From NCBI GenBank assembly GCA_050012035.1, contig JBEKHY010000005.1:2871-66870 (forward strand): a stretch of 64,000 nucleotides of DNA. Reading direction: 5' to 3'. Shown piece after piece: positions 1 to 64,000 of the stretch. Numbering within the stretch: position 1 is the stretch's first letter; the number at the start of each line of letters is the position of its first letter. Position numbers and translations under genes: made by a program. The notes under the pieces were generated by a model. That model did not search any database. It was not told where the DNA came from and was given only the letters and a program-made list of their open reading frames with translations. This DNA comes from Verrucomicrobiota bacterium (lineage in GTDB: Bacteria > Verrucomicrobiota > Verrucomicrobiia > Limisphaerales > UBA11358).

Positions 1-82
1 GGCCAGTCAGGGCGTCGTGTAACTCCGCCCTCCGAATTATTCACTCCCCGCGCCGGTTCCGGCGGCGGCGAATAGCCAGGAT

Positions 83-886
83 TTACTTCAGTTTCACTTG
101 GAATGCACTGGCACCGGTAATTTTGTCAAGGTCGCCGCCATAAAATTTCTCGCGGTATTCCTCGGTTTCGAGCAGGTGCCGGGGCAATTCCTTTTTGTCG
201 CGCCGGATGATGAATTTCAACTCGTCCAGATCATCGGACCAGCGGAACCCGTTGAAAAATTCCGCGCCGGCAAACTGTGTTTTGTAGAGCGCCGTCTGCG
301 AATAGCACGTGCCGAGGTATAGATGTTTGAAGCCGCGTTCGGTGAACTGCGCCACCGCGGAGGTCATCATGAACATGCCGAGGTTGCGCGCGTAATAATT
401 CAGGTCGTAAAACGCGTAGTAATAAAATGCCAGCGCCTTGCCCTCGAGGTAGAGCGTGGCCACGCCGACTTCGCCGCCATGCTCCGTGTCCGTGAACACG
501 AGCAGGTGCGAGATGATGGGCGCGGCGAACAGCGCGTCCAGCCGCTCAAACGTCATTACGTCCTTGCCGAATTTGATGTCGGCGTAGGTCTTGAAAAACT
601 GGCGGCGCTCGGGCGTGTAATCGTATTTATCTCGCGGCACGAGCTTCACCTCAATGCCCGCGCCCTTGCGCAGGATGCGGCGGTTCTCCGACGACGGTTT
701 GAATTTGGCCAGGTTCACCCGCACCTGCCGACAGAGATAAAAACGGTCGAGGTCGCGCGATGACGGCAGGAAGCCGGCGTTGAAAATGTCCGACGGCGTT
801 TCGCCCTCCTCCGGCACGGCCCAGACGGCATAGGGAAACTGGTAGTGCTCGTAGTCGGAATTTTGTTCGGAAAAGAGCAGTTTCAT
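83..886 (-). CDS. ATE_C-like aminoacyl-tRNA--protein transferase homolog (Bpt/Ate1 C-terminal type); no Cys-rich N-terminal domain
   Basis: 267-aa ORF. The motif string FKPSSENRRILRK ... LAFYYYAFYD ... GMFMMTS ... KHLYLGTCY ... LYKTQF follows the ATE_C/Bpt core pattern as I remember it. No database was run. Confidence 0.5.
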   Translation of the reverse strand: MKLLFSEQNSDYEHYQFPYAVWAVPEEGETPSDIFNAGFLPSSRDLDRFYLCRQVRVNLAKFKPSSENRRILRKGAGIEVKLVPRDKYDYTPERRQFFKTYADIKFGKDVMTFERLDALFAAPIISHLLVFTDTEHGGEVGVATLYLEGKALAFYYYAFYDLNYYARNLGMFMMTSAVAQFTERGFKHLYLGTCYSQTALYKTQFAGAEFFNGFRWSDDLDELKFIIRRDKKELPRHLLETEEYREKFYGGDLDKITGASAFQVKLK

Positions 887-913
887 GGCAAATCAATCAC
901 GGATGAACGCGGA

Positions 914-1019
914 TCCCGCAAAGCGGGACGGATATTGGCAGGGCGGGCAGTCTTCTGCCCGCCGCTCTTCTGACGATGGTAGCCATCCGTAAGAATCGGC
1001 GCGCACGGAGTGACGCGCC
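914..1019. repeat. Cluster of three GC-rich stem-loops (REP-like)
   Basis: TCCCGC-AAA-GCGGGA (914-928); GGCGGGCAG-TCTT-CTGCCCGCC (942-963); GGCGCG-loop-CGCGCC (998-1019). None is followed by a T-tract. Confidence 0.6.
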
Positions 1020-1065
1020 CTACCCGCATCGGCATTTCGGCATCCGTGCTCATCCGTAGTTAAAT

Positions 1066-2247
1066 TTATTTTGCGGCCACCGCATTGAGTTCGGGTGCGG
1101 TTTTTGTTTCGCCATTCACAGCCTTGCGCCGCAACCGCAGCCGCCAGTTGGTCAATACGTCGTAGCTCACCGAGTTCTTCAATTTCGCGAGGTCATGCAC
1201 GGTGATTTCCTCATCGCCTTGTTTGCCCATCAGCACGGCCTCGTCCCACATTTGCGCTTCGGGAATATCCGTGATGTCCACCATCAGCGCGTCCATCGCG
1301 ATGCCGCCGATGAGCGGGGCGCGTTGGCCGCGGATAAGCGCGCCGCCCTGGTTGCGCACGCGCGGGAAACCATCGCCGTAACCGATGGGCAATACCGCAA
1401 CGCGCCGCTCGGACGGCGCCGTGTAACGCATGCCGTAGCCGACGACTTCGCCGGGCTTTATTTTCTGGATGGCCGCGATGCGCGCCTTGACCGACATTAC
1501 CGGTTCGATGCCCGGAATCCGCCGGCAAACCGACGAGGGAAAAACGCCATACATCAAAATGCCCGTGCGCACCATGTCCAGATGCGCGTGCGGCAGATCG
1601 AGAAAGCCGCCGCTGTTACAGGTGTGGCGCAGTTTCACGGAAAATTTTTTCTGCTCCATCACGCGCAGGACTTCGTTGAAGCGGGAGAACTGCAGATTGG
1701 CAAACGACTTGTCCGATTCATCCGATTGCGCGAAGTGCGTCATCACGCCTTCGAGCCACAACGATTTTTCGGTGATGATTTGGTCGATGAGCGGCAGCGC
1801 TTCGTCCCAGCGCACGCCGTATCGGCTCATGCCGGTGTGAATTTTCAGATGCATCGGCACGCGTTTGCCGTGCGCCTTGGCAATGCGGGCGAGCTGGCGG
1901 ACGGTGTGGAATTCGTTGACACAGACGGTCAGGTCGTGTTCCACGCACCACGGCAATTCGATTTCCTGCCGTTCGCCCAGGAGCAGCAACGGCGCGGTGA
2001 TGCCCGCTTCGCGCAGCGTCATCGCCTCTTCGAGTGTGCTCAAGCCGAGACCCCAAGCGCCTTCCTCGAGGGCGATGCGCGCCGCATCGAGCGCGCCGTG
2101 TCCGTAGGCTTCATCCTTTACCACGGCAAGCAACCGCACGGGTTTCGGGAGGTCGCGGCGGATGAGTCGCAGGTTGTTTCGGAGCCGGGCGAGGTCAATC
2201 TCCACCCACGCCGGCCGCAATGGAAAGATGGCCGAATCAAAATCCAT
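1066..2247 (-). CDS. alr: Alanine racemase
   Basis: PLP-lysine motif AVVKDEAYGHGA and full-length racemase-like architecture. I moved the start to the ATG at 2247 (MDFDSAIFPLRPAWVEIDL). The 66-codon upstream extension is Arg/Pro/Ser-rich and unlikely to be coding. Confidence 0.88.
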   Translation of the reverse strand: MDFDSAIFPLRPAWVEIDLARLRNNLRLIRRDLPKPVRLLAVVKDEAYGHGALDAARIALEEGAWGLGLSTLEEAMTLREAGITAPLLLLGERQEIELPWCVEHDLTVCVNEFHTVRQLARIAKAHGKRVPMHLKIHTGMSRYGVRWDEALPLIDQIITEKSLWLEGVMTHFAQSDESDKSFANLQFSRFNEVLRVMEQKKFSVKLRHTCNSGGFLDLPHAHLDMVRTGILMYGVFPSSVCRRIPGIEPVMSVKARIAAIQKIKPGEVVGYGMRYTAPSERRVAVLPIGYGDGFPRVRNQGGALIRGQRAPLIGGIAMDALMVDITDIPEAQMWDEAVLMGKQGDEEITVHDLAKLKNSVSYDVLTNWRLRLRRKAVNGETKTAPELNAVAAK

Positions 2248-2523
2248 GAAATGTTGGAACTGTTTAACCACGAATCGTCCCGGATGGCACGAAAAATCCG
2301 GCGGGGCTGTTTTGATTGTTGGAGAGTCGGCGCTGTCCACCCTCCGCAGTGCTGCTACGGAAGACGGGTGCGACGATTTCGAGCCGCAGGCTCGACGTTT
2401 CAACAAGCCCGGACGCCGCCAAAAAATCCGGCGTGAGGGCGGCAAGGGGAACCGCCGGCAGGTTTGCGGACTTGCGCCATGGCAAAATTGATTTAGGCTC
2501 GCGCCTGATTGAGGCCGCGTGAA

Positions 2524-4233
2524 ATGACCGAACCAGCCAATCTGCCCAAAGATTCATTCAAGCATTTTGCCCCCTGGCTGCTGGCGTTGTTTTTGGTCGT
2601 GCTGGGGGCGCAACTGTGGGTGGTGCAGCTCTATGGGTCGCCCATCCCCATGTGGGACCAATGGTTTGAAGCCGACTGGTTTTTCCGGCCCTGGGTGGAA
2701 GGTCATCTGACCTGGAGCCACTTTATTACGCCTTTTAACGAACACCGGATTCTTTTCACGCGCCTGCTCGATCTGAGTGTCATCTGGCTGAACGGGCGAT
2801 GGGAGCCTATGCTGCAAATGACGGTCAACGCGTTCATCCATGCGGCCTTTGTTTGCGGGTTGGCGTTTTGCCTGTGGGATTTTCCGGGGCGAAAGAGCGG
2901 ATGGCTCGTCTGTTTCCTGCTGGCGCCCTTTTTTGCGTTGCCCTATGCCGCGGAAAACGCCCTCTGGCCGATGAATTCCCAGCAATATTTCATGAGTCTC
3001 TGCCTGCTGGCAACGCTGGCCGGGCTCGGGTTTGGAAAACCGGGCAGCCGGTGGTGGTGGTTCGGGTTGGCCGCGGCGATCATGGGTTTGTTTACCATGG
3101 CTTCGGGTTTGCTCGCGCCGGCGGCGGTCGGCGGATTGACGATTTTGCGGGCCAGCAAACAGAGGCGGATGGAAAAAGAAACTTTAGTCACGCTGGTTTC
3201 CTGTCTGGCGGTCGTTGGACTGGGATTGGCGCTGCGCGTGACGTCGGACTTTGATCGTCCTTTGCGGGCGCATACGTTGATGGAATTTATCTCCGCGCTG
3301 GCGCGCAACCTGACCTGGCCGTTTTTCCGCACTCCGGCGATGCTGTGCCTGATTCCCCTGCCCCTGGTTTTATTGCTGGCCTTCTATCTTCGGCCAAATT
3401 TTCAGGAACCGCGGGCGGCTGAGTTTCTTCTGGCCTTGGGACTGTGGAGTGGCATGCAATCTGCCACACTGGCCTACGGACGCGCGAATTATGGGGATAT
3501 CATCCCCGCCAGCCGTTTCATGGACGTTATGAATATTTTCGTCATTGCCAGCCTCTTCGCGATGCTGCTGCTGCCGCAGTGGTGGGGACAGAGATTTCCG
3601 AACTGGGCCGGGATGTTGTTGCCGCTGGCTTTTGCCGGCGTCATCTTTTTCGGCCTTTGCCGGATTTCCCAAATCGTGGTGGACAATCTTTTGGCGCCCA
3701 CCTGCATGATGAACCTGGTGGCCGAAGAACGCGTGGAAACATACTGGGCGACCGGCAACGAGCGCGATTTTCTTGAGCCGCCCACTGTGCGGCCAAATCC
3801 GGAACTTGCTTTGCGGTTGCTGTGTGACCCGAAACTGCAGCCCATCCTGCCGGCGGCGTGCCTGCCGCCGACAGCCTTGCAGGAAAGCGGCCGGCTCGCC
3901 GCCAGCTCGCAATGGCTGCTGCGAAACTCCACCCTCATCTTGTATGGCGGGCTGGGATTGTTCATCGGCCTTGGGGGTTACCGGTTGGTTCGCGACCCGC
4001 TGGGTCTGGTGTGGCAAAATGTCCCCGCCTTTATCGCGTTGCTGACCCTGCTGGCCGCGCTCGGTTTTGTCTGGTCAAAAGCACCCATCAAACGCGAAAC
4101 CATCGAACAAGCCTTGCAATACCGGCTCGCCGATTATTTCAAATCCATGAACAACCTCAAACGCGCGGCATTCCATGAACACAAGGCTGAGGCGTTAAGA
4201 AAAGCCAACAAGGATTCGCATGCCGTCCACTGA
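2524..4233 (+). CDS. Polytopic membrane protein, paralog A (possible GT-C-like glycosyltransferase; function unknown)
   Basis: About 570 aa with many hydrophobic segments. The N-terminal module LWVVQLYGSPIPMWDQWFEAD...FNEHRILFTRLLDL is shared with the next gene. An acidic motif in the first loop is the only link to GT-C enzymes. Confidence 0.6.
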   Translation: MTEPANLPKDSFKHFAPWLLALFLVVLGAQLWVVQLYGSPIPMWDQWFEADWFFRPWVEGHLTWSHFITPFNEHRILFTRLLDLSVIWLNGRWEPMLQMTVNAFIHAAFVCGLAFCLWDFPGRKSGWLVCFLLAPFFALPYAAENALWPMNSQQYFMSLCLLATLAGLGFGKPGSRWWWFGLAAAIMGLFTMASGLLAPAAVGGLTILRASKQRRMEKETLVTLVSCLAVVGLGLALRVTSDFDRPLRAHTLMEFISALARNLTWPFFRTPAMLCLIPLPLVLLLAFYLRPNFQEPRAAEFLLALGLWSGMQSATLAYGRANYGDIIPASRFMDVMNIFVIASLFAMLLLPQWWGQRFPNWAGMLLPLAFAGVIFFGLCRISQIVVDNLLAPTCMMNLVAEERVETYWATGNERDFLEPPTVRPNPELALRLLCDPKLQPILPAACLPPTALQESGRLAASSQWLLRNSTLILYGGLGLFIGLGGYRLVRDPLGLVWQNVPAFIALLTLLAALGFVWSKAPIKRETIEQALQYRLADYFKSMNNLKRAAFHEHKAEALRKANKDSHAVH

Positions 4234-6442
4234 TTCCAAACTGCGGCTTCGGGGATGGCTGGCGGCGTTGTTCCTGGTGATTGTGGGCGCCAAACTGTGG
4301 GTCATCCAGGTTTACGGCTCGCCCCTTCCGTTTTGGGACCAATGGGACGAAGCGAAACTTTTGTTCAAACCCTGGCTGGAAGGCCATTTGACGTGGAGCG
4401 CCTTGTTCGCGCCGCACAACGAGCACAGAATTCTTTTCACGCGTTTGCTGGACCTGTTCGTCCTGCAACTCAACCGCCAGTGGGACCCCCGGCTGCAGAT
4501 GGTGGTCAACGCCTTGATCCACGCCGGTTATGCCTGCGGCCTGGCGTATTGCCTGTGGATTTTCACAGGCCAAAAACGGGCCAGCCTGATCTGTTTTCTG
4601 CTGGCGCCGTTTTTCGCGCTGCCCTTTGCGGCGGAGAACACGATTCACGGGTTTCAATCGCAGGAATATTTCCTGAACATTTTTTCGGTCATCACCATCG
4701 TCGGACTGGGGTTGGGGTCGCCGGGGAGCAGCCGTTGGTTTCTGGGACTGGCGGCGGCCATCATGTCCCTCTTCACGATGGCGTCCGGCCTGCTGGCCGC
4801 GTTGGCGGTTGCCGGACTGGTGGGGTTACGCATGTTAAAGCAGAAATCCGTCGCCCGAAGCCATCTCATCACTCTGGGATGCAGCCTTGCGGTTTTCATC
4901 CTGGGCTTGTTTTTGAGGGTTACCGTTGAGGAGAACAAACAGTTTCAGGCGCAGTCGTTGTTGGCATTTTTGCACGCGCTGGCAAGCAACCTGGCATGGC
5001 CGTTCCGGTATCAACCCGTGATGTGCGGTTTCATTTGTCTGCCACTGGTCATCACGGGCATCAGATATTTCCGGCCCGGTTTCAAGGAACCGTGGGCGGC
5101 TGAGTTTGTTCTGGCCATTGGACTTTGGGGCCTGATTCAAGCGGTGGCGCTGGCTTATGGGCGCGCGGCCACGGGCGGCAGCAGCCGGTACATGGACACG
5201 TTGGCCACGATCCCCATTGCGAGTCTGGCCGGTTTGTTTGTCATCGGGCAAGGTATGGAATTCCGCCGGGTCCCGCGGCAATTGGCGTTGCTGCTGGCCA
5301 TCGTGTGGGTCGGCACCTGTTTTGGGGGAATGTGGCGGATTTGCCGGACGACCCTGGGAGATTACCGGACGATGGCAAATTATTTGCAGTGGAGCAAACT
5401 GTTGAGCTTGATTGAGGAAGGGAATGTCCGCGCGTTTGTGGCCACGGATGATTCCCGGTATTTGTTGAACCAACCACTCTGGCACGTTCCGTATTGGGAC
5501 GGTGGACGATTGATTGGACTGCTGCGCGACCCCAAGCTGTCGGCCATCCTGCCGCCCGTCTGCCACGCACCGCTGAAGTTGGAACCGGTGGAAGATTTCG
5601 ACGCCTCGTACATTCCCGACGGATACCCGCCCGAAAGGCCCAAACAGGAATTCGCCCGCGTGTGGGGCAGTTACAACACGAATGGCGCGGCGGCCATCGG
5701 TCATTTTGTCAGCAAACGGATTTTCGCCACTCTGCCCGTACTAAACATTCAGTTGTGCTGCGGACCGGACATGAACGACATCCGCCTCCAACTGGTGGAA
5801 CAGCCGACCAACCGCAAAATCGCGCTGTCGCCCAAAGTCGTCTGGCGATGGCATACCATCACCGTTGCCACCCCGCAAAGCCCGTTTCGGGTGGAAATCA
5901 CCGATCAAAGCCGCGATTCGTGGGTGGCCGTGGGCGAGCTCAAGGAAATGGGCCGTCTCTCTTCTTGCGTGCCCGGGTTGCTCAACCACGCGGTCGGCAT
6001 TCTGCTGGCAGGGTTGTGTTTGAGTGTTGTCCTGGCGGGATGGGGCGTGGTTCGCCATGGCACCATTTTTGGCGACAGCGGCTTTCCCGAATTTCTCGTT
6101 TTGCTGGTTGGGCTGACGATTCTGACGTTCGTCTGGCCGGCGCGGCATTTCGACGCCACGGAATTCACCCGGCAGCTTCACAAACGATTGGCCACCGGGT
6201 TCGCGTCCGAAGGCAACCTGAGCGGCGCGGAACTGCATTTTCGTGAAGCCTTGTGGTTGCAACCGGACGATCCCGAAGCGTTTGCCGGTCTGGCGAACGC
6301 CATCCTCCATGATCCCAATCGGGAACAGAACCAAGCCCGCGCGGAGGCCGTGTCGGATTACAAAGCGGCGTTGCGATTAAAACCAGGTTCGCCGGAAATC
6401 AAAGACCGGTTGCGCGCCCTGGGTGTGCCGGTGGTTGAATAA
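4220..6442 (+). CDS. Polytopic membrane protein, paralog B, with C-terminal TPR-like tail
   Basis: 740 aa. The N-terminal roughly 330 aa align with paralog A (LWVIQVYGSPLPFWDQWDEA...HNEHRILFTRLLDL). The C-terminus (AELHFREALWLQPDDPEAFAGLANA...YKAALRLKP) looks TPR-like. It overlaps the upstream gene by 14 nt. Confidence 0.6.
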   Translation: MPSTDSKLRLRGWLAALFLVIVGAKLWVIQVYGSPLPFWDQWDEAKLLFKPWLEGHLTWSALFAPHNEHRILFTRLLDLFVLQLNRQWDPRLQMVVNALIHAGYACGLAYCLWIFTGQKRASLICFLLAPFFALPFAAENTIHGFQSQEYFLNIFSVITIVGLGLGSPGSSRWFLGLAAAIMSLFTMASGLLAALAVAGLVGLRMLKQKSVARSHLITLGCSLAVFILGLFLRVTVEENKQFQAQSLLAFLHALASNLAWPFRYQPVMCGFICLPLVITGIRYFRPGFKEPWAAEFVLAIGLWGLIQAVALAYGRAATGGSSRYMDTLATIPIASLAGLFVIGQGMEFRRVPRQLALLLAIVWVGTCFGGMWRICRTTLGDYRTMANYLQWSKLLSLIEEGNVRAFVATDDSRYLLNQPLWHVPYWDGGRLIGLLRDPKLSAILPPVCHAPLKLEPVEDFDASYIPDGYPPERPKQEFARVWGSYNTNGAAAIGHFVSKRIFATLPVLNIQLCCGPDMNDIRLQLVEQPTNRKIALSPKVVWRWHTITVATPQSPFRVEITDQSRDSWVAVGELKEMGRLSSCVPGLLNHAVGILLAGLCLSVVLAGWGVVRHGTIFGDSGFPEFLVLLVGLTILTFVWPARHFDATEFTRQLHKRLATGFASEGNLSGAELHFREALWLQPDDPEAFAGLANAILHDPNREQNQARAEAVSDYKAALRLKPGSPEIKDRLRALGVPVVE

Positions 6443-6525
6443 CCTCCGGGTAAAAAATTCGCGTGCATCCGTGCAATCCGTGTCTAACCCGGAAATTTCA
6501 CCCGCGTCTTGCGCGGCTAACGGCG

Positions 6526-6600
6526 TGTAGCCGCAACCTTCAGTTTGCGATTGCCTGCTTGGCGTGGACCGCCAAACGCAAACTGAAGTTTGCGGCTACA
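6526..6600. repeat. Long hairpin (24-bp stem, 1 mismatch, 27-nt loop) between convergent genes
   Basis: TGTAGCCGCAACCTTCAGTTTGCG (6526-6549) pairs with CGCAAACTGAAGTTTGCGGCTACA (6577-6600). Confidence 0.8.
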
Positions 6601-6617
6601 GCGTATGAAATTTCGGG

Positions 6618-7958
6618 CTAAACCGTTCCCGGCGGCCATAGACTTTGGCCAACGTCCGTCCGGAAATAGCTGCCTACCACGCGGATTTTCCGGATGTTCG
6701 TGTAAGCCTTTGCGATGGCTGCCTCGAGCTTCGGCGCGAGCGCGATCACGTCTGCAATGCGATGCCCGGTCGCCATCAATTTGCCATCCGCGCCGCGCGC
6801 CACTTCGTTCCACCACACGTCGCAATCAAATTTCCCGTCCACTTCCAGCGGCATGTGCGGGCTGCGCACCTGCGTGAATGGATAACCGTAACCGGCCAAG
6901 GTCAGCGAGCAACCAAAGTTCAGTTTTTCGTTGAACCGCAAATTTAACTTCTCATTTCGCGCCGTCCGCAAGACAGTTTCCGCCGGATTTCTCAGCATCC
7001 GCAAAATCATCGGGCCGGACGTAACCCCGATGCGGATGTTGTATTCGATGACGTGCCAGCGTGGGACAGGCATCTTGCCTGTCTCTGATTTTTTGTTTTG
7101 GGACGGAGACAGGCTGGAAGCCTGTCCCACTTTAATCGCCGTCACTTGCAACGGTCCGTGGTAATTCACGCGCCGCAGCCATGGCCGCAGTGGATGGATC
7201 AATTCACGCGCCAGACCGTATTTGTCGTCCGGGTCGCGCTCGACCAAGCCGCCGAGCGGCGCGCCGGCGACGATGCCTTGGTTGCCGTTGAACGCGTATT
7301 TGTATTCCTGGTTGGTGACGAGTGAATAAATCTCGCCGCCGCTGACCAGCACGATGTGCCCGGCCTCGGCGCGTCCGAGATACTCCTGCAAAAAAACGCC
7401 TTCGGCGTAGTTGACATGCCGCAGCCACGCGCGCGTATCCTCGACCGTTTCGCACAAAATGGTGTGAATCGGGCTGGTCGGCGAGCAGAGTGGATTTTTG
7501 ATGACGAACGGCTGCGGGTGTTTCGCCAGAATTTTTTCGGCCTCCAGCCGATTCGAAGCCACGTAAGCCTGCGGAAACGGAATTTTGAAATCGGCGCACA
7601 GCCTCTGCGCAAAGTCCCGTTCGCGCTCGATGCGCATTGCTTCGCGCGTCGGGCTGAAAATACCCACTCCCGATGCCAGCAAATCCTCCGCCCATGGCTG
7701 CCATGCCCAGTCAATGGATTGGGGAATGACGACCTCGATGCCGTTCTGCTTGAGTAGCGGAACGGGGCTCGGGAACGAACTGTAAGAATAAGCCGGCCCG
7801 ACGAGTGAGGGCGGGAAATGGCCGTAATTGCGCGTGAGATAGGTCGAGACGCGCGCGCCGGTGTCAGCCAGCGCCCCGCCGATACTGTGGGCGAACGAAC
7901 CGACGCCAAGCACCATGAATGAGGCGCCGCGCCGCGGTTCTGAAAATTTGCGTGCCAT
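6618..7958 (-). CDS. Divergent PurD-family ATP-grasp ligase (substrate unknown)
   Basis: Collinear with PurD (N domain, ATP-grasp, C domain; WHVIEYNIRIG corresponds to VIEFNCRFGDPE), but the GGREHA and AAGKGV motifs are not conserved. The start is uncertain (ATG at 7958 or 7916). Confidence 0.6.
   Translation of the reverse strand: MARKFSEPRRGASFMVLGVGSFAHSIGGALADTGARVSTYLTRNYGHFPPSLVGPAYSYSSFPSPVPLLKQNGIEVVIPQSIDWAWQPWAEDLLASGVGIFSPTREAMRIERERDFAQRLCADFKIPFPQAYVASNRLEAEKILAKHPQPFVIKNPLCSPTSPIHTILCETVEDTRAWLRHVNYAEGVFLQEYLGRAEAGHIVLVSGGEIYSLVTNQEYKYAFNGNQGIVAGAPLGGLVERDPDDKYGLARELIHPLRPWLRRVNYHGPLQVTAIKVGQASSLSPSQNKKSETGKMPVPRWHVIEYNIRIGVTSGPMILRMLRNPAETVLRTARNEKLNLRFNEKLNFGCSLTLAGYGYPFTQVRSPHMPLEVDGKFDCDVWWNEVARGADGKLMATGHRIADVIALAPKLEAAIAKAYTNIRKIRVVGSYFRTDVGQSLWPPGTV
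7061..7130. repeat. 70-nt double-hairpin palindromic element inside the PurD-like CDS
   Basis: GTGGGACAGGC-ATCTT-GCCTGTC ... GACAGGC-TGGAA-GCCTGTCCCAC. It is translated in frame as GQASSLSPSQNKKSETGKMPVPR. The same GACAGGC/GCCTGTC hairpin core recurs at 48587-48605. Confidence 0.75.
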
Positions 7959-8168
7959 GAAAATGTGCAGCCCGAGTGTTCCCCAATTTTGTTTACAGTG
8001 CAATGTCAAGTCACTGCGTGGCGCCTGCGCCTCGCGGTCGGTAACAAGTGTCATGCCTGATTCTCATGGATAAACCGAACAATCCGGCGCGACGCCGAAT
8101 TGAACCCGCGAGACGCCGGTGCTATCACATAATCCGGCTGTCTCGACTTTGACCGGCGTTTTGTTATC

Positions 8169-9419
8169 TTGTTTTTCGTGAGTTTTGTCTCCGAGTTCAA
8201 TTCATTGCCAGCGCAGTCGCTGGCGCAAAAGTCGTTGGCGGCCGGCACATCGGCGGTGCGGGAAAGCCTCGCGAAATCCAAATTGTCGCTTGCGGATCTC
8301 GCGAACCTGATTTCGCCGGCGGCGGCCGAATTGCTGGAACACCTGGGCCGGCGGTCGCACGCGATGACGCAGCAGCGGTTCGGCAAGGTCATCCGGCTGT
8401 TCGTACCGCTCTACCTTTCCAACGAGTGCATCAACAACTGCCAATACTGCGGTTTCTCGCGCGACAACCCAATTCTGCGCGTGACGCTGTCGCTCGACGA
8501 AGTGCGGCGCGAAGCCGACGCACTACGCGAACAAGGCTTCCGCAATCTGCTGCTGGTTGCGGGCGAGCATCCCAAATTTGTTTCTCTGAATTACCTCAAG
8601 GATTGCGTTGCCGCGCTGCACCCAGATTGGCCCGGCATCTCGCTCGAAGTCGGGCCGATGGAAACCGCCGACTATGCGCCGCTGGTCGCGGCTGGCGCGG
8701 ATGGACTGGTGGTTTATCAGGAAACCTACGATCGCAAAGTTTATGCGGACATGCACACCGCCGGACCGAAACGGAATTTTGACTGGCGGCTGGAAACGCC
8801 GGAGCGCGCCTACGCGGCGGGTTTCCGGCGGTTGGGCATCAGCCCGCTTTACGGACTGGCCGACTGGCGGTTTGAAGCGATTTGTGTTGCCGCCCATGCG
8901 GATTTTCTGTTGCGCAATTGCTGGAAGGCGGCGGTGACGATTTCGCTGCCGCGGCTGCGTCCTTGTGCCGGTGAATTCCGGCCCCTCACGCACATGAGTG
9001 ACCGCGACCTGGCGCAACTGGTGTGCGCGTTTCGCCTGATGTTTCCCGATGTCGGGCTGGTGCTTTCGACGCGCGAATCGGCGAAACTGCGCGACGGTTT
9101 GCTTCCGCTGGGCGTGACGATGATGAGTGCGGGCAGCCACACGGAGCCGGGCGGTTACACCGGCGCAGGAAAAGAAAAGCTGCATCAAACCGTGCGCGGC
9201 CGGATCGTGGAACTGGCGTCCGGTGCACCTGTGTCGCCGAAGCTGCGAATCAGCGGCGAAGGCGCAAGCGAATGGGCATCCGCGCCGGAAAACGCAACGG
9301 CCGCCACCGGGCAATTCGAGATTGCCGACGGCCGTTCACCGCGGGAAGTGGCGGACTTGATCCGCAAACTCGGCTACGAGCCGGTGTGGAAGGATTGGGA
9401 CACGGCGCTGACGGCGTGA
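8169..9419 (+). CDS. thiH: 2-iminoacetate synthase (tyrosine lyase), radical SAM
   Basis: LYLSNECINNCQYCGFS (CxxxCxxC); C-terminal QFEIADGRSPREV...GYEPVWKDWD. A ThiS gene lies just downstream. The start is a TTG from the ORF track and is uncertain. Confidence 0.85.
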   Translation: MFFVSFVSEFNSLPAQSLAQKSLAAGTSAVRESLAKSKLSLADLANLISPAAAELLEHLGRRSHAMTQQRFGKVIRLFVPLYLSNECINNCQYCGFSRDNPILRVTLSLDEVRREADALREQGFRNLLLVAGEHPKFVSLNYLKDCVAALHPDWPGISLEVGPMETADYAPLVAAGADGLVVYQETYDRKVYADMHTAGPKRNFDWRLETPERAYAAGFRRLGISPLYGLADWRFEAICVAAHADFLLRNCWKAAVTISLPRLRPCAGEFRPLTHMSDRDLAQLVCAFRLMFPDVGLVLSTRESAKLRDGLLPLGVTMMSAGSHTEPGGYTGAGKEKLHQTVRGRIVELASGAPVSPKLRISGEGASEWASAPENATAATGQFEIADGRSPREVADLIRKLGYEPVWKDWDTALTA

Positions 9420-9426
9420 TTTGGGA

Positions 9427-9505
9427 GCATCGAACATCGAACTTCCAACGCCCAACGTTCAATGAACCGCCAATGCGTAAAAAATTGGATGTCCGATGCT
9501 CGATG
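9427..9505. repeat. Imperfect inverted repeat / REP-like element between thiH and thiS
   Basis: CATCGAACATCGAAC (9427-9441) pairs imperfectly (13/15) with GTCCGATGCTCGATG (9491-9505). It contains low-complexity ATCGAAC/CCAACG words. Confidence 0.45.
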
Positions 9506-9544
9506 TCGGTTGTTGAATGTTCATCAGGGAACAGATTTGAAATC

Positions 9545-9754
9545 GTGAGCGCACAGTCCATCATCGCCAACGGAAAGCCGGTTGAGGCAAAGCTGCCATG
9601 CTCGCTTGGGGAATTTCTGGTCGCGCAAAAGCTTTTGCCGCGCAGCGTGGTGGTGGAACACAACGGCGAGGCGGTCGCGCCTTCGGAATTCTCCCAACGC
9701 CAGCTCAAAGCCGGCGACCGGCTGGAAATCGTAAAAATCGTCGCCGGAGGTTGA
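9545..9754 (+). CDS. thiS: Sulfur-carrier protein ThiS
   Basis: About 70 aa ending in ...LEIVKIVAGG-stop (the C-terminal GG expected for ThiS). It follows thiH. The start is ambiguous (GTG 9545 or ATG 9503). Confidence 0.8.
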   Translation: MSAQSIIANGKPVEAKLPCSLGEFLVAQKLLPRSVVVEHNGEAVAPSEFSQRQLKAGDRLEIVKIVAGG

Positions 9755-9796
9755 GTCGCGCTTTGCGCTTTCGATTTAAGCGCACTGGTTTAAGCT

Positions 9797-10207
9797 GTGG
9801 CCACTATGGACTGGCTGACCAACCTGTTGTGGCATGACGGCAAACTGTTGGGCATTGATTGGAGCATATGGAAAGTCATCGGCTGGACGGGCAACGCGGT
9901 TTTCTTCACGCGCTTTTTCGTCCAGTGGTATGCAACGGAAAAAAAGAAGCGCGTCGTTGTGCCGACGGCGTTTTGGTGGTTGAGCCTGACTGGTTCGCTG
10001 CTGCTGCTGATATACTCGTTGCGGCAGCAGGATTCGGTATTTATTTTCGCTTATATCTTCACATGGATTCCCTATACACGGAATTTAATCATCCACTACC
10101 GCCACAAGAACGCGCACACAAATTGCCCCGGCTGCGGGAGGAGTTGTCCGCCGCAGTCGAACTTTTGTCCGAGCTGCGGCGCGAAACTGGCGGCGCCTAC
10201 TTCCTAG
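9797..10207 (+). CDS. LAB_N (lipid-A-disaccharide synthase N-terminal-like) membrane protein fused to a C-terminal zinc ribbon
   Basis: WKVIGWTGNAVFFTRFFVQWYATEKKKRVVVPTAFWWLSLTGSLLLLIYS matches the LAB_N pattern. The C-terminus is CPGCG...CPSCG. The ATG at 9806 is an alternative start. Confidence 0.65.
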   Translation: MATMDWLTNLLWHDGKLLGIDWSIWKVIGWTGNAVFFTRFFVQWYATEKKKRVVVPTAFWWLSLTGSLLLLIYSLRQQDSVFIFAYIFTWIPYTRNLIIHYRHKNAHTNCPGCGRSCPPQSNFCPSCGAKLAAPTS

Positions 10208-10541
10208 CCGGCGCGGCTGGCGCAGTTGGCGCGACCGGCGACGGATTGATGCCGTATTTTTGGAGGATGGGACGGAAATCAGCGTGTGTCTGGCCGTAGG
10301 CCACGAGCTGGTTCAGGAAGTTCTCCATGGCCGGCTGCCGCTGCTTGAACGGTTCGATAACTTGCGTCTTGATGGCTTGGATGTCCTTGCCTGCGACATT
10401 GGCCTGCCGGAACAGGTAAACGGTCAGCGTGCCGCTGACGACAATAAGCGCCAGCAACAGCGTGGAAACCTGCCGTTGCAAGGCGGCGACCTGCTCGCTC
10501 AATTCGGCGGGCGCGGGAGAATTCAGTTCGGGTTCATTCAT
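10197..10541 (-). CDS. Hypothetical single-pass membrane protein
   Basis: 114-aa ORF with one hydrophobic helix (LLLALIVVSGTLTVYLF) and non-shadow composition. Confidence 0.5.
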   Translation of the reverse strand: MNEPELNSPAPAELSEQVAALQRQVSTLLLALIVVSGTLTVYLFRQANVAGKDIQAIKTQVIEPFKQRQPAMENFLNQLVAYGQTHADFRPILQKYGINPSPVAPTAPAAPARK

Positions 10542-10546
10542 GGCGA

Positions 10547-10804
10547 TTAGCGAGTGGCGGGTTTGGGTTGGGCGGCGGTTGCCTGGGCAGATTGAAAGAT
10601 GCGGGTGAGCTCCGGATTTGGATTTTTTTGGCTATAGGCATACGCCTCATTGGCCAACGCTTGAATGCGCATGAGATTGGCGTTGTCCACGGTCGCCTGG
10701 ATTTGGAGTGTTCGGAATTCGCGCGTTCGGAAGATCGTTTGCAGTGCAAAGATTACGCCCAGCAGCGCGAGGACGCCCAGCACATAAGTCAGAATGGTAT
10801 TCAT
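10547..10804 (-). CDS. Hypothetical single-pass membrane protein
   Basis: I trimmed the start to the ATG at 10804 (MNTILTYVLGVLALLGVIFAL). It lies 5 nt upstream of the previous small membrane-protein gene and has the same architecture. Confidence 0.5.
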   Translation of the reverse strand: MNTILTYVLGVLALLGVIFALQTIFRTREFRTLQIQATVDNANLMRIQALANEAYAYSQKNPNPELTRIFQSAQATAAQPKPATR

Positions 10805-10929
10805 AGTTTCACATTTCATAATGAACGCCCAGACTGTAGCGGGTCTGCGGCAAATGTCCAATGCCTTTTTTAGCCGGAAAAGGGTTGATTTTAGATGGAA
10901 TATTTGGCATTGCTCGCCGGCTCATAATC

Positions 10930-11148
10930 GTGCCCAAAGAAGAACCAATCGAATTGACCGGCAACGTCAAGCAAGTGCTGCCGGGCACCATGTTTCGGGT
11001 TGCGCTGCCCAACGGCCATGAGGTGCTCGCGCACATTTCCGGCAAAATGCGGAAGAATTTCATCCGCATCAGCGTCGGCGACAAGGTCAACGTCGAGATG
11101 TCGCCCTACGATTTGAACAAGGCGCGCATCACCTACCGGCACAGTTAA
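10930..11148 (+). CDS. infA: Translation initiation factor IF-1
   Basis: 72 aa from the GTG at 10930: [69 protein letters not shown]. Confidence 0.9.
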
Positions 11149-11225
11149 ACGTGTTGCGTATGACGTCAAGTATTCGACGACAGATCAACCCGGTTGCTTG
11201 ACGCCACCCGCAACACGATTGTCCC

Positions 11226-12620
11226 ATGCGAATCCATTTCTTCGGCGCGACGCGCACGACGACCGGCTCGATGTATCTGTTCGAGGTCAACGGCCGGCGG
11301 TTGTTGCTCGAATGCGGCCTGTTCCAGGGCCGCCGCGAGGAGTCCATCCAGCGCAATTGCTGCTTTCCCTTCGACCCGAAACAGGTGGACGCCGTGGTGT
11401 TGAGTCACGCGCACATTGATCACGCGGGCAATCTGCCGAACCTTTGCAAACAGGGCTACGCCGGCAACATTTACTGCACGTTTGCCACGCGTGACCTGTC
11501 CGGCATCATGCTGGTGGACTCCGCGCAAATCCAAAAGGATGACGCGGCCTTTGTCTCCAAAAAACGCGCGAAGCATAAGCTGCCGCCGGTCGAACCGCTT
11601 TATTCCGACGTGGACGCCGAGAAGGCCCTCCAGCAATTCGTCGCCTTTAATTATAACCGGCCTTTCCCGGTGCTCGAGGGCGTGACGGTCACGTTCCGCG
11701 ACGCCGGCCACATCCTCGGTTCGGCCCAGGTGGTTTTGGACCTCCGGGAAGGCGGACGGGAATTCCGTTACCTGTTTAGCGGTGACGTAGGGCGTGGCGA
11801 CGACGAAATCCTCCGCGACCCGGAGACGGTCGAAAACGTGGATTACCTGCAAATTGAATCCACCTACGGCGGACGCGAACATTCCGTCCGCACGGACGCC
11901 GACGAAACCGTGGGCCGGCTGGTGCTGGAAACCCTGAAACAAAATGGAAAGGTCATCATCCCGGCGTTTTCCGTCGGACGCACGCAGCAGATCGTTTATG
12001 TGCTGAACCAGCTCACGCTAGCCGGGAAACTGCCGCGCGTGCCAATTTTCGTGGACAGCCCGTTGAGCGTGAACGCCACGGAGATTTACCGCCTGCACCC
12101 GGAATGTTTCAACGAAGCGATCAACAAATTCCTGCACGAAAAAGCGAATCCGTTCGGCATGGAAAACCTGACCTACATCCGCGAAGTCGCCAATTCGATG
12201 AAACTCAACGATCTCAAAGAACCGGCCATTATCATCAGCGCGTCGGGCATGTGCGAAGCCGGGCGCATCCGGCATCATCTCAAGAACCACATCGGCGACC
12301 CACAGAACCTGATTTTATTCATCGGTTACTGCGCGGAACACACACTGGGCGCGCAAATTGTGGCCGGGCAAAATCCGGTGAACATTTTCGGCGAACCGCA
12401 GGCGGTGCGCGCCAAAATCATTTCGCTCGACACCTATTCCGGGCACGCCGACAAGAATGAATTGAAGCGGTACGTCGAAAGAATCTCCGGCAGCCTAAAG
12501 AAAATCTGCTGCGTTCATGGTGAGGAATCGCAATGCCTGGCCAACGCAGAAACGCTCCGCAAAATGAAACCGAAGGCTGAAGTGCTCGTGCCGGAATACA
12601 AACAGGTGGTTTCAGTTTGA
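11226..12620 (+). CDS. MBL-fold / beta-CASP metallo-hydrolase (RNA-processing nuclease type)
   Basis: HAHIDHAGNLP metal motif, a beta-CASP-sized insert, and a C-terminal YSGHADKNEL motif. Confidence 0.8.
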   Translation: MRIHFFGATRTTTGSMYLFEVNGRRLLLECGLFQGRREESIQRNCCFPFDPKQVDAVVLSHAHIDHAGNLPNLCKQGYAGNIYCTFATRDLSGIMLVDSAQIQKDDAAFVSKKRAKHKLPPVEPLYSDVDAEKALQQFVAFNYNRPFPVLEGVTVTFRDAGHILGSAQVVLDLREGGREFRYLFSGDVGRGDDEILRDPETVENVDYLQIESTYGGREHSVRTDADETVGRLVLETLKQNGKVIIPAFSVGRTQQIVYVLNQLTLAGKLPRVPIFVDSPLSVNATEIYRLHPECFNEAINKFLHEKANPFGMENLTYIREVANSMKLNDLKEPAIIISASGMCEAGRIRHHLKNHIGDPQNLILFIGYCAEHTLGAQIVAGQNPVNIFGEPQAVRAKIISLDTYSGHADKNELKRYVERISGSLKKICCVHGEESQCLANAETLRKMKPKAEVLVPEYKQVVSV

Positions 12621-12899
12621 CAAACGCCGTATTCGCCAAACGCCAGGTCTTTGTTTGGCCTTGTCCTGTAGCCGATTCCCCGGCATCGTGCTGCCGCGCC
12701 GGAACGAGATGGATACGCTCGCTTGGGCTTCAAGCTCACTGCCGCTGCCAATTCCCAAGGCCCGGAGTGCGGAATAGACGGACCGTATCGGACAGGATGC
12801 CGACACATCAAGAGCTTGCGCCAGCTGAGGAAACGGGCATTTTCTTCATTCAAAAAGCTCGTGCTTTCACGACACGCAACACACTATCAGCAAGGAACA

Positions 12900-13436
12900 A
12901 TGATGCAGATACTGAATCGGCAGGTTGAGTTCACAACCCCCTGGTTTGAAATAGTGGCCAAGCGAACGCCGGGTGATTCGGCGCCCTACTATGCGCTGCG
13001 GATGCAGGACTACATAACGGTTGTTGCCCTGACAAACCAAAACGACCTGATTCTCGTGCGGCAATTCCGGCCAGCGGTGGAGCGATACACGCTGGAGTTG
13101 CCCAGTGGACACGTGGAAAAAGGCGAGACGCCGGCGGACGCAGCCCGGCGTGAACTGGCAGAGGAATGCGGATTTGACGCTCCGAAGGTGGAACTGCTGG
13201 GAGCCTTGTTGAGCGACACCGGACGTAACGAGAACCGGCTTTGGTGCTGCTTCGCGCCGGCGGTTTCACCCTTGGGCGCAGATTATGTGCCCGAACCAGG
13301 CGTGGAGCGAATTCTTGTGCCCCGGGCGAAGCTGCCGGAATTGATTGCCAGCGCCGAGTTTGACCATGCCCTCAATCTGGCCGCGCTCATGATGGTTGTA
13401 GTGAAATATGGCCACGAACTTTTAGCCTTGAAGTAA
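12900..13436 (+). CDS. NUDIX hydrolase
   Basis: NUDIX box GHVEKGETPADAARRELAEECG. The start was set at the ATG at 12900 (MMQILNRQVEF). Confidence 0.8.
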   Translation: MMQILNRQVEFTTPWFEIVAKRTPGDSAPYYALRMQDYITVVALTNQNDLILVRQFRPAVERYTLELPSGHVEKGETPADAARRELAEECGFDAPKVELLGALLSDTGRNENRLWCCFAPAVSPLGADYVPEPGVERILVPRAKLPELIASAEFDHALNLAALMMVVVKYGHELLALK

Positions 13437-13465
13437 CAAGCGAGGGACGCCATCTTTGGGAACGC

Positions 13466-14650
13466 TTGAAATCCAGATATAATGTTGCCGTCGTCGGTGG
13501 AGCTGGCCACGTCGGCGTCCCTCTCTCATTGGTGCTCGCTGACCGCGGGTTGCGCACGTTGATCTACGATATTAACCAAGCTGCCCTAGAGGAGCTTCAG
13601 GCAGGACGCCTGCCCTTCATTGAAGAAGGCGGCAGGGCCTTGCTGCACAAAGCACTCAAGGCGGGGATGCTTGGATTCTCCCAGGCCCCGGCGGACTTGC
13701 GCGGGATTCCGGCTGTTGTTCTCACCATTGGCACGCCGATTGATGAGTTCCATAACCCCAACTTCAGTCTGCTCACCCATGCCGTGGATGCGCTTTTGCC
13801 GCATCTCGCACCTGGCCAGACGATTATTCTCCGCTCGACGGTGGCGCCGGGCGTGACGGATTTTCTCGACCGTTACCTTCGGAAGCGTGGTTCCAAGGTC
13901 GGCCTGGCGTTTTGTCCGGAGCGCGTAGTGCAGGGCAAGGGCGTCACGGAAATCCAAAGCATCCCGCAATTCGTAACGGCAACCTCACCCCGGGCCTTGA
14001 AAGTTGCCCGCGGCTTGTTTTCAAAGATTTCGCCGCTGGTCATTGAGATGACTCCGCGCGAAGCCGAATTCGGAAAACTGATCTGCAATACCTTTCGTTA
14101 CATCAACTTCGCCGCGACCAACCAGCTCTACATGATGTGCGCGCAGGCCGGGATTGATTATCTCGAGTTGCTCAAAAAGATGAAGTGCGGATACCCGCGC
14201 ATGGCTTATATCCCCGGCCCGGGTTTTGCCGCCGGGCCGTGCCTGATGAAGGATACGATGCAATTATTCGCTTTTGGCCGGCACAACTTCCCGCTCGGCC
14301 AGATGGCCATGACGATCAACGAGGGCCTGCCCAATTTCCTGGTCGATCAGTTGCGCCGCAAAACGAAATTGAAAGGGAAAAGGGTGGGCATCCTGGGCAT
14401 GGCGTTCAAAGCCGAGTCCGACGACATCCGGGATTCGCTCTCCTACAAGCTGGGCAAGATTCTGCGATTCGAGGGCGCCGAGGTGATCTACTCCGACGAA
14501 TATGTCAAGGATCCGACGTTCATCACGAAAGAGGGGCTTTGCCGCCAGGCCGAAATAATTATCGTAGGCGTGCCGCACAAGGCGTACCGGACGCTGAAAA
14601 TCCCGAAATCAGTCACGGTCGTCGATCTCTGGGGGATATTTCGTGGCTGA
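13466..14650 (+). CDS. Nucleotide-sugar 6-dehydrogenase (UDP-glucose/GDP-mannose dehydrogenase family)
   Basis: N-terminal Rossmann motif VAVVGGAGHVG, central catalytic region (GFAAGPCLMKD) and a C-terminal UDP-binding-type domain (ILGMAFKAESDDIRDS). Confidence 0.8.
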   Translation: MKSRYNVAVVGGAGHVGVPLSLVLADRGLRTLIYDINQAALEELQAGRLPFIEEGGRALLHKALKAGMLGFSQAPADLRGIPAVVLTIGTPIDEFHNPNFSLLTHAVDALLPHLAPGQTIILRSTVAPGVTDFLDRYLRKRGSKVGLAFCPERVVQGKGVTEIQSIPQFVTATSPRALKVARGLFSKISPLVIEMTPREAEFGKLICNTFRYINFAATNQLYMMCAQAGIDYLELLKKMKCGYPRMAYIPGPGFAAGPCLMKDTMQLFAFGRHNFPLGQMAMTINEGLPNFLVDQLRRKTKLKGKRVGILGMAFKAESDDIRDSLSYKLGKILRFEGAEVIYSDEYVKDPTFITKEGLCRQAEIIIVGVPHKAYRTLKIPKSVTVVDLWGIFRG

Positions 14651-14674
14651 CCTGATCTGGAGCTTGCCGCGAAC

Positions 14675-15682
14675 ATGAAAGCCGCCATCAAAGCAATCAG
14701 CTATTATCTGCCTCCCCGGATTGAAACCAACCTTGAGATCAGCCGGGAATTTCCGGAGTGGTCGGCGGACAAAATCGCGGAGAAGACCGGCATTTTTGAG
14801 CGCCACATCGCTGACGAAGGCGTCTGCGCCTCAGACATGGGCGCTGAGAGCGCTAAACTGCTTTTCACAGAACACGGGATCGATCCCCACGACGTTGATT
14901 TTATCCTCTTTTGCACGCAAAGCCCGGATTATTTCCTCCCCACCACGGCGTGCCTTTTGCAGGATCGTTTGGGTATTCCTCAGACTGCGGGGGCCTTGGA
15001 TTTCAACCTGGGCTGTTCGGGCTATGTGTACGGCCTCGCATTGGCTGCGGGTTTGGTGGAAACCCGTCAGGCGCGGAGTGTGCTGCTCATCACCGCCGAA
15101 ACGTACAGCAAATTCATCTCGCCGGAAGACAAGACGGTGCGCTCACTTTTTGGCGACGCCGCCGCGGCCACGCTGGTGGCGGCGTCCGAGACGGGTTCGG
15201 TCGGTCCGTTTGTTTTCGGAACCGATGGACGCGGCGGCGAACACCTCATCGTCAAGACCGGTGGCCTGCGCCATCGCCAGGCAGCCGCAGGAAAAGCCGC
15301 GGTGGTGGACGAATTCGGCAATGTCCGCCGTGATAACTGTCTTTACATGAATGGCCCGGAGATACTTGTCTTCACCTTGCGCATCGTGCCCCAAGTGGTT
15401 GCCTCCCTGCGTCAAAAAAGCGGGCTGACGGAAGATCAGGTTGACCATTACATTTTTCACCAGGCAAACAAATACATGCTTGATCTGCTCCGCAAAAAAC
15501 TGAAGATTCCGCCTGAGAAATTCTGCGAGCATCTCGCGGGTTGCGGCAATACGGTCTCTTCAACCATCCCGATCGCCCTTTACCACTCGCTCAAGGCGGG
15601 CAGGATTCGCGAGTCCAACCGGGTCATGCTGGTAGGTTTTGGAGTTGGGTTGTCGTGGGCCGGGTGTATGATTCAATTGTAA
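14675..15682 (+). CDS. 3-oxoacyl-ACP synthase III (FabH-like KAS III)
   Basis: Cys-His-Asn triad contexts: LGCSGYVYGL, IFHQANKYM, GNTVSSTIP. Confidence 0.85.
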   Translation: MKAAIKAISYYLPPRIETNLEISREFPEWSADKIAEKTGIFERHIADEGVCASDMGAESAKLLFTEHGIDPHDVDFILFCTQSPDYFLPTTACLLQDRLGIPQTAGALDFNLGCSGYVYGLALAAGLVETRQARSVLLITAETYSKFISPEDKTVRSLFGDAAAATLVAASETGSVGPFVFGTDGRGGEHLIVKTGGLRHRQAAAGKAAVVDEFGNVRRDNCLYMNGPEILVFTLRIVPQVVASLRQKSGLTEDQVDHYIFHQANKYMLDLLRKKLKIPPEKFCEHLAGCGNTVSSTIPIALYHSLKAGRIRESNRVMLVGFGVGLSWAGCMIQL

Positions 15683-15707
15683 ACGTGAACCGTAAAATTG
15701 AAACAAC

Positions 15708-15941
15708 ATGAACATTGATGATTTTGTGCGGCATTTTGAGGGCGCGGTGGACGATGTCGCGGCAGGCTCGCTTAACCCGCAAACAAGGTTTCGAGACCTC
15801 TCACAGTGGAGTTCGCTGGTCGCGCTCAACATCATTGCCATGGTGGATACCGAGTATGGCGTTGAACTGTCGGTGGAAGAACTCAGGAAGTGTCAAAGCA
15901 TTGAGGAGCTTTTCCAACTCTTGTCTGGGAAGAAGAAATAG
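15708..15941 (+). CDS. Acyl carrier protein (dedicated, polysaccharide-locus type)
   Basis: 77 aa. Helical carrier-protein pattern with a candidate phosphopantetheine serine in DLSQWSSLVALNIIAMVD. It sits between KAS III and a ketoreductase-type SDR. Confidence 0.6.
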   Translation: MNIDDFVRHFEGAVDDVAAGSLNPQTRFRDLSQWSSLVALNIIAMVDTEYGVELSVEELRKCQSIEELFQLLSGKKK

Positions 15942-15987
15942 TCTTCCTCGCGAGAGATAAACGCGCGCCATTCATCGCCGAAAAAAG

Positions 15988-16734
15988 ATGAACAATCCGT
16001 TCGAGTTGACGGGCAGGACAATTCTGGTCACCGGTGCATCTTCCGGAATCGGACGGCAATGTTGTCTTGCAATTGCGGCGAACGGCGGAACGGTGGTGGC
16101 CACCGGGCGCAGCCGCGAACGCCTGAGCGAGACGTTACGATCACTGCCGGGTGATTCCCATGCGGGATTCCCGGCGGATTTGACCCGGGCAGAAGAGCTC
16201 GACAAATTGGTGCAGCAGATGCCGCAACTTGATGGCATCGTCCACGCTGCCGGTGTACAAAAGTATCTCCCCCTCAAGTTCATTTCTGGCCAGGCCCTGC
16301 GGGAAATGCTGCTGGTGAATTATGAAGCTCCAGTGCTTCTGACACAAAGTCTGCTTAAGCACAAGGCGCTCCGTTCCGGCGCTTCCATTCTTTTTATCTC
16401 CTCACTGGCGGGCTTGACGGCGGTGTGCGGCAACGCGATTTACAGCGGAACGAAAGCGGCCCTGATGGCCTCCGCCAGAGTCATGGCGCTGGAACTTGCC
16501 CCCCAGCGCATGCGGGTAAATTGCATAGCCCCAGGTATGGTCAGAACGCCCATGGCGCAGCAAATGGCTACCGTGGTTTCGGCGGAGCAAATGGCCGCAC
16601 ACGAGAAACTCTATCCCTTGGGCTTCGGACGGCCCGAAGACGTGGCCAACGTCGGGGTGTTTCTCCTTTCAGACGCCAGTCGGTGGATTACCGGGCAGAC
16701 GCTGATAATCGACGGCGGATTCAGTTGCCAATGA
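15988..16734 (+). CDS. Short-chain dehydrogenase/reductase (FabG-like ketoacyl reductase)
   Basis: TGASSGIGRQ cofactor motif and YSGTKAAL catalytic YxxxK. Confidence 0.8.
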   Translation: MNNPFELTGRTILVTGASSGIGRQCCLAIAANGGTVVATGRSRERLSETLRSLPGDSHAGFPADLTRAEELDKLVQQMPQLDGIVHAAGVQKYLPLKFISGQALREMLLVNYEAPVLLTQSLLKHKALRSGASILFISSLAGLTAVCGNAIYSGTKAALMASARVMALELAPQRMRVNCIAPGMVRTPMAQQMATVVSAEQMAAHEKLYPLGFGRPEDVANVGVFLLSDASRWITGQTLIIDGGFSCQ

Positions 16735-16836
16735 GTAATTGTTGCAACAAACCTATGGAATGTAGCGGCCGGATCACGCTCATGCCTGATGAGCGCAGTC
16801 CAATGGGGTTGAGTGCGGCCTGCCGCAAATTGGTTT

Positions 16837-17397
16837 ATGACGGAGAACCTTTTTTTTGAACTGAAGGACCTGGCCTACCTTGGCCGGAATGCCCGTGTCG
16901 GCCAGTGCGTGCGCGTCCGGCGTCCGGAGTTGGTGCGAATCGGAGCATTCACGATCATTGACGACTTCACCTACATTTCCGGCGGCTTTGAGATTGGCCG
17001 GTTTGGCCACATTGCGCCTAATGTGAGTCTAGTGGGCGCCCGCGGAACGATCCGGGCAGGTGATTTTGTCGGGGTCGCTGCCGGAAGTTGCGTTTATGCT
17101 TCAAGTTCCGACTACAGCGAAGTCTCGCTGGACCTGCCTGGCGTGCCACCGGAATTTCAATTTGGTGGCACGACCGAGGACGTGGTGCTGGGAGACCATG
17201 TGCTGCTGGGCAGCCATACCGTAGTGCTGCCCGGCGTCGTGCTGCCGGAAGGAGTCGCAACGGCTGCCCACACTGTGCTCAGAAAACGGCAATACCAACC
17301 GTGGACGCTGTACGGCGGTTTGGACGGCAAACCGCTAGTGCGACGCGCTCATGGTCGTCTTGATGAAACCGTGGCGCGCCTGAAAGCATTCAAATGA
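16837..17397 (+). CDS. Left-handed beta-helix (hexapeptide) acyltransferase
   Basis: Repeated hexapeptide-like turns (IGAFTIIDDFTYISGG, VGVAAGSCVYA, VVLGDHVLLGSHTVVLPGVVLPEGV). The start is ATG 16837 or 16813. Confidence 0.7.
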   Translation: MTENLFFELKDLAYLGRNARVGQCVRVRRPELVRIGAFTIIDDFTYISGGFEIGRFGHIAPNVSLVGARGTIRAGDFVGVAAGSCVYASSSDYSEVSLDLPGVPPEFQFGGTTEDVVLGDHVLLGSHTVVLPGVVLPEGVATAAHTVLRKRQYQPWTLYGGLDGKPLVRRAHGRLDETVARLKAFK

Positions 17398-17424
17398 AAA
17401 AGGCATTCTGATTTCGAGACCACC

Positions 17425-18522
17425 ATGACATTTAACTGGACTACCATTTCCGATCAGGCCATCGTCAATGCTGCCGCCACTTTGCGTTCCGGTTTCATCA
17501 GCGAGGGCAAGCAAGTCAGGCGTTTCGAACAGGAACTGACGGCGCGGCTTGGTTTGATCCGGCCGGTCACGCTCAACAGCGGAACCACCGCGTTGCATCT
17601 GGCGCTCGTGCTCGCGGGGGTGAAAGCGGGAGACGAAGTCATCATCCCGCCACAAACGTTTATCGCCACCGGCATGGCGGTGTTGATGGCGGGGGCTACA
17701 CCGGTCTTCGCGGACATCCGATACGAAACCGGGAACATTGCTCCGGATGCGATTCTCAAAAAAATCACGAAGAAGACGAAGGCAATTATTCCGGTGCATT
17801 GGGCCGGTTATCCGTGCGATTTGGACGAAATCAATGGAATCGCCGCTGCGCATGATCTCCCGGTGGTCGAAGACGCGGCCCACGCGCTGGGCGCAATGTA
17901 TCGCGGCAAACCGGTAGGCGCCATCTCCCGTTTCACCTGTTTTTCCTTTCAAGCCATCAAACATCTTACCACCGGTGATGGCGGCGCGCTCTGTTGCCTG
18001 CGCGCGGAAGATGAAAGCCAGGCACGCATCCGGCGCTGGTTCTGTATTGATCGGGACAACAGCCCTCAGTCTTTCCTGGGCGAGCGTTCTTACGATGCTG
18101 CCGCTGTCGGTTACAAGTATCATCTCAACGACCTCGAGGCTGCTATCGGGTTGGGCAATCTCGAAGTCCTTCCTCAGGTGCTGGCACGATTGCGGGAAGT
18201 TTCGAGCCGTTATCGCCGGGAATTAGCGACCGTGTCCGGCATCACACTTCTGGAAAACAGAAATGACCGGGTGTCAGCCTGCTGGTTGTTCACGCTGTTG
18301 GCGCAACGGCGGGATGATTTTCTTCGCGCGCTCCAAAGCCGCGGCGTGCCGGCCTCCGTCTTCCATCAGCGCATCGATCGCAACTCGGTTTTCGGCGGTG
18401 TTCGCAAGGACTTGCCGAACATGGACCGTTTCAATAATGATCAAGCGTCTGTCCCGCTGCACGCCGGGTTGACGGATGAAGAAGTGGAAACGGTCATTGC
18501 GGCAGTGACGGCCGGCTGGTAG
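17425..18522 (+). CDS. DegT/DnrJ/EryC1-family sugar aminotransferase (PLP)
   Basis: SFQAIKHLTTGDGGAL (PLP-lysine context) and typical length and N-terminal pattern. Confidence 0.85.
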   Translation: MTFNWTTISDQAIVNAAATLRSGFISEGKQVRRFEQELTARLGLIRPVTLNSGTTALHLALVLAGVKAGDEVIIPPQTFIATGMAVLMAGATPVFADIRYETGNIAPDAILKKITKKTKAIIPVHWAGYPCDLDEINGIAAAHDLPVVEDAAHALGAMYRGKPVGAISRFTCFSFQAIKHLTTGDGGALCCLRAEDESQARIRRWFCIDRDNSPQSFLGERSYDAAAVGYKYHLNDLEAAIGLGNLEVLPQVLARLREVSSRYRRELATVSGITLLENRNDRVSACWLFTLLAQRRDDFLRALQSRGVPASVFHQRIDRNSVFGGVRKDLPNMDRFNNDQASVPLHAGLTDEEVETVIAAVTAGW

Positions 18523-18560
18523 ACTTCCTTTCTCTGATTGGAACCAATTAGAATCATCCA

Positions 18561-19529
18561 ATGAAAATTCTCGTTACTGGAAGCGAAGGTTCGCTGGCAC
18601 AAATGGTCATCCCGCATTTGTTGACCGAAGGACACACGCTCGTCGGTGTGGACAACTTCGCCCGCTACGGGCATATCCAACGCGAGCGGAAATACGAGTT
18701 TCTCACGGGCGATTTGTGCGATACCGCGACCGTGAAACAGCTTTACGCCGCGCACCGGTTCGATTGCCTCTACCATTTCGCCGCCTTGGTCTATGGCGTG
18801 GTTGGCTTTCACAAGAAACCCGCCGATATCATCGCCGACAACAACCTGACCACGATTAACCTGCTGAAGTACGGGCATGACCGTGTGAAACGGGTTGTCT
18901 ATTTGTCCTCCTCGATGGTCTATGAGACCTCCCGCAGTTACCCGCACAAGGAGGAGGAGACAGACACCCTGCCGGTCATGCGAACCGCCTATGGGCTTTC
19001 CAAATACATCGGAGAACGTGTGGTGCAATCCTTTCAGCAGCAGTTCGGGGTTTCTTATGTGATCTGGCGGCCATTCAATATCATCACGCCGTTTGAGAAG
19101 CCGGAAGAGGAAGGGTTCAGCCACGTATTCAGCGACATGATCGAAAAGATTCTCGTTCGGAAGCTTTCGCCGGTGCCGGTGCTCGGCGACGGCGAGCAGA
19201 TCCGTTGCTTCACCAACATTTCCGACGTGGCTGATGTCATTGCCCGGTTCAGTCTCCGGCCGGAAGTGGACAATCAGGCCGTAAACATCGGAAATCCCGA
19301 GCCGGTGACCGTTAAGGAACTGGTGACAAAAATCGTAACGCTTGGCAAAAAATTCGGACTGCTTGGCCCGGATTACCCAATCCATTTTGAATATCAGCAG
19401 GTCTATGCCGATGACGTCAAAAAACGCATTCCCGACGTCAGCAAAATCAAACGGTTGTTCGGCTGGGAGGCGAGAACCCGGGTGGACCAGTCCTTGGAGC
19501 AATGCATCCGTTTCCGGTTCAAGTTGTAA
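18561..19529 (+). CDS. Extended SDR, NAD-dependent nucleotide-sugar epimerase/dehydratase/decarboxylase family
   Basis: MKILVTGSEGSL Rossmann start, SSSMVY serine region, YGLSK catalytic YxxxK. Confidence 0.75.
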   Translation: MKILVTGSEGSLAQMVIPHLLTEGHTLVGVDNFARYGHIQRERKYEFLTGDLCDTATVKQLYAAHRFDCLYHFAALVYGVVGFHKKPADIIADNNLTTINLLKYGHDRVKRVVYLSSSMVYETSRSYPHKEEETDTLPVMRTAYGLSKYIGERVVQSFQQQFGVSYVIWRPFNIITPFEKPEEEGFSHVFSDMIEKILVRKLSPVPVLGDGEQIRCFTNISDVADVIARFSLRPEVDNQAVNIGNPEPVTVKELVTKIVTLGKKFGLLGPDYPIHFEYQQVYADDVKKRIPDVSKIKRLFGWEARTRVDQSLEQCIRFRFKL

Positions 19530-19562
19530 TCGGTCACAGCGGAATACCTGCATCTAATTGCC

Positions 19563-20372
19563 ATGAGCGCCCCTGAATCACCCGTCCTGACCCTTCTCCT
19601 CCCGGTGCGGAACGAGGAGATGAATCTGCGCGTCATGCTCCGCATCATCCGGACGGTATTGGATTATCCTCACGAAGTGCTGGTCATCCACGACACGGTG
19701 GACGACAAAAGTATTGCCATTGTCAAGGAAGCGCAGGCGAACTACCCGGGACTTCGGCTGGTGCACAATCAACTTGGGCAGGGCGTTATCAACGCCATCC
19801 GCGCGGGTGTTGCCGAAGCCCGGAGCGAAATCGCCACGATCCTCTGTGCCGATGACACCGGCCCGGTATTGGTGGTGGACGACATGCTGGCCCTGATGCG
19901 CCAAGGCTGCGATTTTGTCAGCGTCACCCGTTACGCTCACGGCGGGCGGCGCCTGGGAGGCTCGCTCATCGGCGGAATCCTTTCCCGGACAGCCAACTGG
20001 CTTTTTCACCACTTGGTTCGTTCCCCTTTCACGGACGCCACTACCGGCTGTAAGATGTTCCGGCGGGATTTATTTGAAAAATTTCAATTGGAAAGCCGGC
20101 CGATTGGGTGGGCTTTTGCTTTCGAGATGTCGATCAAGGCGCAACTTTTAGGTCTCCGCCTGGGCGAAGTCCCGCTGGTTAGCATTGACCGGCTATTCGG
20201 CGGACAATCCAGTTTTCGCCTGGGATCCTGGCTGGTCGAGTACCTACGGTGGTTTCTGTGGGGATTTCGAAAAAGGTGCTCTTACGGCATCTGGCGGCGT
20301 CCTCCCGTTCTTATCCGAGTGCCGGTTTTCTATCAGTCCAAAACGGCGGTGCAGTCACGCACCAGCGGTTAA
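19563..20372 (+). CDS. Family-2 glycosyltransferase (polyprenyl-phosphate sugar synthase-like)
   Basis: LLLPVRNEE..., a DxD-type region (LCADDTGP) and the FRRDLF motif typical of DPM1/ArnC-like GT2 enzymes. Confidence 0.75.
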   Translation: MSAPESPVLTLLLPVRNEEMNLRVMLRIIRTVLDYPHEVLVIHDTVDDKSIAIVKEAQANYPGLRLVHNQLGQGVINAIRAGVAEARSEIATILCADDTGPVLVVDDMLALMRQGCDFVSVTRYAHGGRRLGGSLIGGILSRTANWLFHHLVRSPFTDATTGCKMFRRDLFEKFQLESRPIGWAFAFEMSIKAQLLGLRLGEVPLVSIDRLFGGQSSFRLGSWLVEYLRWFLWGFRKRCSYGIWRRPPVLIRVPVFYQSKTAVQSRTSG

Positions 20373-20493
20373 GGCAATTCTATGATCAGAATGTCCTCCG
20401 TTTGAATTACCGTCGGTTCGCCGTCCGCTCGGGGCGCCGCGTCAGGGCGGCAACTCGCGCGATTCTTTTTGGTATTATTTCCTCCAAAGGATG

Positions 20494-20517
20494 CCTGATT
20501 CGACTTGGCGAATCAGG
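20494..20517 (+). terminator. Candidate intrinsic terminator between convergent genes
   Basis: CCTGATTCG-ACTTGG-CGAATCAGG (9-bp stem) followed by TATATTATT. The T-tract is weak. Confidence 0.35.
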
Positions 20518-20559
20518 TATATTATTGCCGTAAAAAGCAGTGATTTTCACCTGCGATGG

Positions 20560-22152
20560 TCAGGGGTTGCGCCGGAAGATGGCAACGCAGTATCCGCAGG
20601 CGATATCCTGCTGATTATAATAGGGCAAAAGCCGCGTCACCAGCTTCCTCATTAACGTCGGCTCGGAGGAAGTTCTGGCGACCTGTTTCCAACGGCTGTC
20701 ATTGCAGGTAAATTTTTTGTAAACGTCGCCGGAAGTGGCCGTGTTTAAAACCAGCACATTCACGCTCTGCCGCTCCGTTTCGGTCATGACGCTAAGATAA
20801 CGTGGCGAGTATAATTCTGCCGCCTTCGCCTTGACGGGAAAATAGCCCGGGTAATCACAGAAGACCACATCGGTGGACCGAATTTGTTGTTGGATCATGC
20901 GTTCGAGCTGACCATACTCCCGACGTTGATTTAGAGCCTGACCCAAAACTACTCGCAATGGTAATCCCACCAGCACTGAGCTGGCGAGCAACAGGAGCAC
21001 CAAAGTTTTTCGGAAACGTCCCAGTAAATCCCATGCCTGCGAGAGAACCGCAAAAACGACGATCATCAAAATTAAATAACTCATCCAATGATACTCTATC
21101 GGGTAGTGTATTAGTATCTCAAAGACGGCACCGATGGCAAAACCGCCCAAGAACCCGAGCAACACAAGGGACCTCAACTGCTTATCCGACCAGGTGCGAT
21201 GGCCGCCCGCCATAATTGCCAGCGCGGCGAAGGCCGGCAAAATGCCGAAATCGGCCAATTGATCATGGAAAATTGTCCGCACCCTCTGGAGCAGTTTAAA
21301 AATCAATGTCGGCTCGCCTTGGCTGCCAGCCAGTTCCTCGGTCTGGTGAAAAATCCGTGTTAGCCTGATATTTTCCAGCACACCGGCCAAGTGATGAGCG
21401 TAGTAAAAGGAAAAAAGCGCCAAACCACCAGAGACAATGCCGGCCATGAGAACCGCGAGCGGGACCAGGGCCTTTTTCCCCTCCAGAAGAAAGACCAACA
21501 GGCAAAGAAGTCCCAAATACGGAACCAGTTGCAGGCCGGCTGCAGGTGAGAGAAAGCCCGCTAAAAATAAGCAGGTGTATTTTGCATCGTGAGATTTCCA
21601 AGACCACGCCAGGAGGGCACTGGTACAGATCAACATGCCCAGACAATCAGGCCGCGCGGTTCGATAGACGAAGCACAACGGAAAACTTAAAAAGGCGGTG
21701 ACCACCATCCCGACCCGGGCAGGGGCCGACCGGATCCAGTTCTGCCGCTTCACTCCCAGCCAGAAAACGAACAGAGCCAAGGATGCCAAGGTGTAATTGA
21801 AAGCCCTGATCTGAACCAACCCCTGGCCAAAGGACTTGATCCAAGGGATCAGGGCGAATGCATAAAGCGGAACATTACAATTCCAGGTGAGTTCTTTGCT
21901 CTGCCACCACGCGGTGGAGGTAAAACCCTTTCCCTGGACAAAGTTTATTGCGGGATCAACAAACATCACCTCATCGCCCCAGCTCGTAGGATAAAGCTTG
22001 GCGGAGCACAAGTTGAACCCAAGAAGTAAAAGGGCGAAAGCGGCGACCACCATCGTTTCATTGGCCTCCAGCCAGACCACACATCTTTGCAGGAATTGAT
22101 CAACCTCGTGTCTCATTGAGACAACCTGTTTGTTCAGGTCAGGAATATCCAT
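20560..22152 (-). CDS. GT-C-fold glycosyltransferase (ArnT/PMT-like)
   Basis: 530 aa and polytopic. The first loop reads YPTSWGDEVMFVDPAINFVQGKG (acidic DE motif as in ArnT/PMT). G+C is lower than in neighbouring genes by eye. Confidence 0.6.
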   Translation of the reverse strand: MDIPDLNKQVVSMRHEVDQFLQRCVVWLEANETMVVAAFALLLLGFNLCSAKLYPTSWGDEVMFVDPAINFVQGKGFTSTAWWQSKELTWNCNVPLYAFALIPWIKSFGQGLVQIRAFNYTLASLALFVFWLGVKRQNWIRSAPARVGMVVTAFLSFPLCFVYRTARPDCLGMLICTSALLAWSWKSHDAKYTCLFLAGFLSPAAGLQLVPYLGLLCLLVFLLEGKKALVPLAVLMAGIVSGGLALFSFYYAHHLAGVLENIRLTRIFHQTEELAGSQGEPTLIFKLLQRVRTIFHDQLADFGILPAFAALAIMAGGHRTWSDKQLRSLVLLGFLGGFAIGAVFEILIHYPIEYHWMSYLILMIVVFAVLSQAWDLLGRFRKTLVLLLLASSVLVGLPLRVVLGQALNQRREYGQLERMIQQQIRSTDVVFCDYPGYFPVKAKAAELYSPRYLSVMTETERQSVNVLVLNTATSGDVYKKFTCNDSRWKQVARTSSEPTLMRKLVTRLLPYYNQQDIACGYCVAIFRRNP

Positions 22153-22303
22153 GCCATCTATCTCCCTATAAATTAGTAGGGGAACAAGAGACTACTCCAA
22201 AAGCATTCCGGCGGCAAATAATTCCAACGTGTGGGTGTGGATTCTGGACTCACACGGCCGCGGGCCATTTTTGCTGGTCAGCGAATTTCAAATCCCTCCG
22301 CAT

Positions 22304-22768
22304 CAATCCCTGAAATTCAGAAACTGCACGAAGGCGGGGAATTCTTTTACGCGCACCGCCGCGATGACGGTTTGAAGTTCGTCCCGGCTCTTGCCAGTGA
22401 CGCGGATGGCGTCGCCTTGAATTTACCGTCGCGGATGATGCCGGTGATGTGCTTCACCGCGGTTGTTTCCATGCCCTGCTTGATTTTGATGACCTGCCGC
22501 GCGTGGCCGAGCGGGGAGACGTCCGGCCCGGCCTTTTCCAAGTTCCTGAAGCTGATGTTGCGCTTGGCAAGCCGGCCCACGACGATTTCCGCGCGCGCCT
22601 CGATTTTGAACTGGTCCTCGGCGGCGAGCTTGATTTCGTTTTTTCGAGGAAGATGTCCGCCTTGCTGCGTTCGAAGCCGAAGCGGTTGGCCAGTTCCTGG
22701 TTGGCTTGGTTGACGGCGTTCTCGATTTCCATCGGGTTGACCTGCGAAACAATGTCGAATGAAGGCAT
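22304..22768 (-). pseudogene. yajQ: yajQ (UPF0234 nucleotide-binding protein) disrupted by two frameshifts
   Basis: The protein is spread over three frames. Frame 1: MPSFDIVSQVNPMEIENAVNQANQELANRFGFERSKADIFLEK. Frame 2: [76 protein letters not shown]. Frame 3: [37 protein letters not shown]-stop. The shifts lie at the T6 run 22639-22644 and near 22416. Confidence 0.8.
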
Positions 22769-22865
22769 CGCCACAGCGAAAAATGGCCACCGGGAAAGAA
22801 AAGGCAAAAGCCACAACCAATTTGGTTGATTCCAAAACCGGCGTGGCATAGAACTCGCCAGCAAA

Positions 22866-24770
22866 ATGCCGACTGTTGTGCTCCTCTGGGTCTGGTTCTG
22901 CGCGTATCTCAATTGCGCAGGCTGGGCGCTTTCCGCGATTCATCAATTGAACGCCGGCGGCTACGCAGTTGTATTGCTGCTCGGTTTTGCCACCTTGATT
23001 TTCTGGAGACGAAGAACGTCCGCGCAAATTTTACCGCGGGTGCGCTGGCAAAAAATCCGCCGCCGGTTCTGTCGCCCGTTTCCGCTGGCGTTTTTGGTCC
23101 TGGCGGCGATGGCTTTGCTCGGTGGTGTTTTGCATGCGCCGAGCAATTACGACGCGCTGGCCTATCGCATTCCGCGCGTGCTGCACTGGCTGGCGGCGGG
23201 GCAATGGCATTGGATCCACACGATTTTCCCGCGCGTGAATCAGCGCGCCTGCGGCATCGAGTGGGTCTCCGCGCCGTTCATTGCCCTGTCGAAAACCGAC
23301 CGGCTGCTGTTCCTCATCAATGTCGTTTCTTTTCTGCTGCTGCCGGGACTGGTGTTCAGCGTTTTTACGCGTCTGGGCGTGCGCCGGCACGCGGCGGGGT
23401 TCTGGATGTGGATTGTGCCAACAGGTTATTGTTTTTTGTTACAGGCTGGCAGCATCGGCAATGATTTGTTTGGTGCACCATTCGCTCTGGCGGCGGTGGA
23501 TTTCGCACTGCGCGCGAAAAATTCCAGGTCCGCGCGCGATTTTTTTGCCTCTTTGCTGGCAGCGGCCTTGATGACCGGCGCCAAGACGAGCAACCTGCCG
23601 CTGCTGTTGCCGTGGGCCATCGCGATTTTGCCGGCACGCGGATTGATAAAACGCCGAATATTGCAGACGATGGCAGTTTGCGTTGTTGCGGTTCTCGCCT
23701 CATTTTTGCCGACCGCCATTCTCAACGCGCATTTTTGCGGGGATTGGACGGGTTGGAAAGCCGAAGGGACGCCACAACGAAACGCTCCGCTTTTGCGTGT
23801 GCCGGCAAATGCCGTGCTCATTACGATCCAAAATCTGACACCGCCGGCTTTCCCGTTCGCCAACACGTGGAACCGCTATACTCAACAAATCATGCCCGCC
23901 GGTTTGAGCCAGCGTTCGCACGAAGCGGTGGTGGAACCGAAGGCCGTTGAATTTCACACCGAAGAACTGCAAATAGAAGACAGCGCCGGATTGGGTTTCG
24001 GTGTCACAGGCCTGATTTTTATCAGCATGGTATTCGTAGCGATACATTGCAGCGGTCCGTTTTTGGGGTTGCAATTCGCCTCCGCCAAAGCCGTCTGGTG
24101 TACCGGCGTCCGACTTGCGCCGTGGATTTCGCTGTTGGCCCTGTTGAGCCAGTCGGAAGTCTATCCCCTCGGGCGCATCCTCGCGCCCTATTACGCGCTG
24201 CTGCTCCCGCTTCTCCTCGCCGGCCCCGCGCCGGAACAACCGGTCAAAAAAATTTGGTGGCGCGCGGCAGCCTTCACCATTTTTGTCATCGCGGCGGCGT
24301 TGCTCATCATTTCTCCGGCGCGACCGCTGTTTCCGGTGGGAATGTTTCTGGAAAAAATCCATAAGGCCGCCGCGCAACATCCGGCGCTGGCGCGTGTGGA
24401 AACCGTTTATTCGGTCTATCGCGAGCGTAACGACGCCTTTGCGCCGGCACGCGCCTCGTTGCCGCCGGACTTGAAGGTTTTGGGTTTGGTGGCCTATGAC
24501 GATCCCGAAACTTCGTTGTGGCGTCCGTTTGGTTCGCGCCGCATCGAGCACGTTTGCCCGCAGGATACCGTAGCGGATTTGAAGGCTCGCGGGGTCGAAT
24601 ACATTCTGGTGAAAACGGGCTGCTACGGGTTTATCTATTCACCTGAAGATTGGGCCAAACGCATGGACGCACAGGTGATCCAAAGAATTCCGCTTCGTCT
24701 CCGCGCCGCTGCCCCTGCGACCGATTGGTATCTGGTCAAAGTGCCGGAAGCGCCCGGCAGCTCCAAATGA
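22866..24770 (+). CDS. Polytopic membrane protein, paralog C (GT-C-like candidate)
   Basis: 634 aa. N-terminus YLNCAGWALSAIHQL..., first loop HAPSNYDALAYRIPRVLHWLAAGQWHWIHT. It aligns along its full length with the next gene. Confidence 0.6.
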   Translation: MPTVVLLWVWFCAYLNCAGWALSAIHQLNAGGYAVVLLLGFATLIFWRRRTSAQILPRVRWQKIRRRFCRPFPLAFLVLAAMALLGGVLHAPSNYDALAYRIPRVLHWLAAGQWHWIHTIFPRVNQRACGIEWVSAPFIALSKTDRLLFLINVVSFLLLPGLVFSVFTRLGVRRHAAGFWMWIVPTGYCFLLQAGSIGNDLFGAPFALAAVDFALRAKNSRSARDFFASLLAAALMTGAKTSNLPLLLPWAIAILPARGLIKRRILQTMAVCVVAVLASFLPTAILNAHFCGDWTGWKAEGTPQRNAPLLRVPANAVLITIQNLTPPAFPFANTWNRYTQQIMPAGLSQRSHEAVVEPKAVEFHTEELQIEDSAGLGFGVTGLIFISMVFVAIHCSGPFLGLQFASAKAVWCTGVRLAPWISLLALLSQSEVYPLGRILAPYYALLLPLLLAGPAPEQPVKKIWWRAAAFTIFVIAAALLIISPARPLFPVGMFLEKIHKAAAQHPALARVETVYSVYRERNDAFAPARASLPPDLKVLGLVAYDDPETSLWRPFGSRRIEHVCPQDTVADLKARGVEYILVKTGCYGFIYSPEDWAKRMDAQVIQRIPLRLRAAAPATDWYLVKVPEAPGSSK

Positions 24771-26689
24771 ATGAAGCCAAAGGCAACTCCGATCATGGAC
24801 GGCACCGGCGAGACACGACCGGTGCAGTCCGGTATTGGGTGTGGACCTGCGCATACCTCAACGTTGCAGGCTGGACGCTGTCCGCCCTGCACCAATTGAC
24901 GGCCGCGGGCTACGCGCTGGTGTTGGTGACCGGGTTGGCCGGTCTGTGCGCCTGGAAGTTCAAAATGTCCGGAACGGCTGTGCCCGGGGTTTGGTGGCCA
25001 AGGCATCTTCGCCGTTTTCGCCGGCCGTTTCCCGCGGCGTTCCTGATTCTGGCGATGATGGCTTTGCTCGGCGGGGTTTTGTATGCGCCGAGTAATTACG
25101 ACACGCACACCTACCGGATTCCACGCGTGTTGAACTGGCTCGCTGAAGGTCAATGGTACTGGATACACACGATTTTCGCGCGCATCAACACGCGGTCCTG
25201 CGGCATCGAATGGGTTTACGCGCCGTTTATTGCCTTGTGCAAGACTGATCGCCTGCTGTTCCTGATCAACGTCATTTCGTTTCTGCTGTTGCCCGGGCTG
25301 GTGTTCAGCGTGTTCACGCGACTGGGTGTGCGGCGCCGCGTGGCGTGGCATTGGATGTGGATTGTGCCGACGGGTTACGGCTTTTTGCTGCAAGCCGGGA
25401 GCGTCGGCAACGATCTGTTCGGCGCAACCTTCGCGCTGGCAGCGGTGGATTTTGCGCTGCGCGCAAAAGTTTCGCATTCCCCGCGCGATTTTTTTACGTC
25501 CGTGCTGGCGGCGGCGATGATGACCAGCGCCAAAACGGGCAACCTCCCCCTGTTGCTGCCGTGGGCGGTGGCGATTTTTCCGTCAGCCAAACTGGCTTTC
25601 CGCTGGCCCCTGAGAACGGCCGCGGCCGGCGCGCTCGCCATTCTCGCCTCGGCGCTGCCCACGATGGTTTTGAACGTGAAATATTGCGGTGACTGGTCCG
25701 GTCTGGCGCTGGAGACCGGCAATTTAAGGAACGATCCGGCGTTCCAGGCGGGAGCGAACGCCGTGTTGCTGACCATTGAGAATTTCGTGCCGCCCGTTTT
25801 CCCGCTGGCCGGAACCTGGAATCAGACCATGGAACGGGTGATTCCACCGAAGCTGAGCGCGCGTTGGCAACAAACCATCATGTGGCCCGACAACCGGTTG
25901 CAGTTGAAAGAAATGCAAATCGAGGAAAACGCCGGGCTGGGTTTTGGTGTTTCGATTTTGCTGTTGACCAGCCTGGTGGCGGCAATGTTTGCGAAGCCGG
26001 GACTCAGGCAACCGACCGGTCGGGCGACATGGCAAACGTGCGTGCGGCTTGCCCCGTTCATTTCACTGGGTGCGCTGATGACACAATCCCATATGTCCTT
26101 CTTCGCCCGGCTGATGGTGTCCTATTACGCCCTCCTGCTGCCGCCGTTCCTCATGTGCGCCGGGCAAGAATCGCTGCTGAAAAAACGCTGGTGGCGCGCG
26201 GCGGCTTTCACGGTTTTTCTTATGGCCGCAGGATTGTTGATCCTTTCTCCGGCGCGGCCGTTGTTTCCGATCCAGACCATTTTGGGACAAATTCAAATGC
26301 GCGCCCCCGATTCCAGCCGGTTGGCACGGATGGAGCGGGTTTATTCGGTTTATCGCCAGCGCCCCGATGCCTTTGCCCCGGCGCGTGAGATTTTGCCGCC
26401 GGGCCTGAAGCTTCTGGGGTTGGTCACCTATGACGATCCCGAAACTTCCTTGTGGCGGCCGTTTGGTTCGCGCCGCATCATGCACGTTTGCCCCGGCGAC
26501 ACGCCGGCGGATTTGAAACGGCGCGGCATTGAATACGTGTTGATGAAGCCGGACAGCATTGAAAGTTGGTTTGGCTGTTCGGCCGATGACTGGTTCAGGC
26601 GAATGAACGCGCAGATTGTCCGAAAAATTACACTGGAGCTGCGCGCGGCCGCAGGCCCACGCGACTGGTATCTGGTTAAATTGCGGTGA
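24767..26689 (+). CDS. Polytopic membrane protein, paralog D (GT-C-like candidate)
   Basis: 640 aa from the ATG at 24767. ATGA overlaps the stop of paralog C. YAPSNYDTHTYRIPRVLNWLAEGQWYWIHT and the C-terminal DDPETSLWRPFGSRRI...DWYLVK block are conserved with paralog C. Confidence 0.6.
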   Translation: MNEAKGNSDHGRHRRDTTGAVRYWVWTCAYLNVAGWTLSALHQLTAAGYALVLVTGLAGLCAWKFKMSGTAVPGVWWPRHLRRFRRPFPAAFLILAMMALLGGVLYAPSNYDTHTYRIPRVLNWLAEGQWYWIHTIFARINTRSCGIEWVYAPFIALCKTDRLLFLINVISFLLLPGLVFSVFTRLGVRRRVAWHWMWIVPTGYGFLLQAGSVGNDLFGATFALAAVDFALRAKVSHSPRDFFTSVLAAAMMTSAKTGNLPLLLPWAVAIFPSAKLAFRWPLRTAAAGALAILASALPTMVLNVKYCGDWSGLALETGNLRNDPAFQAGANAVLLTIENFVPPVFPLAGTWNQTMERVIPPKLSARWQQTIMWPDNRLQLKEMQIEENAGLGFGVSILLLTSLVAAMFAKPGLRQPTGRATWQTCVRLAPFISLGALMTQSHMSFFARLMVSYYALLLPPFLMCAGQESLLKKRWWRAAAFTVFLMAAGLLILSPARPLFPIQTILGQIQMRAPDSSRLARMERVYSVYRQRPDAFAPAREILPPGLKLLGLVTYDDPETSLWRPFGSRRIMHVCPGDTPADLKRRGIEYVLMKPDSIESWFGCSADDWFRRMNAQIVRKITLELRAAAGPRDWYLVKLR

Positions 26690-26740
26690 ACCCGAAACCC
26701 GTACTCGCCAAATGGCCGGGCGTTTGGGTAGGTTTGCCTC

Positions 26741-27937
26741 ATGAAAGAACCCGTGGAACTGAGCATCGTGATGCCGTGTCTGAACGAAGCGGAAACCCTC
26801 GCCCGTTGCATCGAAAAAGCACGGCTCGGCAGCCAGCGCGCGGGTGTGCGCAGTGAAATTGTCGTGGCCGATAACGGCAGCACCGACGGCTCACCGGCGA
26901 TTGCCGAAAAACTGGGCGCCCGCGTCGTGGCCGTGAAGGAAAAGGGCTATGGCAGCGCTCTGCGCGGCGGTATTCAGGCCGCAGCCGGCAAATGGATCAT
27001 CATGGGTGACGCGGACGACAGTTACGACTTTTCCGACATCAATGGCTTCGTCAAAAAATTCCAGGAAGGTTTTGAACTGGTCATGGGTTGCCGGTTGCCG
27101 GCCGGCGGCGGAACCATTTTGCCCGGTGCAATGCCGTGGAAAAACCGCCGGCTCGGCAACCCGGTGTTGACATTCATCGGGCGCTTTTTTTTCAAGTGTC
27201 CGGCGCACGATTTCCATTGCGGCCTGCGCGGTTTCACCAAGGAGGTTTTCGAAAAATTGGACCTGCAGACCACGGGCATGGAGTTCGCCTCGGAAATGGT
27301 CATCAAGGCCACCATCAGGAAGTTCAAAATTGCCGAGGTGCCGATCACGCTGCACAAGGACGGACGTTCGCGCCCGCCGCACTTGAAACCGTGGCGCGAC
27401 GGTTGGCGGCATTTGCGGTTCATGTTGCTTTACTCGCCGCGCTGGTTGTTTCTCATGCCGGGACTTCTGCTCTCGGCACTGGGATTCATTTTCGCCGCAG
27501 CCCTGTCGGTGAATGACATCAAAATCGGCGGCATCGAGTTGAACGTGGGCACACTAATGATGGCGTGTATGGCGGTAATTGTGGGTTTCCAACTGATTGC
27601 ATTCGCGTTCTTCACCAAGGTTTTTGCCATCGCCGAAGGTCTGCTGCCGGCGGACCCCAAACTCACGCGTGTCTTCAAGATTTTCACGCTCGAAAGAGGA
27701 ATTGCCACCGGCCTGGTCGTGTTGCTGGTGGGAACGATTTTATTTCTGCGCGCGCTGTGGCTTTGGCAACAAGCCCACTTCGGCCTTCTGCCGTCCATGG
27801 CTGAAAACCTGCGCCGGCTGATTCCGGCGGCAACGCTCATGATCCTGGGTGTTCAGGGTGTTTTCTCAAGCTTCTTCATGAGTGTGCTGGGCTTGAGAAC
27901 CGTCTCGCGCCGGCCACCAGCACCGGCGGCAAACTAA
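26741..27937 (+). CDS. GT2 polyprenyl-phosphate glycosyltransferase with C-terminal transmembrane domain (GtrB/ArnC/DPM1-like)
   Basis: LSIVMPCLNEAETL, ADNGSTDGS and MGDADDSYDF (DxD), followed by about 4 hydrophobic helices at the C-terminus. Confidence 0.75.
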   Translation: MKEPVELSIVMPCLNEAETLARCIEKARLGSQRAGVRSEIVVADNGSTDGSPAIAEKLGARVVAVKEKGYGSALRGGIQAAAGKWIIMGDADDSYDFSDINGFVKKFQEGFELVMGCRLPAGGGTILPGAMPWKNRRLGNPVLTFIGRFFFKCPAHDFHCGLRGFTKEVFEKLDLQTTGMEFASEMVIKATIRKFKIAEVPITLHKDGRSRPPHLKPWRDGWRHLRFMLLYSPRWLFLMPGLLLSALGFIFAAALSVNDIKIGGIELNVGTLMMACMAVIVGFQLIAFAFFTKVFAIAEGLLPADPKLTRVFKIFTLERGIATGLVVLLVGTILFLRALWLWQQAHFGLLPSMAENLRRLIPAATLMILGVQGVFSSFFMSVLGLRTVSRRPPAPAAN

Positions 27938-28267
27938 GCCTGTTTTTTGCCGATGATGCGATGTGAACCGGCCTTGAGAATTTCTAAGGATAACGTGGCT
28001 GTCCGAGCGTGGATTCCTGGCTCTGCCTAGTTATGCGGCATGGGTTGGATTTTATCGGCATTTCACAAATTAAATCGTGCCAGCTACCTTGACACCACCG
28101 CCATTAACCGGTGATCTAAAATTCATCCCGATGGCTGTTGTCACGCGCCTCTTCCAAGTGTTCAGATGACGCAAGCCTGCGGGGTGCAAAATTGTCACTG
28201 GAGTTTTTGGCATGCCGCTTGACTCTGAGTCGTGGGTTCCATGATGATAGCGAAAAAATAGTGGGAA

Positions 28268-29974
28268 ATGGCTCACAATAACAATTTTCACAATTTCTGC
28301 CACACCCCTGCAAAAGCGAATACCGGATCATGGACATGGCTGATTGGTATTATTGTCTTCTGCATTTCATTGCTCTCAGTAATCGCTCGTGCGCATTTCA
28401 TTCAAACGCGGCCCTTTGCCGGTCGCGTGGATGGGCAGGAGCCCGAGTCACATATTCTGGTCACCGATCTGGCTTTTGAACAAACTTCGTGGAAAACACA
28501 CCACTTCCTGCCCATTTTCACGCTGGGTGCGCCATACAACAAGTACATTAATCAACATCCCGGGGCGGCGTCGGCTGACCGGTTCGGAAATTATTATTAT
28601 TGCAGCACCCCCCCTCTCACATTTGTTCTGCCCTATGTTGCGGTCAAACTGGTGGGGGCAAGTCCGAGCATTGCAGGTTTGAGATGGTACAACATTGTCT
28701 TGCAGGTGCTGTCAGCGCTTGCCATGGCCGGGTTGGTTTTTCTTTGCACGAAGAAAAAAGGGGTTGAATTTGAACTTCGGTTGCTCGCCTCCGCCACGGC
28801 TGCGGTTATTTATATGACTGCTCCCGAATGTCTTAAAAGCCACTCGATCAATTTATGGGCCCAACAATTCTATGCTTTTTTACTGATCATCCAGATCATC
28901 TGTTTTTTATTTTATCCTTCGACGCTTCTGCTGTTCATCTTTGCGTTCATCGGGTGCCTTACGGATTGGACTCCCTACCTCGCCAATCTCGCGATGACTG
29001 GGATTGCGTTGTTTTCATATTGGAAAACCCGCGATTCCCGCGCGCTTCATCTCGCGATGGCTATCATCCTTGGATGCCTCTTGGCAGGCTTATGCATGAT
29101 CGGATGGTTTGCCACCGTCATATCCATTCACGATTATTTTCACAATTTGATCGTTCGCGGATCAGTCCGTGTAGGCTCTCTCTTGAGGACCGTGCGACTG
29201 ATCGTCCGGTATTCAAATTCTTTTGGCCTTTTCTCCCTCATCGGGTTGATGGTCCTTTTTTTGCGGCCGTGGTCTCGCGCCAAACAGCTGGTCGTGCCGC
29301 ACGGCGGGGTAATCCTTCCCGGCAAGGATCCTTTTCCTGTTTCGTTTCTCATTATGGGCGTCGCCCTGCTGGAGAATCTGTTGATGGGTGACCATGCCTG
29401 CGCTTTTTCGTACGACCGTCTGAAGGGGGTGCAATGTTTGGCGTTTTTCATTGTTTGGGGAACGACCTGGAGCCGGAGGGCTTCCGCGTGGGCCTTCGGT
29501 CTAAGTGTCATGGTTGGTCTGTTTTCCATCTGGTTCTTTTGGAGAACCTATGAAACACCGCAAGGATGGAATTATGTCGCCCATTCGGAACAGGAACGAT
29601 TGGGAGAAATCATCGTCAAAACCGTGTCGTCAAACGGCCCGGCGTTTTTTAACCGTGATGTGCGTGGTGCCGAGGTTTATTATGCGCATCGTAATATTTT
29701 TCAATTGGGCGACAATCCTGACGTGGTAGCCTTCGTGCAAGCGTGGTGCCGTCAGCACCACTTCACAGAGGGAACCTTGTATGAAATCTCCGGCCATTAT
29801 CCTTTTCCCGAAGAACAGGATCTTCCCCGGTCATTAAGGGTTCGCCGTGTCTATGCCAATGGGGAAATTATGGATCTTGGTATTTTTCAAATGCCCGAGA
29901 AACCGGGAGATTATCATGATCCGTTGGGTGATGCTACATCGGATTGGTTCCCCGATGCACCCGCTTGGCGTTGA
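28268..29974 (+). CDS. Polytopic membrane protein (GT-C-like candidate), lower G+C
   Basis: 568 aa with more than 10 hydrophobic segments and a soluble C-terminal domain. Codon usage is AT-richer than in flanking genes by eye. Confidence 0.55.
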   Translation: MAHNNNFHNFCHTPAKANTGSWTWLIGIIVFCISLLSVIARAHFIQTRPFAGRVDGQEPESHILVTDLAFEQTSWKTHHFLPIFTLGAPYNKYINQHPGAASADRFGNYYYCSTPPLTFVLPYVAVKLVGASPSIAGLRWYNIVLQVLSALAMAGLVFLCTKKKGVEFELRLLASATAAVIYMTAPECLKSHSINLWAQQFYAFLLIIQIICFLFYPSTLLLFIFAFIGCLTDWTPYLANLAMTGIALFSYWKTRDSRALHLAMAIILGCLLAGLCMIGWFATVISIHDYFHNLIVRGSVRVGSLLRTVRLIVRYSNSFGLFSLIGLMVLFLRPWSRAKQLVVPHGGVILPGKDPFPVSFLIMGVALLENLLMGDHACAFSYDRLKGVQCLAFFIVWGTTWSRRASAWAFGLSVMVGLFSIWFFWRTYETPQGWNYVAHSEQERLGEIIVKTVSSNGPAFFNRDVRGAEVYYAHRNIFQLGDNPDVVAFVQAWCRQHHFTEGTLYEISGHYPFPEEQDLPRSLRVRRVYANGEIMDLGIFQMPEKPGDYHDPLGDATSDWFPDAPAWR

Positions 29975-30282
29975 TCTCATGCCCCTCCCGGCGTAGCCAC
30001 ACCGTTACTCGCCGATACCCGTAGCGCGGACGGGGCGTCGTGCAGATTATTCCTGTTCATCTCCTCTCCATCACACCGTCGCGGAAAACGCCATCGGGAA
30101 TGCTGCCAGAGAAACCGTCGGGGAATGGGTATGGAGTCAGGATGATTCCTTGGTGGATGAGTCGGCCTTTGCCGCGAAGTCCCCGGTGCGCGCCTAAATC
30201 ACTACAACCTCGTCTGCGTTTCTCCGCGAGACGAAATAGCGCAACCGCAGCAGCAATCATGAAATTTTTGCGATGGAAATGG

Positions 30283-31146
30283 TCACAGTGCCAGCCTCCA
30301 CACCTGAAACGGACGGCAGATCAAACCCGCCGCCGCGTTCGGCGAAAAATCCGGGCTCGGGTTTTGATACATCAGGCTCATCAGGTTGTCGCTGCGGAAA
30401 TTCAAGCGCAGGCCGCAGACTTCCGCCGTTTTCAACCCGGCCCAGAGCAGCCGCCACGGTAGCGGAATGAATGTCACTTTTTTGTTCAACCCGCGGGCGA
30501 TTTCCGAAAGCAGTTGTTTGAAAGGCCATGGCCGTTCATGCGCGGCGGTCAAGATGCGCGGCGCGACCGCAATTTTTCCGTCGGCGACCTTCTCAATGAA
30601 CGCGGCCAAATCTTCCTGGTGAACCAGGAACTGGGCCTGCGTGCCGCCGCCGAAAACCGGCAGCACCGATGACTTGCGGACCTGCGCCACGAGCCGGCCG
30701 AACATGCCGGCCGGTTCACCGCCATAGACCAGTCCCGGACGCATGACAAGCGCGCCGTTGTCCCGCGCAATCTTTTCAATCTCCAATTTTGCCTTGCCGT
30801 AAAGCGAGCGGCAACCGTCGTAGGCGCTGATGGAGGAGAGACAAACGATTTTGCCAACCCCCGCCGCGCGCGCGGCCTGAATAAGTTTTCGCGTGCCCTC
30901 CACATTTACCGCGTGAATTTCCGCCCAGCGCAGCGGCTGGAAATCGTAGGCGCAATGCACGAGCACGCCGGCTGCCGCCAGCGCCTGCGGGGAAATTTCT
31001 GCGCCCAGTTGGAAAGCCACCGCCCGCGCGCCGGCTGCCGGCCGGCGGGTCAATTCCAGCATTTCCCAGCCGCGCGCCCCAAAATAATTTTTGAGGCAGC
31101 CACCGACGTAACCGTTACTGCCGGTGATGGCGCACAAGTTTTTCAT
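30283..31146 (-). CDS. Extended SDR, NAD-dependent epimerase/reductase family
   Basis: ITGSNGYVGG Rossmann motif; SSISAY ... YGKAK catalytic residues. Confidence 0.75.
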   Translation of the reverse strand: MKNLCAITGSNGYVGGCLKNYFGARGWEMLELTRRPAAGARAVAFQLGAEISPQALAAAGVLVHCAYDFQPLRWAEIHAVNVEGTRKLIQAARAAGVGKIVCLSSISAYDGCRSLYGKAKLEIEKIARDNGALVMRPGLVYGGEPAGMFGRLVAQVRKSSVLPVFGGGTQAQFLVHQEDLAAFIEKVADGKIAVAPRILTAAHERPWPFKQLLSEIARGLNKKVTFIPLPWRLLWAGLKTAEVCGLRLNFRSDNLMSLMYQNPSPDFSPNAAAGLICRPFQVWRLAL

Positions 31147-31234
31147 GGATTCATTTTAAATAATTCAACCACGAAATACTCGAAACACGCGAATAGAAAC
31201 GCAAATTTTTCGTGCCATGTCGTGTGTTTCGTGG

Positions 31235-32821
31235 TCAATCCATCCCGGCGGTTTCCCAGCCGATGCGATGGGCGTTGGCCATGACGGATAAAGTAATGGT
31301 CGTCGCCGGCGCGTCCGGCAGAACCGTCGCGTCCACCGCGTGCACGCGCGTCCAGCCGTGCGGCCGGCCGAGGCAATCGCTTTCGAACGGCTGCGGATTT
31401 TTGCGCATCGGTATCGAGCCGCCGCAGTGGAAGCCGCGTCCGGGTTCAGCCAGTTGCAGCATCGGCGGCAGAACGAGGCCGCCGAGCCGGCGCGATTGCC
31501 GGAGCAGTTCGCGCACGACACGTTTGACCGCGCGGCGGGTTTCGGGATTGGGTAACGCGTTCAGGTGCAGGCAGTCCTTTTCGCCGTCGCGTTTCAACGT
31601 CATTTCAATGGTCCGCGACTCGTCCGAGTGCAGGTAGCCCTGCACAATCACCATGCGTTCTTCAAGTCGCCGCGCCAGCTTTTCGAGCGGGCGTGCGAAC
31701 GCCCCGAACGTGTTCCGCACGGCTTCCCCGATCAAATCGCTGTAGGTGTAAATTTGCAGATGCACGGTATGGCGGCTGATGCGCGGGTGGCAAAGTTCGA
31801 TGAAAACCTGGCTGAGGGTGTAGAGCGATTCGGTTGGGACATTCCGGGTCCGGCGCGCCAGCACGAGCGGAAAAAGGAAATACTGGCTGTCGCGCAAAGG
31901 CAACGGGCGGTCGTAGGCGGATTGGGCGCGCAATAGAATTTGCGCCGTCGAAATGACGCCCGCCGCCAGATACGCGCGGTCCGCTTCAAACGCCAGCGGG
32001 GCGCGCGTTTGGCGGTGGAAACTTTCGATGGCAACCTTGCCGGCGCGTTCGCGCAAGGCCGTAACGATGACGTCGCGCTGGTACGAGAAATTGTTTTCCG
32101 CGCGCAGTTCGCGCACGGTGTCGGCGCTGTTGTAGATGCAGCCGTAAGGGCAGCCGTACATGCAAAAACCGCAATAGAGACAGCCGATGCCGCGGGGCCC
32201 ATCAGCGGCACGCACGGCCAGCCGCGCGCGGCCGAACCGCCAGCCGCGTCCACGCAGGGCGTCGCGATGACGGGAAAGATTCTGGAGCAAAACCGCGGCT
32301 TGCTGGCTGGGCTGAAGCACGTGCGGATGGTCACAATGCAACGGGAACCATTCCTCCAAATCGTCGTGTTGTGCGGCCAGCCCGGTGAGTTCAATCACGG
32401 CACGGTAATGTTTTTCCAATTGCGCGCTTTGGATGGGCCAGTCGGCGATGTCCGTGTTGCGATACGGCAGCAGGGTCGCGCCCCAGACGTTGCTGAGGCC
32501 GCCAAGGGCCAGCGATGGCCGCACACTGGTGCCGTGACCGTGCCAGGGAATGTGCGTTTCCGTTTCACGGTAGGGAAAGTCCGAACCGAAAGCCAGCTTG
32601 AGCGGGATGCCCTTGGCGTTGGCGGCCATGTTACCTTTCAGCCGGGCGGCGTCGGCCATGGCCCAGGCGGAAGGTTTCTTGTCGGCAAATAGACGGACGA
32701 TTCGGGCGCGATCGGGTTCCAGTTCGAGGCCGGCATCAAGCATCAACACGCTGGCTCCCCGCGCCAGCAACGCCTTGGCGCAGGCGACGCCCGCAGGGCC
32801 GGAGCCAATGACGCAATGCAT
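31235..32821 (-). CDS. GMC-family FAD oxidoreductase with embedded ferredoxin-type Cys motif
   Basis: VIGSGPAGVACA FAD motif; GMC C-terminal pattern (FHCGGSIPM...VHAVDATVLP). CLYCGFCMYGCP gives C-x2-C-x2-C-x3-CP at 32138-32182. Confidence 0.7.
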   Translation of the reverse strand: MHCVIGSGPAGVACAKALLARGASVLMLDAGLELEPDRARIVRLFADKKPSAWAMADAARLKGNMAANAKGIPLKLAFGSDFPYRETETHIPWHGHGTSVRPSLALGGLSNVWGATLLPYRNTDIADWPIQSAQLEKHYRAVIELTGLAAQHDDLEEWFPLHCDHPHVLQPSQQAAVLLQNLSRHRDALRGRGWRFGRARLAVRAADGPRGIGCLYCGFCMYGCPYGCIYNSADTVRELRAENNFSYQRDVIVTALRERAGKVAIESFHRQTRAPLAFEADRAYLAAGVISTAQILLRAQSAYDRPLPLRDSQYFLFPLVLARRTRNVPTESLYTLSQVFIELCHPRISRHTVHLQIYTYSDLIGEAVRNTFGAFARPLEKLARRLEERMVIVQGYLHSDESRTIEMTLKRDGEKDCLHLNALPNPETRRAVKRVVRELLRQSRRLGGLVLPPMLQLAEPGRGFHCGGSIPMRKNPQPFESDCLGRPHGWTRVHAVDATVLPDAPATTITLSVMANAHRIGWETAGMD

Positions 32822-33038
32822 AAATCGCTTTGCCACCGGGTGGCGGGATGCCCTCACGTCACTTGGATTCTGACGGAGTAACGCAACGGGAATTACAATA
32901 GAACGGCGTTGGATGAACTCAAGCGCATTTATCCCGGAAAGTGGGAACGGGCGTCATTTTTTATAGCACTCCATCGTTGCCCAAATTCAAGAAAGCATTT
33001 ATGGTACTAATTTGAATCATACACGAAAAGCCAGTCGC

Positions 33039-34691
33039 ATGAGTGTCGAATTACATTTCAACGGACAGCGAACCAGCGTCAGGCCGGGTTCGTCGCTGTT
33101 CGATTGCGCCGAGTCGCTCGGCGTCCATGTGCCGACATCCTGCCGCAAGCAGGGCAAATGCAAGGAGTGTGTCGTGGAGGTCATCGAAGGCATGGAGTGT
33201 CTCTCCCGGCCCGTGCCGGCGGAAAAACATCTGAAAGGCCCGTTCCGTTTGTCCTGCTCGTGCAAAATCATTGCTGATTCCGGCGTCGTCCGCTGCCACA
33301 CGATGCGGCGCGGAGAGATGAAAATAGAACGCCATGCGTTCCAACTGCCGGCGGGAAGTCAAAAATGGAAACTGGATCCGGCCGTCACCCGTGACGGCGG
33401 CCGGATTCTGCTGGACGGGGAGGAAATTGACCGCTCGACGGGACCGATCCACGGGCTGGCGTTGGATTTGGGGACCACAACTATTGTGCTCCGGCTCCTG
33501 AACCTGGAAACCGGCGAGATCGTTGCCGATGCTTCGTTTGAAAATCCACAACGCTTTGGCGGCTCGGACGTGATGGCGCGAATCCATTACGACACGCACG
33601 ACCCCAGCAAACTGCTGCAGCGGACACTCGCCGGCTATTTAAGCCATGCCATCGAGGAATTTCCAGTGGACCCGAAGACAATTTACGAACTGGTCGTCGC
33701 GGGCAATTCCACCATGCGTGACCTGTTCTTCCGCCTGAATGTTTATTCCATCGGCCAAAGCCCCTACCGTTCCATTACCGAACTGGAGATGGCGGACGGC
33801 CGCCGGACGACGACCAGCCTGAGCGAACCGGCGAAAAAATTCCTGCTGCCACTGCATCCCCGGGCGCGGACTTACGGCCTGCCGATCATCAGCGGTCACG
33901 TGGGCGCGGACGCCGCCGCCGGCATGTTGGCCGTGGATCTGGCAAATGAGGAGCGGCTGGTGGCCCTCATGGACATCGGCACGAACACGGAATTGATTCT
34001 GGGAAACAAAAACAAAATTTTCGCGGCGTCCTGTCCCGCCGGGCCGGCATTCGAGGGTGGCAAGATTGCCTGTGGCATGCCGGGACTGCCGGGCGCCATT
34101 GAAAAGGTTAAGCTCAACGCGGACGGCTCCTTTTTCGTGCAGGTGATTGGCGACGGTCCCGCGGAGGGCATTTGCGGCTCCGGCCTGGTGGATTTGTTGG
34201 GCGAACTGCTGAAAAACCATCGTATCAATGCCTTGGGCCGGTTTGAGCACGGCGAGGACCGGATTCTTCTGGATGTGAACAGCGATTCGCCGATTTATTT
34301 CACCGAAGGCGACATCAACGAGCTGGCCCAGGCCAAGGGCGCCAATGTCGCGGGCCTGCACATTGTCTTTGAGCGCTATGGAATCCGTTTTGAAGACCTG
34401 GACGTTTTTTATCTGGCCGGCGGTTTTGGACGGCATTTGAATGTTGAATCCTCGAAACGCATCGGTTTGATTCCGAACCTGGACGATGCGAAAATTCTGC
34501 AGGTCGGCAACGCCTCGATTGAAGGCGCCTGCATTGCCTTGTTGTCGCGGACCAAGCGCCGGGAACTGGAAGACATGGTCAAACGCGTGACGCATTGCCG
34601 CTTGGAAACCCACCCGCATTTCTTCGATTACTTCGTTGAAGGCTGCCAGTTTCGTCCCGTGGCATCCGCCAAGGCAGCGGCAGTCCGTTAA
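33039..34691 (+). CDS. RACo-like corrinoid reductive activase (2Fe-2S ferredoxin domain + ASKHA/DUF4445 ATPase)
   Basis: N-terminal C-x5-C-x2-C (SCRKQGKCKEC) plus a later Cys. ASKHA motifs LDLGTTTIVL, MDIGTNTELIL and GICGSGLVD. Confidence 0.75.
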   Translation: MSVELHFNGQRTSVRPGSSLFDCAESLGVHVPTSCRKQGKCKECVVEVIEGMECLSRPVPAEKHLKGPFRLSCSCKIIADSGVVRCHTMRRGEMKIERHAFQLPAGSQKWKLDPAVTRDGGRILLDGEEIDRSTGPIHGLALDLGTTTIVLRLLNLETGEIVADASFENPQRFGGSDVMARIHYDTHDPSKLLQRTLAGYLSHAIEEFPVDPKTIYELVVAGNSTMRDLFFRLNVYSIGQSPYRSITELEMADGRRTTTSLSEPAKKFLLPLHPRARTYGLPIISGHVGADAAAGMLAVDLANEERLVALMDIGTNTELILGNKNKIFAASCPAGPAFEGGKIACGMPGLPGAIEKVKLNADGSFFVQVIGDGPAEGICGSGLVDLLGELLKNHRINALGRFEHGEDRILLDVNSDSPIYFTEGDINELAQAKGANVAGLHIVFERYGIRFEDLDVFYLAGGFGRHLNVESSKRIGLIPNLDDAKILQVGNASIEGACIALLSRTKRRELEDMVKRVTHCRLETHPHFFDYFVEGCQFRPVASAKAAAVR

Positions 34692-34707
34692 TTTCCCGAT
34701 TTCTGGC

Positions 34708-35985
34708 ATGTTCGAACTGATTGACACAAAGCCGCCCGTCAATGTGCAGGAGGCCGAATACCGGCGGTTGCTTGGATATCCGAAGCAGCATGTGCCGGAT
34801 GGGCGGGCGCGCGAACTGGCTGGCCGGGCGCGAACATGGTATGCGGAAAACGGGAAGCCGTGGATTTATGCCCGGCAGACCGATGGCTTGAAGCTGAAAA
34901 ACAAACGGTTGCAGGTGCGTGGAACGGATTTCACATCGAAGCAGCTTCATGATCAATTCGTAGCCGCCCAGGCCCACACGGCGGTGCTCGTCGCAGTGAG
35001 CGCCGGGCGGGAATGCGAGGAAAAGGCGCACCAGTTCTGGCGGGAAGGAAAACCGGACGAATATTTCTTCACGGAGATGTACGGCTCGGCGGTGGTCGAG
35101 CATCTGGTGACGATTGCCAGCGGCCACATCTGCGGCTGGGCGGATCAACATGGCATGGCGGCTCTGCCGCATTACAGTCCGGGTTATTCGGGTTGGGACA
35201 TATCCGATCAAATCAGACTGTGGAAATTGATCCGGCAAAAAATGGGCCGAGATTTTCCCGGCGACATTCAGGTGCTGGACACCGGGATGTTGCGGCCCAA
35301 GAAATCGCTGCTGGCCGTATTCGGCCTCACGCGGCATCTGGACAGGGTGCGGGACCTGGCAGCGTTGATTCCCTGCGAAAATTGTTCGCTGCCGGGCTGT
35401 CAATATCGCCGCGCGCCCTACCGGCGTTCACCGCCGCAAATTGAAGACGTGCGCCGGCTCCAGAGCGGTGTGGCCGACGATGTGGACGCGCCTCTCACTG
35501 TCGGCTCGACGTTGAATCACCACGCCCGCTACAGCGTCAATACCCGCGCATTGCAGAAGTGGTCACAGGAACGGTTGCAACTGAAGTTTTTGGCGGATCG
35601 CTCGGTGGCAGCCCGCTTTCATTACGAAGGCACCACCTGCTCCAATCTGGGGCGGTCGCTGGCATTTCACTATGACGTGAGACTCGGACCGCCCGAAGAC
35701 GGTTACCGGATTCTGGCCACCGGTTGCGCTCCGGCTCCCGGCGACACTGGCCACCAATACCAATGTGAATATCTGAATGACTCCGAAGCACTCATGAACA
35801 GCATTGCCGGCGAGAAACCCCTGCTCGGCCGGCCTTTGAACGAGGTCCTGACCTGGGAACGTCCCTACGATCCTTCCGGCTGTTATTGCGATGCAGCGCG
35901 GCGCGAACACAAGTGGGGCCTGGTTTTTGAGGTGATCCATTACGCCCTGGTCCAACGCTTGAATAATGAGAGAGACGCGCAGTGA
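34708..35985 (+). CDS. MetH activation (AdoMet-binding reactivation) domain-like protein with extra ~190-aa C-terminal domain
   Basis: The first ~210 aa carry HYSPGYSGWDISDQIRLWKL...LDTGMLRPKKSLLAVFG (Met_synt_B12-type pattern). This is followed by C-x2-C-x4-C and an uncharacterised domain (FHYEGTTCSNLG...SGCYCDAARREHKWG). Confidence 0.6.
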   Translation: MFELIDTKPPVNVQEAEYRRLLGYPKQHVPDGRARELAGRARTWYAENGKPWIYARQTDGLKLKNKRLQVRGTDFTSKQLHDQFVAAQAHTAVLVAVSAGRECEEKAHQFWREGKPDEYFFTEMYGSAVVEHLVTIASGHICGWADQHGMAALPHYSPGYSGWDISDQIRLWKLIRQKMGRDFPGDIQVLDTGMLRPKKSLLAVFGLTRHLDRVRDLAALIPCENCSLPGCQYRRAPYRRSPPQIEDVRRLQSGVADDVDAPLTVGSTLNHHARYSVNTRALQKWSQERLQLKFLADRSVAARFHYEGTTCSNLGRSLAFHYDVRLGPPEDGYRILATGCAPAPGDTGHQYQCEYLNDSEALMNSIAGEKPLLGRPLNEVLTWERPYDPSGCYCDAARREHKWGLVFEVIHYALVQRLNNERDAQ

Positions 35986-36003
35986 CGTGCGAACAATTCG
36001 AGA

Positions 36004-36327
36004 CTATTTACCACTGCCGTGCCTGCGAATTAAAATCAGGGCGATAATCGTAACCAACCGCGTTGGCCAGTCCTTGAAAACCATTACGAAGGCGATTAGC
36101 AGCAGTTGTAAAGTTTCGTTGAATGCCTTGATTTGCGCGGCAGAGCGCATTCTGATTCGCGGCGAATTTCTCCTCAAACCGCTGTAAAAGTTCACATGTG
36201 CAGTGTTGCGGATCCACACGAGCAAGCCGTTGATTTTTTCCGCGAGTAGCTCTGCCGCTTTGGGCGACTGCCTTGTTTTGGTTGCGGCGTTGCCGCCACC
36301 ATCTTTCGTGTTATTTAAGTCTGGCAT
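36004..36327 (-). CDS. Hypothetical small protein; frame ambiguous, possibly frameshifted
   Basis: The 107-aa ORF overlaps a second, more protein-like frame (36008-36217: ELLQRFEEKFAANQNALCRANQGIQRNF...). The N-terminus MPDLNNTKDGGGNAATKTRQSPKAAELLAEKING is plausible. Confidence 0.3.
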   Translation of the reverse strand: MPDLNNTKDGGGNAATKTRQSPKAAELLAEKINGLLVWIRNTAHVNFYSGLRRNSPRIRMRSAAQIKAFNETLQLLLIAFVMVFKDWPTRLVTIIALILIRRHGSGK

Positions 36328-36599
36328 AACACGAATCCGCAGAAGTCAACCGTGGCCGTATCTCTCTGGCGTGATAACCACCCTCTTGACGATTTCAAAA
36401 CCGGCGCTACGCTGGCGCGGTTGGGGATGCTTGAAGGGGGTGAGGTTGCAGCTGAAATGTCGCCAGTAATTTACGGGAGTTGGCTTATAGGCAGTAACTG
36501 ACCAGCTACGCCCTCGCGTGTGAGCATTTTGGATTTCGTGTTACACCTTTTTTTCTTGCGATAAAATCGCAATAATGGTGAAAAACATTGATTTCAACC

Positions 36600-36750
36600 A
36601 ATGTTCACAAGGGTTTTGTGATTTTGCCTTCAGCGATAGTTCTTTTGCAAAGCATGGCAATTTCGTTCAATATCCACGCGGGTTTTGTGAGCAATTTTTA
36701 GAAATGAAAACGCCCAATGTTGACAATGGTTTTATGAGCACAATTTTCAG
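36600..36750. repeat. Three iteron-like direct repeats in an AT-rich gene-poor stretch
   Basis: GGGTTTTGTGATTTTG (36611-36626), GGGTTTTGTGAGCAATTTT (36680-36698) and TGGTTTTATGAGCACAATTTT (36727-36747). Each is preceded by a TTCACA/TCCACG/TTGACA-type hexamer. Confidence 0.6.
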
Positions 36751-37179
36751 CGCGGGTACGCGGGTTGATTTCTGACGAACTGCATTTGTCTCACCGACCA
36801 AGCTATAGACGACCAGCGCAAAGGCGACGTGGTAAAATTCATGTTGCGACTTTACGATGCCGAGGACGTAAATTTCTACTGCGTTTCTCCGCTGGTGAAC
36901 AATGCCGGGAACGAACTGGCCGAAAAGCTTTAGGCATGTGGAGACAACAGAGGGGACACGATACGAAGCGCAGCTTCAATGTCCGCACCCTTGGTATTTT
37001 GACGACAATTTTGCGTTTTTGTGTTGTGGTCTTGGCGGTGGTCTGTTACTTTTTACACCGATGTGTGAAAACACACAGCCAGTCGGATAGTTCGATGACT
37101 GGAAAATTCGTTCGTTCGTTCGATTTTAGGTCGTTTTCGCGGGAAATTCGTTTTCGTCCCTTGCGCAAAAAGTGTGCCC

Positions 37180-37280
37180 CTCGATCCTAATCGGTCCCTC
37201 GGTCAAATATAAAAATCGAGGATCGAGGATCGAAGACGAGTCGAGATAAAAGTTTGTCCGAGTGACCGATTAGGGTCGAA
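37180..37280. repeat. 28-bp imperfect inverted repeat (24/28) with 45-nt loop containing tandem heptamers
   Basis: CTCGATCCTAATCGGTCCCTCGGTCAAA (37180-37207) pairs with TTTGTCCGAGTGACCGATTAGGGTCGAA (37253-37280). The loop contains TCGAGGA-TCGAGGA-TCGAAGA. Confidence 0.7.
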
Positions 37281-37354
37281 AAAAGTCGTAAATTCCCCCT
37301 ATCCCGGCGCCCCTATTTTCACGCGCCGCTTCACCCGTTGCACACTCGGCTATC

Positions 37355-37495
37355 CTAGCTTTTGGCAGTGACTGGTTTGCTCGGTATCAAAAACCGCGTT
37401 TGCTTTCCGCAGGATGGGCATTTGGTGGTTTTGTCAATGACCTCGGCCTCGAAGTTGTGACCGCAATGTTCGCAATGGATGGTAGTTACATTTTC
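37355..37495 (-). other. Orphan zinc-ribbon module without a canonical start codon
   Basis: The stop-to-stop frame encodes ENVTTIHCEHCGHNFEAEVIDKTTKCPSCGKQTRFLIPSKPVTAKS. It has the same C-x2-C...CPxC...LIP module as the upstream 161-aa protein. No ATG, GTG or TTG is in frame. Confidence 0.4.
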
Positions 37496-37505
37496 TCAAT
37501 ATGCG

Positions 37506-37991
37506 TCAATCCATCTGGGAAAAAATCAGCAGCCAGAAGAGGGCGGCGAAAATGCTCAAGGCCATGACTGCTGCGCCATGGCCGGATTGTTTTTTGCCCA
37601 TGAGCCAGACACCGAAGAAGAACCCGATCAACGGTAATATAATAGCCAAAACGTAAGCCAGCGTTGGGTCTGGCAATGGTTCGGTCCCCGGCGGCAGGCT
37701 GTCAGCTTTGCGGACGCGCGCGGATGGCGATGGAATCAGTAGTGTGGTTGCGCGATGGCAATGCGGACATTCGACCTCGGTATTATGCAAGTCAACGGGA
37801 AAGGCGATAGGCTGGCCGCATCGCTGGCAATCGCATTTGGATTCTCCAGGCAGGATGGTTTCAATTTTGGGGATGAAAAGGAGCGTTTCCAGATGGCAAT
37901 GCGGACATTCAACGTTCTGGCCAGCCAATGAGGGGGAAAAGCTGACCTCGCCGCTGCAATTCCGACATTTACATTTTGCGTCACCAATCAT
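37506..37991 (-). CDS. Double zinc-ribbon protein with C-terminal transmembrane region
   Basis: CKCRNCSG...VECPHCHLETLLFIP and CDCQRCGQ...VECPHCHRATTLLIP, followed by two hydrophobic helices (LAYVLAIILPLIGFFFGVWL, AAVMALSIFAALFWLLIF). Confidence 0.65.
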   Translation of the reverse strand: MIGDAKCKCRNCSGEVSFSPSLAGQNVECPHCHLETLLFIPKIETILPGESKCDCQRCGQPIAFPVDLHNTEVECPHCHRATTLLIPSPSARVRKADSLPPGTEPLPDPTLAYVLAIILPLIGFFFGVWLMGKKQSGHGAAVMALSIFAALFWLLIFSQMD

Positions 37992-38054
37992 GGCATTTTT
38001 TAGTTTCGGATTGGCGGTGTCAGGTTTTACCGCTGCCGCCGGTGGATTTGCGTT

Positions 38055-38756
38055 TCATTTTTGGAGGCTGGCGAGTTTATTGGAGGCTTCCTGATCGCCT
38101 TGATTGGCTGCTTGGGTAAGCCAGTAAATGGCCTGCTCGCGGTTTGTCTCGCAGCCTTGTCCGTTCAAGTAACGAAGGCCGAGACTGCATTGTGCGGATG
38201 CGCTGCCATTGGTCGCTTGGGATTGAAGCAAAATAACAGCTCTGGCTTGCGCAGCATAAACTTTTGCTCGGGCGGCTTTTTCCGCTTCCGCTTTTTGTTT
38301 TTCAATCAATGCCTGCGCTTTGGCTTCCAATGCCTGTGCTTTGGCTTCCTCCTCTTTCATTTGCTCAATTTTTTCCGGTGTTAATCCAGCATCCCAAAGT
38401 TCGATTGTTTTACCGGAAAAATTTGTTGTGCCAACTTGCACGGCATAAATATCTAATTTCTCTCCTTCTGCTATTCCTCTTGTGGGATAATTCACAACCA
38501 AAACTTCTTTGCTGAAAACAGTCTCATAGCCAATTATTGGCGGATCATGGCTGATGGGAACTCCGCCAAGGAAATTTCCCTGACTGACAAGATCATCAGA
38601 ACGTTGTCTCTGTCCGTAAATCGGTTTTTTTTGTGACCAATTCAAAAGAACGGAATTTTCATAAACACCCTCAACCACCGCAACGATTCTGGTTCTGGCG
38701 GCCGCTGAAATCGTCAATGTACATAATGTGCAGAGTATGATAATTTTTGTTTTCAT
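38055..38756 (-). CDS. Secreted Sel1-repeat protein with coiled-coil linker
   Basis: Signal peptide MKTKIIILCTLCTLTISAAA; an Ala/Lys/Glu-rich coiled coil; a C-terminal Sel1-like repeat (AQCSLGLRYLNGQGCETNREQAIYWLTQAANQGDQEA). Confidence 0.65.
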   Translation of the reverse strand: MKTKIIILCTLCTLTISAAARTRIVAVVEGVYENSVLLNWSQKKPIYGQRQRSDDLVSQGNFLGGVPISHDPPIIGYETVFSKEVLVVNYPTRGIAEGEKLDIYAVQVGTTNFSGKTIELWDAGLTPEKIEQMKEEEAKAQALEAKAQALIEKQKAEAEKAARAKVYAAQARAVILLQSQATNGSASAQCSLGLRYLNGQGCETNREQAIYWLTQAANQGDQEASNKLASLQK

Positions 38757-38973
38757 GGTCTATGGTTTCCCCCTTGTCTCTGGCGAACTGATTGTGTCGG
38801 AAACAAAGGGCGGTGAGAATTTCCCGTTCGTGTTGGGACTTGCATAACAAATTTGTCTGTCCCTGCATTCACGGGACAATTTGATGCCTCAATCGCCACC
38901 CGTGTCAACTATGTTTGCGGGTACTCAATTTCCCCCCGCGCGTTTTTTGAACGGCGGCAGCGGACGGTCGGCG

Positions 38974-39321
38974 TCACGCCTTCACGAGTGATTTGACGCA
39001 ATAGCTGTTGAGACTTTCCCCGGCGGCAAGGGCTTTGGCGGCAAGGCGGCGGTGCAAGGCCGGTTCAACGCGCAACACAAATTTGCCGCTGAATTTTTTC
39101 GCGGCCAACGGTTCGGGCAATTTGTGGCCGTCCGCGTGGATCAATTCAATCATTTCCTCGACGGCCTGACACAATTCCGCATACACCCGCGCCTCGTCGC
39201 TGCCGTGGACGCCGCCCGCCATGATTTCCGGGCAACGGCCAATGAAGCATTGATCCTCGTCGCTCCACTCCACAAACTTCGCGTAGCGCGCGGCCTGTTC
39301 TTTGATCTGTTTGCGTGTCAT
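38974..39321 (-). CDS. hicB: HicB-family antitoxin
   Basis: 115 aa. FVEWSDEDQCFIGRCPEIMAGGVHGSDEARVYAELCQAVEEMIE is followed by a C-terminal RHH-like tail (LRVEPALHRRLAAKALAAGESLNSY). It lies 3 nt downstream of hicA. Confidence 0.85.
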   Translation of the reverse strand: MTRKQIKEQAARYAKFVEWSDEDQCFIGRCPEIMAGGVHGSDEARVYAELCQAVEEMIELIHADGHKLPEPLAAKKFSGKFVLRVEPALHRRLAAKALAAGESLNSYCVKSLVKA

Positions 39322-39324
39322 AAC

Positions 39325-39522
39325 TCAATTCACTTTCACGGCGTCCAGTGCGCGGCGTACGTCGCGTTCCTGATAATGCCTGGCGTCATCGCCCGCGCCG
39401 CCGCTGATGGTCACCCGCAACCCTTTCGGGTGTGTGAAGTTTCGGTGGCTTCCTTTGCCGCCCCGGTTCACAAACCCGGCCTTTTCCAAGTCGGCAATCA
39501 GTTGTCGCACTTTGCGCGGCAT
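39325..39522 (-). CDS. hicA: HicA-family mRNA interferase toxin
   Basis: 65 aa: MPRKVRQLIADLEKAGFVNRGGKGSHRNFTHPKGLRVTISG. Confidence 0.85.
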   Translation of the reverse strand: MPRKVRQLIADLEKAGFVNRGGKGSHRNFTHPKGLRVTISGGAGDDARHYQERDVRRALDAVKVN

Positions 39523-39525
39523 TTC

Positions 39526-39543
39526 AGTATCAAAATAGTATCA
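39526..39543 (-). promoter_or_regulatory. Possible hicAB operator: two AGTATCA direct repeats 11 nt apart abutting the hicA start
   Basis: AGTATCA at 39526-39532 and 39537-39543. On the coding strand this reads TGATACTATTTTGATACTGAA-ATG. Confidence 0.25.
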
Positions 39544-39669
39544 TTGTTGTTTGCCGGTGTCAACTCCAGCGATTTGGCATCGAAGGTGGTGCCAATTTTG
39601 ACAAGGGTTTTATACAATTGACTAACGATGGACAACCCGCGTGATTTTTGAAATGATGCGGAACCTTCT

Positions 39670-39996
39670 ATGACCAAACTTTGTGACATCAACGCGGCGG
39701 CCAAGGAAAAACTTCCGCCCGGTTCCGCCGACAAATCGGGCATCGGCGTGCATTACACGGACGCCTTCATCAAACCGATGAACACCAAACTGCCCGACGG
39801 CACGCGCGTCGGCTGTAAACGCAAGGGGTTGAAGCTGACGCTCACCGTCGGCACCAAAAAGGGCGAAGGCCTGATGCGCCGGCTGGAGGTCAGCAAAGAT
39901 CCCGTGGTGATGCTGAACGCCGCGCTTCAGGAGGCGGCGAAGGCGGCGGGGGTCGAATTGAAGATCGCCGACACCGAAATTCAGATTGCACCTTGA
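39670..39996 (+). CDS. Hypothetical protein (108 aa)
   Basis: Balanced Lys/Glu/Gly composition. The overlapping 187-aa minus-strand ORF is Arg-rich and shadow-like. No family was recognised. Confidence 0.5.
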   Translation: MTKLCDINAAAKEKLPPGSADKSGIGVHYTDAFIKPMNTKLPDGTRVGCKRKGLKLTLTVGTKKGEGLMRRLEVSKDPVVMLNAALQEAAKAAGVELKIADTEIQIAP

Positions 39997-40225
39997 TGGT
40001 CTATTGTTTTTCGACCGTGGTTCTAATTCCCCGGTAACAGCAGCCGGCCCATACAGGCGGACAAGTGGTTGAAGCCGCGCTTTCCCCGCTGTCAAAATTA
40101 CTTCCCAATCGTTTCTGGTTCCGACCCGAAACCGGAAAACTGCGTCGGTGTCCGCCGGATGAATCCGGCGTTCCGTTGGCAGCATCAGGAAGCGCCCGCC
40201 CCGGCAGTGATGGGTCAGTTTGAAT

Positions 40226-40305
40226 TGTAGCGTCGGCTGTCTCAGCCGACGGTGCGCTGAGGATCAGCCTTCGCCTGGCTACGGCGCGACAAGCAGCGCA
40301 CGCTA
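40226..40305. repeat. Nested hairpin composite (REP-like)
   Basis: TGTAGCGT...GTCGGCTG-TCT-CAGCCGAC...GTGCGCTG...CAGCGCAC-GCTACGA. It shares the TGTAGC prefix with hairpins at 6526 and 48616. Confidence 0.55.
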
Positions 40306-40450
40306 CGACAAATCGCCCCACTACCGGCCCGGCGGTAGTGTCCTAATTTGGGTAATTATCCCCTCACGTCATGTAATCCCGATTGCCCGCATTTCGTTGG
40401 TTTGAGGTTAATTTTACAAGCTGGTTGCAGGCTAATGACTCCATAAAAAT

Positions 40451-40672
40451 ATGGATATTGAAGAAAAATTCTACCAGCAACACACAGAACTCGCAAAACA
40501 ACAGGCAGCAATCCAACGCATGACGGCGTGGCAGCAAGAGTTGCGTAAAACAGACCGCCGTGAGATTGCACGAAAAAGCGATATTGAACTCTCGAATTGG
40601 CAGACCTCTTATCCGCCCGAAAGTCCGCAGTATCGTCTTGCTGAATACAAATGGCAGCGGCGGCTCATATAA
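40451..40672 (+). CDS. Hypothetical 73-aa helical protein (cassette gene 1)
   Basis: Gln/Glu/Lys/Arg-rich and probably coiled-coil. It lies 16 nt upstream of the next ORF. Confidence 0.4.
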   Translation: MDIEEKFYQQHTELAKQQAAIQRMTAWQQELRKTDRREIARKSDIELSNWQTSYPPESPQYRLAEYKWQRRLI

Positions 40673-40688
40673 TTAAAAGCACCGCCCA

Positions 40689-41141
40689 ATGATACCACCG
40701 CAATCTTCCCCAATAAATTGGACGGCTGTTGGTGCCATTGGCGTCATCACGGTTAATATCACTGGCTGGATTGTTGTCCATTTGCTCACCAAACGACGCG
40801 AGAAGCGGCGCGACCAAGAAACTAGACAGCATACAATCGAATCTGAAAAAACCGCTAGAAAGCGCGTTTTCATTGGAAGTTTGAAAGCATGGAAATCCGA
40901 GGTTTTCTCGGCAGTCCACGCCGGAGCTTATAGCATCCCAAGCGAGCAAGCGTATCGAGACGGGATTCCCAAGTTTATTGATGCGGTCGAATTGGTGCGG
41001 GATATTTTCGATGACCGCCAAAGATTCGATACCCTGACCAAAAGAGTCGCTGGTTTGCAAGAAAAGGACTGGAATAAAAAGCAGCCACGCGACGTGATTT
41101 GTGGAGCGATTGATGAACTGATTCAGTTTGTCGAACACTGA
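40689..41141 (+). CDS. Hypothetical 150-aa N-terminally anchored membrane protein (cassette gene 2)
   Basis: One TM helix (WTAVGAIGVITVNITGWIVVHLL) followed by a charged soluble domain. A competing 161-aa ORF exists on the minus strand (40665-41150). Confidence 0.4.
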   Translation: MIPPQSSPINWTAVGAIGVITVNITGWIVVHLLTKRREKRRDQETRQHTIESEKTARKRVFIGSLKAWKSEVFSAVHAGAYSIPSEQAYRDGIPKFIDAVELVRDIFDDRQRFDTLTKRVAGLQEKDWNKKQPRDVICGAIDELIQFVEH

Positions 41142-41183
41142 AGTTTTCATAAATTACATGTCATCAAGGGATAATCACCCAAA

Positions 41184-41744
41184 TTAGGACACTACCCGCG
41201 AATTCTGTTGTTGCAGGCTCTTCTTCAAACCGTAAAGCGCATTGGTTTCAGCGGCCGATAATTGGATTTTGCCGGGATTGAGGTCCCGCAACGTGTTCCC
41301 CCGGTCCCAACTTTTGTATCCTTCGTCGCCCAGCGCGGCCCGTAGTTCGGCTTCCTGTTCACGATCCCGTTCCTGGCTCAGGGCCAGGAACGCGTCGGCA
41401 TCCACCTCCCCGCGGCTGAATTTCTCCTGGCATTCGTTCAGGCGCTTCTGCCAGCGGTCCTCGAGATCGGCCAATACCACTCGTGCAATCACTGTGTTGG
41501 GAACACCGGCCGCCCGCAACTGGTCAACCCACTGCCGCCAGTCCGACCCCGTCGCCTGCTTCGCGGAGTTGGGCTCGCCGGTGACCGGCAGTATGTCTCT
41601 CGTGGTTGGTTCCGGGTGGCCCGGGTCGGCCGCAGGCGGAGGGGGAGATGCTGATTTGTGCATGACCAGCGCAACGACTGTTCCGGCCAGAATGACATTT
41701 AAAACGAGGGACGCCCGGGTGGAAAATTTGCAGCTCATATACAC
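41184..41744 (-). CDS. Hypothetical N-terminally anchored protein
   Basis: TM helix (LVLNVILAGTVVALV), a Pro-rich linker and a helical domain. Its last three codons and stop (VVS-TAA) lie inside the right inverted repeat of the 40334-41196 element. Confidence 0.55.
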   Translation of the reverse strand: MYMSCKFSTRASLVLNVILAGTVVALVMHKSASPPPPAADPGHPEPTTRDILPVTGEPNSAKQATGSDWRQWVDQLRAAGVPNTVIARVVLADLEDRWQKRLNECQEKFSRGEVDADAFLALSQERDREQEAELRAALGDEGYKSWDRGNTLRDLNPGKIQLSAAETNALYGLKKSLQQQNSRVVS

Positions 41745-41937
41745 AAATTATTGCCCGGAATGAGAATGCCGCCAAAGGCGTGCCGGCACAAGGCATTTCC
41801 GGCCGGCCGGAACCGGAACCCTGAAAAATCCCGTGCCGGCGAAGTCGATGGGTTACAGTGCTCGGGACAAGCCTTTGATCGAGTTGTCGGCAGAAAAAAT
41901 GTTGCGCGAATTTATAAGACAATTAATCATTCGTATT

Positions 41938-43167
41938 ATGCGTTCCAATTTTTTCTGCCTTCCGGTTTTTGCGCTGACCGCTTTAACCCTGACGAACCCC
42001 GGCCAGGCCCAGCCCCTGGCGGCCGGGCCGAACAAGGACATTCACTGGGTGGGCACCTGGGGAGCAGCGCCGCAATTGACGGAAACGCGAAATCTGCCGC
42101 CGCCGCCGGGATTGGCCAGCAACATCCTGCGCCAGGTCGTGCATGTGTCCATTGGCGGGCAACATCTGCGCGTCCGCTTTTCCAACGCTTTCGGCAATAG
42201 TCCGGTAACGATGAGTTCCACCCATATCGCCTTGTCGGCCGGCGGCAGCGCCATCAAACCGGAAAGTGACAAGGCGCTGACGTTTCAGGGCAAGCCTTCG
42301 GTGACCATTCCAGCAGGCGAATCCGTTCTATCAGACACTTTTGACTTTGCTCTGGCACCGTTGTCCGACCTCACCGTGACAACTCATTTCGAGGGCACGT
42401 CGGACGATGTCACCGGTCATCCCGGTTCCCGAACGACGTCTTATTTGCTGGCCGGCGACGCGGTTGCGGCGGCGGATATGCCAACGGCGGCCAAAACCCA
42501 GCACTGGTACATTTTGACCGGCATTGATGTGGCGGCGGAAAATTCGAGCGCGGCCGTCGTCACGCTGGGCGATTCAATCACCGATGGACGCGGTTCGGAA
42601 CCCGACCAGAATAATCGCTGGCCGGACAATCTGGCCCGCCGGCTGAACACAAACGCGCCCACCGCCATGCTAGCGGTAATAAATGAGGGCATCGGCGGCA
42701 ACGCCGTGCTGCGCGGCGGTCTGGGGCCGACGGCGCTGTCGCGTTTTGACCGTGACGTGCTCGGCCAGGACTCAGTGCACTGGCTGATCATACTGGAAGG
42801 GGTCAATGACATTGGTGGCAGCAACGGAACCAATTCGCCGGTGGCACACGATTTGATCGCCGCGTTTCAAAAAATGATCGACCGGGCGCATGCCAAAAGT
42901 ATCCGGGTGTATGGCGCAACTATTACGCCGTTTGGCGGGTCATTTTATGACAGACCGGGTCACGAAGCCGCGCGCCAAACAGTCAACGGCTGGATTCGGA
43001 CCAGTGGCAAATTTGATGCGGTGATTGACTTCGACGCCGCGGTGCGTGATCCCACGAACACAACGAATCTGCTGTCGGCGTACGACAGCGGCGACCATCT
43101 GCACTTGAATGTGGCAGGTTACAAAACCATCGACGATGCGATTGACCTGAAATTGTTTGAAAACTAA
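41938..43167 (+). CDS. Secreted SGNH/GDSL hydrolase (carbohydrate acetylesterase-like)
   Basis: Signal peptide from the ATG at 41938. Block I VVTLGDSITDG, block III GIGGNA, block V DHLHLN. Confidence 0.8.
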   Translation: MRSNFFCLPVFALTALTLTNPGQAQPLAAGPNKDIHWVGTWGAAPQLTETRNLPPPPGLASNILRQVVHVSIGGQHLRVRFSNAFGNSPVTMSSTHIALSAGGSAIKPESDKALTFQGKPSVTIPAGESVLSDTFDFALAPLSDLTVTTHFEGTSDDVTGHPGSRTTSYLLAGDAVAAADMPTAAKTQHWYILTGIDVAAENSSAAVVTLGDSITDGRGSEPDQNNRWPDNLARRLNTNAPTAMLAVINEGIGGNAVLRGGLGPTALSRFDRDVLGQDSVHWLIILEGVNDIGGSNGTNSPVAHDLIAAFQKMIDRAHAKSIRVYGATITPFGGSFYDRPGHEAARQTVNGWIRTSGKFDAVIDFDAAVRDPTNTTNLLSAYDSGDHLHLNVAGYKTIDDAIDLKLFEN

Positions 43168-43231
43168 AACCCGGAGGCCGCGGCGCCGTCTTTGAATTAC
43201 GGGATCCACTCAACCATTTGCCGCTCACCTT

Positions 43232-44707
43232 ATGCGATCCAAATCCTTTTCCCTTTTCCTGGTTGCCACTTTGACCGTTGCCGCCCGCGCCCAGCAAACG
43301 GTCGGCCAATCCGCCGACACCAATCTGCCACCGCCAATGAACTGGAGCGCCAGTCAGGATCATCAGAACATGATGGCGCAACTGGGCATCAAGACCCTGC
43401 GACCCGGAGCGGATGGCTTTAACCGTCAGGCGCCGAATTACCAGAACACCGACGAAGCGAAAGCCAATCCTTATCCCGATCTGCCCGATCCGCTCACACT
43501 GAAAAACGGAGAGAAAGTCACTACCCCGGAGATGTGGTGGAAGCAGCGGCGCCCGGAAATCGTCGAGGATTTTGACCGGGAAGTCTATGGCCGGGTCCCG
43601 AAAAACGTGCCGAAAGTGACCTGGAAAGTGACCAGCGTCACCCGGACGAACAACGGCGCGGTTCCGGTCATCACCAAACAACTCATCGGCCACGTTGACA
43701 ATTCTTCGTATCCGCTCATCAGCGTTGACATTCAGTTGACCTTGACCACGCCGGCCAACGCAACTGGCCCGGTGCCCGTGATGATGGAATTTGGCATTGA
43801 TTGGAGCCGCTTCTTCAGCGCGAATGGCAGGGCAAATCGTTTTGGCGGGACAAACGCCTTTCGAGGCTTTGGTGGATTCGGCAGCGAACCGAATTGGGAA
43901 CAACTGGTTTTGTCCAATGGCTGGGGTTACGCCATCATTGTTCCCACCAGTTATCAGGCCGACAACGGCGCCGGCTTGACGAAAGGTATCATCGGTTTGT
44001 GCAATAAAGGCCAGCCGCGCAAGCCGGATGACTGGGGCGTGTTGCGCGCGTGGGCCTGGGGCGCGAGCCGCGCGCTGGATTATTTTGAAACCGACCCGGC
44101 AGTGGACGCAAAGCAGGTCGGCATTGAAGGCGTCTCGCGCTACGGCAAAGCCGCGCTGGTGACCATGGCATATGACCAACGTTTTGCCATCGTGCTGGTT
44201 GGTTCCTCCGGCGAAGGCGGGGCGAAACTATCCCGTCGCAACTGGGGCGAGTTGGTGGAAAATCTCACCGGTTCAGGTGAATATCATTGGATGGCCGGCA
44301 ATTTTCTCAAATACGGCGGCCCGTTGACGCCCGGTGATTTGCCGGTGGACGCGCATGAATTAATTGCCCTTTGTGCGCCCCGCCCGACATTCATCAGTTA
44401 CGGCGCTTCGTCAGGCAGTCCCGGCGCGGAAGGCACCTGGGTGGACCAGCACGGCAGCTTCATGGCCGCGGTCGCCGCCGGCCCTGTTTTCAAACTTTTG
44501 GGCAAAAAAGATTTGGGCATTCCCGGCAATTACCTCACCGCTCCGATGCCGCCCGTCAACACCGCGCTGATTGACGGCGAGCTTGCCTGGCGGCAACATG
44601 ACGACGGGCACACCGACGGCCCGAATTGGCCGGTGTTTTTGAGATGGGCGGATCGTTACCTCCACGGTCCGGCGCCGGCAACGCAGCCGTCAACCAAAGC
44701 ACAATAA
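43232..44707 (+). CDS. CE15 glucuronoyl esterase
   Basis: Signal peptide; LPDPLTLKNGEKVTTPEMWWKQRRPEI N-terminal pattern; nucleophile motif GVSRYGKAAL (the G-C-S-R-x-G family motif with C replaced by V). Confidence 0.75.
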   Translation: MRSKSFSLFLVATLTVAARAQQTVGQSADTNLPPPMNWSASQDHQNMMAQLGIKTLRPGADGFNRQAPNYQNTDEAKANPYPDLPDPLTLKNGEKVTTPEMWWKQRRPEIVEDFDREVYGRVPKNVPKVTWKVTSVTRTNNGAVPVITKQLIGHVDNSSYPLISVDIQLTLTTPANATGPVPVMMEFGIDWSRFFSANGRANRFGGTNAFRGFGGFGSEPNWEQLVLSNGWGYAIIVPTSYQADNGAGLTKGIIGLCNKGQPRKPDDWGVLRAWAWGASRALDYFETDPAVDAKQVGIEGVSRYGKAALVTMAYDQRFAIVLVGSSGEGGAKLSRRNWGELVENLTGSGEYHWMAGNFLKYGGPLTPGDLPVDAHELIALCAPRPTFISYGASSGSPGAEGTWVDQHGSFMAAVAAGPVFKLLGKKDLGIPGNYLTAPMPPVNTALIDGELAWRQHDDGHTDGPNWPVFLRWADRYLHGPAPATQPSTKAQ

Positions 44708-44732
44708 AAAACATTCACAAAAAAAGACTCCC

Positions 44733-46046
44733 ATGAAGAAAAATTTTCCACCCTTTCCGTCCCGTTGCCTTCCGGTTCTGGCATCTTTGATCGCGGCGAC
44801 CCTCTGCCAAGCGCAGCCCATGGTCGTCGCGCCGGACAAGACCAACGGCGTGTATCAGGTCGGCGACACCGTTCATTGGACCGTCGCATGGGAAGGCGGC
44901 ACCAACCCGCCCGCCGCGCGTTATCTTCTCAAGAGCGGCGGTCTGACGAAAGTCGGACAAGGCGACTTGACCTTCAGCAATGACATGGCCACGGTGGACT
45001 CGCAGTTCGACAAACCGAACACGATGTTGCTCGAGGTGGATTGGCTCACCAATCACGTTTGGGGCGGCGCCGTCGCCGCTCCCGATAAAATCTTTCCCGC
45101 CGCCCCGCCCCCGGATGATTTCGATACCTTCTGGGAAGCCAAACTCGAAGAACTGGAAAAAATTCCAGCCAATGCGCAACTCGAAAAAGTGGACAGCGGC
45201 AAAGCCGGTGTGGCGTATTGGAAAATCACCATGGACAATATCGGCGGCACGCACATTCAGGGACAGATTGCGCGTCCTGAAGCCGGCGAAAAATTTCCGG
45301 CCCTGCTCATCCTGCAATACGCCGGCGCTTATAAATTGCAGAAAAGCTGGGTGACCGACCGCGCCAAAGACGGCTGGCTGGCATTGGACATCGAAGCCCA
45401 CGACATCCCGATTGATAATCCCGATTCATACTACAAGAAAATATATGCCACCGGTGGCGAGTTGAATAATTATTGGAACATCGGCAATGACGACCGCGAC
45501 AAAAGCTATTATTTGCGGATGTATCTGTCCTGCGTTCAAGCGATGAAATATCTCAAGTCGCGTCCCGATTGGAATGGGAAGACGCTGGTCGTGATGGGTC
45601 AGAGCCAGGGCGGGCAGCAGACGTTGATGCTCGCCGGGCTATGTCCCAATGACGCTACCGCCGCGCTGGCCCTGGTGCCGGCGGCTTCCGACATGCTGGC
45701 CCCCGAAGTCGGGCGGGCGACGGGCTTCCCGAATTGGTATTCCAACACCAATGGCAAGGACCCGAAAAAAGTGCATGAGGCCAGCCGCTACTACGACCCG
45801 GCGAATTTCGCGCGTCACATCAAATGTCCCGTGCTCATCGCCCTCGGATTACACGACGAACAACTGGCGCCGCCGTCGAGCATTCTGGCCGATGCGAACG
45901 AAATCACTTCGCCCAAGGAAGTCATCATCCTCGCAAACTCAGGCCATCAAAATGTGCATGGTTCGCAGGAGCCTTTCTTCCATCGCGCCTATTATGATTG
46001 GCTGCCGGCCTTGAAGGCGGGCAAACCCGCGCCCGTGAAGCCATAA
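44733..46046 (+). CDS. CE7/AXE1-type acetyl-xylan esterase with N-terminal extra domain
   Basis: Signal peptide; GxSQGG nucleophile motif (VMGQSQGGQ); C-terminal LHDEQ and SGH contexts. Confidence 0.75.
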   Translation: MKKNFPPFPSRCLPVLASLIAATLCQAQPMVVAPDKTNGVYQVGDTVHWTVAWEGGTNPPAARYLLKSGGLTKVGQGDLTFSNDMATVDSQFDKPNTMLLEVDWLTNHVWGGAVAAPDKIFPAAPPPDDFDTFWEAKLEELEKIPANAQLEKVDSGKAGVAYWKITMDNIGGTHIQGQIARPEAGEKFPALLILQYAGAYKLQKSWVTDRAKDGWLALDIEAHDIPIDNPDSYYKKIYATGGELNNYWNIGNDDRDKSYYLRMYLSCVQAMKYLKSRPDWNGKTLVVMGQSQGGQQTLMLAGLCPNDATAALALVPAASDMLAPEVGRATGFPNWYSNTNGKDPKKVHEASRYYDPANFARHIKCPVLIALGLHDEQLAPPSSILADANEITSPKEVIILANSGHQNVHGSQEPFFHRAYYDWLPALKAGKPAPVKP

Positions 46047-46091
46047 AGTTTTACAACGGCGGGTGGCGCGTGAACCTTGACCGGAGTTTGC

Positions 46092-47705
46092 TCAGGTATT
46101 GGGAGAACCGGTTTTGACGGCATCCTTGGCCAGTTTTCCATTCACCAGACGCCAGAGGTTCAGCGGATTTTCGTCCTTGAGCGCTTCCGGCAGCGCCGCC
46201 GCCGGAAAATTCTGATAACAAATCGGGCGGACAAAACGATACAACGCCGCCGTGCCCACCGACGTGAAGCGCACATCGGTCGTGGCCGGATAAGGACCAC
46301 CATGGTTCATCGAAGGACAAACCTCCACGCCGGTCGGAAAACCATTGATGAGCAGCCGGCCCGCTTTGCGTTCCAAAATTTGCAGCAACCGCTTCGCCTG
46401 CTGAAGATCACCGGGCGTGCCCTGCACTGTAGCTGTGAGCTGACCTTCCAGATTTTCCGCGATGTCTTCCAGCTCCGCCATCGTCCGCGCCGAAACCAAC
46501 ACCGCGAACGGCCCGAACACTTCTTCGGCCAGTTCCGGATAATTCCGAAAATTCTTTACGTCGGTGCAGACCACCACCGCTTCGCCGTGCGTTTTTTTTG
46601 CATTCGGGGTTTCCTGCGAGCGCGCCAGCACCTTCACACCGCTCGTTCCCGCAGCGCGAGTAAGGCCCTGATGATATGATTCGCAAATGCCTCCGTGCAG
46701 CATCGTGGCGGGTGCGGCAGCTTCAAACAATAGCCCGACTGCCTTTTGAAACTGATCGAACCCGGCGTCCTGCAGACCGAAAACCAGACCGGGCTTGGTG
46801 CAAAATTGTCCGACACCCAGCGTCACCGACGCCCGCAAGCCTTCGGCAATTTTGGCCGTCTGCCCGCGCATCGCCTCCGGCAGAATGAAAATCGGGTTCA
46901 GACTGCTCATTTCGGCAAAGACTGGAATCGGCTCCGGCCGCGCCGCCGCCGCATCGAACAGGGCGCGTCCGGCTTCACGCGACCCGGTGAAACCAACCGC
47001 CCGAGCGACCGGATGCCGCACCAGCGCAATGCCAATCACTTTGCCGGCGCCGTGCAGCATCGAGAACACCCCGGCGGGCAGGCTGCACGCAGTCACCGCC
47101 CGGCGGATGGCCGTCGCCACCAGTTCCGACGTGCCCGGATGACCGCTGTGGGCTTTGACCACGACCGGGTTGCCTGTGGCCAAGGCGGACGCGGTGTCAC
47201 CGCCGGCCACGGAAAACGCCAGCGGGAAATTGCTCGACCCGAAAACAATCACCGGGCCGATGGGAATCAGCATCCGGCGCAAATCGGGTTTGGGCAGTGG
47301 CTGCCGGTCGGGAATGGCCGTGTCAATACGCGCGTCCACCCACGAACCTTCGCGGATGACCTGGGCGAAGAGTTGGAGCTGGCCGGTGGTGCGCGCGCGT
47401 TCGCCGGTCAGCCGTGCTTCGGGCAGGCCGGTTTCCTGATGCGCGCGTTGGATGAGGTCATCGCCCAGCGCCATAATTTCATCGGCAATACGTTCGAGAA
47501 AAGCTGCGCGCTGTTCGCCGGTGATTTCACGATGCGCCCGGAAGGCCCATTCGGCCAGTTCCATGGCGGCATCCACATCTTTTTTGCCGGCGAAATGGAA
47601 AGTGGGCGGCAAAGGTTTGCTGTCCAACGGGCTGGTGGCGCGGAAGGTCTTCCCCGCGCCGTGGCTGAGTTGGTCGCCGATAAAATTCTGGCCGTGCAGA
47701 TTCAT
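46092..47705 (-). CDS. NAD(P)-dependent aldehyde dehydrogenase, 2,5-dioxovalerate (alpha-ketoglutarate semialdehyde) dehydrogenase-like
   Basis: 537-aa ALDH of the long KGSADH type. It lies immediately downstream of a FAH-family dehydratase-like gene. Confidence 0.7.
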   Translation of the reverse strand: MNLHGQNFIGDQLSHGAGKTFRATSPLDSKPLPPTFHFAGKKDVDAAMELAEWAFRAHREITGEQRAAFLERIADEIMALGDDLIQRAHQETGLPEARLTGERARTTGQLQLFAQVIREGSWVDARIDTAIPDRQPLPKPDLRRMLIPIGPVIVFGSSNFPLAFSVAGGDTASALATGNPVVVKAHSGHPGTSELVATAIRRAVTACSLPAGVFSMLHGAGKVIGIALVRHPVARAVGFTGSREAGRALFDAAAARPEPIPVFAEMSSLNPIFILPEAMRGQTAKIAEGLRASVTLGVGQFCTKPGLVFGLQDAGFDQFQKAVGLLFEAAAPATMLHGGICESYHQGLTRAAGTSGVKVLARSQETPNAKKTHGEAVVVCTDVKNFRNYPELAEEVFGPFAVLVSARTMAELEDIAENLEGQLTATVQGTPGDLQQAKRLLQILERKAGRLLINGFPTGVEVCPSMNHGGPYPATTDVRFTSVGTAALYRFVRPICYQNFPAAALPEALKDENPLNLWRLVNGKLAKDAVKTGSPNT

Positions 47706-47711
47706 GGCGCG

Positions 47712-48578
47712 TCAAACTACCATCACCGGGTTGCGGAGCAAACCGATTCCAGTGATTTCAATTTCCACCACATCCCGCGCCTGCAGCGTGAAGGTTTCGG
47801 GCGGAACGATGCCCGTTCCGGTCAGCAGCACCGCGCCATGGGGAAACATCTGGCTGCGAAAGAGAAACCCGGCCAGTTCCTCAAAATTCCGGTTGATTTG
47901 ACCGACCGAGGTTTCGCCGGCAAAGACGCTCTCGCCGTTGCACCGGATAGCCAGCCGGATTTTCCATTCCCGCGCGGCGGTTTCGTTGGCACCAAGCTGA
48001 ATCCACGGACCAAGCGCGCAGGAACGGTCGTAGATTTTCGCCTGCGGCAGGTAGAGCAGATTTTCCCCTTCGATGTCGCGCGAACTCATGTCGTTGCCAA
48101 TCGTATGGCCGACAATCTTCCCGCGCGAATTCAGTACCAGCGCCAGTTCCGGTTCCGGCACGTTCCAGCGCGCGTCGCGGCGAATGCCCACCAGTTCGCC
48201 GGGCGCGACGACTTTTTCCGCCAGCGATTTGAAGAAAAGTTCCGGTCGTTCCGCCGCATAAACCTTGTCATAGGCGGTGGCGCTGAAATCGGATTCCTTC
48301 ATCCGGGCAGTTTTGCTGCGCAGATAAGTGACGCCCGCCGCCCAGATTTCCTGCTGCTCCACCGGCGCGCACAATTGAACCTCCGCCACCGCAAGGCGGG
48401 GCAGACCTTGTTTGGCGATTTGGCTGAGTTGCGCAACCGGGTTGTCGTTTTCCAGCAACGATTGCAGTTGCCTGATGCCTGCGGGCATCAGGTCCAGCAG
48501 CGCGGCGACGTCCGCGACCAACCCGATGCGGATCTGGCCTGATTTGTCTTTGAACCGGCAGAGTTTCATTGGCGCCAT
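47712..48578 (-). CDS. Fumarylacetoacetate hydrolase-family protein (XylX/KdaD-like 2-keto-3-deoxy-pentonate dehydratase candidate)
   Basis: 288-aa FAH fold pattern. The context with KGSADH mirrors the Caulobacter xylX-xylA logic (established knowledge). Specificity is inferred. Confidence 0.65.
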   Translation of the reverse strand: MAPMKLCRFKDKSGQIRIGLVADVAALLDLMPAGIRQLQSLLENDNPVAQLSQIAKQGLPRLAVAEVQLCAPVEQQEIWAAGVTYLRSKTARMKESDFSATAYDKVYAAERPELFFKSLAEKVVAPGELVGIRRDARWNVPEPELALVLNSRGKIVGHTIGNDMSSRDIEGENLLYLPQAKIYDRSCALGPWIQLGANETAAREWKIRLAIRCNGESVFAGETSVGQINRNFEELAGFLFRSQMFPHGAVLLTGTGIVPPETFTLQARDVVEIEITGIGLLRNPVMVV

Positions 48579-48586
48579 TATCGTAG

Positions 48587-48641
48587 GACAGGCGTCCCGC
48601 CTGTCTCCATCTTTTTGTAGCGGCGCTCTATGAGCGCTGCT
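48587..48641. repeat. Two GC-rich hairpins between the MFS and FAH genes
   Basis: GACAGGCG-TCC-CGCCTGTC (48587-48605). TGTAGCGGCGCTC-TAT-GAGCGCTGCT (48616-48641) overlaps the MFS stop codon. Confidence 0.6.
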
Positions 48642-49875
48642 TCGCTTTCGGCAGCAGAAAAGCCAGCGCGGTGCAACCCAGCATGCCCAAGCCGATTACG
48701 GTGAAGCCAATCGCGGTGCTGTGATATTCTTTCGACAACGAGCCGATGATGTACGGTCCGGCGAAGCCGCCGAGATTTCCAAAGGCGTTGACTGTGCCCA
48801 TAACCAGCCCCATCGCATTCCGCGGCAGGGTCTCGCCCGGGATAGCCCAGAACGGAGCCATGCCGGCATACGGACCGGGAATGGCCAAACACATGAACGC
48901 ATACGACAGCCAGAAATTCTGGCGGAAAACCACACTCAGGATGAGGCTGATGCCGCTCATCGCATACACCGCCGCCACGTGCCCGCGCCGCTCGCGCGTC
49001 TTGTCCGAATGCCGCGAAACCATAATCATGACGACCGCCGTGACCGCGTAGGGAACGGCGAACAGCAGGCCATATTGCAACGCGTCGAAACCCTGGCCCT
49101 TCAATCCGGTCGTGAAAAAGGTCATGCATCCATAAACGGCGCAGTTGTGCAGAAAATAGAGGGCAATCATGATGAAAATCGCCGGTTGAAACAGCCGGGC
49201 CCCGAGTGAAACTTTGGCCGGCGATTCCAATTCCGCCTGTTCCCGCTGCAAGGTGGTTTCGAGATGTTCCCGTTCCCCGGCCGAAATCCATTTCGCTTCG
49301 CGGGGATGATCGCGGATGCAAAACCACCAGATGGGCAGCCAAACGATTGGTAGCATCCCCTCCAGAATGAGCATCTGGTGCCAATCATACATTTTTAAAA
49401 GCCAGCCGGTGAGAGGAGCAGACCCGGCCACAGCCAGCGGCTGGAACAGGTTCCAATAGGCATTGGCGCGGGCGCGTTCGGCGCGCGGAAACCAACTGGC
49501 CAGCAGGACCAGCGTAGCCGGAAACACGGCGCTTTCCGCCACACCCAGAAAAAACCGCATCACCTCAAATTGCCGGAACGAGTGGGCCAGGCCGCAACCG
49601 ACGGCGCAAGCGCCCCAGGCAATCAGACACAAACTGATGAGCTTCCGCGCGCTCCAGCGCGACGCCAGATAACCACCCGGGATTTGCAACAGGAGATAGC
49701 CGAAGAAGAAAATGCCCGCCGCTTCGCCCTTCATGCGGTCGTCCATGAGCAGGTCCTTCATCATCGTCGAAATGTTCGGGTCGAGCGCGAGCGAGACGTT
49801 GGTGCGGTCAATGTACGAGATGGTGTACATAAGCAGCGCCACGGGAATGATGCGCAGCCAGCGTTGTTGCGTCAT
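48628..49875 (-). CDS. MFS transporter (sugar-acid type candidate)
   Basis: 415 aa with 12 predicted helices and an MFS-style loop 2-3 motif region. Confidence 0.75.
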   Translation of the reverse strand: MTQQRWLRIIPVALLMYTISYIDRTNVSLALDPNISTMMKDLLMDDRMKGEAAGIFFFGYLLLQIPGGYLASRWSARKLISLCLIAWGACAVGCGLAHSFRQFEVMRFFLGVAESAVFPATLVLLASWFPRAERARANAYWNLFQPLAVAGSAPLTGWLLKMYDWHQMLILEGMLPIVWLPIWWFCIRDHPREAKWISAGEREHLETTLQREQAELESPAKVSLGARLFQPAIFIMIALYFLHNCAVYGCMTFFTTGLKGQGFDALQYGLLFAVPYAVTAVVMIMVSRHSDKTRERRGHVAAVYAMSGISLILSVVFRQNFWLSYAFMCLAIPGPYAGMAPFWAIPGETLPRNAMGLVMGTVNAFGNLGGFAGPYIIGSLSKEYHSTAIGFTVIGLGMLGCTALAFLLPKAKQRS

Positions 49876-49951
49876 AGATGAACGCGGGATTCTCCCGCAA
49901 CTTCGCTACAAGTCGAATCTAAATTCAGTTTCAAATATTCTTGAAACGAGA

Positions 49952-51073
49952 TTATGAATCTTTCCACATAGTCGCCGCGTGTGACGCCAAGCGGGCAAGC
50001 CATTCTTCGGCATCGGCAAAAGCGGATTCCGGGTTTGTCAGATCGGGCGTGAGCGCATAGGCCCGGGTGAAGAATTGAGCGGCGGCTGCGCGGTCAATCA
50101 CCGCGCCTCCCAAACCCAGGCACGGTTTCTTTGCTTCGCGGCACAAGGCCGCCAGTTCACCCACGCCTTTGCCCATGAATGTGGAACGATCAATCGCACC
50201 TTCGCCGGTAACGACCAGGCCCGCCTCCGATAGACGCTCTTTCAAGCCAGTGTGGTCGGCGAACAACCCAAACCCCGGTGCCAGGCGCGCCCCGAGGAAG
50301 CTGCGCAGGCCGAAGCCGAGTCCGCCAGCCGCACCGGCATCCGGCTCGTTCGCGACCCTGCAACCTGACTGTGACTCCATCACGTCCGCCAAACGGGTAA
50401 GGCATCGTTCCGCCAAATCAAAATCTTCCTCTTGCAGGCCTTTTTGTGGTCCGTAAACACGAGTGCAGCCCGACGATCCCAGAAGTGGATTTTGGACGTC
50501 GACTGCGACGAGAATTTCATTCGGCCATCCTGCGGTCTGTGGCGGCTGGCAGCGAGACAACGAATGCAATTCGGTCCAACGCTCGATCGTTGCCCCGCGC
50601 TCATCGAAGAAGGTCCAACCCAGGGAGCGTGCCATGCCGAATCCGCCGTCATTCGTCGCGCTGCCGCCGATACCGACAAGGCAGCGGCCCGCGCCCTTCG
50701 CATACGCCGACGCAATCACCGCCCCCAAACCGAATGTGTCCAGCTCGAATGGATGATGCTTGCCCGCCGGCAGCGGGGCCAGTCCGTTGACTCGGGCGGC
50801 TTCAATGATCGCCGTGCGCGACTTTGGCTCCCACCACCACTCTGCCGAACACGGTTGGTGTGCGGCGTCCACCGTTGCGACCGTCTGAGTCCTGGCGCCG
50901 AGACTGGCTCCCACCAATTCGCCAAAACCGTCTCCGCCGTCGCTGATGGGAAACAGCATCACATGATCCGCTGGGCGCGCTTGCCGCCACCCTCGGGCCA
51001 TGGCGTCGGCAGCGGCACGCGCGGAAAGCGTGCCTTTGAATTTATCTGGAGCGATCAAAACGTTGAGGCTCAT
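49952..51073 (-). CDS. Glycerate kinase
   Basis: From the ATG at 51073: MSLNVLIAPDKFKGTLSARAAADAM, the typical GlxK/GarK N-terminus. The 57-codon upstream extension was rejected. Confidence 0.8.
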   Translation of the reverse strand: MSLNVLIAPDKFKGTLSARAAADAMARGWRQARPADHVMLFPISDGGDGFGELVGASLGARTQTVATVDAAHQPCSAEWWWEPKSRTAIIEAARVNGLAPLPAGKHHPFELDTFGLGAVIASAYAKGAGRCLVGIGGSATNDGGFGMARSLGWTFFDERGATIERWTELHSLSRCQPPQTAGWPNEILVAVDVQNPLLGSSGCTRVYGPQKGLQEEDFDLAERCLTRLADVMESQSGCRVANEPDAGAAGGLGFGLRSFLGARLAPGFGLFADHTGLKERLSEAGLVVTGEGAIDRSTFMGKGVGELAALCREAKKPCLGLGGAVIDRAAAAQFFTRAYALTPDLTNPESAFADAEEWLARLASHAATMWKDS

Positions 51074-51401
51074 CGCAGACCATCCAACCGGAGACACCGC
51101 CGGGTAACCAGCTTTTTCACCGCAGAGGAGCAATGCAGTTGGGAATTGCCAAGAATCGCCAGTTGACACCCCGGATTGCGCTCTGGCAGCATCGCGCCAT
51201 GTTCGCCATGTTTGTGTTTGGTGAGCCCGAAAGGCATTTTTCACTTACCCTCACAACGCTCGGCTGCGGGGGGGAGCCTGCTTCGCAGCGGCCAATCACC
51301 CGCGCTGCGCTCAGTCCAAGCCGGTGCACAAATCGTCATTTCCTATCAGTTCTTTTGCTCCCGTTTGGGATGACGTTGTTTCAAGAAAAGGAAAATATTC
51401 C

Positions 51402-52301
51402 GTGAGCAATATCGGCAAATACCTCGAAACGCAGTTTTCACTGGAAGGAAAAGCGGCACTGTTGACCGGCGGAGCCGGCGGCATCGGCCGCGCACTGGCC
51501 TTTGCGCTCTGCTCGGCGGGGGCGACGACGGCGGTATGCGATCTGAATCTGGGACAGGCCGAGGAGGTGGCGGCGGAGCTGAGGGCCAAGGGGCTCAAGG
51601 CGAAAGCGTTTGCGCTGGACCTCACCAAGGTCGAATCCATCCGTCAATGTGCCGATGCCGTGGCCGCAGCCTTCGGAAAGATTGACATCCTGGTCAACTG
51701 CGGGGGCATCAACAAGCGCGAAGGATTTCTGGACGTAGAAGAAAAGACTTACGACCTGATCATGAACGTGAACCTGAAGGGGACGTTTTTCATGACGCAG
51801 GCGGTGGTGCCCTACATGATCAAGGCCGGGGGCGGAAAGATCGTTAATCTTAGTTCACACAACGCTCAAGGAATGCTTGGCGGTGTGTCGGTTTACGGAG
51901 CGAGCAAGAGCGGTGTGTCGGCTTTGACGCGTTCGATGGCGATTGAATGGGCGCGGTTCAACATCCAGGCCAACGCGGTGGCGCCGGGACATATTCTGAC
52001 GCCGCTGACGCAGGTGACATGGGACCACCCGACGCGGTCGGTGTATCTGCGGGACCGGATTGCGATGCGCCGGCCGGGAACGCCGGAGGAAGTGGCGGGC
52101 ATGGTGCTGATGCTCTGTTCGCCGGCCTCCAGTTACATGACGGGTCAGACGTATCATCTGGATGGCGGCTGCCTGGCGGGCGGCACGCCGTGGGATTTCG
52201 ACACGAAATACGGCACCGCTGGTCCGGCGGTCGCGTCTGGCGTTACCCCAACTTCCGCGCCAGTGAAGAAACCCTCGCGCAAAAAGGAGTCAAATAAATG
52301 A
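51402..52301 (+). CDS. Short-chain dehydrogenase/reductase (sugar or sugar-acid dehydrogenase type)
   Basis: TGGAGGIG, NLSS and YGASKSGV motifs. A GTG start at 51402 is preferred; the ORF is open from 51324. Confidence 0.75.
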   Translation: MSNIGKYLETQFSLEGKAALLTGGAGGIGRALAFALCSAGATTAVCDLNLGQAEEVAAELRAKGLKAKAFALDLTKVESIRQCADAVAAAFGKIDILVNCGGINKREGFLDVEEKTYDLIMNVNLKGTFFMTQAVVPYMIKAGGGKIVNLSSHNAQGMLGGVSVYGASKSGVSALTRSMAIEWARFNIQANAVAPGHILTPLTQVTWDHPTRSVYLRDRIAMRRPGTPEEVAGMVLMLCSPASSYMTGQTYHLDGGCLAGGTPWDFDTKYGTAGPAVASGVTPTSAPVKKPSRKKESNK

Positions 52302-53164
52302 TTGATGAAAAGAAATTGCGGGAAATCCGCCACTTGGCGGCCCGCATGCGGCGGGACATCATCCTGATGGTGGGAGTGGGTCAGCAGGGACACGTCGGCG
52401 GCTCTTGCTCGTCAGCGGAAATCGTGGCCGTGCTTTACGGCTGGAAGATGAAGCACGATCCGATGAACCCCAAATGGGAGGGACGGGATCGATTGCTCAT
52501 GAGCAAGGGGCACGCGGCAATCATTCAATATGCCGCGCTGGCGGAGCTGGGGTATTTCCCGACATCGCATTTGCCGACGCTCAAGAAGCTCGGCTCCATG
52601 CTCCAGGGGCACCCGGATATCCACAGCACGCCAGGCATCGAAGCCAACACCGGCTCGCTCGGCCAAGGGTTGTCCATCTCCAACGGCATGGCCCTGGCGT
52701 TGCGGCTGGACAAGAAGCCCAACCGCGTTTACTGCATTCTGGGCGACGGCGAACTGGCCGAGGGACAGGTGTGGGAGGCGGCAATGTTCGCCGCAGCCAG
52801 GAAGATCGACAACCTGGTGGCCATCGTGGACCAGAACGGCCTGCAAGCCATGGGAGCGGTGGCGGACCGGATGAACAGCAACCCGCTGCCGGACAAATGG
52901 CGGGCGTTTGGCTGGCATGTAATCGAGATTGACGGACACAACGTGGAGGCGATCGTTGCGGCCCTGGACGAGGCGGAAACCATCAAGGGCAGGCCGACGG
53001 CGATCATTGCCCACACCGTTAAGGGCAAGGGTTTTTCCTTCGCGGAGAACAACATCGCCTTCCACAACGGGATGATGACCCAGGCGCAGTACGAACTGGG
53101 CCTGAAGGAAGCCGACGCGATGCTGGCGGAATTCCAGCCGGTCCAGGCTGCGGAGGCACGTTGA
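52298..53164 (+). CDS. Transketolase, N-terminal subunit (split type)
   Basis: GHVGGSCSSAEIVAVLY, SKGHAA and GSLGQGLS motifs. The start overlaps the upstream stop by ATGA. Confidence 0.85.
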   Translation: MIDEKKLREIRHLAARMRRDIILMVGVGQQGHVGGSCSSAEIVAVLYGWKMKHDPMNPKWEGRDRLLMSKGHAAIIQYAALAELGYFPTSHLPTLKKLGSMLQGHPDIHSTPGIEANTGSLGQGLSISNGMALALRLDKKPNRVYCILGDGELAEGQVWEAAMFAAARKIDNLVAIVDQNGLQAMGAVADRMNSNPLPDKWRAFGWHVIEIDGHNVEAIVAALDEAETIKGRPTAIIAHTVKGKGFSFAENNIAFHNGMMTQAQYELGLKEADAMLAEFQPVQAAEAR

Positions 53165-53165
53165 T

Positions 53166-54110
53166 ATGGCTATCTACGCAAATCCTCGAACGGCTTACGG
53201 TGAGGCCCTGGTGGAACTGGGCAAGGCGGATGAGCGGGTCGTGGTCCTGGACGCCGACCTGTGCAAATCGACCATGTCCGTCCTGTTCCAGGATGCGTTC
53301 CCGGACCGCTATTTTGAGATGGGGATTGCCGAGGCGAACATGATGTCCACAGCGGCGGGATTGGCGGTCAGCGGCAAGATCGCCTTCGCCAGCAGTTTCG
53401 CGGTGTTTGCCACCGGCCGGGCCTACGACCAGATCCGCCAGACGATCTCCATCGGCAAGTTGAACGTGAAGATTTGCGGCTCATCGTGCGGGCTGTCGGA
53501 TTTTGGAGACGGCTCGACGCACCAGGCCGTCGAAGACGTGGCGATCATGTGCGCCATACCGAACATGACGGTGCTGACGCCGGTGGACGCGACGGAAGTG
53601 CGCCTGGCGGTGCGGGCTGCGGCGGCGATTCAGGGACCGGTCTACATGCGAGTCAACCGCAACCCCGTCCTGGACCTGCTGGAAAAGGATGCAACCTTCG
53701 AACTGGGGAAATATCGCATCCTGTGGCAGGGCGGCGATGTGCTGCTTCTGGCCCACGGCGTCATGGTGGAGAAAGCCCTGGCGGCAGCGGCGATTTTGGA
53801 GAAGGAGGGCATCAGCGCCAAGGTGGCGAGCGTCGCGACCATGAAGCCGTTCAATTATCAGGGAACTGCGGAACTGGCCCAAGGCATGAAGGGCGTGGTT
53901 ACAGTCGAGGAACACAGTTACATCGGCGGGTTGGCGGCGGCTGTGGCCTTCGCCTTGCGCTGCAGTTCTGTGCCGATGGACTTTGTCGCCATGAACGACA
54001 CATTCGGCCAGTCCGCGCACAAGCCTGAGGACCTGCAGATGGCCTTCGGCCTGACGGTGGAAAACGTCGCCGAGAAAGCCAGGAACCTGGTGAACAAAGC
54101 GTGTCGGTAA
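53166..54110 (+). CDS. Transketolase, C-terminal subunit (split type)
   Basis: FEMGIAEANMMSTAAGLA pyrimidine-binding domain pattern. It lies 1 nt after the N-terminal subunit gene. Confidence 0.85.
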   Translation: MAIYANPRTAYGEALVELGKADERVVVLDADLCKSTMSVLFQDAFPDRYFEMGIAEANMMSTAAGLAVSGKIAFASSFAVFATGRAYDQIRQTISIGKLNVKICGSSCGLSDFGDGSTHQAVEDVAIMCAIPNMTVLTPVDATEVRLAVRAAAAIQGPVYMRVNRNPVLDLLEKDATFELGKYRILWQGGDVLLLAHGVMVEKALAAAAILEKEGISAKVASVATMKPFNYQGTAELAQGMKGVVTVEEHSYIGGLAAAVAFALRCSSVPMDFVAMNDTFGQSAHKPEDLQMAFGLTVENVAEKARNLVNKACR

Positions 54111-54126
54111 GAAAGGAATCAAGAAT

Positions 54127-55011
54127 ATGAAAATCGGATTCATTGGCTTGGGCATCATGGGCAAGCCCATGGCCAAAAACTTGCTCAAGGCCGGTCACGA
54201 GGTGGTCTGTTTCGACATTGTGGCCGAGCACGTGGCCAACGTGGTTGCGACCGGGGCCAAGGCAGCCGCCTCGTCCAAAGCCGTGGCCGAACAGTGCCCC
54301 ATCGTGATCACCATGCTGCCCAATTCGCCGCATGTGAAGGAAGCGGTGATGGGGTCGGGCGGCGTGCTCGAAGGCACCAAGGCCGGGACCATCCTCATAG
54401 ATATGAGCTCAATTGCCCCGCTCGCCTCGCAGGAAATTGAGAAGGCCTGCAGCGCCAAGGGGGTGAAGATGATCGATGCTCCCGTCAGCGGCGGCGAACC
54501 CAAGGCCATAGACGGCACCCTGTCCATCATGGTCGGCGGTGACGAGCAAGTCTTCAATTCCGTCAAGGACATCCTCCTGAAGATGGGGTCCAGCGCCGTT
54601 CATTGCGGTCCCATCGGCGCCGGCAACACCACCAAGTTGGCCAACCAAGTGGTTGTCGCGTGCAACATCGCCGCCTGCGCCGAGGCCTTCACACTGGCCA
54701 AGAAGGCCGGCGTGGATCCCGCCCGCGTCCTCGACGCCATCAAGGGCGGCCTGGCCGGATCCACCGTCATGAACGCCAAGGTTCCGATGATGCTCCAAGG
54801 CAACTTCAAGCCCGGGTTCAAGATTGACCTGCATATCAAAGATCTGGCGAACGCCCTGGACACGGGGCACGGTGTGGGCGCCCCGTTGCCCCTGACCTCC
54901 ATGCTGATGGAAATGATGCAGACCCTCAAGGCCGATGGCTGCGGTCAGAACGACCACAGCGCCTTGGCCAAGTATTACGCGAAAGTCTCCGGAACGAAAA
55001 TCGGATTGTAA
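54127..55011 (+). CDS. 2-hydroxy-3-oxopropionate (tartronate semialdehyde) reductase / 3-hydroxyisobutyrate dehydrogenase family
   Basis: MKIGFIGLGIMGKPMAKNL Rossmann start, full-length beta-hydroxyacid dehydrogenase pattern, conserved catalytic Lys region (GAGNTTKLANQ). Confidence 0.8.
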   Translation: MKIGFIGLGIMGKPMAKNLLKAGHEVVCFDIVAEHVANVVATGAKAAASSKAVAEQCPIVITMLPNSPHVKEAVMGSGGVLEGTKAGTILIDMSSIAPLASQEIEKACSAKGVKMIDAPVSGGEPKAIDGTLSIMVGGDEQVFNSVKDILLKMGSSAVHCGPIGAGNTTKLANQVVVACNIAACAEAFTLAKKAGVDPARVLDAIKGGLAGSTVMNAKVPMMLQGNFKPGFKIDLHIKDLANALDTGHGVGAPLPLTSMLMEMMQTLKADGCGQNDHSALAKYYAKVSGTKIGL

Positions 55012-55224
55012 CGGGATTCACAACCGCTTCTTGACTCCCGCCATCGGCTACGTCGACCGGCTTCACCGCCGGCATGTCCGTGGCCGATGTGTTTCTGGAC
55101 TCCAAGCTTTCGTGGGATGCGTTTATGATCCGGAAAAAACCTTGTCGCTCCTCGAAGCCGGGGGAAAGGCGGCCAATCCCGTTGAGCCAAACTGGACCCG
55201 ATTTTACGGATCCAGCCCTGTGCA

Positions 55225-55485
55225 ATGCACCGGAATTCGCGCCAATGCCGGCGGTCAACTCCGGATTTGCCCGCTGCCGAAACCGAGCCATTTGTAGCTC
55301 GTCAATTCCTCCAGACCCATCGGGCCGCGCGAGCGACGCGAAAGGACTTGGCGCCGAACCCGGCGTTGCCGGAAGACACGCGGCTTTGGGCGGCATTGCA
55401 ACTGGCCGGCGGCGGAATCTGGGGCGGGTGCGTTTATGACCCGGACCAAATCATCGCCGCGCTCAAAGCCGGCCAGCAGGTATAG
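55225..55485 (+). pseudogene. Probable 3-prime remnant of a sugar-acid dehydratase-like gene
   Basis: It ends ...[40 protein letters not shown] second related tail (GCVYDPEKTLSLLEAG) lies 311 nt upstream in another frame. No intact N-terminal body is present. Confidence 0.3.
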
Positions 55486-55655
55486 AAGAAGCGCGATTTA
55501 ACCCGAAAACCAGAATTCTGCAGGCGAGACGCGCTGCGCTACGGCTTAGGCCGGTGTACGGGTTCAATTCTTCGCTCGGTACAGGCCGCCACGGGAATGA
55601 ACCGGTCAATTCTGACCAAGTGCACAACCGCAAATCGTCAATCGGCAATCGCAAA

Positions 55656-56855
55656 TCAAAGCAAGTGTCCCATCTTCTGCCGTTTCGTTTTTAAATACCG
55701 TTCATTGTGCGGGTTGGGTTTCACGCGAATGGGCACCTGTTCGACAATTTTCAGCCCGTAGCCTTCCAGCCCGACGATTTTTTTAGGATTGTTCGTCAGC
55801 AGCCGGATGGTTTTCAACCCCAAGTCCACGAGGATTTGCGCGCCCAGACCGTATTCGCGCAAATCCATTTCGTACCCGAGCTTTTCATTCGCCTCCACGG
55901 TGTCATAGCCCTGTTCCTGCAGCTTGTATGCCTTGATTTTCGGCGCCAGCCCGATGCCGCGCCCTTCCTGCCGCATATAGACAATCACGCCGCGCCCGGC
56001 GGCGGCGACCTGCCGCATGGCTTGATGCAGTTGCGACCCGCAATCGCAACGGCGCGAGCCGAACACGTCGCCGGTCAGACATTCGCTGTGGACGCGGACC
56101 AGGACTTTTTCTCGCCCGGCCACGTCACCGTGGACCAGCGCGAGGTGATGCTGATTGTCCAACTTCGAGCGATACAGATGCAGATCGAATTTGCCGTAGT
56201 CGGTCGGCAGCTTCACGGTTTCGACGCGCTCGACCAGTTTTTCCCGGGTGCGGCGGAACTGGATCAGGTCGGCGATGGAACAGATTTTCAGGCGATGCTT
56301 CCGGGCGAACTTCAGCAGTTGCGGCAGCCGCGCCATGGAGCCATCGTCATTTAAAATTTCGCAAAGCACGCCGATGTAACGCTGCCCGGCGAGTTGCGCG
56401 AGGTCCACCGCCGCTTCGGTGTGGCCGGCTCGCTGGAGCACGCCGCCGGGCCGCGCGCGCAGCGGAAACACATGGCCGGGTTGCACCAAATCCTCCGGCG
56501 TGGCGGTGGGGGACGCCATAATGCGAATGGTTTGGGCGCGGTCGGCGGCGCTGATGCCGGTGGTGATGCCGCGCGCGGCGTCCACGCTCACCTGAAAATC
56601 GGTGCGGAAGCTCTCGCGGTTCTGCTGCACCATGCGGTCAATGCCGAGTTGTTGCAGCCGGCCGGCGGTCGTGGGCACGCAAATCAGCCCGCGCCCGAAC
56701 CGGGCCATGAAGTTGACGGCGGCGGGCGTGACGTGCTGGCCGGCCATGATGAGGTCGCCCTCGTTTTCGCGGTCTTCATCGTCCACCACGATGACCATTC
56801 GGCCTTGGCGGATGTCCGCCATGACGGATTCGATGCTGTCGAAAGTTTTCTTCAT
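55656..56855 (-). CDS. ribBA: Bifunctional 3,4-dihydroxy-2-butanone-4-phosphate synthase / GTP cyclohydrolase II
   Basis: From the ATG at 56855: MKKTFDSIESVMADIRQGRMVIVVDDEDRENEGDL (RibB). The C-terminal RibA half carries the HSECLTGDVFGSRRCDCG zinc site. Confidence 0.9.
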   Translation of the reverse strand: MKKTFDSIESVMADIRQGRMVIVVDDEDRENEGDLIMAGQHVTPAAVNFMARFGRGLICVPTTAGRLQQLGIDRMVQQNRESFRTDFQVSVDAARGITTGISAADRAQTIRIMASPTATPEDLVQPGHVFPLRARPGGVLQRAGHTEAAVDLAQLAGQRYIGVLCEILNDDGSMARLPQLLKFARKHRLKICSIADLIQFRRTREKLVERVETVKLPTDYGKFDLHLYRSKLDNQHHLALVHGDVAGREKVLVRVHSECLTGDVFGSRRCDCGSQLHQAMRQVAAAGRGVIVYMRQEGRGIGLAPKIKAYKLQEQGYDTVEANEKLGYEMDLREYGLGAQILVDLGLKTIRLLTNNPKKIVGLEGYGLKIVEQVPIRVKPNPHNERYLKTKRQKMGHLL

Positions 56856-56998
56856 CGGCGAAAACAGCGTAGTCGGCCATCGCCCAAACGCCAGCCGATT
56901 CAAACCGCTTTTTTTATTGGTCACGGCGCAGCCTCGGTTTAATATCGGCAGGCGCCTGGATTCAAAACAGCCGTAGGCGGAGGAAAAGTGGGTTTGAT

Positions 56999-57760
56999 AT
57001 GCCAACGCACGACTTGACCAAAAAAAATGGCGGCCCGAAAAATTCCCATCAATGGGGCTCCATGCCGATTCCGGAACAGAGCATGCGGCGGCTCGACCGG
57101 CTGGCCAGTCTGGGGATGCTTTCGGCGGGCATGGCGCACGAAATCAAAAACTGCCTGGTCGCCATCAACACCTTCGTCGGCCAGTTGTTGGAAAAGGGCG
57201 AGGACCGGGAGTTTTCCGAAACCGTCCGGCGCGAGTTGCGGCGGATTGACACGCTGGTGAGCCAGATGCTGCGGTTCGCCGCGCCGGGTAAAAATGAATT
57301 CGCCACCGTGCACGTGCACGACCTGCTGGACCATTCATTGCGGCTCGTCGAGCACCAGTTCAACAGCAAATTGATTTCGCTCGACCGCCGTTACACCGCC
57401 GCGCCGGACACGGTCAGCGGCGACGAATACCAGTTGCAACAGGCTTTCATGAACTTGTTGCTGAACGCCATCGAAGCCACGGGGATAAACGGCGCGCTGA
57501 CCGTGAGCACGGAAATTGGCGAGGAGCAGCCGCGCGAACGGTGCGTGCGCATTCACATTCAAGACAATGGCGCGGGCATTCCGCCGGAAAACCTGACGCG
57601 ATTGTTCGAGCCGTTTTTCACCACCAAGAAAAACGGCACGGGTTTGGGGCTGGCCATTTGCCAGCGCATTGTCCTCGAACACGGCGGCAGGATCACGGCG
57701 CAGAGCGAGGTCAGGAAAGGCGCGACGTTCAGCATCTCACTGCCGGCGATTCCGGCGTAG
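56999..57760 (+). CDS. Cytoplasmic histidine kinase without sensor or TM domain
   Basis: H-box LSAGMAHEIKNCL, N-box LLLNAIEA, and G-boxes DNGAGIP and GTGLGLAICQ. Only ~30 aa precede the H-box, and no response regulator gene is adjacent. Confidence 0.8.
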   Translation: MPTHDLTKKNGGPKNSHQWGSMPIPEQSMRRLDRLASLGMLSAGMAHEIKNCLVAINTFVGQLLEKGEDREFSETVRRELRRIDTLVSQMLRFAAPGKNEFATVHVHDLLDHSLRLVEHQFNSKLISLDRRYTAAPDTVSGDEYQLQQAFMNLLLNAIEATGINGALTVSTEIGEEQPRERCVRIHIQDNGAGIPPENLTRLFEPFFTTKKNGTGLGLAICQRIVLEHGGRITAQSEVRKGATFSISLPAIPA

Positions 57761-57894
57761 TCCACCCCATCGCGGCTAGGTCAACCGGTGAAAGGGTGCT
57801 TTTCCCGCAGAAAAAAAGCCCGCCCGTCCGTTACCTGCAAAAGGGGTTGCTTTTCGGGTTGATTGAGGAAAATCTATGCCCACAAAATCAAACT

Positions 57895-58536
57895 ATGAAA
57901 ACCACCGCTTGGACTGTGATGATTTGTCTGGGAACCGCAGCCATATTATTCACCGGCTGCAAAACAAATTCGAGCAATAATAAAACGTTGAGCACCGGAA
58001 AGACGCCGGTCATACACGGCGAACCCGCCACCAAAAATCAAGCCGCAGCCGAAGCCTTTCTGGCCACCAATAAAAATAACCCGGGCGTCATTACGTTGCC
58101 GGACGGCCTGCAATACCGGGTCATCACCAATGGCACCGGTGCCACGCCCGCGCCCGACGACATCGTGACGATAAGATATCGCGGCTGGCTGTTGGATGGC
58201 ACGGTATTCGACAATACCTTCAAACTCGGCCATCCCGTGCAAGTTATGGTCAGCAACGCCATCCCCGGCTGGACGGAGGCGCTCCAGAAAATGAAAGTTG
58301 GCTCCCGATGGCAGTTGTTTGTGCCACCGCAACTGGCTTACGGTAAGCGCCGGCCCGCCCTTCCGTCCGATGCCGTTTTGATTTTTGAAATTGACCTGCT
58401 TTCAACAAAACGCCCGCCTCCGACCGCCAGCGACATCATTAAAGTCCCCTCCGTCGAGGAACTGAAGCAAGGCGCGCAGGTTGAGGTCATCAAAAAGGAA
58501 GACCTGGAGAAGATGCAGAAGCAGCAGTCGCCGTAG
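57895..58536 (+). CDS. FKBP-type lipoprotein, short degenerate paralog (lacks N-terminal dimerisation domain)
   Basis: Lipobox LFTGC and an FKBP_C-like region, but the canonical G..G.IPP and VI.GW contexts are altered (YGKRRPALPSDAVL, SNAIPGW). It is 57 aa shorter than the downstream paralog. Confidence 0.7.
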   Translation: MKTTAWTVMICLGTAAILFTGCKTNSSNNKTLSTGKTPVIHGEPATKNQAAAEAFLATNKNNPGVITLPDGLQYRVITNGTGATPAPDDIVTIRYRGWLLDGTVFDNTFKLGHPVQVMVSNAIPGWTEALQKMKVGSRWQLFVPPQLAYGKRRPALPSDAVLIFEIDLLSTKRPPPTASDIIKVPSVEELKQGAQVEVIKKEDLEKMQKQQSP

Positions 58537-58586
58537 CCGTTCCGTTTTGAACATTTGTGTCGCCGGGCCGTCATTTTTTCGGCACT

Positions 58587-58967
58587 ATGAAATTGATTTT
58601 CCAGTCGTTGGTCGGTTTTTTTCGGTCCTGGCAACCGCGCGAAGCGCGCGTGCGCTTTCACATTCAAGACAATAACGCAGGCATTCCGCCGGAAAACCTG
58701 CCGCGATTGTTTGAGCCGTTTTTCACCGCCAAGAACAACGGCACGGGTTTGGGGCTGGCCATTTGCCAGCGCATTGCCCTCGAACACGGCGGCAGGATCA
58801 CGGCGCAAAGCGAGGTCAGGAAAGGCGCGACCTTCAGCATCTCATTGCCGGCAATTCCGGCCCAGTCCACCCCATCGCGGCAAGGTCAACCGGTGAAAGG
58901 GTGCTTTTCCCAAAGAAAAAAACCCGCCCGTCCGTTACCCGCAAAAGGGGATTGCTATTTTGATTGA
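58587..58967 (+). pseudogene. Chimeric ORF at a duplication junction: HtrA leader (15 codons) fused to a histidine-kinase C-terminal ATPase fragment
   Basis: MKLIFQSLVGFFRSW matches the htrA start MKWIFRSLLGFFSVL. The rest (ARVRFHIQDNNAGIPPENLPRLFEPFFTAKNNGTGLGLAICQRIALEHGGRITAQSEVRKGATFSISLP) matches residues of the kinase at 57541-57757. No H-box is present. Confidence 0.75.
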
Positions 58968-58999
58968 TTGAGGAGAATCTATCCCCACAAAATCAAACT

Positions 59000-59812
59000 A
59001 TGAAAACCACCGTTTGGACTGTGATGATTTGTCTGGGAACCGCAGCTGTATTATTCACCGGCTGCAAAACAAATTCGAGCAATAATAAAACGTTGAGCGA
59101 CGAAAAGGCGCGGGTCAGCTACGCGTTCGGCATGTCAATGGCTCGCGGCTTGCAGCGCTCGGGCATCGAGGTTGAAGCCGACATGGTCGCGCGCGGCGCC
59201 AAGGATATGCTGACCGGCCCCACGCTGCTCACGCCGGAACAGGCGCAGGCGACGCTGAGTGAGTTTATTGCCAAGGAGAAAAAAATGCGCGCGGAGCTGG
59301 CCGCCAAAAACCAGGCGGAAGCCGTAGCCTTTTTGGCCACCAACAAAAATAACCCGGGCGTTGTCACGACGACGAATGGCTTACAATACCGGGTCATCAC
59401 CAACGGCACTGGTGACATGCCTACTCTCTATGACACTGTGACGGTGAACTATCGCGGCACGCTGTTGGATGGCAAGGAATTGGACAGTTCCTTCAAACGC
59501 GGCCAGCCCGCGGAATTTTCGGTTGGCGGCGTCATCCCTGGCTGGACCGAGGCGCTTTTGAAAATGAAAGTCGGCTCCAAGTGGCAGTTGTTTTTGCCAC
59601 CGCAACTGGCTTACGGTGTCCAGGGCCGGCCTGGCATCCCGCCCAATTCCCTTTTGATTTATGAAATTGAACTGCTTTCAGCCAAAACCCCGCCTCCGCT
59701 GACCAGTGACATCATCAAAGTGCCCGCCGTCGAGGATCTGAAGAAAGGCGCGCAGGTTGAGGTCATCAAAAAAGAAGACCTGGAGAAGATGCAGAAGCAG
59801 CAGTCGCCGTAG
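59000..59812 (+). CDS. FKBP-type peptidyl-prolyl isomerase lipoprotein (FkpA/Mip-like, full length)
   Basis: Lipobox LFTGC; N-terminal helical dimerisation domain (SYAFGMSMARGL...); FKBP_C motifs VNYRGTLLDG, GVIPGWTEAL, YGVQGRPGIPPNSLLIYEIELL. Confidence 0.85.
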   Translation: MKTTVWTVMICLGTAAVLFTGCKTNSSNNKTLSDEKARVSYAFGMSMARGLQRSGIEVEADMVARGAKDMLTGPTLLTPEQAQATLSEFIAKEKKMRAELAAKNQAEAVAFLATNKNNPGVVTTTNGLQYRVITNGTGDMPTLYDTVTVNYRGTLLDGKELDSSFKRGQPAEFSVGGVIPGWTEALLKMKVGSKWQLFLPPQLAYGVQGRPGIPPNSLLIYEIELLSAKTPPPLTSDIIKVPAVEDLKKGAQVEVIKKEDLEKMQKQQSP

Positions 59813-59862
59813 CCGTTCCGCTTTGAACATTTGCGCCGCCGGGGTGTCAATTTTTTGACACT

Positions 59863-61395
59863 ATGAAGTGGATTTTCAGGTCCCTGCTTGGTTTTTTTTC
59901 GGTCCTGGCGGCCGGGTTGCTGCTCGTGGCCGTTTTTCATCTGACGTCCTGGGGCCAGGACGCCGGTCCCGCCATCAAGGTTGACACCACGGCCATCGAA
60001 CGCCGCCCGCGGCTCGGCACCAGTTTCGCGCCGGTCGTCAAAAAAGCCGCGCCCAGCGTGGTAAATATTTATTCGACCCGCACGGTCCGCAGGCCGCTGT
60101 GGAACCCGTTTTTAAATGACCCGCTATTCCGGCAATTTTTCGGCGACCGCTTCGGCCCCAACGGCAACCGTGAAATCACGCGGCGGGAACAAAGCCTGGG
60201 CTCCGGCGTCATCATCTCGCCGGACGGCTACATTCTCACGGCCAACCATGTTGTGGACGGCGCGGATGAAATCAAAATTGCCATCGGCGACAGCGACAGC
60301 AAAAAGTTCACCGCCAAAGTCATCGGCACTGACCCGCCGACGGACGTGGCCGTGTTGAAGATTGACGCAAAAGATTTGCCCGCCATCACGCTCGGCAACA
60401 GTGACCAATTGGAAGTCGGTGATGTGGTGCTTGCCATTGGCAACCCGTTCCGCGTCGGCCAGACGGTGACGATGGGCATTGTCAGCGCGGTCGGACGCGG
60501 AAACTTTCCGTTTGGCCGGATCAGTCAATACGAGGATTTCATTCAAACTGATGCCGCCATCAACCCCGGCAATTCGGGCGGTGCGCTGGTGGATGCCGAA
60601 GGCCGGCTCGTCGGCATCAACACCGCCATTATTCCAAATGAGAACGGCGGCAATCAGGGCGTTGGCTTCGCCGTTCCCATCAACCTGGCGCGCCACGTCA
60701 TGGAACGCCTGATCAGCAGCGGCAAGGTCACGCGCGGCTACTTGGGCGTCGTCTTTCCCCAGGACATCACGCCGGACCTGGCTGCCGAATTCAATTTGCC
60801 CGATCAAAACGGCGCGCTCGTCGGCGACGTGGAAACCAACACGCCCGCGCAGAAGGCCGGAATCAAATCCGGCGACGTCATCACCGAAATTAACGGCAAA
60901 AAAGTCACCGATGCCAACAGCCTGCGCCTCATCGTCTCTGACCTGGCGCCGGGAACCAAAGTTACGGTAAAGTTGCTCCATGACGGCCACGAGAGAACCG
61001 TCACACTCGCTCTCGCCGAGCTGCCTGGCCAAACCGGGAAAGGTGGGAATGGCCAGAACAGTTCCGGTTCGGAAAATTCAAAGACGGACGCGCTCGACGG
61101 TGTTACCGTCGCCGACCTGGATCAGCAGGTGCGCGGCCAGTTGAACTTCCCGGACAATCTCCAGGGCGTGATCGTCACGGATGTGGATCAGGATTCCAAT
61201 GCCGCCGATGCCGGCCTGCAAAGAAATGACATCATTGTGGAAATCAACCATCATCCCGCCACCGATACCAACAAGGCCGTCGAGCTTTGCCAACAAGCCA
61301 GGGGAACCCGGATTCTTCTCAAAATCTGGCGGCGGATTGGCGACCTGGCTGGCACACAATACCTCAGCGTGGACAACACGGCGAAGGGGAAATAG
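59863..61395 (+). CDS. htrA: HtrA/DegP-family periplasmic serine protease with two PDZ domains
   Basis: Catalytic contexts ILTANHVV, DVAVLKI and GNSGGALV. Two PDZ-like regions follow the protease domain. Confidence 0.9.
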   Translation: MKWIFRSLLGFFSVLAAGLLLVAVFHLTSWGQDAGPAIKVDTTAIERRPRLGTSFAPVVKKAAPSVVNIYSTRTVRRPLWNPFLNDPLFRQFFGDRFGPNGNREITRREQSLGSGVIISPDGYILTANHVVDGADEIKIAIGDSDSKKFTAKVIGTDPPTDVAVLKIDAKDLPAITLGNSDQLEVGDVVLAIGNPFRVGQTVTMGIVSAVGRGNFPFGRISQYEDFIQTDAAINPGNSGGALVDAEGRLVGINTAIIPNENGGNQGVGFAVPINLARHVMERLISSGKVTRGYLGVVFPQDITPDLAAEFNLPDQNGALVGDVETNTPAQKAGIKSGDVITEINGKKVTDANSLRLIVSDLAPGTKVTVKLLHDGHERTVTLALAELPGQTGKGGNGQNSSGSENSKTDALDGVTVADLDQQVRGQLNFPDNLQGVIVTDVDQDSNAADAGLQRNDIIVEINHHPATDTNKAVELCQQARGTRILLKIWRRIGDLAGTQYLSVDNTAKGK

Positions 61396-61568
61396 TGCGG
61401 ATTTTGGCAGGCGCCAGGGCAACGCGGCTCACATTTCAAATCAAAAACCGGAAACAGGAAATTGCCGGGCCGTTCCACACCGGCTTCTGTGGTTCAGAAT
61501 GGAAATTTTGACAAAGTTCCCGCGCGGGCACATTCTTCCGTAATGCTGCCGTAACCAACAGCAGGGTT

Positions 61569-62549
61569 ATGCCCGTTCAATACAAAGACTATTACGAAAT
61601 CCTTGGCGTGCCGCGTGGCGCCAGTGACGCGGAAATCAAGAAATCGTTCCGCAAGCTCGCACGCGAATATCATCCCGATGTCGCCAAGGACAAGAAACGC
61701 GCCGAGGAAAAGTTCAAGGAGATCAATGAAGCCTACGAAGTTCTAGGCGACCCGGCCAAGCGGAAAAAATACGACCAGTTGGGCGCCGACTGGAAGTCCG
61801 GCGCGGAGTTTCGTCCGCCACCCGGTTGGGAGGGCTTTACCGGCGGCCAGACTTTTCGCGGCCGCGGCGCGGGCGACCAGGAATTTGAATTTCATTTCGG
61901 CGGCACCGGCTTCAGCGACTTCTTCGAGCAACTTTTCGGTTCGCGGATGCGCGGCGCAGGTTTTGGTTCGCGCGGCGCATTCGCCGAGGAGGAGGAACTG
62001 GCCGAACGCGGACGCGACATCGAAGGCGACATCATGGTCACACTCGAAGAAGCGATGCGTGGTTCCGTGCGCTCGGTCAGCGTGCGCCGCCCCGTCGGCC
62101 GCTCGGTGAGAACCGAAACGTACCAGGTCAGAATTCCTGCCGGCGTGACCGAAGGACAGAAATTGCGCGTGGCCGGTCGCGGTGAGGCCGGCAGCAGCGG
62201 GGGCGAGGCCGGCGATTTATATTTGCGGGTGCGGCTGGCAAAACATCCCGACTTCGAGGTCGAAGACCACAATTTGATTTACGAAGCCGAGCTGGCGCCG
62301 TGGGAAGCCGTGCTGGGCGCGGAAATTTCCGTGCCTACGCTCGACGGGCGGGTGAACATCAAAATTCCCTCTGGCACTCAAAGCGGACAAAAACTCCGCG
62401 TGCGCGGGCGCGGCCTGCCGAGGCACGGCGGCACGCGCGGCGACCTGATGGTGATCACGCAAATCGCCGTGCCGACCCGGGTTTCGGATGCGGAAAGAAA
62501 ATTGTGGGAACAGCTCGCACGCGAATCACGTTTTAATCCGCGAACTTGA
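61569..62549 (+). CDS. DnaJ-class co-chaperone without zinc-finger domain (CbpA-like)
   Basis: J-domain DYYEILGV...EYHPD; G/F-rich region; two C-terminal beta-domains. No CxxCxGxG repeats are present. Confidence 0.8.
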
Positions 62550-62557
62550 ACTGGAGG

Positions 62558-62632
62558 CGGACAGCTTGTCCGTGAGTTGGAGTTCAAGCCTTGGCTTGTT
62601 TTCCCGACGCAGGCTGAAGCCTGAACTCCAAC
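62558..62632. repeat. Hairpin pair between convergent genes
   Basis: CGGACA-GCT-TGTCCG (62558-62572). GTTGGAGTTCAAGCCTTGGCTTG (62576-62598) pairs imperfectly with CAGGCTGAAGCCTGAACTCCAAC (62610-62632). Confidence 0.65.
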
Positions 62633-62672
62633 GCGAATTTGTGTCTCCGAACCAAAAACATACTCATAATCG

Positions 62673-63449
62673 TCAACGCCGGCGGACACTGATCCGGTCG
62701 CCGATTTTCAGCCGGAAGCGTTTGGCGGCTGAACCGCCGTTGACGGCGATTTCCAAAAAACCGCTGGCGCCGGGCACGGCCACCGCCTGGCCTGCCGGCA
62801 CAGATTGATAAAATGCTTTCATCTGACAAAGCCGCCTGCGTCCGAGAAAAACTTCCAGACGGCTTTGCGCGTCCCAATCCGCGTGTTCGATGTTCGTAAT
62901 CGCGTTGCCGAACCGGTCAATGAAAACCACTTCACCTTCAATCCGGTTCCCCCGCATGCGCGGTTGGGGCCAGGGCAACCAGACAAAATTCTTTTGCGCC
63001 GGTCCCAGTTTGCGGACCGGCAAGCCGCAGCTCAAATGGGCCGCGACCGGAGCGAAGATGTCGCGTCCGTGAAAGGTATGACTGACCGGCTGCAAAAGGT
63101 AATTTGCATTTTCGAGCCGGTGGACCGATCTGATTTTTTCCTTCGTCAAAGCCCACGATAACACGCCGTTGTCCGGCCCCGCGAAAAGGTAATTTCCCGT
63201 TTGCACGGCAATGGCCCTGCGTGTGCTGCCAACGCCCGGGTCCACCACGGCGACATGCACCGTTCCTTTTGGGAAGAACCGATAGCCAGCCGCCAGGGCA
63301 AATGCTCCCGCGCGAATGTCGCCCGGCGGAATTTCATGCGTGATATCCACGATGGCCGCGCGCGGGGCGATGCTCAGGATGACGCCCTTCATCGCGCCAG
63401 CGAACCAATCCTGCGTCCCGAAATCGGTGGTCAGGGTGATGATTTGCAC
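62673..63449 (-). CDS. DUF62 / SAM hydroxide adenosyltransferase-family protein (SAM hydrolase, fluorinase-chlorinase superfamily)
   Basis: N-terminus IITLTTDFGTQDWFAGAMKGVI. Overall length and pattern match the DUF62 family. Confidence 0.75.
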   Translation of the reverse strand: MQIITLTTDFGTQDWFAGAMKGVILSIAPRAAIVDITHEIPPGDIRAGAFALAAGYRFFPKGTVHVAVVDPGVGSTRRAIAVQTGNYLFAGPDNGVLSWALTKEKIRSVHRLENANYLLQPVSHTFHGRDIFAPVAAHLSCGLPVRKLGPAQKNFVWLPWPQPRMRGNRIEGEVVFIDRFGNAITNIEHADWDAQSRLEVFLGRRRLCQMKAFYQSVPAGQAVAVPGASGFLEIAVNGGSAAKRFRLKIGDRISVRRR

Positions 63450-63498
63450 ACACGAAGATTACCTTGAGCCGCACCCGGTTGAAATCCAGAATCGAACC

Positions 63499-64000
63499 AT
63501 GCCCCGCGGTAAAACCATTCTAATTACCGGGGTTACGCGCGGCCTTGGCCGCGCGATGACGGAGGAATTCATCCGGCTCGGTCAGGTTGTCCTCGGTTGC
63601 AGCCGTTCGGAAAAGGAAATCGCGCAGTTGCAAAAAAAATTTGGCGCACCACACGATTTTGAAGTTGTGGATGTGGCGGACGATGCCCAGGTTGCAGCCT
63701 GGGCGAAACGGGTTTTGGCATCTCACAGCGCACCGGATTTGTTGCTGAACAACGCCGCACTCATCAACCGCAACGCGCTACTCTGGGAAGTCCCCGCAAA
63801 GGATTTTCCCGACGTGATTGACGTGAATATCAAAGGCGTGGCGAACGTCATCCGGCATTTCGTTCCGGCAATGGTCTGGCGCAAGAGCGGTGTCATCGTG
63901 AATTTCAGTTCCGGCTGGGGACGCTCTACCGATACGGAAGTGGCGCCGTATTGCGCGACGAAATGGGCGATTGAGGGGCTGACACAGGCGCTGGCGCAGG
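63499..64000 (+). CDS. Short-chain dehydrogenase/reductase, 3-prime truncated by the window edge
   Basis: My own translation from the ATG at 63499: MPRGKTILITGVTRGLGRAM...NFSSGWG...YCATKWAIEGL (TGxxxGxG, S, YxxxK). The ORF runs off the window. Confidence 0.75.
   Translation, partial: MPRGKTILITGVTRGLGRAMTEEFIRLGQVVLGCSRSEKEIAQLQKKFGAPHDFEVVDVADDAQVAAWAKRVLASHSAPDLLLNNAALINRNALLWEVPAKDFPDVIDVNIKGVANVIRHFVPAMVWRKSGVIVNFSSGWGRSTDTEVAPYCATKWAIEGLTQALAQ

Follow-up and report, generated by a model that had tools for sequence, protein, structure and literature searches.

Element and host gene

The stretch of DNA analysed here (hereafter the window; 64,000 nt from a Verrucomicrobiota bacterium) encodes on its minus strand a PurD-like ATP-grasp protein, and the reading frame of this gene contains a 70-nt palindromic element. 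The features of the locus, together with a related repeat elsewhere in the window, are the following.

6618–8054, minus strand: host open reading frame (ORF) for the PurD-like ATP-grasp protein (Pfam GARS_C, 1.1e-9; GARS_A, weak)
7038–7046, minus strand: E-Y-N codons, corresponding to the E-x-N motif of ATP-grasp enzymes; they follow the insert by five codons and align with LEFNARFGDPE of 2ip4
7061–7130, no strand assigned: probable complete class-A REPIN (two inverted REP units and a spacer), in frame in the host ORF and encoding VGQASSLSPSQNKKSETGKMPVP(R)
7061–7085, plus strand: REP unit 1, GTGG head + GACAGGC-ATCTT-GCCTGTC + TC
7086–7105, no strand assigned: A/T-rich REPIN spacer, in the coding sense (P)SQNKKS
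7106–7130, minus strand: REP unit 2, inverted, reading GTGGGACAGGC-TTCCA-GCCTGTCTC on the minus strand
48583–48613, plus strand: intergenic singlet REP of the same family, GTAGGACAGGC-GTCCC-GCCTGTCTCCATCT, with a GTAG head

In the element, a 20-nt A/T-rich spacer separates two inverted REP units of 25 nt each, in the order GTGGGACAGGCATCTTGCCTGTCTC, spacer (TGATTTTTTGTTTTGGGACG) and GAGACAGGCTGGAAGCCTGTCCCAC. Each unit is laid out as GTGG, GACAGGC-N5-GCCTGTC and TC; the palindrome that follows the head has a stem of 7–8 bp and a 5-nt loop, and the two arms are 88% complementary over 25 nt. A previous sequence-only reading had reported a 70-nt double hairpin of this core with outer GTGG ends, and the sequence is as it described. 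The core occurs exactly three times in the window (at 7065, 7108 and 48587) and in none of 100 dinucleotide-preserving shuffles of it. The third match, which the same reading had noted as an intergenic occurrence, indeed lies between two minus-strand ORFs; both units of the element carry a GTGG head and this singlet a GTAG head, and its tail (GCCTGTCTCCATCT) is shared with other family members. In folding predictions, the region of the element (a 90-nt stretch) forms a single long hairpin as RNA (−43.6 kcal/mol, z −6.8) and reaches −25.2 kcal/mol (z −6.9) as single-stranded DNA. On the antisense (plus) strand, unit 1 (7063–7085) and an adjoining T-run match a terminator-like pattern; on the sense strand an A-rich run comes after the hairpin, and the intrinsic-terminator pattern is present on the antisense strand only. 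An Rfam scan of the element returned only sub-threshold matches to miRNA-precursor hairpins and none at the gathering threshold.

The true start of the host ORF is probably near 7958 or 7916. Of the Pfam domains detected in its protein, GARS_C alone passes, with GARS_A scoring 22.8 against a cut-off of 27; the TIGR00877 purD model gives 95.7 bits against a cut-off of 288. The top match in the PDB is PurD of Thermus thermophilus (2ip4; E = 3.7e-21). By sequence, then, the protein appears to be PurD-like with the E-x-N motif kept and, having missed the cut-offs of TIGR00877 and GARS_A, is not certified as PurD. Across the element the ORF translates as ...AIK-VGQASSLSPSQNKKSETGKMPVPR-WHVIEYN..., and phmmer, aligning the protein to 2ip4, opens a gap for the insert, with YAGLMLT on one side and REGPKVLEFNARFGDPE (also given as REGPKVLEFN) on the other; we take this place to be the turn before the E-x-N strand of ATP-grasp enzymes. 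The placement rests on this alignment; an AlphaFold2 model (15 near-identical sequences) was too poor, with a mean pLDDT of 39.7. From the alignment and general knowledge of the ATP-grasp fold, the inserted loop is presumably surface-exposed.

The host gene is divergent from a ThiH-like radical-SAM gene and thiS. The approximately 58 extra BATS-domain residues of the ThiH-like neighbour were considered as a further repeat-derived segment and rejected, because the DNA there is not palindromic.

A dispersed family that flanks RAYT genes

An exact-pattern scan of metagenomes placed the family of the window element, class A, at 120 loci or more; no PurD-like gene was found among the metagenome matches listed. 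All 127 of these matches, in which the GT[AG]G head was built into the search pattern, have a GTAG or GTGG head, as do the copies in orthologues of the host gene. An inverted partner is present in 96 of the 127 matches listed, and among these 96 doublets the commonest spacers measure 13–28 nt, with a second class of 79–83 nt. Both loops of the window element, TTCCA and ATCTT, are among the six loop variants common in the family. The tail (CTCCATCT) and the spacer of the element recur at unrelated loci, and the 64–70-nt unit including the spacer is 87–92% identical to the window copy at the unrelated loci L127, L110, L168 and L095. An intergenic class-A doublet is found at orthologous positions in L010 and L020. 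Within the window itself class A is sparse, with one further copy, the singlet, in 64 kb.

RAYT-associated REPs and REPINs are recognised by a GT[AG]G head, a palindrome and an inverted doublet (PMC3116915, PMC3733652). The sequence-only reading had proposed a repeat of REP or MITE type that landed in a gene without breaking the frame. The first of these alternatives is borne out: the element has the character of a REPIN of the GT[AG]G-headed, RAYT-associated family, not of a MITE with terminal inverted repeats and target-site duplications.

In support of this assignment, class-A repeats flank RAYT genes. Leads from tblastn (L110 and L121) were followed by NCBIfam and Pfam profile checks. In L121, an ORF between two class-A REPINs matches NF047646, the NCBIfam model for REP-associated tyrosine transposases, with 65 bits (E = 5.9e-18) and Pfam Y1_Tnp with 22.3 bits; it contains an HxH motif, and homologues of its protein are widely annotated as RayT. 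Among these homologues, the two nearest on long contigs, the RAYTs of L201/L202 (P0128) and L203 (P0129), are 58–61% identical to the L121 protein, and class-A REPINs again lie on both sides of the RAYT in L201/L202 and in L203. Three independent loci (L121, L201/L202 and L203) thus have the arrangement that defines REP–RAYT systems, all on contigs of other organisms and not in the genome of the window. A tblastn search with an approximate query sequence found no RAYT gene in the window and 80 orthologous loci (1.33 Mb).

Filled and empty alleles of the host gene

A protein search returned more than 2,000 relatives of the host protein, the best 120 of which are 80–99% identical to it outside the site of the insert and hypervariable at that site. 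For nucleotide comparison we used 80 orthologous loci from species-representative genomes, all of them metagenome-assembled genomes (MAGs) of Limisphaerales (Verrucomicrobia subdivision 3), with an overall identity in the host gene of 77–99%. In 46 of the 80 species the site is empty and reads AAR CGC GGC GGC AAR TGG (K-RGGK-W). The other 34 have an insert of 9–114 nt at this turn and, together with the window, make 35 filled sites among 81 sequences (43%). The orthologue alignment shows an empty four-codon turn in 46 species and palindromic inserts in the others. As to whether the loop might instead be ancestral, no homologous loop peptide lacking palindromic DNA occurs in any of the 80 orthologues. 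The peptide quoted in the sequence-only reading as read through in frame is correct, whereas its estimate of about 23 extra residues is too high: relative to orthologues with an empty site, the net gain is 20.

The reading frame is kept in all 80 orthologues, with a stop codon within the insert in L047 only, and outside the insert the gene has nearly the same median dN/dS for pairs in which both sites are filled (0.106) and pairs in which both are empty (0.107). Because the frame is kept throughout and the dN/dS values are near-equal, the insertion appears to be tolerated and the host gene not to be a pseudogene. Of the two outcomes that had been envisaged for the enzyme, these data favour a tolerated surface-loop insertion and lend no support to inactivation.

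Turnover at a single turn

The inserts at the turn sort into at least six DNA classes, A to F, all of them GC-rich inverted doublets.

Class A: GT[AG]GGACAGGC-N5-GCCTGTCTCC followed by an inverted copy; the window and nine species
Class B: GGTGGGGCGAGCGTCC...; three species
Class C: GTGGCGGCGACGCCCCGTCGCC...; ten species
Class D: GGTAGGGACGCG...; one species
Class E: GTGGCACAGGCGTCCCG...; two species
Class F: GGGAGCGCCGGCG...; four species, nested in the left end of a class-A copy in L010 and L016

Most inserts have GT[AG]G at the start and C[CT]AC at the end; copies of class F at other loci start with CTGGGAG. Across 2.14 Mb searched, full-length copies of classes B, D, E and F were found elsewhere, at unrelated loci. 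Class C had one other copy in the same 2.14 Mb, which makes it a less secure mobile family. No other copy was found in 2.14 Mb of the nested AT-rich hairpin of L012/L047 or of the L059 and L069 inserts. The junctions vary as well: A, C and E follow directly after the Lys codon, and B and D follow an extra TGC AAT. In some copies (L005 and L007) the stems have decayed.

We related the state of the site to a bootstrapped neighbour-joining tree of the host gene without the insert, which was star-like and from which we used clades with bootstrap values of at least 70. Sister taxa repeatedly occupy unlike states: class F in L010 and class A in L020 (bootstrap 100), class A in L003 and an empty site in L048 (100), class C in L008 and an empty site in L017 (99), and class B in L002 and an empty site in L011 (90). 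One six-species clade holds the states C, F, empty, F, A and empty. Sister taxa in unlike states, together with the unlike junctions, argue for several independent insertions and replacements at the turn. The filled and empty sisters L003/L048, L045/L020 and L004/L051 show a local peak of divergence at the site, where the upstream residues are NYHGPI versus KFNGPL, and this suggests either replacement of alleles by recombination or local co-adaptation. L008/L017 shows no such peak and L006/L018 only a slight rise; both pairs look like recent insertions.

A strict de novo scan found 132 long hairpins in 1.33 Mb, 10 of them at the 12-nt site and about 14 in the spacer 3′ of the gene. The turn thus acts like a REP-prone intergenic spacer. 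Different REP families have colonised or re-colonised it many times in Limisphaerales, and homologous recombination may shuttle filled and empty alleles between lineages. The site is most likely favoured through its permissiveness, as an intergenic-like gap in the protein, combined with hairpin-for-hairpin replacement or nesting. The empty site's native inverted repeat (GCCAT...ATGGC) was also weighed as a hairpin target and rejected, because A-V alleles lack this repeat and are equally often filled.

As a point against this account, an occupancy of 43% (35/81) for one 12-nt site is not obviously explained by random insertion plus tolerance.

Origin of the insert

Transposases of the Y1 HUH type from IS200/IS605 elements cut and join single-stranded hairpin DNA without producing a target-site duplication. 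The cleanest junction in our set, that of L034, reads AAA, the insert and then CGC GGC GGC AAA TGG intact, with no target-site duplication, which would fit a single-strand mechanism of the Y1 HUH type and speaks against a MITE of the DDE type. We propose that an inverted GT[AG]G REP doublet folds into one long hairpin in single-stranded DNA and that, by analogy with the IS200/IS605 enzymes, a RAYT mobilises the REPIN in trans. A copy would enter between the Lys and Arg codons of the K-RGGK-W turn, which, judged by the gap in the 2ip4 alignment, would sit just before the strand with the E-x-N metal/ATP motif. Because its length is a multiple of three and its frame has no stops, translation of the insert would give a hydrophilic loop with about 20 additional residues, and the enzyme would stay functional; the encoded peptide itself is presumably neutral. 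On these comparisons we hold it to be very probable that 7061–7130 is a REPIN in the K-RGGK-W turn, mobilised by a RAYT in trans, translated as a loop longer by about 20 residues and borne by a functional enzyme.

The hairpin might instead be kept for a function, as an antisense terminator, a ribosome-pausing or RNase signal or a usefully longer loop, with REPs serving as raw material. Such an account could draw on the occupancy of 35 of the 81 sequences, about equal to that of the intergenic spacer immediately 3′ of the gene, which is rich in REPs, on the antisense-strand terminator pattern of REP unit 1 and its T-run, and on the covariation of neighbouring residues with occupancy (NYHGPI when filled, KFNGPL when empty). 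However, the occupants are unrelated in sequence, length (9–114 nt) and peptide, and in some copies (L005 and L007) the stem has decayed; moreover, 46 species have an empty site at equal dN/dS, and near sister species are in unlike states. We therefore regard retention for a function as unlikely.

Two further accounts concern how the palindromes arose. Growth on the spot in a hypervariable GC-rich loop, by template switching or quasi-palindrome extension and without transposition, would explain why the start of class C (GTGGCGGCGAC) resembles a string of the empty site (GCGGCGGC), why class C has a single other copy in 2.14 Mb and why the nested L012/L047 hairpin and the L059 and L069 inserts have none. 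It is at odds with the flanking of RAYT genes by class A and with the REP-typical GT[AG]G head of most inserts, and for classes A, B, D, E and F it is rejected by their full-length copies at unrelated loci, with a less firm rejection for class C; as an account of the window element we judge it very improbable. A conventional MITE, descended from an insertion sequence of the DDE type, would likewise be small, non-coding and dispersed, with inverted ends, but the present element is bounded by REP hairpins with GT[AG]G heads rather than IS-like terminal repeats, L034 lacks a target-site duplication, and RAYTs are the only transposase genes found flanked by the class-A repeat. We give this last possibility hardly any credence. 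Transposition of a REPIN by a RAYT in trans is the reading that we retain.

Relation to known repeats

RAYT-associated GTAG REPs were reportedly described by Nunvar in 2010. The class-A family resembles REPINs (Bertels & Rainey 2011, PMC3116915) in its GT[AG]G head, its short GC-rich palindrome and its inverted doublets that form one hairpin. As in REPINs, there are many dispersed copies, here counted across metagenomes, and a cognate RAYT gene flanked by its own repeats (PMC3116915). Unlike classical REPINs, which are almost wholly extragenic, the element at 7061–7130 lies within a conserved enzyme gene.

Intragenic GTAG REPs have precedents: their highest number was found in the verrucomicrobium Opitutus terrae, where dimers encode 20–30 residues (Di Nocera 2013, PMC3733652), and in recB of Xanthomonas different REPs occur at about one site (PMC3733652). 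The O. terrae repeats share with ours an occurrence in Verrucomicrobia, GTAG and often GTGG heads, and translated dimers in known proteins, and the peptides of GTAG-19 (WHGRLARV...TGGTPVP) resemble class E at the turn (PMC3733652). The present case differs in the order (Limisphaerales), in the REP sequence family and in the host gene, and in that one turn could be followed through 80 species and shows fast turnover among at least six families. In addition, and unlike in O. terrae, RAYT genes themselves occur within host ORFs here.

Rickettsia palindromic elements (RPEs) are said, in work by Ogata from 2000 and 2002, to lie in frame in functional genes and to be translated; PMC3733652 gives a summary of them. 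The window element is like them in being palindromic, in-frame and translated, and in both families a large share of the copies is intragenic. RPEs are, however, about 100–150 bp long and form a CGTC-tagged superfamily, whereas the element here has 70 bp and GTGG/GTAG tags, so that only the in-frame lifestyle is shared. Their hosts are reduced genomes of obligate intracellular bacteria, in contrast to the large genomes of free-living soil organisms here, and we know of no dedicated transposase for RPEs. The comparison with IS200/IS605 elements extends, by inference, to (subterminal) hairpins recognised in single-stranded DNA and to the missing target-site duplication; unlike those elements, the REPIN is a symmetrical doublet without a transposase. 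To our knowledge, RAYT-catalysed transposition of a REPIN has never been reconstituted.

The phenomenon is thus of an already known kind, as in Opitutus GTAG REPs and Rickettsia; the REP family, the host lineage and the host gene are new. What stands out is how densely independent events cluster at one codon-level site, together with the direct tie to RAYTs. In-frame protein-coding palindromes, best known from Rickettsia, are here linked to a REPIN family with identifiable RAYT genes, in hosts that are abundant free-living Verrucomicrobia of soil and peat. The defined target (AAR, then CGC GGC GGC AAR TGG) and the matched filled and empty alleles offer a basis for testing how RAYTs place REPINs. 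The same allele set lends itself to measuring the rate at which one REPIN replaces another, and how a protein absorbs 10–40 extra residues beside an active-site strand.

Copies inside other genes

The extragenic location expected of REPs does not hold for class A; this property belongs to the name of such repeats and not to how they work, and GTAG REPs inside genes are on record (PMC3733652). The window element lies within an ORF, and 44 of the 104 evaluable class-A copies (approximately 42%) likewise lie in a frame that stays free of stops for at least 80 codons to either side, compared with 51% of random 70-nt segments from the same loci. Pfam domains span the insert in all ten hosts tested, which are housekeeping genes, namely LeuRS, PheS, MutS, GlnRS, a class-III aminotransferase, a Ser/Thr kinase, a class-I tRNA synthetase of the ValRS/IleRS type, ArgRS, Hsp70 and PurM. 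In-frame insertion into genes is common for this family.

A more far-reaching reading is that the REPIN–RAYT system of Limisphaerales has moved to a largely coding-sequence lifestyle, near-blind to ORFs, with copies persisting in housekeeping proteins as hydrophilic loops free of stops and with the RAYT itself in frame in dinG and dtd fusions, and that the PurD-like turn is a preferred landing and replacement site whose alleles are exchanged by recombination. We offer this as speculation and lean against it; if true, the turn would offer a setting in nature in which RAYT-mediated insertion into genes could be followed.

A protein word search with concatenated REPIN peptides yielded 20 candidates. 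For genome annotation, peptides of the patterns VGQAS.LSPS...ETG..PV.R and RRTG..PVS...GDR.DACPT are to be read as derived from repeats; they turn up in many unrelated proteins of these MAGs.

Class-A elements inside genes

Among the matches listed from the metagenome loci (L081–L200), 44 of 104 class-A REPs or REPINs (inverted REP doublets), about 42%, lie in frame inside long ORFs, compared with 51% for random segments. All ten of the class-A host genes checked are housekeeping genes, and a common insertion site is found in orthologous pairs of loci for PheS (L089/L133), MutS (L097/L112), GlnRS (L110/L168) and Hsp70 (L196/L200). Across the 127 class-A matches listed, base composition is skewed directly outside the GT[AG]G head, where 54% have A at −3 and 60% have C at −1; this reflects either a target preference or an element that extends slightly further. 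The loop pentamers of these matches have six main variants: GTCGC, TTCCA, ATCCT, ATCTT, GTCCC and GTCTC.

Transposase genes joined to host genes

On metagenome contig Ga0207933_1001818 (L121), a helicase ORF remains free of stops through a block composed, in order, of a class-A REPIN, an ORF resembling a REP-associated tyrosine transposase (RAYT) and a second class-A REPIN, so that the transposase gene itself lies within the host ORF. The in-frame block directly follows the TSATL motif.

L121 10506–13448, minus strand: DinG-like helicase ORF, 980 aa (Helicase_C_2, 4.6e-46; DEAD; DEAD_2)
L204/L205 1501–2583: deacylase–RAYT fusion ORF

In many RAYT homologues, a D-Tyr-tRNA deacylase domain and the RAYT behind it are called as a single ORF. 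These fusions (PF02580 plus PF01797; P0133, P0136, P0141, P0184 and others) are about 353–383 aa long. The two parts of the L204 fusion are joined by a linker (VERASSPSVPVERASRLL) translated from REP sequence that belongs to a related family (GTGGAACGGGC-N5-GCCCGTC).

REPs at RAYT boundaries

L201 1399–1513 and 2128–2240: REPs flanking the RAYT
L203 1385–1570 and 2197–2311: REPs flanking the RAYT
L110 1871–2587: RAYT, above the NCBIfam cut-off (87.8 bits)

The L110 RAYT is flanked by a GTAG REP family other than class A (TGTAGCGTTGAGCCTGTGGCTCAAC); several REP–RAYT systems therefore coexist in these bacteria. In L201, the loop of a flanking REP holds the called ATG start of the RAYT (GGACAGGCAGG-ATG-CCTGTCCTAC), and the RAYT C-terminus enters the downstream REPIN (...GAVGQASCLS...).

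The PurD-like site in orthologues

In the orthologue alignment, occupancy of the insertion site covaries with residues 8–11 positions upstream, NYHGPI accompanying the insert and [KR]F[NS]GPL its absence, and some filled and empty sister species have a local peak of nucleotide divergence around the site. Together, these patterns suggest recombined allele segments or protein co-adaptation.

L012 10787–10966: AT-rich hairpin nested in the class-A spacer
L047 8157–8297: AT-rich hairpin replacing most of the REPIN

No other copy of this hairpin was found in 2.14 Mb. In L047 it brings an in-frame TAG, to be explained by pseudogenisation, recoding or an error in the sequence.

Other repeats and inserts in the window

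6526–6600: second GTAG-headed REPIN, of a family other than class A (TGTAGCCGCAAC...GTTGCGGCTACA)
8169–9419: ThiH-like neighbour, with an extra BATS-domain segment at about 9190–9310
37181–37279: intergenic inverted repeat
62576–62632: intergenic inverted repeat (GTTGGAGTTCAAGC...GCCTGAACTCCAAC)

In the ThiH-like protein, 146 residues of the BATS domain align to a profile of 88 positions, an excess of about 58 residues within the domain, and the DNA of this extra segment is not palindromic. The PurD-like stop codon is followed directly by the second REPIN, whose 28-nt arms are 93% complementary; the spacer 3′ of the PurD-like gene carries other hairpin repeats, for example of the AACCACGGATGGACACGGAT type, in about 14 orthologous loci. 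Relatives of the 62576–62632 inverted repeat occur in four orthologous loci (L030, L055, L067 and L079).

What the first reader, a model, noticed from the sequence alone, without database searches (positions are those of the whole stretch)
13466..22152. Amino-sugar locus coupling a private KASIII-ACP-ketoreductase module to an Arn/Wbp-like nucleotide-sugar pathway and a GT-C transferase
The gene order is: sugar 6-dehydrogenase, FabH-like KAS III, ACP, FabG-like SDR, LbH acyltransferase, DegT aminotransferase, extended SDR, GT2, then a convergent ArnT/PMT-like GT-C. The sugar part mirrors two known pathways. One is Ugd/ArnA/ArnB/ArnC/ArnT (lipid-linked 4-aminopentose). The other is WbpA/E/D (di-N-acyl uronic acid). 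The formyl or acetyl donor appears to be replaced by a dedicated ACP system. That system should make a short 3-oxo or 3-hydroxyacyl-ACP, for example 3-hydroxybutanoyl, for N-acylation of the amino sugar. Direct acyl-ACP-dependent N-acylation feeding a polyprenyl-phosphate carrier and a periplasmic GT-C step would be an unusual envelope-modification route.
Basis: inference. Interest (0 to 1): 0.6.

Follow-up and report, generated by a model that had tools for sequence, protein, structure and literature searches.

The report
Arn-like amino-sugar operon with private acyl-ACP module
An uncultured peat Verrucomicrobium carries an operon that most likely makes a 4-amino sugar, caps its amine with a short 3-hydroxyacyl group built on its own carrier protein, and passes it through a lipid carrier to a membrane glycosyltransferase; it is a new variant of known pathways, not a new kind of system.

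Summary
All nine genes are at the stated coordinates and in the stated order, and a co-conserved NUDIX gene lies just upstream.

- The hexapeptide-repeat (LbH) enzyme is AntD-like, that is, a 4-amino-sugar N-acyltransferase.
- The aminotransferase is closest to C4 aminotransferases (CalS13, ArnB).
- The small GT2 is closest to polyprenyl-phosphate sugar synthases.
- The 530-aa membrane protein has no Pfam hit, but its confident model matches only GT-C enzymes, including ArnT.

Comparative genomics gives the strongest evidence. A core of dehydrogenase, aminotransferase, a distinctive SDR and the small GT2, often with NUDIX and a GT-C, recurs in about 25 bacterial and archaeal loci. The N-capping slot in that core is swappable: formyltransferase, carbamoyltransferase, GNAT, methyltransferase, a plain LbH, or an LbH with an ACP module. 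The nearest relative (82–94% identical flanking genes) has a plain LbH in place of KASIII-ACP-KR-LbH. LbH genes at least 50% identical to this one almost always sit beside an ACP module.

Two points stay unresolved. The SDR lacks the ArnA/UXS glutamate, so decarboxylation is inferred from context only. The acceptor is unknown.

A KAS-ACP-KR plus LbH scheme was already proposed for Flavobacterium psychrophilum O-antigen. I rate this a new variant of a known kind, of moderate interest.

The parts
12900..13436 (+). NUDIX hydrolase (NudE/ADP-sugar pyrophosphatase-like), co-conserved with the cassette; role unexplained
   Evidence: Pfam NUDIX E 2e-15. NudE model 72 bits, below its cutoff. Gene called at this position on identical contigs. 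Adjacent to the dehydrogenase or the SDR in L007, L008, L015, L089, L095, L096, L098, L099, L111, L116, L117, L119 and L126.
13466..14650 (+). NDP-sugar 6-dehydrogenase (UDP-Glc/GDP-Man dehydrogenase family); substrate not determined
   Evidence: TIGR03026 247 bits, above cutoff; every specific equivalog is far below cutoff. Best PDB matches are Cap5O at 4e-45 and CalS8 (TDP-glucose dehydrogenase) at 7e-36. The TTG start at 13466 keeps the GxGxxG motif.
14675..15682 (+). KASIII-type condensing enzyme of a glycan-locus clade
   Evidence: NF006829 266 bits, above cutoff; the housekeeping fabH model TIGR00747 scores 234, below its 292 cutoff. Cys114/His262/Asn292 triad intact; 29% identical to E. 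coli FabH and 55-61% to homologues in glycan loci.
15708..15941 (+). Dedicated acyl carrier protein
   Evidence: PP-binding 27.9 bits, above cutoff. Invariant Ser36 aligns with the AcpP phosphopantetheine serine. 38-43% identical to ACPs next to KASIII homologues and 17% to AcpP.
15988..16734 (+). FabG-like 3-ketoacyl reductase (classical SDR)
   Evidence: adh_short_C2 E 3e-50 and KR domain. TGASSGIG and YSGTK motifs present. 44-58% identical to the reductases beside KASIII homologues in L012, L092 and L093, and 28% to E. coli FabG.
16837..17397 (+). AntD-like left-handed beta-helix N-acyltransferase for a 4-amino sugar; proposed acyl-ACP user
   Evidence: Best PDB match is 3vbi-3vbp at E 8e-24; 3vbn is AntD (PMC6031040). 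Adjacent to a DegT gene in most of 80 related loci. Clade members at 50% identity or more have an ACP, KAS or ligase module in 6 of 7 loci.
17425..18522 (+). DegT-family PLP aminotransferase, probably C4-specific
   Evidence: PF01041 E 2e-95. PDB matches: 4zwv/4xau 4e-68, CalS13 4e-58, ArnB 1e-52 to 4e-47, perosamine synthase 7e-50. The C3 enzymes WbpE and QdtB are weaker at about 1e-41. 33% identical to E. coli ArnB.
18561..19529 (+). Extended SDR of a distinct, highly conserved clade; inferred NDP-hexuronate C4 oxidase/decarboxylase (ArnA C-terminal analogue)
   Evidence: Clade is 60-94% identical across bacteria and archaea. It lies beside a dehydrogenase, a DegT and a small GT2 wherever the contig is long enough. 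Tyr144/Lys148/Ser118 align with ArnA Tyr463/Lys467/Ser433, but ArnA Glu434 is an invariant Met119 in this clade.
19563..20372 (+). Small GT2 without a TM anchor; inferred polyprenyl-phosphate amino-sugar synthase (ArnC/DPMS/PpgS-like)
   Evidence: PF00535 E 7e-17. The three strongest PDB groups, and most of the eight hits, are polyprenyl-phosphate transferases: P. furiosus DPMS 1.4e-11, GtrB and ArnC. Weak NCBIfam hits to Dol-P hexose transferase, AglJ and PpgS. No predicted TM segment. Conserved next to the SDR in about 25 loci.
20560..22152 (-). GT-C fold membrane glycosyltransferase of a family with no Pfam model
   Evidence: AlphaFold2 pLDDT 94.6. Top 24 Foldseek PDB hits are all GT-C (ALG12 1.7e-7; ArnT 5e-6, TM 0.53-0.56). 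The family holds 753 clusters. Asp60-Glu61 after TM1 is invariant. 4 of 73 members give weak PMT_2 hits. The syntenic position holds a true PMT_2 protein in L007, L008 and L088.

Best explanation
This is an Arn-like, lipid-carrier-dependent envelope glycosylation operon in which a privately made short 3-hydroxyacyl group takes the place of the formyl cap.

Proposed steps:
1. The dehydrogenase oxidises an NDP-hexose (or an N-acetylhexosamine) to the uronic acid. (Family shown; substrate inferred.)
2. The extended SDR oxidises C4, and the resulting beta-keto acid loses CO2, giving an NDP-4-keto-pentose. (Inferred from context only.)
3. The DegT enzyme aminates C4. (Family shown; regiochemistry inferred from its nearest characterised relatives.)
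4. In parallel, the KASIII condenses a short acyl-CoA, most simply acetyl-CoA, with malonyl-ACP on the dedicated ACP, and the reductase gives 3-hydroxybutanoyl-ACP. Chain growth stops there because the locus has no dehydratase, no enoyl reductase and no second KAS. (Inferred.)
5. The AntD-like LbH enzyme transfers this acyl group from the ACP to the 4-amino group. Like formylation in the Arn pathway, this should also pull the transamination forward. (Inferred. Supported by co-variation of the LbH clade with ACP modules.)
6. The small GT2 transfers the N-acyl amino sugar to a polyprenyl phosphate. After flipping, the convergent GT-C enzyme attaches it to a periplasmic acceptor that remains unidentified (lipid A/core, another glycan, or a protein).

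No ArnD-like deacylase is present, so the acyl group probably stays on and the final modification would be neutral rather than cationic.
For: - Gene families and order.
- The LbH is AntD-like (AntD identity confirmed).
- The DegT is nearest to C4 aminotransferases, including those of the aminopentose pathways (CalS13, ArnB). In the AT2433 aminopentose pathway a dehydrogenase, a decarboxylase and an aminotransferase act in sequence (PMC10951976).
- The SDR, DegT and LbH also match PDB entries 8vr2, 8vr3/8vr5 and 8vr6. 8vr2 is described as the Pcryo_0617 oxidoreductase/decarboxylase of Psychrobacter cryohalolentis. The O-antigen of that organism contains 2,3,4-triacetamido-2,3,4-trideoxy-L-arabinose (PMC8040287).
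- SDR-clade members sit with a dehydrogenase, a DegT, a small GT2 and a PMT_2 GT-C. In L088 the set also includes an ArnA-type formyltransferase (164 bits).
- The N-cap slot is swappable.
- The nearest relative, L094, shares the dehydrogenase (92%), DegT (88%), SDR (94%), GT2 (83%) and GT-C (82%). It has a single LbH, 27.5% identical to this one, in place of KASIII-ACP-KR-LbH.
- L007, L008 and L097 keep an LbH 76-81% identical to this one, but with an ACP, an SDR and an adenylating ligase instead of the KASIII. L015, L119 and L130 use FkbH plus an ACP.
- LbH identity predicts module presence: 6 of 7 loci at 50% or more, 2 of 26 at 40-49%, 3 of 47 below 40%.
- The KASIII triad and the ACP serine are intact, and the trio is co-conserved in glycan loci.
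- The GT2 is nearest to DPMS, GtrB and ArnC.
- The 530-aa protein has a GT-C fold.
- Published precedent exists for a KAS-ACP-KR plus LbH route (PMC6519341).
Against: - The SDR clade has Met where ArnA and UXS have the catalytic Glu (E434), and no other decarboxylase signature was found. Fold comparison cannot separate epimerases from ArnA or Pcryo_0617.
- The dehydrogenase is nearer to UDP-ManNAc-type enzymes than to Ugd, so the sugar could carry a 2-acetamido group or a different nucleotide.
- AntD itself uses an acyl-CoA (from memory of Kubiak and Holden 2012). Nothing in the LbH sequence proves that it binds an ACP.
- The AntD residue Asp94 aligns with a Ser in this LbH (read from the alignment).
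- The window holds no FabD, phosphopantetheinyl transferase, flippase or deacylase.
- The GT-C shows no sequence-level similarity to ArnT or to the PMT_2 protein at the same position in L007. It is not adjacent in every related locus (L095 and L098), and its homologues occur in other contexts.
- Every related sequence comes from an uncultured organism, and no glycan chemistry is known for any of them.
Confidence: 0.6

Rival explanations
1. The pathway is the same, but the sugar keeps its carboxylate or is otherwise not a pentose. The SDR would act as a 4-epimerase or as a non-decarboxylating oxidoreductase. The product would then be an N-acyl amino-hexuronic acid or another amino sugar rather than an Ara4N-type pentose.
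For: - The ArnA/UXS Glu is replaced by an invariant Met.
- The best sequence and fold matches are 4-epimerases (TM0509, Rv3634c, UDP-GlcA 4-epimerase) and GDP-fucose synthase.
- The dehydrogenase resembles UDP-ManNAc/GlcNAc-type enzymes.
Against: - DegT enzymes need a keto substrate, and the conserved core holds no other oxidase.
- A 4-keto-hexuronate is a beta-keto acid that decarboxylates readily (general chemistry).
- Every characterised dehydrogenase + SDR + DegT trio that I could name (Arn, CalS8/9/13 and AtmS8/9/13, Pcryo_0617) passes through decarboxylation (otherwise from memory).
- L088 pairs the SDR with an ArnA-type formyltransferase.
Confidence: 0.2
2. The LbH enzyme uses an acyl-CoA (acetyl-CoA or 3-hydroxybutanoyl-CoA), as AntD does. 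The KASIII-ACP-KR trio would supply something else, such as a lipid or a second substituent, or would feed the CoA pool indirectly.
For: - AntD and most characterised sugar N-acyltransferases of this fold use CoA thioesters (from memory).
- The plain LbH of L094 is equally AntD-like (E 1.6e-22).
- No ACP-docking feature was demonstrated.
Against: - The trio lies between the dehydrogenase and the LbH inside the operon, with gaps of 25-103 nt.
- The LbH subclade tracks ACP modules across three different loading chemistries and several phyla.
- Where the module is absent, the LbH is a different subclade.
- No thioesterase or acyl-ACP:CoA transacylase is encoded in the locus.
Confidence: 0.15
3. 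The nucleotide sugar feeds an ordinary cytoplasmic glycan assembly (O-antigen or capsule repeat unit). The small GT2 would be a conventional glycosyltransferase, and the convergent membrane protein an unrelated neighbour.
For: - The small GT2 has no TM anchor, and its matches to ArnC are weak (23.7 bits). E. coli ArnC matches the other GT2, at 26741-27937, better.
- The GT-C is missing next to the cassette in some relatives (L095 and L098).
- KASIII-ACP-KR sets elsewhere sit in Wzx/ABC-type polysaccharide loci.
Against: - The three strongest PDB groups, and most of the eight hits, for the small GT2 are polyprenyl-phosphate transferases (DPMS 1.4e-11, GtrB, ArnC).
- A GT2 of 250-270 aa is invariably part of the core.
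- A GT-C, either PMT_2 or the family found here, flanks the core in the window and in L007, L008, L087, L088, L089, L094, L110, L111 and L128.
- The window locus has no initiating transferase, Wzx, Wzy or ABC exporter.
Confidence: 0.12

Closest known systems
Arn (PmrHFIJKLM) pathway for lipid A 4-amino-4-deoxy-L-arabinose (Ugd, ArnA, ArnB, ArnC, ArnD, ArnT, ArnE/F)
   Same: The enzyme logic and gene neighbourhood match: sugar 6-dehydrogenase, extended SDR, DegT C4 aminotransferase (33% identical to ArnB), an N-capping enzyme, a polyprenyl-phosphate GT2 and a GT-C. A relative of this SDR clade sits in a locus with a true ArnA-type formyltransferase and a PMT_2 GT-C (L088).
   Different: No formyltransferase, ArnD deformylase, ArnE/F flippase or ArnT orthologue is present. 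The SDR is only 22% identical to the ArnA C-terminal domain and lacks Glu434. The cap is an ACP-delivered acyl group that is probably not removed. The GT-C belongs to a different sequence family. The acceptor is unknown.
Flavobacterium psychrophilum O-polysaccharide genes wfpC/wfpE (KAS), wfpD (ACP), wfpF (KR), wfpG (LbH acyltransferase) (PMC6519341)
   Same: A glycan-locus-specific KAS, ACP and ketoreductase are predicted to build a short hydroxyacyl chain. An LbH enzyme then transfers it to the 4-amino group of a nucleotide sugar. L092 and L093 have the analogous two-KAS layout.
   Different: That system has two KAS genes (giving 3,5-dihydroxyhexanoyl), a PglD-type acyltransferase and a 4,6-dehydratase-derived sugar (Qui2NAc4N), and it feeds a Wzy-dependent O-antigen. 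Here there is one KASIII, an AntD-type LbH, a dehydrogenase/SDR-derived sugar and a polyprenyl-phosphate/GT-C route. The sequences were not compared directly because none was available.
AntD of Bacillus cereus/anthracis (anthrose pathway N-acyltransferase; PDB 3VBI-3VBP)
   Same: It is the closest solved structure to the LbH (E 8e-24, residues 16-176). It N-acylates the C4 amine of an NDP-4-amino sugar with a short beta-hydroxyacyl group and is encoded beside a DegT aminotransferase (from memory).
   Different: AntD uses 3-hydroxy-3-methylbutyryl-CoA and a dTDP-4-amino-4,6-dideoxyglucose acceptor (from memory). Here the donor is inferred to be an acyl-ACP. AntD Asp94 aligns with a Ser in this protein.
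Psychrobacter cryohalolentis Pcryo_0617 oxidoreductase/decarboxylase with its partner aminotransferase and N-acetyltransferase (PDB 8VR2, 8VR3/8VR5, 8VR6)
   Same: An extended SDR decarboxylase, a DegT and an LbH N-acetyltransferase make an N-acylated 4-amino-pentose. All three window proteins hit these entries (8.7e-21, 1.8e-38 and 1.8e-4). The organism's O-antigen contains 2,3,4-triacetamido-2,3,4-trideoxy-L-arabinose.
   Different: The matches are not the best ones for any of the three proteins. That pathway uses acetyl-CoA and an ordinary O-antigen assembly (from memory). The paper could not be retrieved, so the catalytic motif of Pcryo_0617 was not compared.
LpxD/LpxA, and NodF-NodE-NodA (general knowledge)
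   Same: LpxD is an LbH enzyme that N-acylates an amino sugar directly from (R)-3-hydroxyacyl-ACP. NodF and NodE are a private ACP and KAS that supply the N-acyl group of a glucosamine oligomer.
   Different: LpxD uses the housekeeping ACP and long chains and matches only weakly (E about 1e-5). NodA is not an LbH enzyme.
Other polyprenyl-phosphate amino-sugar systems: mycobacterial PpgS/Rv3779, Bordetella LgmABC, Francisella FlmF/FlmK (general knowledge)
   Same: A small GT2 loads an (N-acyl) amino sugar onto polyprenyl phosphate, and a GT-C transfers it in the periplasm. PpgS also lacks TM helices. The window GT2 gives a weak hit to the PpgS model (E 4e-8).
   Different: Those systems start from UDP-GlcNAc or UDP-GalNAc and need no dedicated sugar-modifying enzymes or ACP module.

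Membership tests
Arn (Ara4N) pathway | UDP-glucose 6-dehydrogenase (Ugd) | tested here: inconclusive
   The generic NDP-sugar dehydrogenase model is passed (247 bits against 190). The Ugd equivalogs score 39-100 bits against cutoffs of 670-757. The nearest structures are UDP-ManNAc dehydrogenases and CalS8.
Arn (Ara4N) pathway | ArnA C-terminal decarboxylase with Thr/Ser-Ser-Glu, Tyr-x3-Lys and Arg619 | tested here: not met
   Alignment with E. coli ArnA residues 314-660: Tyr, Lys, Ser433 and the Arg619 column are conserved, but Glu434 is Met119, which is invariant in 20 clade members. Identity is 22%. ArnA model: 73 bits against a cutoff of 777.
Arn (Ara4N) pathway | ArnA N-terminal formyltransferase, ArnD deformylase, ArnE/F flippase | tested here: not met
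   tblastn of the E. coli proteins against the whole window gives no hit at E 1e-3.
Arn (Ara4N) pathway | ArnB UDP-4-keto-pentose aminotransferase | tested here: inconclusive
   33% identical to E. coli ArnB. ArnB structures match at 1e-52 to 4e-47. The ArnB equivalog scores 225 bits against a cutoff of 631.
Arn (Ara4N) pathway | ArnT (GT83/PMT_2) lipid A transferase | tested here: not met
   No Pfam PMT_2 hit. hhalign against E. coli ArnT gives probability 0.3%. The similarity is at fold level only: 5f15/5ezm, E about 1e-5, TM 0.53-0.56.
GT-C glycosyltransferase superfamily | Multi-pass GT-C fold | tested here: met
   The model has pLDDT 94.6. The top 24 PDB matches are all GT-C enzymes with probability at least 0.97; unrelated transporters follow at probability 0.21 or lower.
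GT-C glycosyltransferase superfamily | Conserved acidic motif in the first extracytoplasmic loop | tested here: met
   Asp60 is invariant and Glu61 nearly invariant (at least 90%) in the 73-sequence alignment. They follow the first TM helix (residues 32-49 in the model). The periplasmic side is inferred from the positive-inside rule, not tested.
AntD-type LbH sugar N-acyltransferases | Single-domain left-handed beta-helix with significant similarity to AntD, encoded beside a DegT aminotransferase | tested here: met
   E 8e-24 over residues 16-176. The DegT gene starts 28 nt downstream. LbH-DegT adjacency is seen in most of 80 related loci.
AntD-type LbH sugar N-acyltransferases | Acyl-CoA donor; Asp94 near the sugar amine | tested here: inconclusive
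   AntD Asp94 (the residue mutated in 3vbp and 3vbn) aligns with a Ser, and the next Asp is conserved. Donor type cannot be read from the sequence.
KASIII (FabH-type) condensing enzymes | Cys-His-Asn catalytic triad and both KASIII domains | tested here: met
   C114, H262 and N292 are invariant columns aligned to E. coli FabH C112, H244 and N274. PF08545 and PF08541 both hit. NF006829 scores 266 against 249.
Housekeeping FabH | Passes the fabH model and lies with fabD-fabG-acpP-fabF | tested here: not met
   TIGR00747 scores 234 against a cutoff of 292. Identity to E. coli FabH is 27-29%. There is no FabD in the window. The closest homologues all lie in glycan loci.
Acyl carrier proteins | PP-binding domain with the conserved phosphopantetheine serine | tested here: met
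   27.9 bits against a cutoff of 20.8. Ser36 is the only invariant column in the alignment with AcpP and five locus-associated ACPs.
Polyprenyl-phosphate glycosyltransferases (DPMS/GtrB/ArnC/PpgS type GT2) | GT2 catalytic domain most similar to DPMS, GtrB or ArnC | tested here: met
   P. furiosus DPMS 1.4e-11 over residues 8-230; GtrB 8e-5; ArnC about 1e-3.
Polyprenyl-phosphate glycosyltransferases (DPMS/GtrB/ArnC/PpgS type GT2) | C-terminal TM anchor | tested here: not met
   Hydropathy finds no TM segment. This resembles PpgS and human DPM1 (from memory), so it does not exclude the activity.
F. psychrophilum wfp-type acyl module | KAS + ACP + ketoreductase + LbH acyltransferase clustered with a sugar aminotransferase | tested here: met
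   The gene content matches the published description. Sequence relatedness to the wfp genes was not tested.

The most novel reading that the evidence does not exclude
The window may be one member of a broad, apparently undescribed family of Arn-like cassettes in bacteria and archaea. The cassettes are built around a distinct SDR clade that lacks the canonical decarboxylase glutamate. The amine of a lipid-carrier-bound amino sugar is capped by a hypervariable, horizontally swapped module: formyl, carbamoyl, methyl, GNAT-acyl, acetyl, or ACP-delivered acyl groups loaded by KASIII, an adenylating ligase or FkbH. In this organism the result would be an N-(3-hydroxybutanoyl) aminopentose placed on the envelope by a GT-C family with no existing profile.
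Probability: 0.4. Interest if true: 0.6.

Novelty: new variant of a known kind. Interest (0 to 1): 0.45.

Why it matters
If the scheme is right, the Arn logic (amino sugar, polyprenyl phosphate, GT-C) is not limited to cationic lipid A modification in Proteobacteria. It would be a widespread scaffold in Verrucomicrobia, Nitrospirota, Acidobacteria and archaea. The chemistry of the exposed amine would be diversified by swapping one module.

That would supply:
- a set of natural cassette swaps for studying donor specificity of LbH N-acyltransferases (CoA against ACP);
- a new SDR clade in which to test how C4 oxidation and decarboxylation work without the usual glutamate;
- a new GT-C family.

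The practical value is mainly for annotating envelope glycans of uncultured soil and peat bacteria. It does not resolve a long-standing open question.

Tried and rejected
- Exact-protein look-ups of window proteins returned only contigs of the same species (L001-L006). They gave no comparative information beyond gene starts.
- Promoter and terminator scans over 12.5-22.9 kb were not above the shuffled expectation and were not used.
- Sequence-level tests linking the 530-aa protein to known GT-C enzymes all failed: Pfam and NCBIfam, a profile against PDB sequences, and hhalign against E. coli ArnT and the L007 PMT_2 protein. Only the fold comparison was informative.
- hhalign of that family against the neighbouring large membrane proteins (22866-24770 and 28268-29974) was not significant.
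- The fold search with the SDR model could not separate epimerases from decarboxylases.
- I tried to view the catalytic motif of Pcryo_0617 (8vr2). It never ranked in the top five printed alignments, and the paper describing it was not in the library.
- The WbpA/B/E/D reading was rejected. There is no WbpB-type oxidase, and the aminotransferase is nearer to C4 enzymes.
- Recent horizontal insertion of KASIII-ACP-KR-LbH was considered. Base composition shows no anomaly: GC3 is 0.63-0.67 against 0.66-0.71 in the flanks.

Full report
**1. Observation**

The ORF list shows eight tightly packed + strand genes from 13466 to 20372, with gaps of 25-103 nt, and a convergent gene at 20560-22152. Pfam and NCBIfam assign them as follows:
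- NDP-sugar dehydrogenase (TIGR03026, 247 bits);
- KASIII (NF006829, 266 bits, above cutoff; the housekeeping fabH model is below its cutoff);
- a 77-aa PP-binding ACP;
- a classical SDR;
- a hexapeptide-repeat (LbH) protein;
- a DegT aminotransferase;
- an extended SDR;
- a GT2.

The convergent 530-aa protein is multi-pass but matches no profile.

Identical contigs from peat and other metagenomes show the same gene order. They place the LbH start at 16837 and call a 178-aa NUDIX gene at 12900-13436. The closest named relatives are Verrucomicrobiae MAGs.

**2. The individual enzymes**

- **LbH.** Its best solved relatives, by a wide margin, are PDB 3vbi-3vbp (E 8e-24). These are AntD, the N-acyltransferase of the anthrose pathway.
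- **DegT.** It is nearest to 4zwv/4xau (which I recall as AtmS13), CalS13, ArnB and perosamine synthase. All are C4 aminotransferases. The C3 enzymes WbpE and QdtB match less well. AtmS13 acts after a TDP-glucose dehydrogenase and a TDP-glucuronate decarboxylase.
- **Dehydrogenase.** It is nearest to UDP-ManNAc-type dehydrogenases and to CalS8.
- **Small GT2.** It has no TM segment. Most of its eight PDB matches, and the three strongest groups, are polyprenyl-phosphate transferases: P. furiosus DPMS at 1.4e-11, then GtrB and ArnC.
- **KASIII and ACP.** The KASIII keeps the Cys-His-Asn triad and is 29% identical to E. coli FabH. The ACP keeps the phosphopantetheine serine and is 17% identical to AcpP.

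**3. The membrane protein**

A library-wide search found a family of 753 clusters. In an alignment of 73 members, Asp60, Pro95, Arg116 and Arg167 are invariant and Glu61 is nearly invariant (at least 90%). Four members give weak PMT_2 hits.

The AlphaFold2 model is very confident (pLDDT 94.6). Its 24 best PDB matches are all GT-C glycosyltransferases: ALG12, ALG9, ArnT, PglB, STT3, DPY19, AftA/B, PMT and PimE. The next matches are unrelated transporters at low probability.

It is therefore a GT-C enzyme of a family without a profile. It is not an ArnT or PMT_2 orthologue.

**4. Comparative genomics of the LbH**

Scanning one genome per species with an LbH alignment gave 80 loci. The two closest, L007 and L008, have an LbH 76-81% identical to this one. 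Their order is NUDIX, dehydrogenase, a 101-aa carrier protein with a DSL motif, SDR, AMP-binding ligase, LbH, DegT, extended SDR, small GT2, and a convergent PMT_2 GT-C. The cassette is the same as in the window, but the KASIII is replaced by an adenylating enzyme.

Other loci show further variants:
- Bryobacterales loci (L012, L013) have ACP, KR (44%), KASIII (55%) and LbH (51%).
- A Nitrospirae locus (L015) has DegT, LbH, a methyltransferase, a MaoC-SDR fusion, FkbH (TIGR01686, 278 bits) and an ACP, followed by NUDIX, the extended SDR (68%), a dehydrogenase and a GT2.

Among LbH genes at least 50% identical to this one, 6 of 7 loci carry an ACP, KAS or ligase module, and the seventh is cut off 272 nt upstream. 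The figures are 2 of 26 at 40-49% identity and 3 of 47 below 40%.

**5. Comparative genomics of the extended SDR**

This protein belongs to a clade that is 60-94% identical across Verrucomicrobiota, Nitrospirota, Nitrosocaldus and Altiarchaeales. Gene tables and a metagenome scan show a recurring core of dehydrogenase, DegT, SDR and a 250-270-aa GT2. NUDIX and a GT-C are often attached. One slot in the core is variable:
- ArnA-type formyltransferase in L088, which makes a complete Arn-like set;
- NodU-type carbamoyltransferase in L089, L111, L116 and L117;
- a FemX/GNAT-like protein in L087, L110, L112, L114 and L119, accompanied by a methyltransferase in L087 and L110;
- a methyltransferase in L098;
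- a plain LbH in L094, L095, L096, L099 and L100;
- an LbH with an ACP module in the window, L007, L008, L097, L015, L119 and L130; L126 has an LbH and a KASIII but no ACP was detected.

The nearest relative, L094, shares the dehydrogenase (92%), DegT (88%), SDR (94%), GT2 (83%) and the same GT-C (82%). Between the dehydrogenase and the DegT it has one LbH that is 27.5% identical to the window's. That LbH is also AntD-like.

This natural swap is the best available evidence for two points. The 2.7-kb KASIII-ACP-KR-LbH block is one functional unit that determines the N-acyl group. And this LbH subclade works with an ACP-borne donor.

**6.

The closest KASIII homologues (59-61% identical) lie in polysaccharide or LPS loci, not in fatty-acid or polyketide clusters. 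They sit with small ACPs (38-43% identical), ketoreductases (52-58%), DegT genes and acyltransferases. The window has no FabD. The refutation condition is not met.

**7. What remains uncertain**

- **SDR chemistry.** Aligned with the E. coli ArnA decarboxylase domain, the SDR keeps Tyr, Lys, Ser433 and the Arg619 column. It has an invariant Met where ArnA has Glu434, and no Asp-Glu pair of the 4,6-dehydratases. Fold comparison does not discriminate either: epimerases score TM 0.77-0.80, ArnA 0.74-0.76 and the Pcryo_0617 oxidoreductase/decarboxylase 0.72-0.74. Decarboxylation is therefore inferred from context. The conserved core contains no other enzyme that could make the keto group the aminotransferase needs. 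Every characterised dehydrogenase + SDR + DegT trio I know of proceeds through a 4-keto-pentose.
- **Other unknowns.** The nucleotide, the C2 substituent, the KASIII primer and the acceptor are not determined.
- **Fate of the acyl group.** No deacylase is encoded, so the acyl group is probably retained and the modification would be neutral.

**8. Comparison with what is known**

- The sugar-to-lipid-carrier logic is that of the Arn pathway. Membership fails on several defining features: no formyltransferase, ArnD, ArnE/F or ArnT orthologue, and no Glu434.
- The acyl-supply logic was already proposed for F. psychrophilum. There, wfpC/E (KAS), wfpD (ACP), wfpF (KR) and wfpG (LbH) are predicted to make the N-(3,5-dihydroxyhexanoyl) group of Qui2NAc4N.
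- LpxD shows that LbH enzymes can N-acylate from acyl-ACP (general knowledge).
- P. cryohalolentis provides a solved SDR decarboxylase, aminotransferase and N-acetyltransferase set that all three window proteins match.

What is new here is the combination and the evidence for a modular N-cap slot. No single element is new.

**9. Verdict**

I rate it a new variant of a known kind.
- Interest: 0.45.
- Confidence in the overall mechanism: 0.6.
- Approximate confidence in sub-claims: ACP as the direct donor 0.65; GT2 as a polyprenyl-phosphate synthase 0.7; pentose identity 0.55; 3-hydroxybutanoyl as the acyl group 0.5.

Noticed in passing
window 22866-24770 and 24767-26689 (+): Two tandem paralogous genes (61% identical) encode 634- and 640-aa multi-pass membrane proteins with soluble C-terminal parts. 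Neither has a Pfam hit. No significant profile match to the GT-C family of the 530-aa protein was found for the first paralogue; the second was not tested.
   Followed up: partly
window 26741-27937 (+) and 28268-29974 (+): There is a second GT2, of the DPMS/ArnC type, with about four C-terminal TM helices. E. coli ArnC matches this gene, not the small GT2. It is followed by a 568-aa multi-pass membrane protein with no profile hit and low GC (0.50). Together with the paralogues upstream, this suggests a second polyprenyl-phosphate-sugar glycosylation system next to the finding.
   Followed up: partly
window 12900-13436 (+): A NudE/ADP-sugar-pyrophosphatase-like NUDIX gene is co-conserved with the dehydrogenase or the SDR in at least 13 related loci from several phyla. 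No known Arn-type pathway uses such an enzyme, and its role is unexplained. It might clear a nucleotide-sugar intermediate.
   Followed up: partly
window 9797-10207 (+): A small membrane protein is annotated PF07578 (LAB_N, lipid A biosynthesis N-terminal domain) on the identical contig L001. It lies about 3 kb upstream of the operon. I did not test whether it could be a flippase.
   Followed up: no
window 22347-22835 (-): A YajQ-family gene, called on contigs L001 and L004, lies between the GT-C gene and the paralogous membrane-protein genes. The longer + strand ORF at 22231-22713 is probably spurious.
   Followed up: no
L007 (CAYWMD010000013.1): The record is titled 'uncultured Bifidobacteriaceae bacterium', yet the locus is 75-86% identical in protein to Verrucomicrobial loci. 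The bin is probably mislabelled or contaminated.
   Followed up: no
L141 (Ga0137417_1492105), whole contig: DegT, SDR and GT2 each appear as several fragmentary hits, and the whole set is repeated in inverted orientation. This looks like a frameshifted, chimeric or palindromic assembly artefact, so I did not use it as evidence.
   Followed up: no
L092 and L093: The KASIII homologues here are accompanied by a second KASIII (38-40% identical). L092 also has two Rieske oxygenases. This suggests longer or hydroxylated N-acyl chains in those glycan loci.
   Followed up: no
window 28001-30000 and 36001-42000: GC content falls to 0.49-0.53 against a window mean of 0.574. These may be horizontally acquired segments.
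   Followed up: no

Follow-up and report, generated by a model that had tools for sequence, protein, structure and literature searches.

The block at positions 22866-32821 of the window (the whole 64,000-nucleotide stretch that was analysed), which comes from a soil/peat Verrucomicrobiota genome, combines a lipid-phosphate-sugar synthase with predicted membrane glycosyltransferases and a flavoprotein/reductase pair. The genes considered here are:

20560..22152, minus strand: Mem530, a polytopic membrane protein
22866..24770, plus strand: MemA, 634 aa, polytopic with a C-terminal soluble domain; predicted GT-C glycosyltransferase
24767..26689, plus strand: MemB, 640 aa, a MemA paralog whose start overlaps the MemA stop
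26741-27937, plus strand: GT2, 398 aa, DPMS/AglJ/ArnC/GtrB type with a C-terminal four-helix membrane domain
28268-29974, plus strand: Mem568, 568 aa, a low-G+C (0.50) accessory membrane protein; predicted GT-C fold
30283-31146, minus strand: SDR, 287 aa, an extended SDR (PF01370, E = 5e-14)
31235-32821, minus strand: flavoprotein, 528 aa, GMC-like, FAD-binding, with a CxxCxxCxxxCP Fe-S motif; predicted cytoplasmic dehydrogenase

The open reading frames confirmed the coordinates and orientations of the four genes singled out in the first-pass annotation (GT2, one membrane protein, SDR and flavoprotein), including the arrangement of the flavoprotein and SDR genes on a shared strand, convergent with the GT2 operon. 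For the flavoprotein, the ATG start at 32821 is backed by exact matches among public gene calls, the GTG at 32857 by none; the 640-aa call for MemB is present in identical public contigs. The G+C content of the Mem568 gene is 0.502, compared with 0.577-0.635 for those of GT2, SDR and flavoprotein. No flippase of the GtrA, SMR, MATE or Wzx type was detected among the ORFs at 20.5-36 kb or the intergenic small ORFs; in many three-component systems the flippase is encoded at an unlinked site. We found no published description of a GMC-SDR-GT2/GT-C system in the literature.

Judged by its sequence, GT2 belongs with the polyprenyl-phosphate glycosyltransferases. It matches PF00535 in Pfam (E = 8.5e-27), carries the DAD motif (the DxD of the GT-A catalytic domain) within GDADDS and has four predicted C-terminal TM segments (residues 236-385); PF26629 (GT2_TM_C) is precomputed for a gene identical to it. 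The top NCBIfam matches are AglJ (4.9e-37), dolichyl-phosphate hexose transferase (6e-25), PpgS (1e-18) and ArnC (4e-10), with scores all below the equivalog cut-offs, so that they do not give the sugar specificity. Among PDB entries, Pyrococcus Dol-P-Man synthase (5mlz, 1e-11) ranks first, followed by ArnC and GtrB sll0501. The closest characterised relatives thus use a polyprenyl phosphate acceptor, and the initial description as a GtrB/ArnC/DPM1-like GT2 with a C-terminal TM domain agrees with all of these matches.

None of the membrane proteins MemA, MemB, Mem568 and Mem530 had a sequence match in Pfam, NCBIfam or PDB. For MemA and Mem568, a GT-C architecture is predicted from AlphaFold2 models. 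The top Foldseek PDB matches of the MemA model (pLDDT 77, pTM 0.83) are all GT-C enzymes (ALG9, ArnT, STT3, EmbB, AftD, ALG3, Pmt4 and PglB), and so are those of the Mem568 model (pLDDT 79.5, pTM 0.83; STT3, ArnT at TM 0.51/0.53, Pmt4, DPY19, AftA and PglB); TM-scores of the two models to GT-C enzymes lie at 0.35-0.53, with a probability of 1.00. The third helix of MemA is followed by an invariant N94-Y95-D96...Y100-R101, and MemB is 61% identical to MemA across 624 aa (blastp). Genes of the MemA/MemB type occur in one or two copies per relative, and MemA adjoins GT2 in most related loci. In the case of Mem568, the homolog alignment contains a near-invariant E58-P-E60 and an invariant D104; like D96 of MemA and D60-E61 of Mem530, these are candidates for the acidic residues that GT-C enzymes conserve in the first extracytoplasmic loop. 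Its gene, inserted where the convergent GT2 and SDR genes meet, is a rare and variable accessory: only 20 homologs were found among 5.8 billion clusters, and within related genomes it occurs in one of 12, at the GT2/SDR junction in L009 only. Homologs elsewhere lie within a Wzx/Wzy/GT4 polysaccharide cluster alongside MemA paralogs. The predicted fold bears out the early view of the low-G+C membrane protein as GT-C-like; the conserved GT-C partner of the module, however, is the MemA/MemB pair (22866-26689), which lies outside the span originally annotated.

The SDR matches PF01370 (Epimerase) and RmlD_sub_bind, not adh_short, as expected for the extended SDR it had been taken for. Its profile matches are generic extended SDRs (NSDHL, MoeE5, NDUFA9, GalE, RmlD), with TGxxGxxG, S104, Y116 and K120 as conserved residues, and neither a TM segment nor a signal peptide is predicted. 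It is probably a keto-sugar reductase.

The flavoprotein is a distant member of its proposed class. The single sequence stays below the Pfam gathering scores for GMC_oxred_C (19.9 bits, cut-off 24.6) and GMC_oxred_N (14.4, cut-off 23), so the initial label "GMC flavoprotein" holds only at the level of the family profile, which does match GMC enzymes; some homologs have a precomputed PF05199 match. No match to PF01565 or ALO (VAO/PCMH-type FAD_binding_4) was found. When the profile, built from 49 diverse sequences, was run against PDB, the best match was the Burkholderia FAD-glucose dehydrogenase alpha (BcGDH alpha; E = 1.3e-17), in three collinear stretches covering the N-terminal, middle and C-terminal regions of the flavoprotein, followed by pyranose oxidase (1e-10), cellobiose dehydrogenase (1e-8) and then fructose dehydrogenase. 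Clustering with characterised soluble oxidases was not observed, the closest solved structure being matched at profile level only.

The FAD-binding GxGxxG motif (GSGPAG, residues 6-11) is invariant or nearly so in the 49 family members, and its start at residue 6 implies that the flavoprotein has no signal peptide. The four cysteines are almost fully conserved (C214 in 49/49, C217 in 47/49, C220 in 48/49 and C224 in 49/49). C214, C220 and C224 align with Cys212/218/222 of the 3Fe-4S site of BcGDH alpha, C217 being an extra conserved one, and His465 (48/49) aligns with the catalytic His476 (reference residues from PMC6719666). The second catalytic position of GMC enzymes, Asn519 in BcGDH, corresponds to Thr508 (39/49 members), with a conserved N516 nearby, so that the active site is atypical. 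We had to abandon the earlier term "oxidase", since the conserved four-cysteine Fe-S motif points to a predicted dehydrogenase that hands electrons on. The family comprises 1048 clusters at 50% identity (E < 1e-30), annotated at present only as "ferredoxin" or "choline dehydrogenase-like".

Since cholesterol and long-chain alcohol oxidases are found among the GMC enzymes, the pair might instead act on a lipid alcohol (polyprenol, hopanoid or sterol-like), comparable to cholesterol oxidase/3-beta-HSD or to DHRSX in dolichol synthesis; its link to glycosyltransferases would then reflect carrier- or membrane-lipid metabolism. Weak SDR matches to 3Beta_HSD (3e-5), HpnA, OleD, the sterol demethylase SdmB and NSDHL would fit, as would the loci in which no glycosyltransferase lies near the pair. 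On the other hand, the flavoprotein profile best matches sugar-oxidising GMC enzymes, with cholesterol oxidase reaching just E = 5e-4, and the recurrent neighbours are glycosyltransferase and glycan-cluster genes rather than isoprenoid genes. We consider this explanation improbable.

Co-conservation of the GT2, SDR, flavoprotein and GT-C genes across genomes, proposed at first pass as a check, was largely found for the flavoprotein-SDR pair, GT2 and MemA/MemB, but not for Mem568. In 55 of 64 informative loci (14/14, 22/24, 16/23 and 3/3 by bin of flavoprotein identity) the SDR gene comes immediately after the flavoprotein gene, and in P0192 the two are fused into a single protein. GT2 and SDR lie tail-to-tail in loci spanning 87% to about 46% flavoprotein identity. 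A GT2 ortholog or MemA/B is present within 8 kb in 11 of 12 loci above 80% identity and in 16 of 19 at 60-80%, the negative ones mostly lacking downstream sequence. At 45-60% identity, roughly one in two informative loci lacks GT2/GT-C genes within 8 kb; at 45-55%, the association was seen in L059, L070, L072, L083, L093, L095 and L098 and on the P0128 contig. Gene order varies: in L083 the SDR gene sits upstream of the flavoprotein gene, and in L035 it is directly followed by MemA. In other distant loci (L060, L082, L083, L102 and L104) the GT2 is a different, GtrB-like one, 313-342 aa long and with two TM helices at its C-terminus. Glycosyltransferase genes and other members of glycan clusters recur next to the pair (AsnB, acyltransferase_3, MBOAT, GT1 and GT4).

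The synteny among the Verrucomicrobiota relatives is in part inherited and not independent. At the extreme, a redox pair unrelated to the GT2/GT-C operon would simply have remained its neighbour within a single verrucomicrobial lineage. The loci with the full block are mostly 60-87% identical relatives, the GT2 operon and the pair occupy opposite strands, and YajQ is equally syntenic in this lineage without an obvious functional tie. The association outlasts rearrangements, however, over a locus G+C range of 0.49 to 0.71; the pair recurs with non-orthologous GtrB-like GT2s, and in L098 the order is GT2-GMC-SDR, all on one strand. Inherited gene order as the sole explanation therefore appears very improbable to us, and the possibility, envisaged initially, that the pair is not syntenic with GT2 and GT-C genes does not agree with the many genomes in which it is.

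With the family and fold assignments and this genomic coupling at hand, an oxidise-then-reduce re-shaping of a sugar by the flavoprotein-SDR pair, tied to glycosylation, is probable and well supported by context. We further propose, with slightly less than even confidence, that the block 22866-32821 is an extracytoplasmic "three-component"-type glycosylation module that also contains a step for tailoring the sugar. At the cytoplasmic membrane face, GT2 would load polyprenyl phosphate with a sugar taken from a nucleotide-sugar donor. The cytoplasmic flavoprotein would oxidise one hydroxyl of the lipid-linked sugar to a ketone, and its FAD would relay the electrons by way of the Fe-S cluster to an external acceptor (perhaps a quinone); the SDR with NAD(P)H would then reduce the ketone from the opposite face, for a net irreversible epimerisation. 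No signal peptide or TM segment is predicted in the flavoprotein or the SDR, so both would have to act before flipping. The modified lipid-linked sugar would then be flipped and used to decorate envelope glycans by MemA and MemB, the accessory Mem568 and perhaps Mem530. In this scheme we infer the order of steps, the oxidised position, the electron acceptor and the target glycan. A precedent for epimerisation of a lipid-linked sugar is the SDR ORF13 of Citrobacter youngae O2 (PMC11127046).

That the substrate would be lipid-linked rather than nucleotide-linked is likewise an interpretation. Alternatively, the pair could tailor a nucleotide sugar (e.g. UDP/GDP-hexose or ADP-heptose) before transfer, providing an unusual donor for GT2 or, elsewhere, for GT9. 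In L090 the pair directly follows a GT9-like gene, GmhA and HldE of ADP-heptose synthesis, a pathway that uses a nucleotide sugar and not polyprenyl phosphate; in an alphaproteobacterial clade (L015-L017) a GT9-like gene abuts the flavoprotein gene. Because distant pairs lie beside such genes or without any glycosyltransferase neighbour, a polyprenyl-phospho-sugar is not established as the substrate class of the family. Extended SDRs act mostly on nucleotide sugars, and the sequences of the SDR and the flavoprotein predict soluble, cytoplasmic proteins. Nucleotide-sugar epimerisation, however, normally takes a single SDR with bound NAD+, and GMC flavoproteins are not known to us from pathways of this kind. 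An outward Fe-S electron relay is better suited to a membrane-associated dehydrogenase, and the most constant neighbour is the membrane-anchored polyprenyl-phosphate-type GT2, tail-to-tail with SDR. We regard tailoring of a nucleotide sugar as unlikely, albeit less so than the other two alternatives.

For a lipid-linked substrate, a close functional parallel is DprE1/DprE2, the 2'-epimerase of decaprenylphosphoryl-beta-D-ribose in Mycobacterium/Corynebacterineae, in which a lipid-linked sugar is epimerised inside such a system. There, too, the genes of an FAD dehydrogenase and of an SDR reductase that uses NAD(P)H are adjacent, and the proteins lack signal peptides. The oxidise-then-reduce logic, the transfer of electrons to an external acceptor without a need for O2 and the consumption of the product by GT-C transferases are shared with our proposal. 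The proteins themselves differ: DprE1 is of the VAO/PCMH fold (FAD_binding_4), the flavoprotein here is GMC-like with an Fe-S motif, and DprE2 is a classical SDR (adh_short, about 250 aa) rather than an extended one (PF01370). Sequence homology goes no deeper than Rossmann-level similarity. In mycobacteria a UbiA-type enzyme makes the lipid-sugar from PRPP; here GT2 would make it.

A polyprenyl-phosphate sugar synthase together with GT-C is also found in GtrA/GtrB/GtrX, ArnC/ArnT, CsbB/GtcA/YfhO and the Citrobacter youngae pentofuranose system (PMC11127046). Such three-component systems resemble the present block in their variable, exchangeable GT-C genes and in optional cytoplasmic modifiers of the lipid-linked sugar that act before flipping. 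They differ in that no flippase gene was recognised in this block, that GT2 has four C-terminal helices (DPMS-like) instead of two, that up to four candidate GT-C genes occur per locus, and that tailoring, the work of one SDR, deformylase or deacetylase in those systems, would here take a flavoprotein plus SDR. Loading by a GT2, cytoplasmic editing and GT-C transfer outside are the proposed common features with ArnC-ArnD-ArnT, FlmF2-NaxD-FlmK and PpgS-Rv3779; there, a deformylase or deacetylase does the editing rather than a redox pair, and the targets are known (lipid A, arabinogalactan), whereas here envelope glycans are the putative target.

By profile, the best structural relatives of the flavoprotein are BcGDH alpha (PDB 6a2u) and the fructose dehydrogenase large subunit. 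While the 3Fe-4S ligands and the catalytic His align, the fourth conserved cysteine, giving the classical CxxCxxCxxxCP, and Thr in place of Asn in the His/Asn catalytic pair set the flavoprotein apart. Complexes of the BcGDH type are periplasmic, exported with a Tat "hitchhiker" subunit and docked to a cytochrome c subunit; the flavoprotein lacks a signal peptide, genes for either partner are absent from the block and the related loci, and the obligate gene neighbour is instead the SDR.

In its most specific form, our proposal is that an undescribed large family of cytoplasmic Fe-S GMC dehydrogenases forms, with a dedicated extended SDR, a polyprenyl-phosphate-sugar epimerase. This would be a functionally equivalent non-homologue of DprE1/DprE2 in Verrucomicrobiota and other soil phyla, making a donor without a nucleotide-activated form for a new GT-C sequence family. 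We put it forward tentatively and as doubtful in its full extent. Very few systems are known to edit a sugar after its loading onto the lipid carrier, the best known being DprE1/DprE2, a leading tuberculosis drug target. A second, independent solution with a different flavoprotein fold and an Fe-S relay would mean that the strategy evolved more than once. The flavoprotein family, with more than 1000 50%-identity clusters, would gain a function, as would a large GT-C family now annotated only as hypothetical. An unusual sugar would be expected in the envelope of peat/soil Verrucomicrobiota, which are abundant but little studied, and engineered glycan synthesis (glycoengineering) would have extra parts at its disposal.

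Mem530 may be a further lipid-sugar transferase, an uncertain assignment. Following TM1 it carries W58-x-D60-E61-V62, invariant in four homologs. At the GT2/SDR junction, relatives have either a Mem530-like gene (L008 and L055) or nothing, with a gap of 9-100 bp, and in L082 a Mem530-like gene is located upstream of the flavoprotein gene.

Four genes, encoding a family 2 glycosyltransferase (GT2), a low-G+C membrane protein, a short-chain dehydrogenase/reductase (SDR) and a flavoprotein, had been proposed in the first-pass annotation to form a module for the epimerisation of a lipid-linked sugar. We confirmed their coordinates and orientations, and gene families as well as genomic coupling speak in part for the proposal; the conserved GT-C partners, however, were found upstream of the span originally considered. 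The genes of the block, with Mem530 next to it, are:

20560-22152 (-): Mem530, polytopic membrane protein, further upstream than MemA and MemB
22866-24770 (+): MemA, membrane protein of 634 aa, upstream of the GT2 gene in the same operon-like run
24767-26689 (+): MemB, membrane protein of 640 aa, upstream of the GT2 gene in the same operon-like run
26741-27937 (+): GT2 (PF00535, 8.5e-27)
28268-29974 (+): Mem568, low-G+C membrane protein with a GT-C fold in its AlphaFold2 model
30283-31146 (-): extended SDR (PF01370)
31235-32821 (-): flavoprotein, distant GMC relative

The curated families nearest to the GT2 (AglJ, 4.9e-37; dolichyl-phosphate hexose transferase, 6e-25; PpgS, 1e-18; ArnC, 4e-10) each load a sugar onto polyprenyl phosphate, as do the enzymes with the nearest solved structures (Pyrococcus Dol-P-Man synthase 5mlz, ArnC and GtrB); the GT2 scores below the equivalog cut-offs of all four families. 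Four C-terminal TM segments are predicted, and public gene calls of an identical protein carry PF26629 (GT2_TM_C).

The flavoprotein starts with the ATG at 32821, which is the start annotated in public gene calls; for a GTG start at 32857, an exact-sequence look-up gave no match. The protein is a predicted GMC relative, a distant one only, and both GMC Pfam domains stayed below threshold. [quoted passage not shown] The family shares the nearly invariant motif C214-x2-C217-x2-C220-x3-C224-P, with C214 and C224 present in 49/49 members each, C217 in 47/49 and C220 in 48/49. Three of the cysteines are aligned by the profile with Cys212, Cys218 and Cys222 of BcGDH alpha, which bind the 3Fe-4S cluster that relays FAD electrons to the partner (PMC6719666). 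Moreover, His465 aligns with the catalytic His476 of BcGDH alpha, and Thr508 takes the position of its partner residue Asn519. The cysteine motif on the 3Fe-4S ligands, an FAD motif beginning at residue 6 and the lack of a predicted TM segment argue for a cytoplasmic Fe-S flavoprotein dehydrogenase, as which the protein is best described, rather than an oxidase. Of the earlier assignment as a GMC oxidase, the distant kinship is thus retained, but the Fe-S motif fits a dehydrogenase. The family comprises 1048 clusters (50% identity) at E < 1e-30, for which the only annotations so far are 'ferredoxin' and 'choline dehydrogenase-like flavoprotein'. On one contig (L032/L058), the main copy is preceded at a distance of about 8 kb by a second, 35% identical paralog (534-2066, +).

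In the SDR, the TGxxGxxG motif and the Ser/Tyr/Lys triad are intact, and no TM segments are predicted. A reading of the gene set in terms of hopanoid biosynthesis was discarded, as matches to HpnA/HpnB/HpnE were weak or limited to the Rossmann motif.

MemA and MemB are paralogs (61% identical) for which family and PDB sequence searches returned no match. In a fold search with the AlphaFold2 model of MemA (pLDDT 77, pTM 0.83), the top matches were GT-C enzymes only (ALG9, ArnT, STT3, EmbB, AftD, ALG3, Pmt4 and PglB). The same holds for the confident model of Mem568 (pLDDT 79.5, pTM 0.83), itself devoid of family matches: its top PDB matches were the GT-C glycosyltransferases STT3, ArnT (TM 0.51/0.53), Pmt4, DPY19, AftA and PglB. 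Mem530, searched with a profile of four sequences only, had no PDB or Pfam match, and neither blastp nor hhalign detected homology among the three membrane-protein families.

The low-G+C gene, regarded initially as the GT-C component of the module, indeed has a predicted GT-C fold but represents a rare insertion. Its G+C content is 0.502 versus 0.577-0.635 in the neighbours, only 20 homologs exist in a database of 5.8 billion clusters, and at the SDR/GT2 junction it occurs solely in the window and in one further locus (L009); in relatives, this junction holds a Mem530-like gene (L008, L055) or is empty. Homologs elsewhere reside inside a Wzx/Wzy/GT4 polysaccharide cluster, adjoining MemA paralogs. 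Mem568 is best interpreted as an exchangeable GT-C that was acquired horizontally and placed where two convergent operons meet, in line with side-chain glycosylation systems, whose GT-C enzymes are known to be modular (PMC11127046). Within a Wzx/Wzy_C/GT4/acyltransferase_3 polysaccharide locus (L100/L101, 5870-13314), four consecutive large membrane proteins are encoded: two are MemA paralogs, one is a Mem568 homolog and one a Mem568-like protein of 508 aa. Evidently, these new GT-C-like families also function away from the flavoprotein-SDR pair.

For gene context, we compared 12 genome and 80 metagenome loci with flavoprotein relatives of 36-88% identity, together with four contexts from representatives further removed. 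Counted by identity bin, the informative loci with the SDR gene directly 3' of the flavoprotein gene number 14/14, 22/24, 16/23 and 3/3, and in one distant representative (P0192) both are fused into a single protein of 782 aa. This fusion (L102, 8001-10349) combines the flavoprotein (residues 1-496, 44% identity) with the SDR (residues 510-779, 40% identity); upstream of it are genes for an extended SDR, a GtrB-like GT2 and an AsnB-like amidotransferase. Clustering of neighbouring ORFs left four widely common families, the flavoprotein, the SDR, the GT2 and MemA/B, while YajQ was common within the close lineage only.

The anticipated co-conservation with GT2 and GT-C genes was borne out for most loci above 60% identity: a GT2 ortholog and/or MemA/B lies within 8 kb of the flavoprotein gene in 11/12 loci (>80% identity) and 16/19 loci (60-80%), the exceptions being mostly loci without downstream sequence. 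Between 45 and 60% identity, by contrast, roughly half of the informative loci had no GT2 or GT-C neighbour within 8 kb. Typically, the GT2 gene is arranged tail-to-tail with the SDR gene (gap of 9-100 bp). The block is kept at 45-55% flavoprotein identity in L059, L070, L072, L083, L093, L095, L098 and the P0128 contig, its genes are ordered differently in L098, L083 and L035, and the G+C content of block-carrying contigs ranges from 0.49 to 0.71. In other distant loci the GT2 is of another kind, 313-342 aa long and ending in two TM helices (GtrB/ArnC architecture); AsnB, acyltransferase_3 or MBOAT genes often accompany it.

Other lineages show different contexts. A GT9-like gene abuts and precedes the flavoprotein gene in Alphaproteobacteria (L015-L017), and in a distant clade (L090, 6684-12462) genes for a GT9-like glycosyltransferase and the ADP-heptose synthesis proteins GmhA (SIS) and HldE are directly upstream of the pair; an HldD-type epimerase was not seen in the examined stretch. 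Because of these GT9/heptose contexts, it remains plausible that the pair acts on a nucleotide sugar. That it tailors a sugar for the GT2/GT-C glycosylation module has, in our estimate, slightly less than an even chance, and the narrower assignment of a lipid-linked sugar as its substrate is clearly less probable.

The data establish family and fold assignments and the genomic coupling, fusion included, whereas substrate, oxidation site, electron acceptor, direction of the SDR reaction and acceptor glycan are inferred. The model with the best support is the following. The GT2 would load a sugar onto polyprenyl phosphate at the cytoplasmic membrane face, the Fe-S flavoprotein would oxidise one hydroxyl and send the electrons outward, possibly to quinone, and the SDR would reduce the ketone with NAD(P)H to yield the epimer. 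After flipping, MemA, MemB and accessory GT-Cs would place the sugar on envelope glycans. No flippase gene was found in the block, the small ORFs between Mem568 and SDR not being membrane proteins.

In its proposed function the module would work like DprE1/DprE2, the mycobacterial decaprenyl-phospho-ribose epimerase pair, but it belongs to neither family: DprE1 has a VAO fold, which the flavoprotein does not share, and DprE2 is a classical SDR, whereas ours is extended. The closest relatives of the flavoprotein, the catalytic subunits of direct-electron-transfer FAD dehydrogenases, have export, hitchhiker and cytochrome partners that are missing here. The overall architecture is that of three-component extracytoplasmic glycosylation systems, for which epimerisation of the lipid-linked sugar by DprE1/E2 or a single SDR is already documented (PMC11127046). 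Our literature searches yielded no description of a GMC, SDR, GT2 and GT-C gene set; on genomic evidence, the module is a putative variation on a type of system already known.

Two genes transcribed divergently from the flavoprotein gene were rejected as module members, since near-identical contigs have them but the other loci do not:

33039-34691 (+): reductive corrinoid-enzyme activator of the RACo type (Fer2 domain plus the middle and C-terminal RACo domains)
34708-35985 (+): protein of 425 aa without family match, directly after RACo

A promoter/terminator scan of 22-33.2 kb gave counts no higher than in shuffled sequence. Between Mem530 and MemA lies a YajQ-family gene (22347-22835, -), which keeps its place beside the block in most relatives from the Verrucomicrobiota; a functional link is not obvious. 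Just upstream of the block, a second, Arn-like sugar module extends from 13466 to 20372 (+), with Mem530 convergent to it:

13466-14650 (+): nucleotide-sugar dehydrogenase
14675-15682 (+): FabH-like KAS III
15988-16734 (+): FabG-like SDR
17425-18522 (+): PseC/ArnB-like aminotransferase
18561-19529 (+): extended SDR epimerase/dehydratase
19563-20372 (+): second, small GT2 (269 aa), DPM1/PpgS-like

Together with Mem530, this module suggests a pathway for a lipid-linked N-acylated amino sugar with its own transferase. With this set of sugar-nucleotide genes, the region of 13.4-32.8 kb as a whole is an envelope-glycosylation island. The Verrucomicrobiota genome that carries it stems from peat or soil metagenomes.
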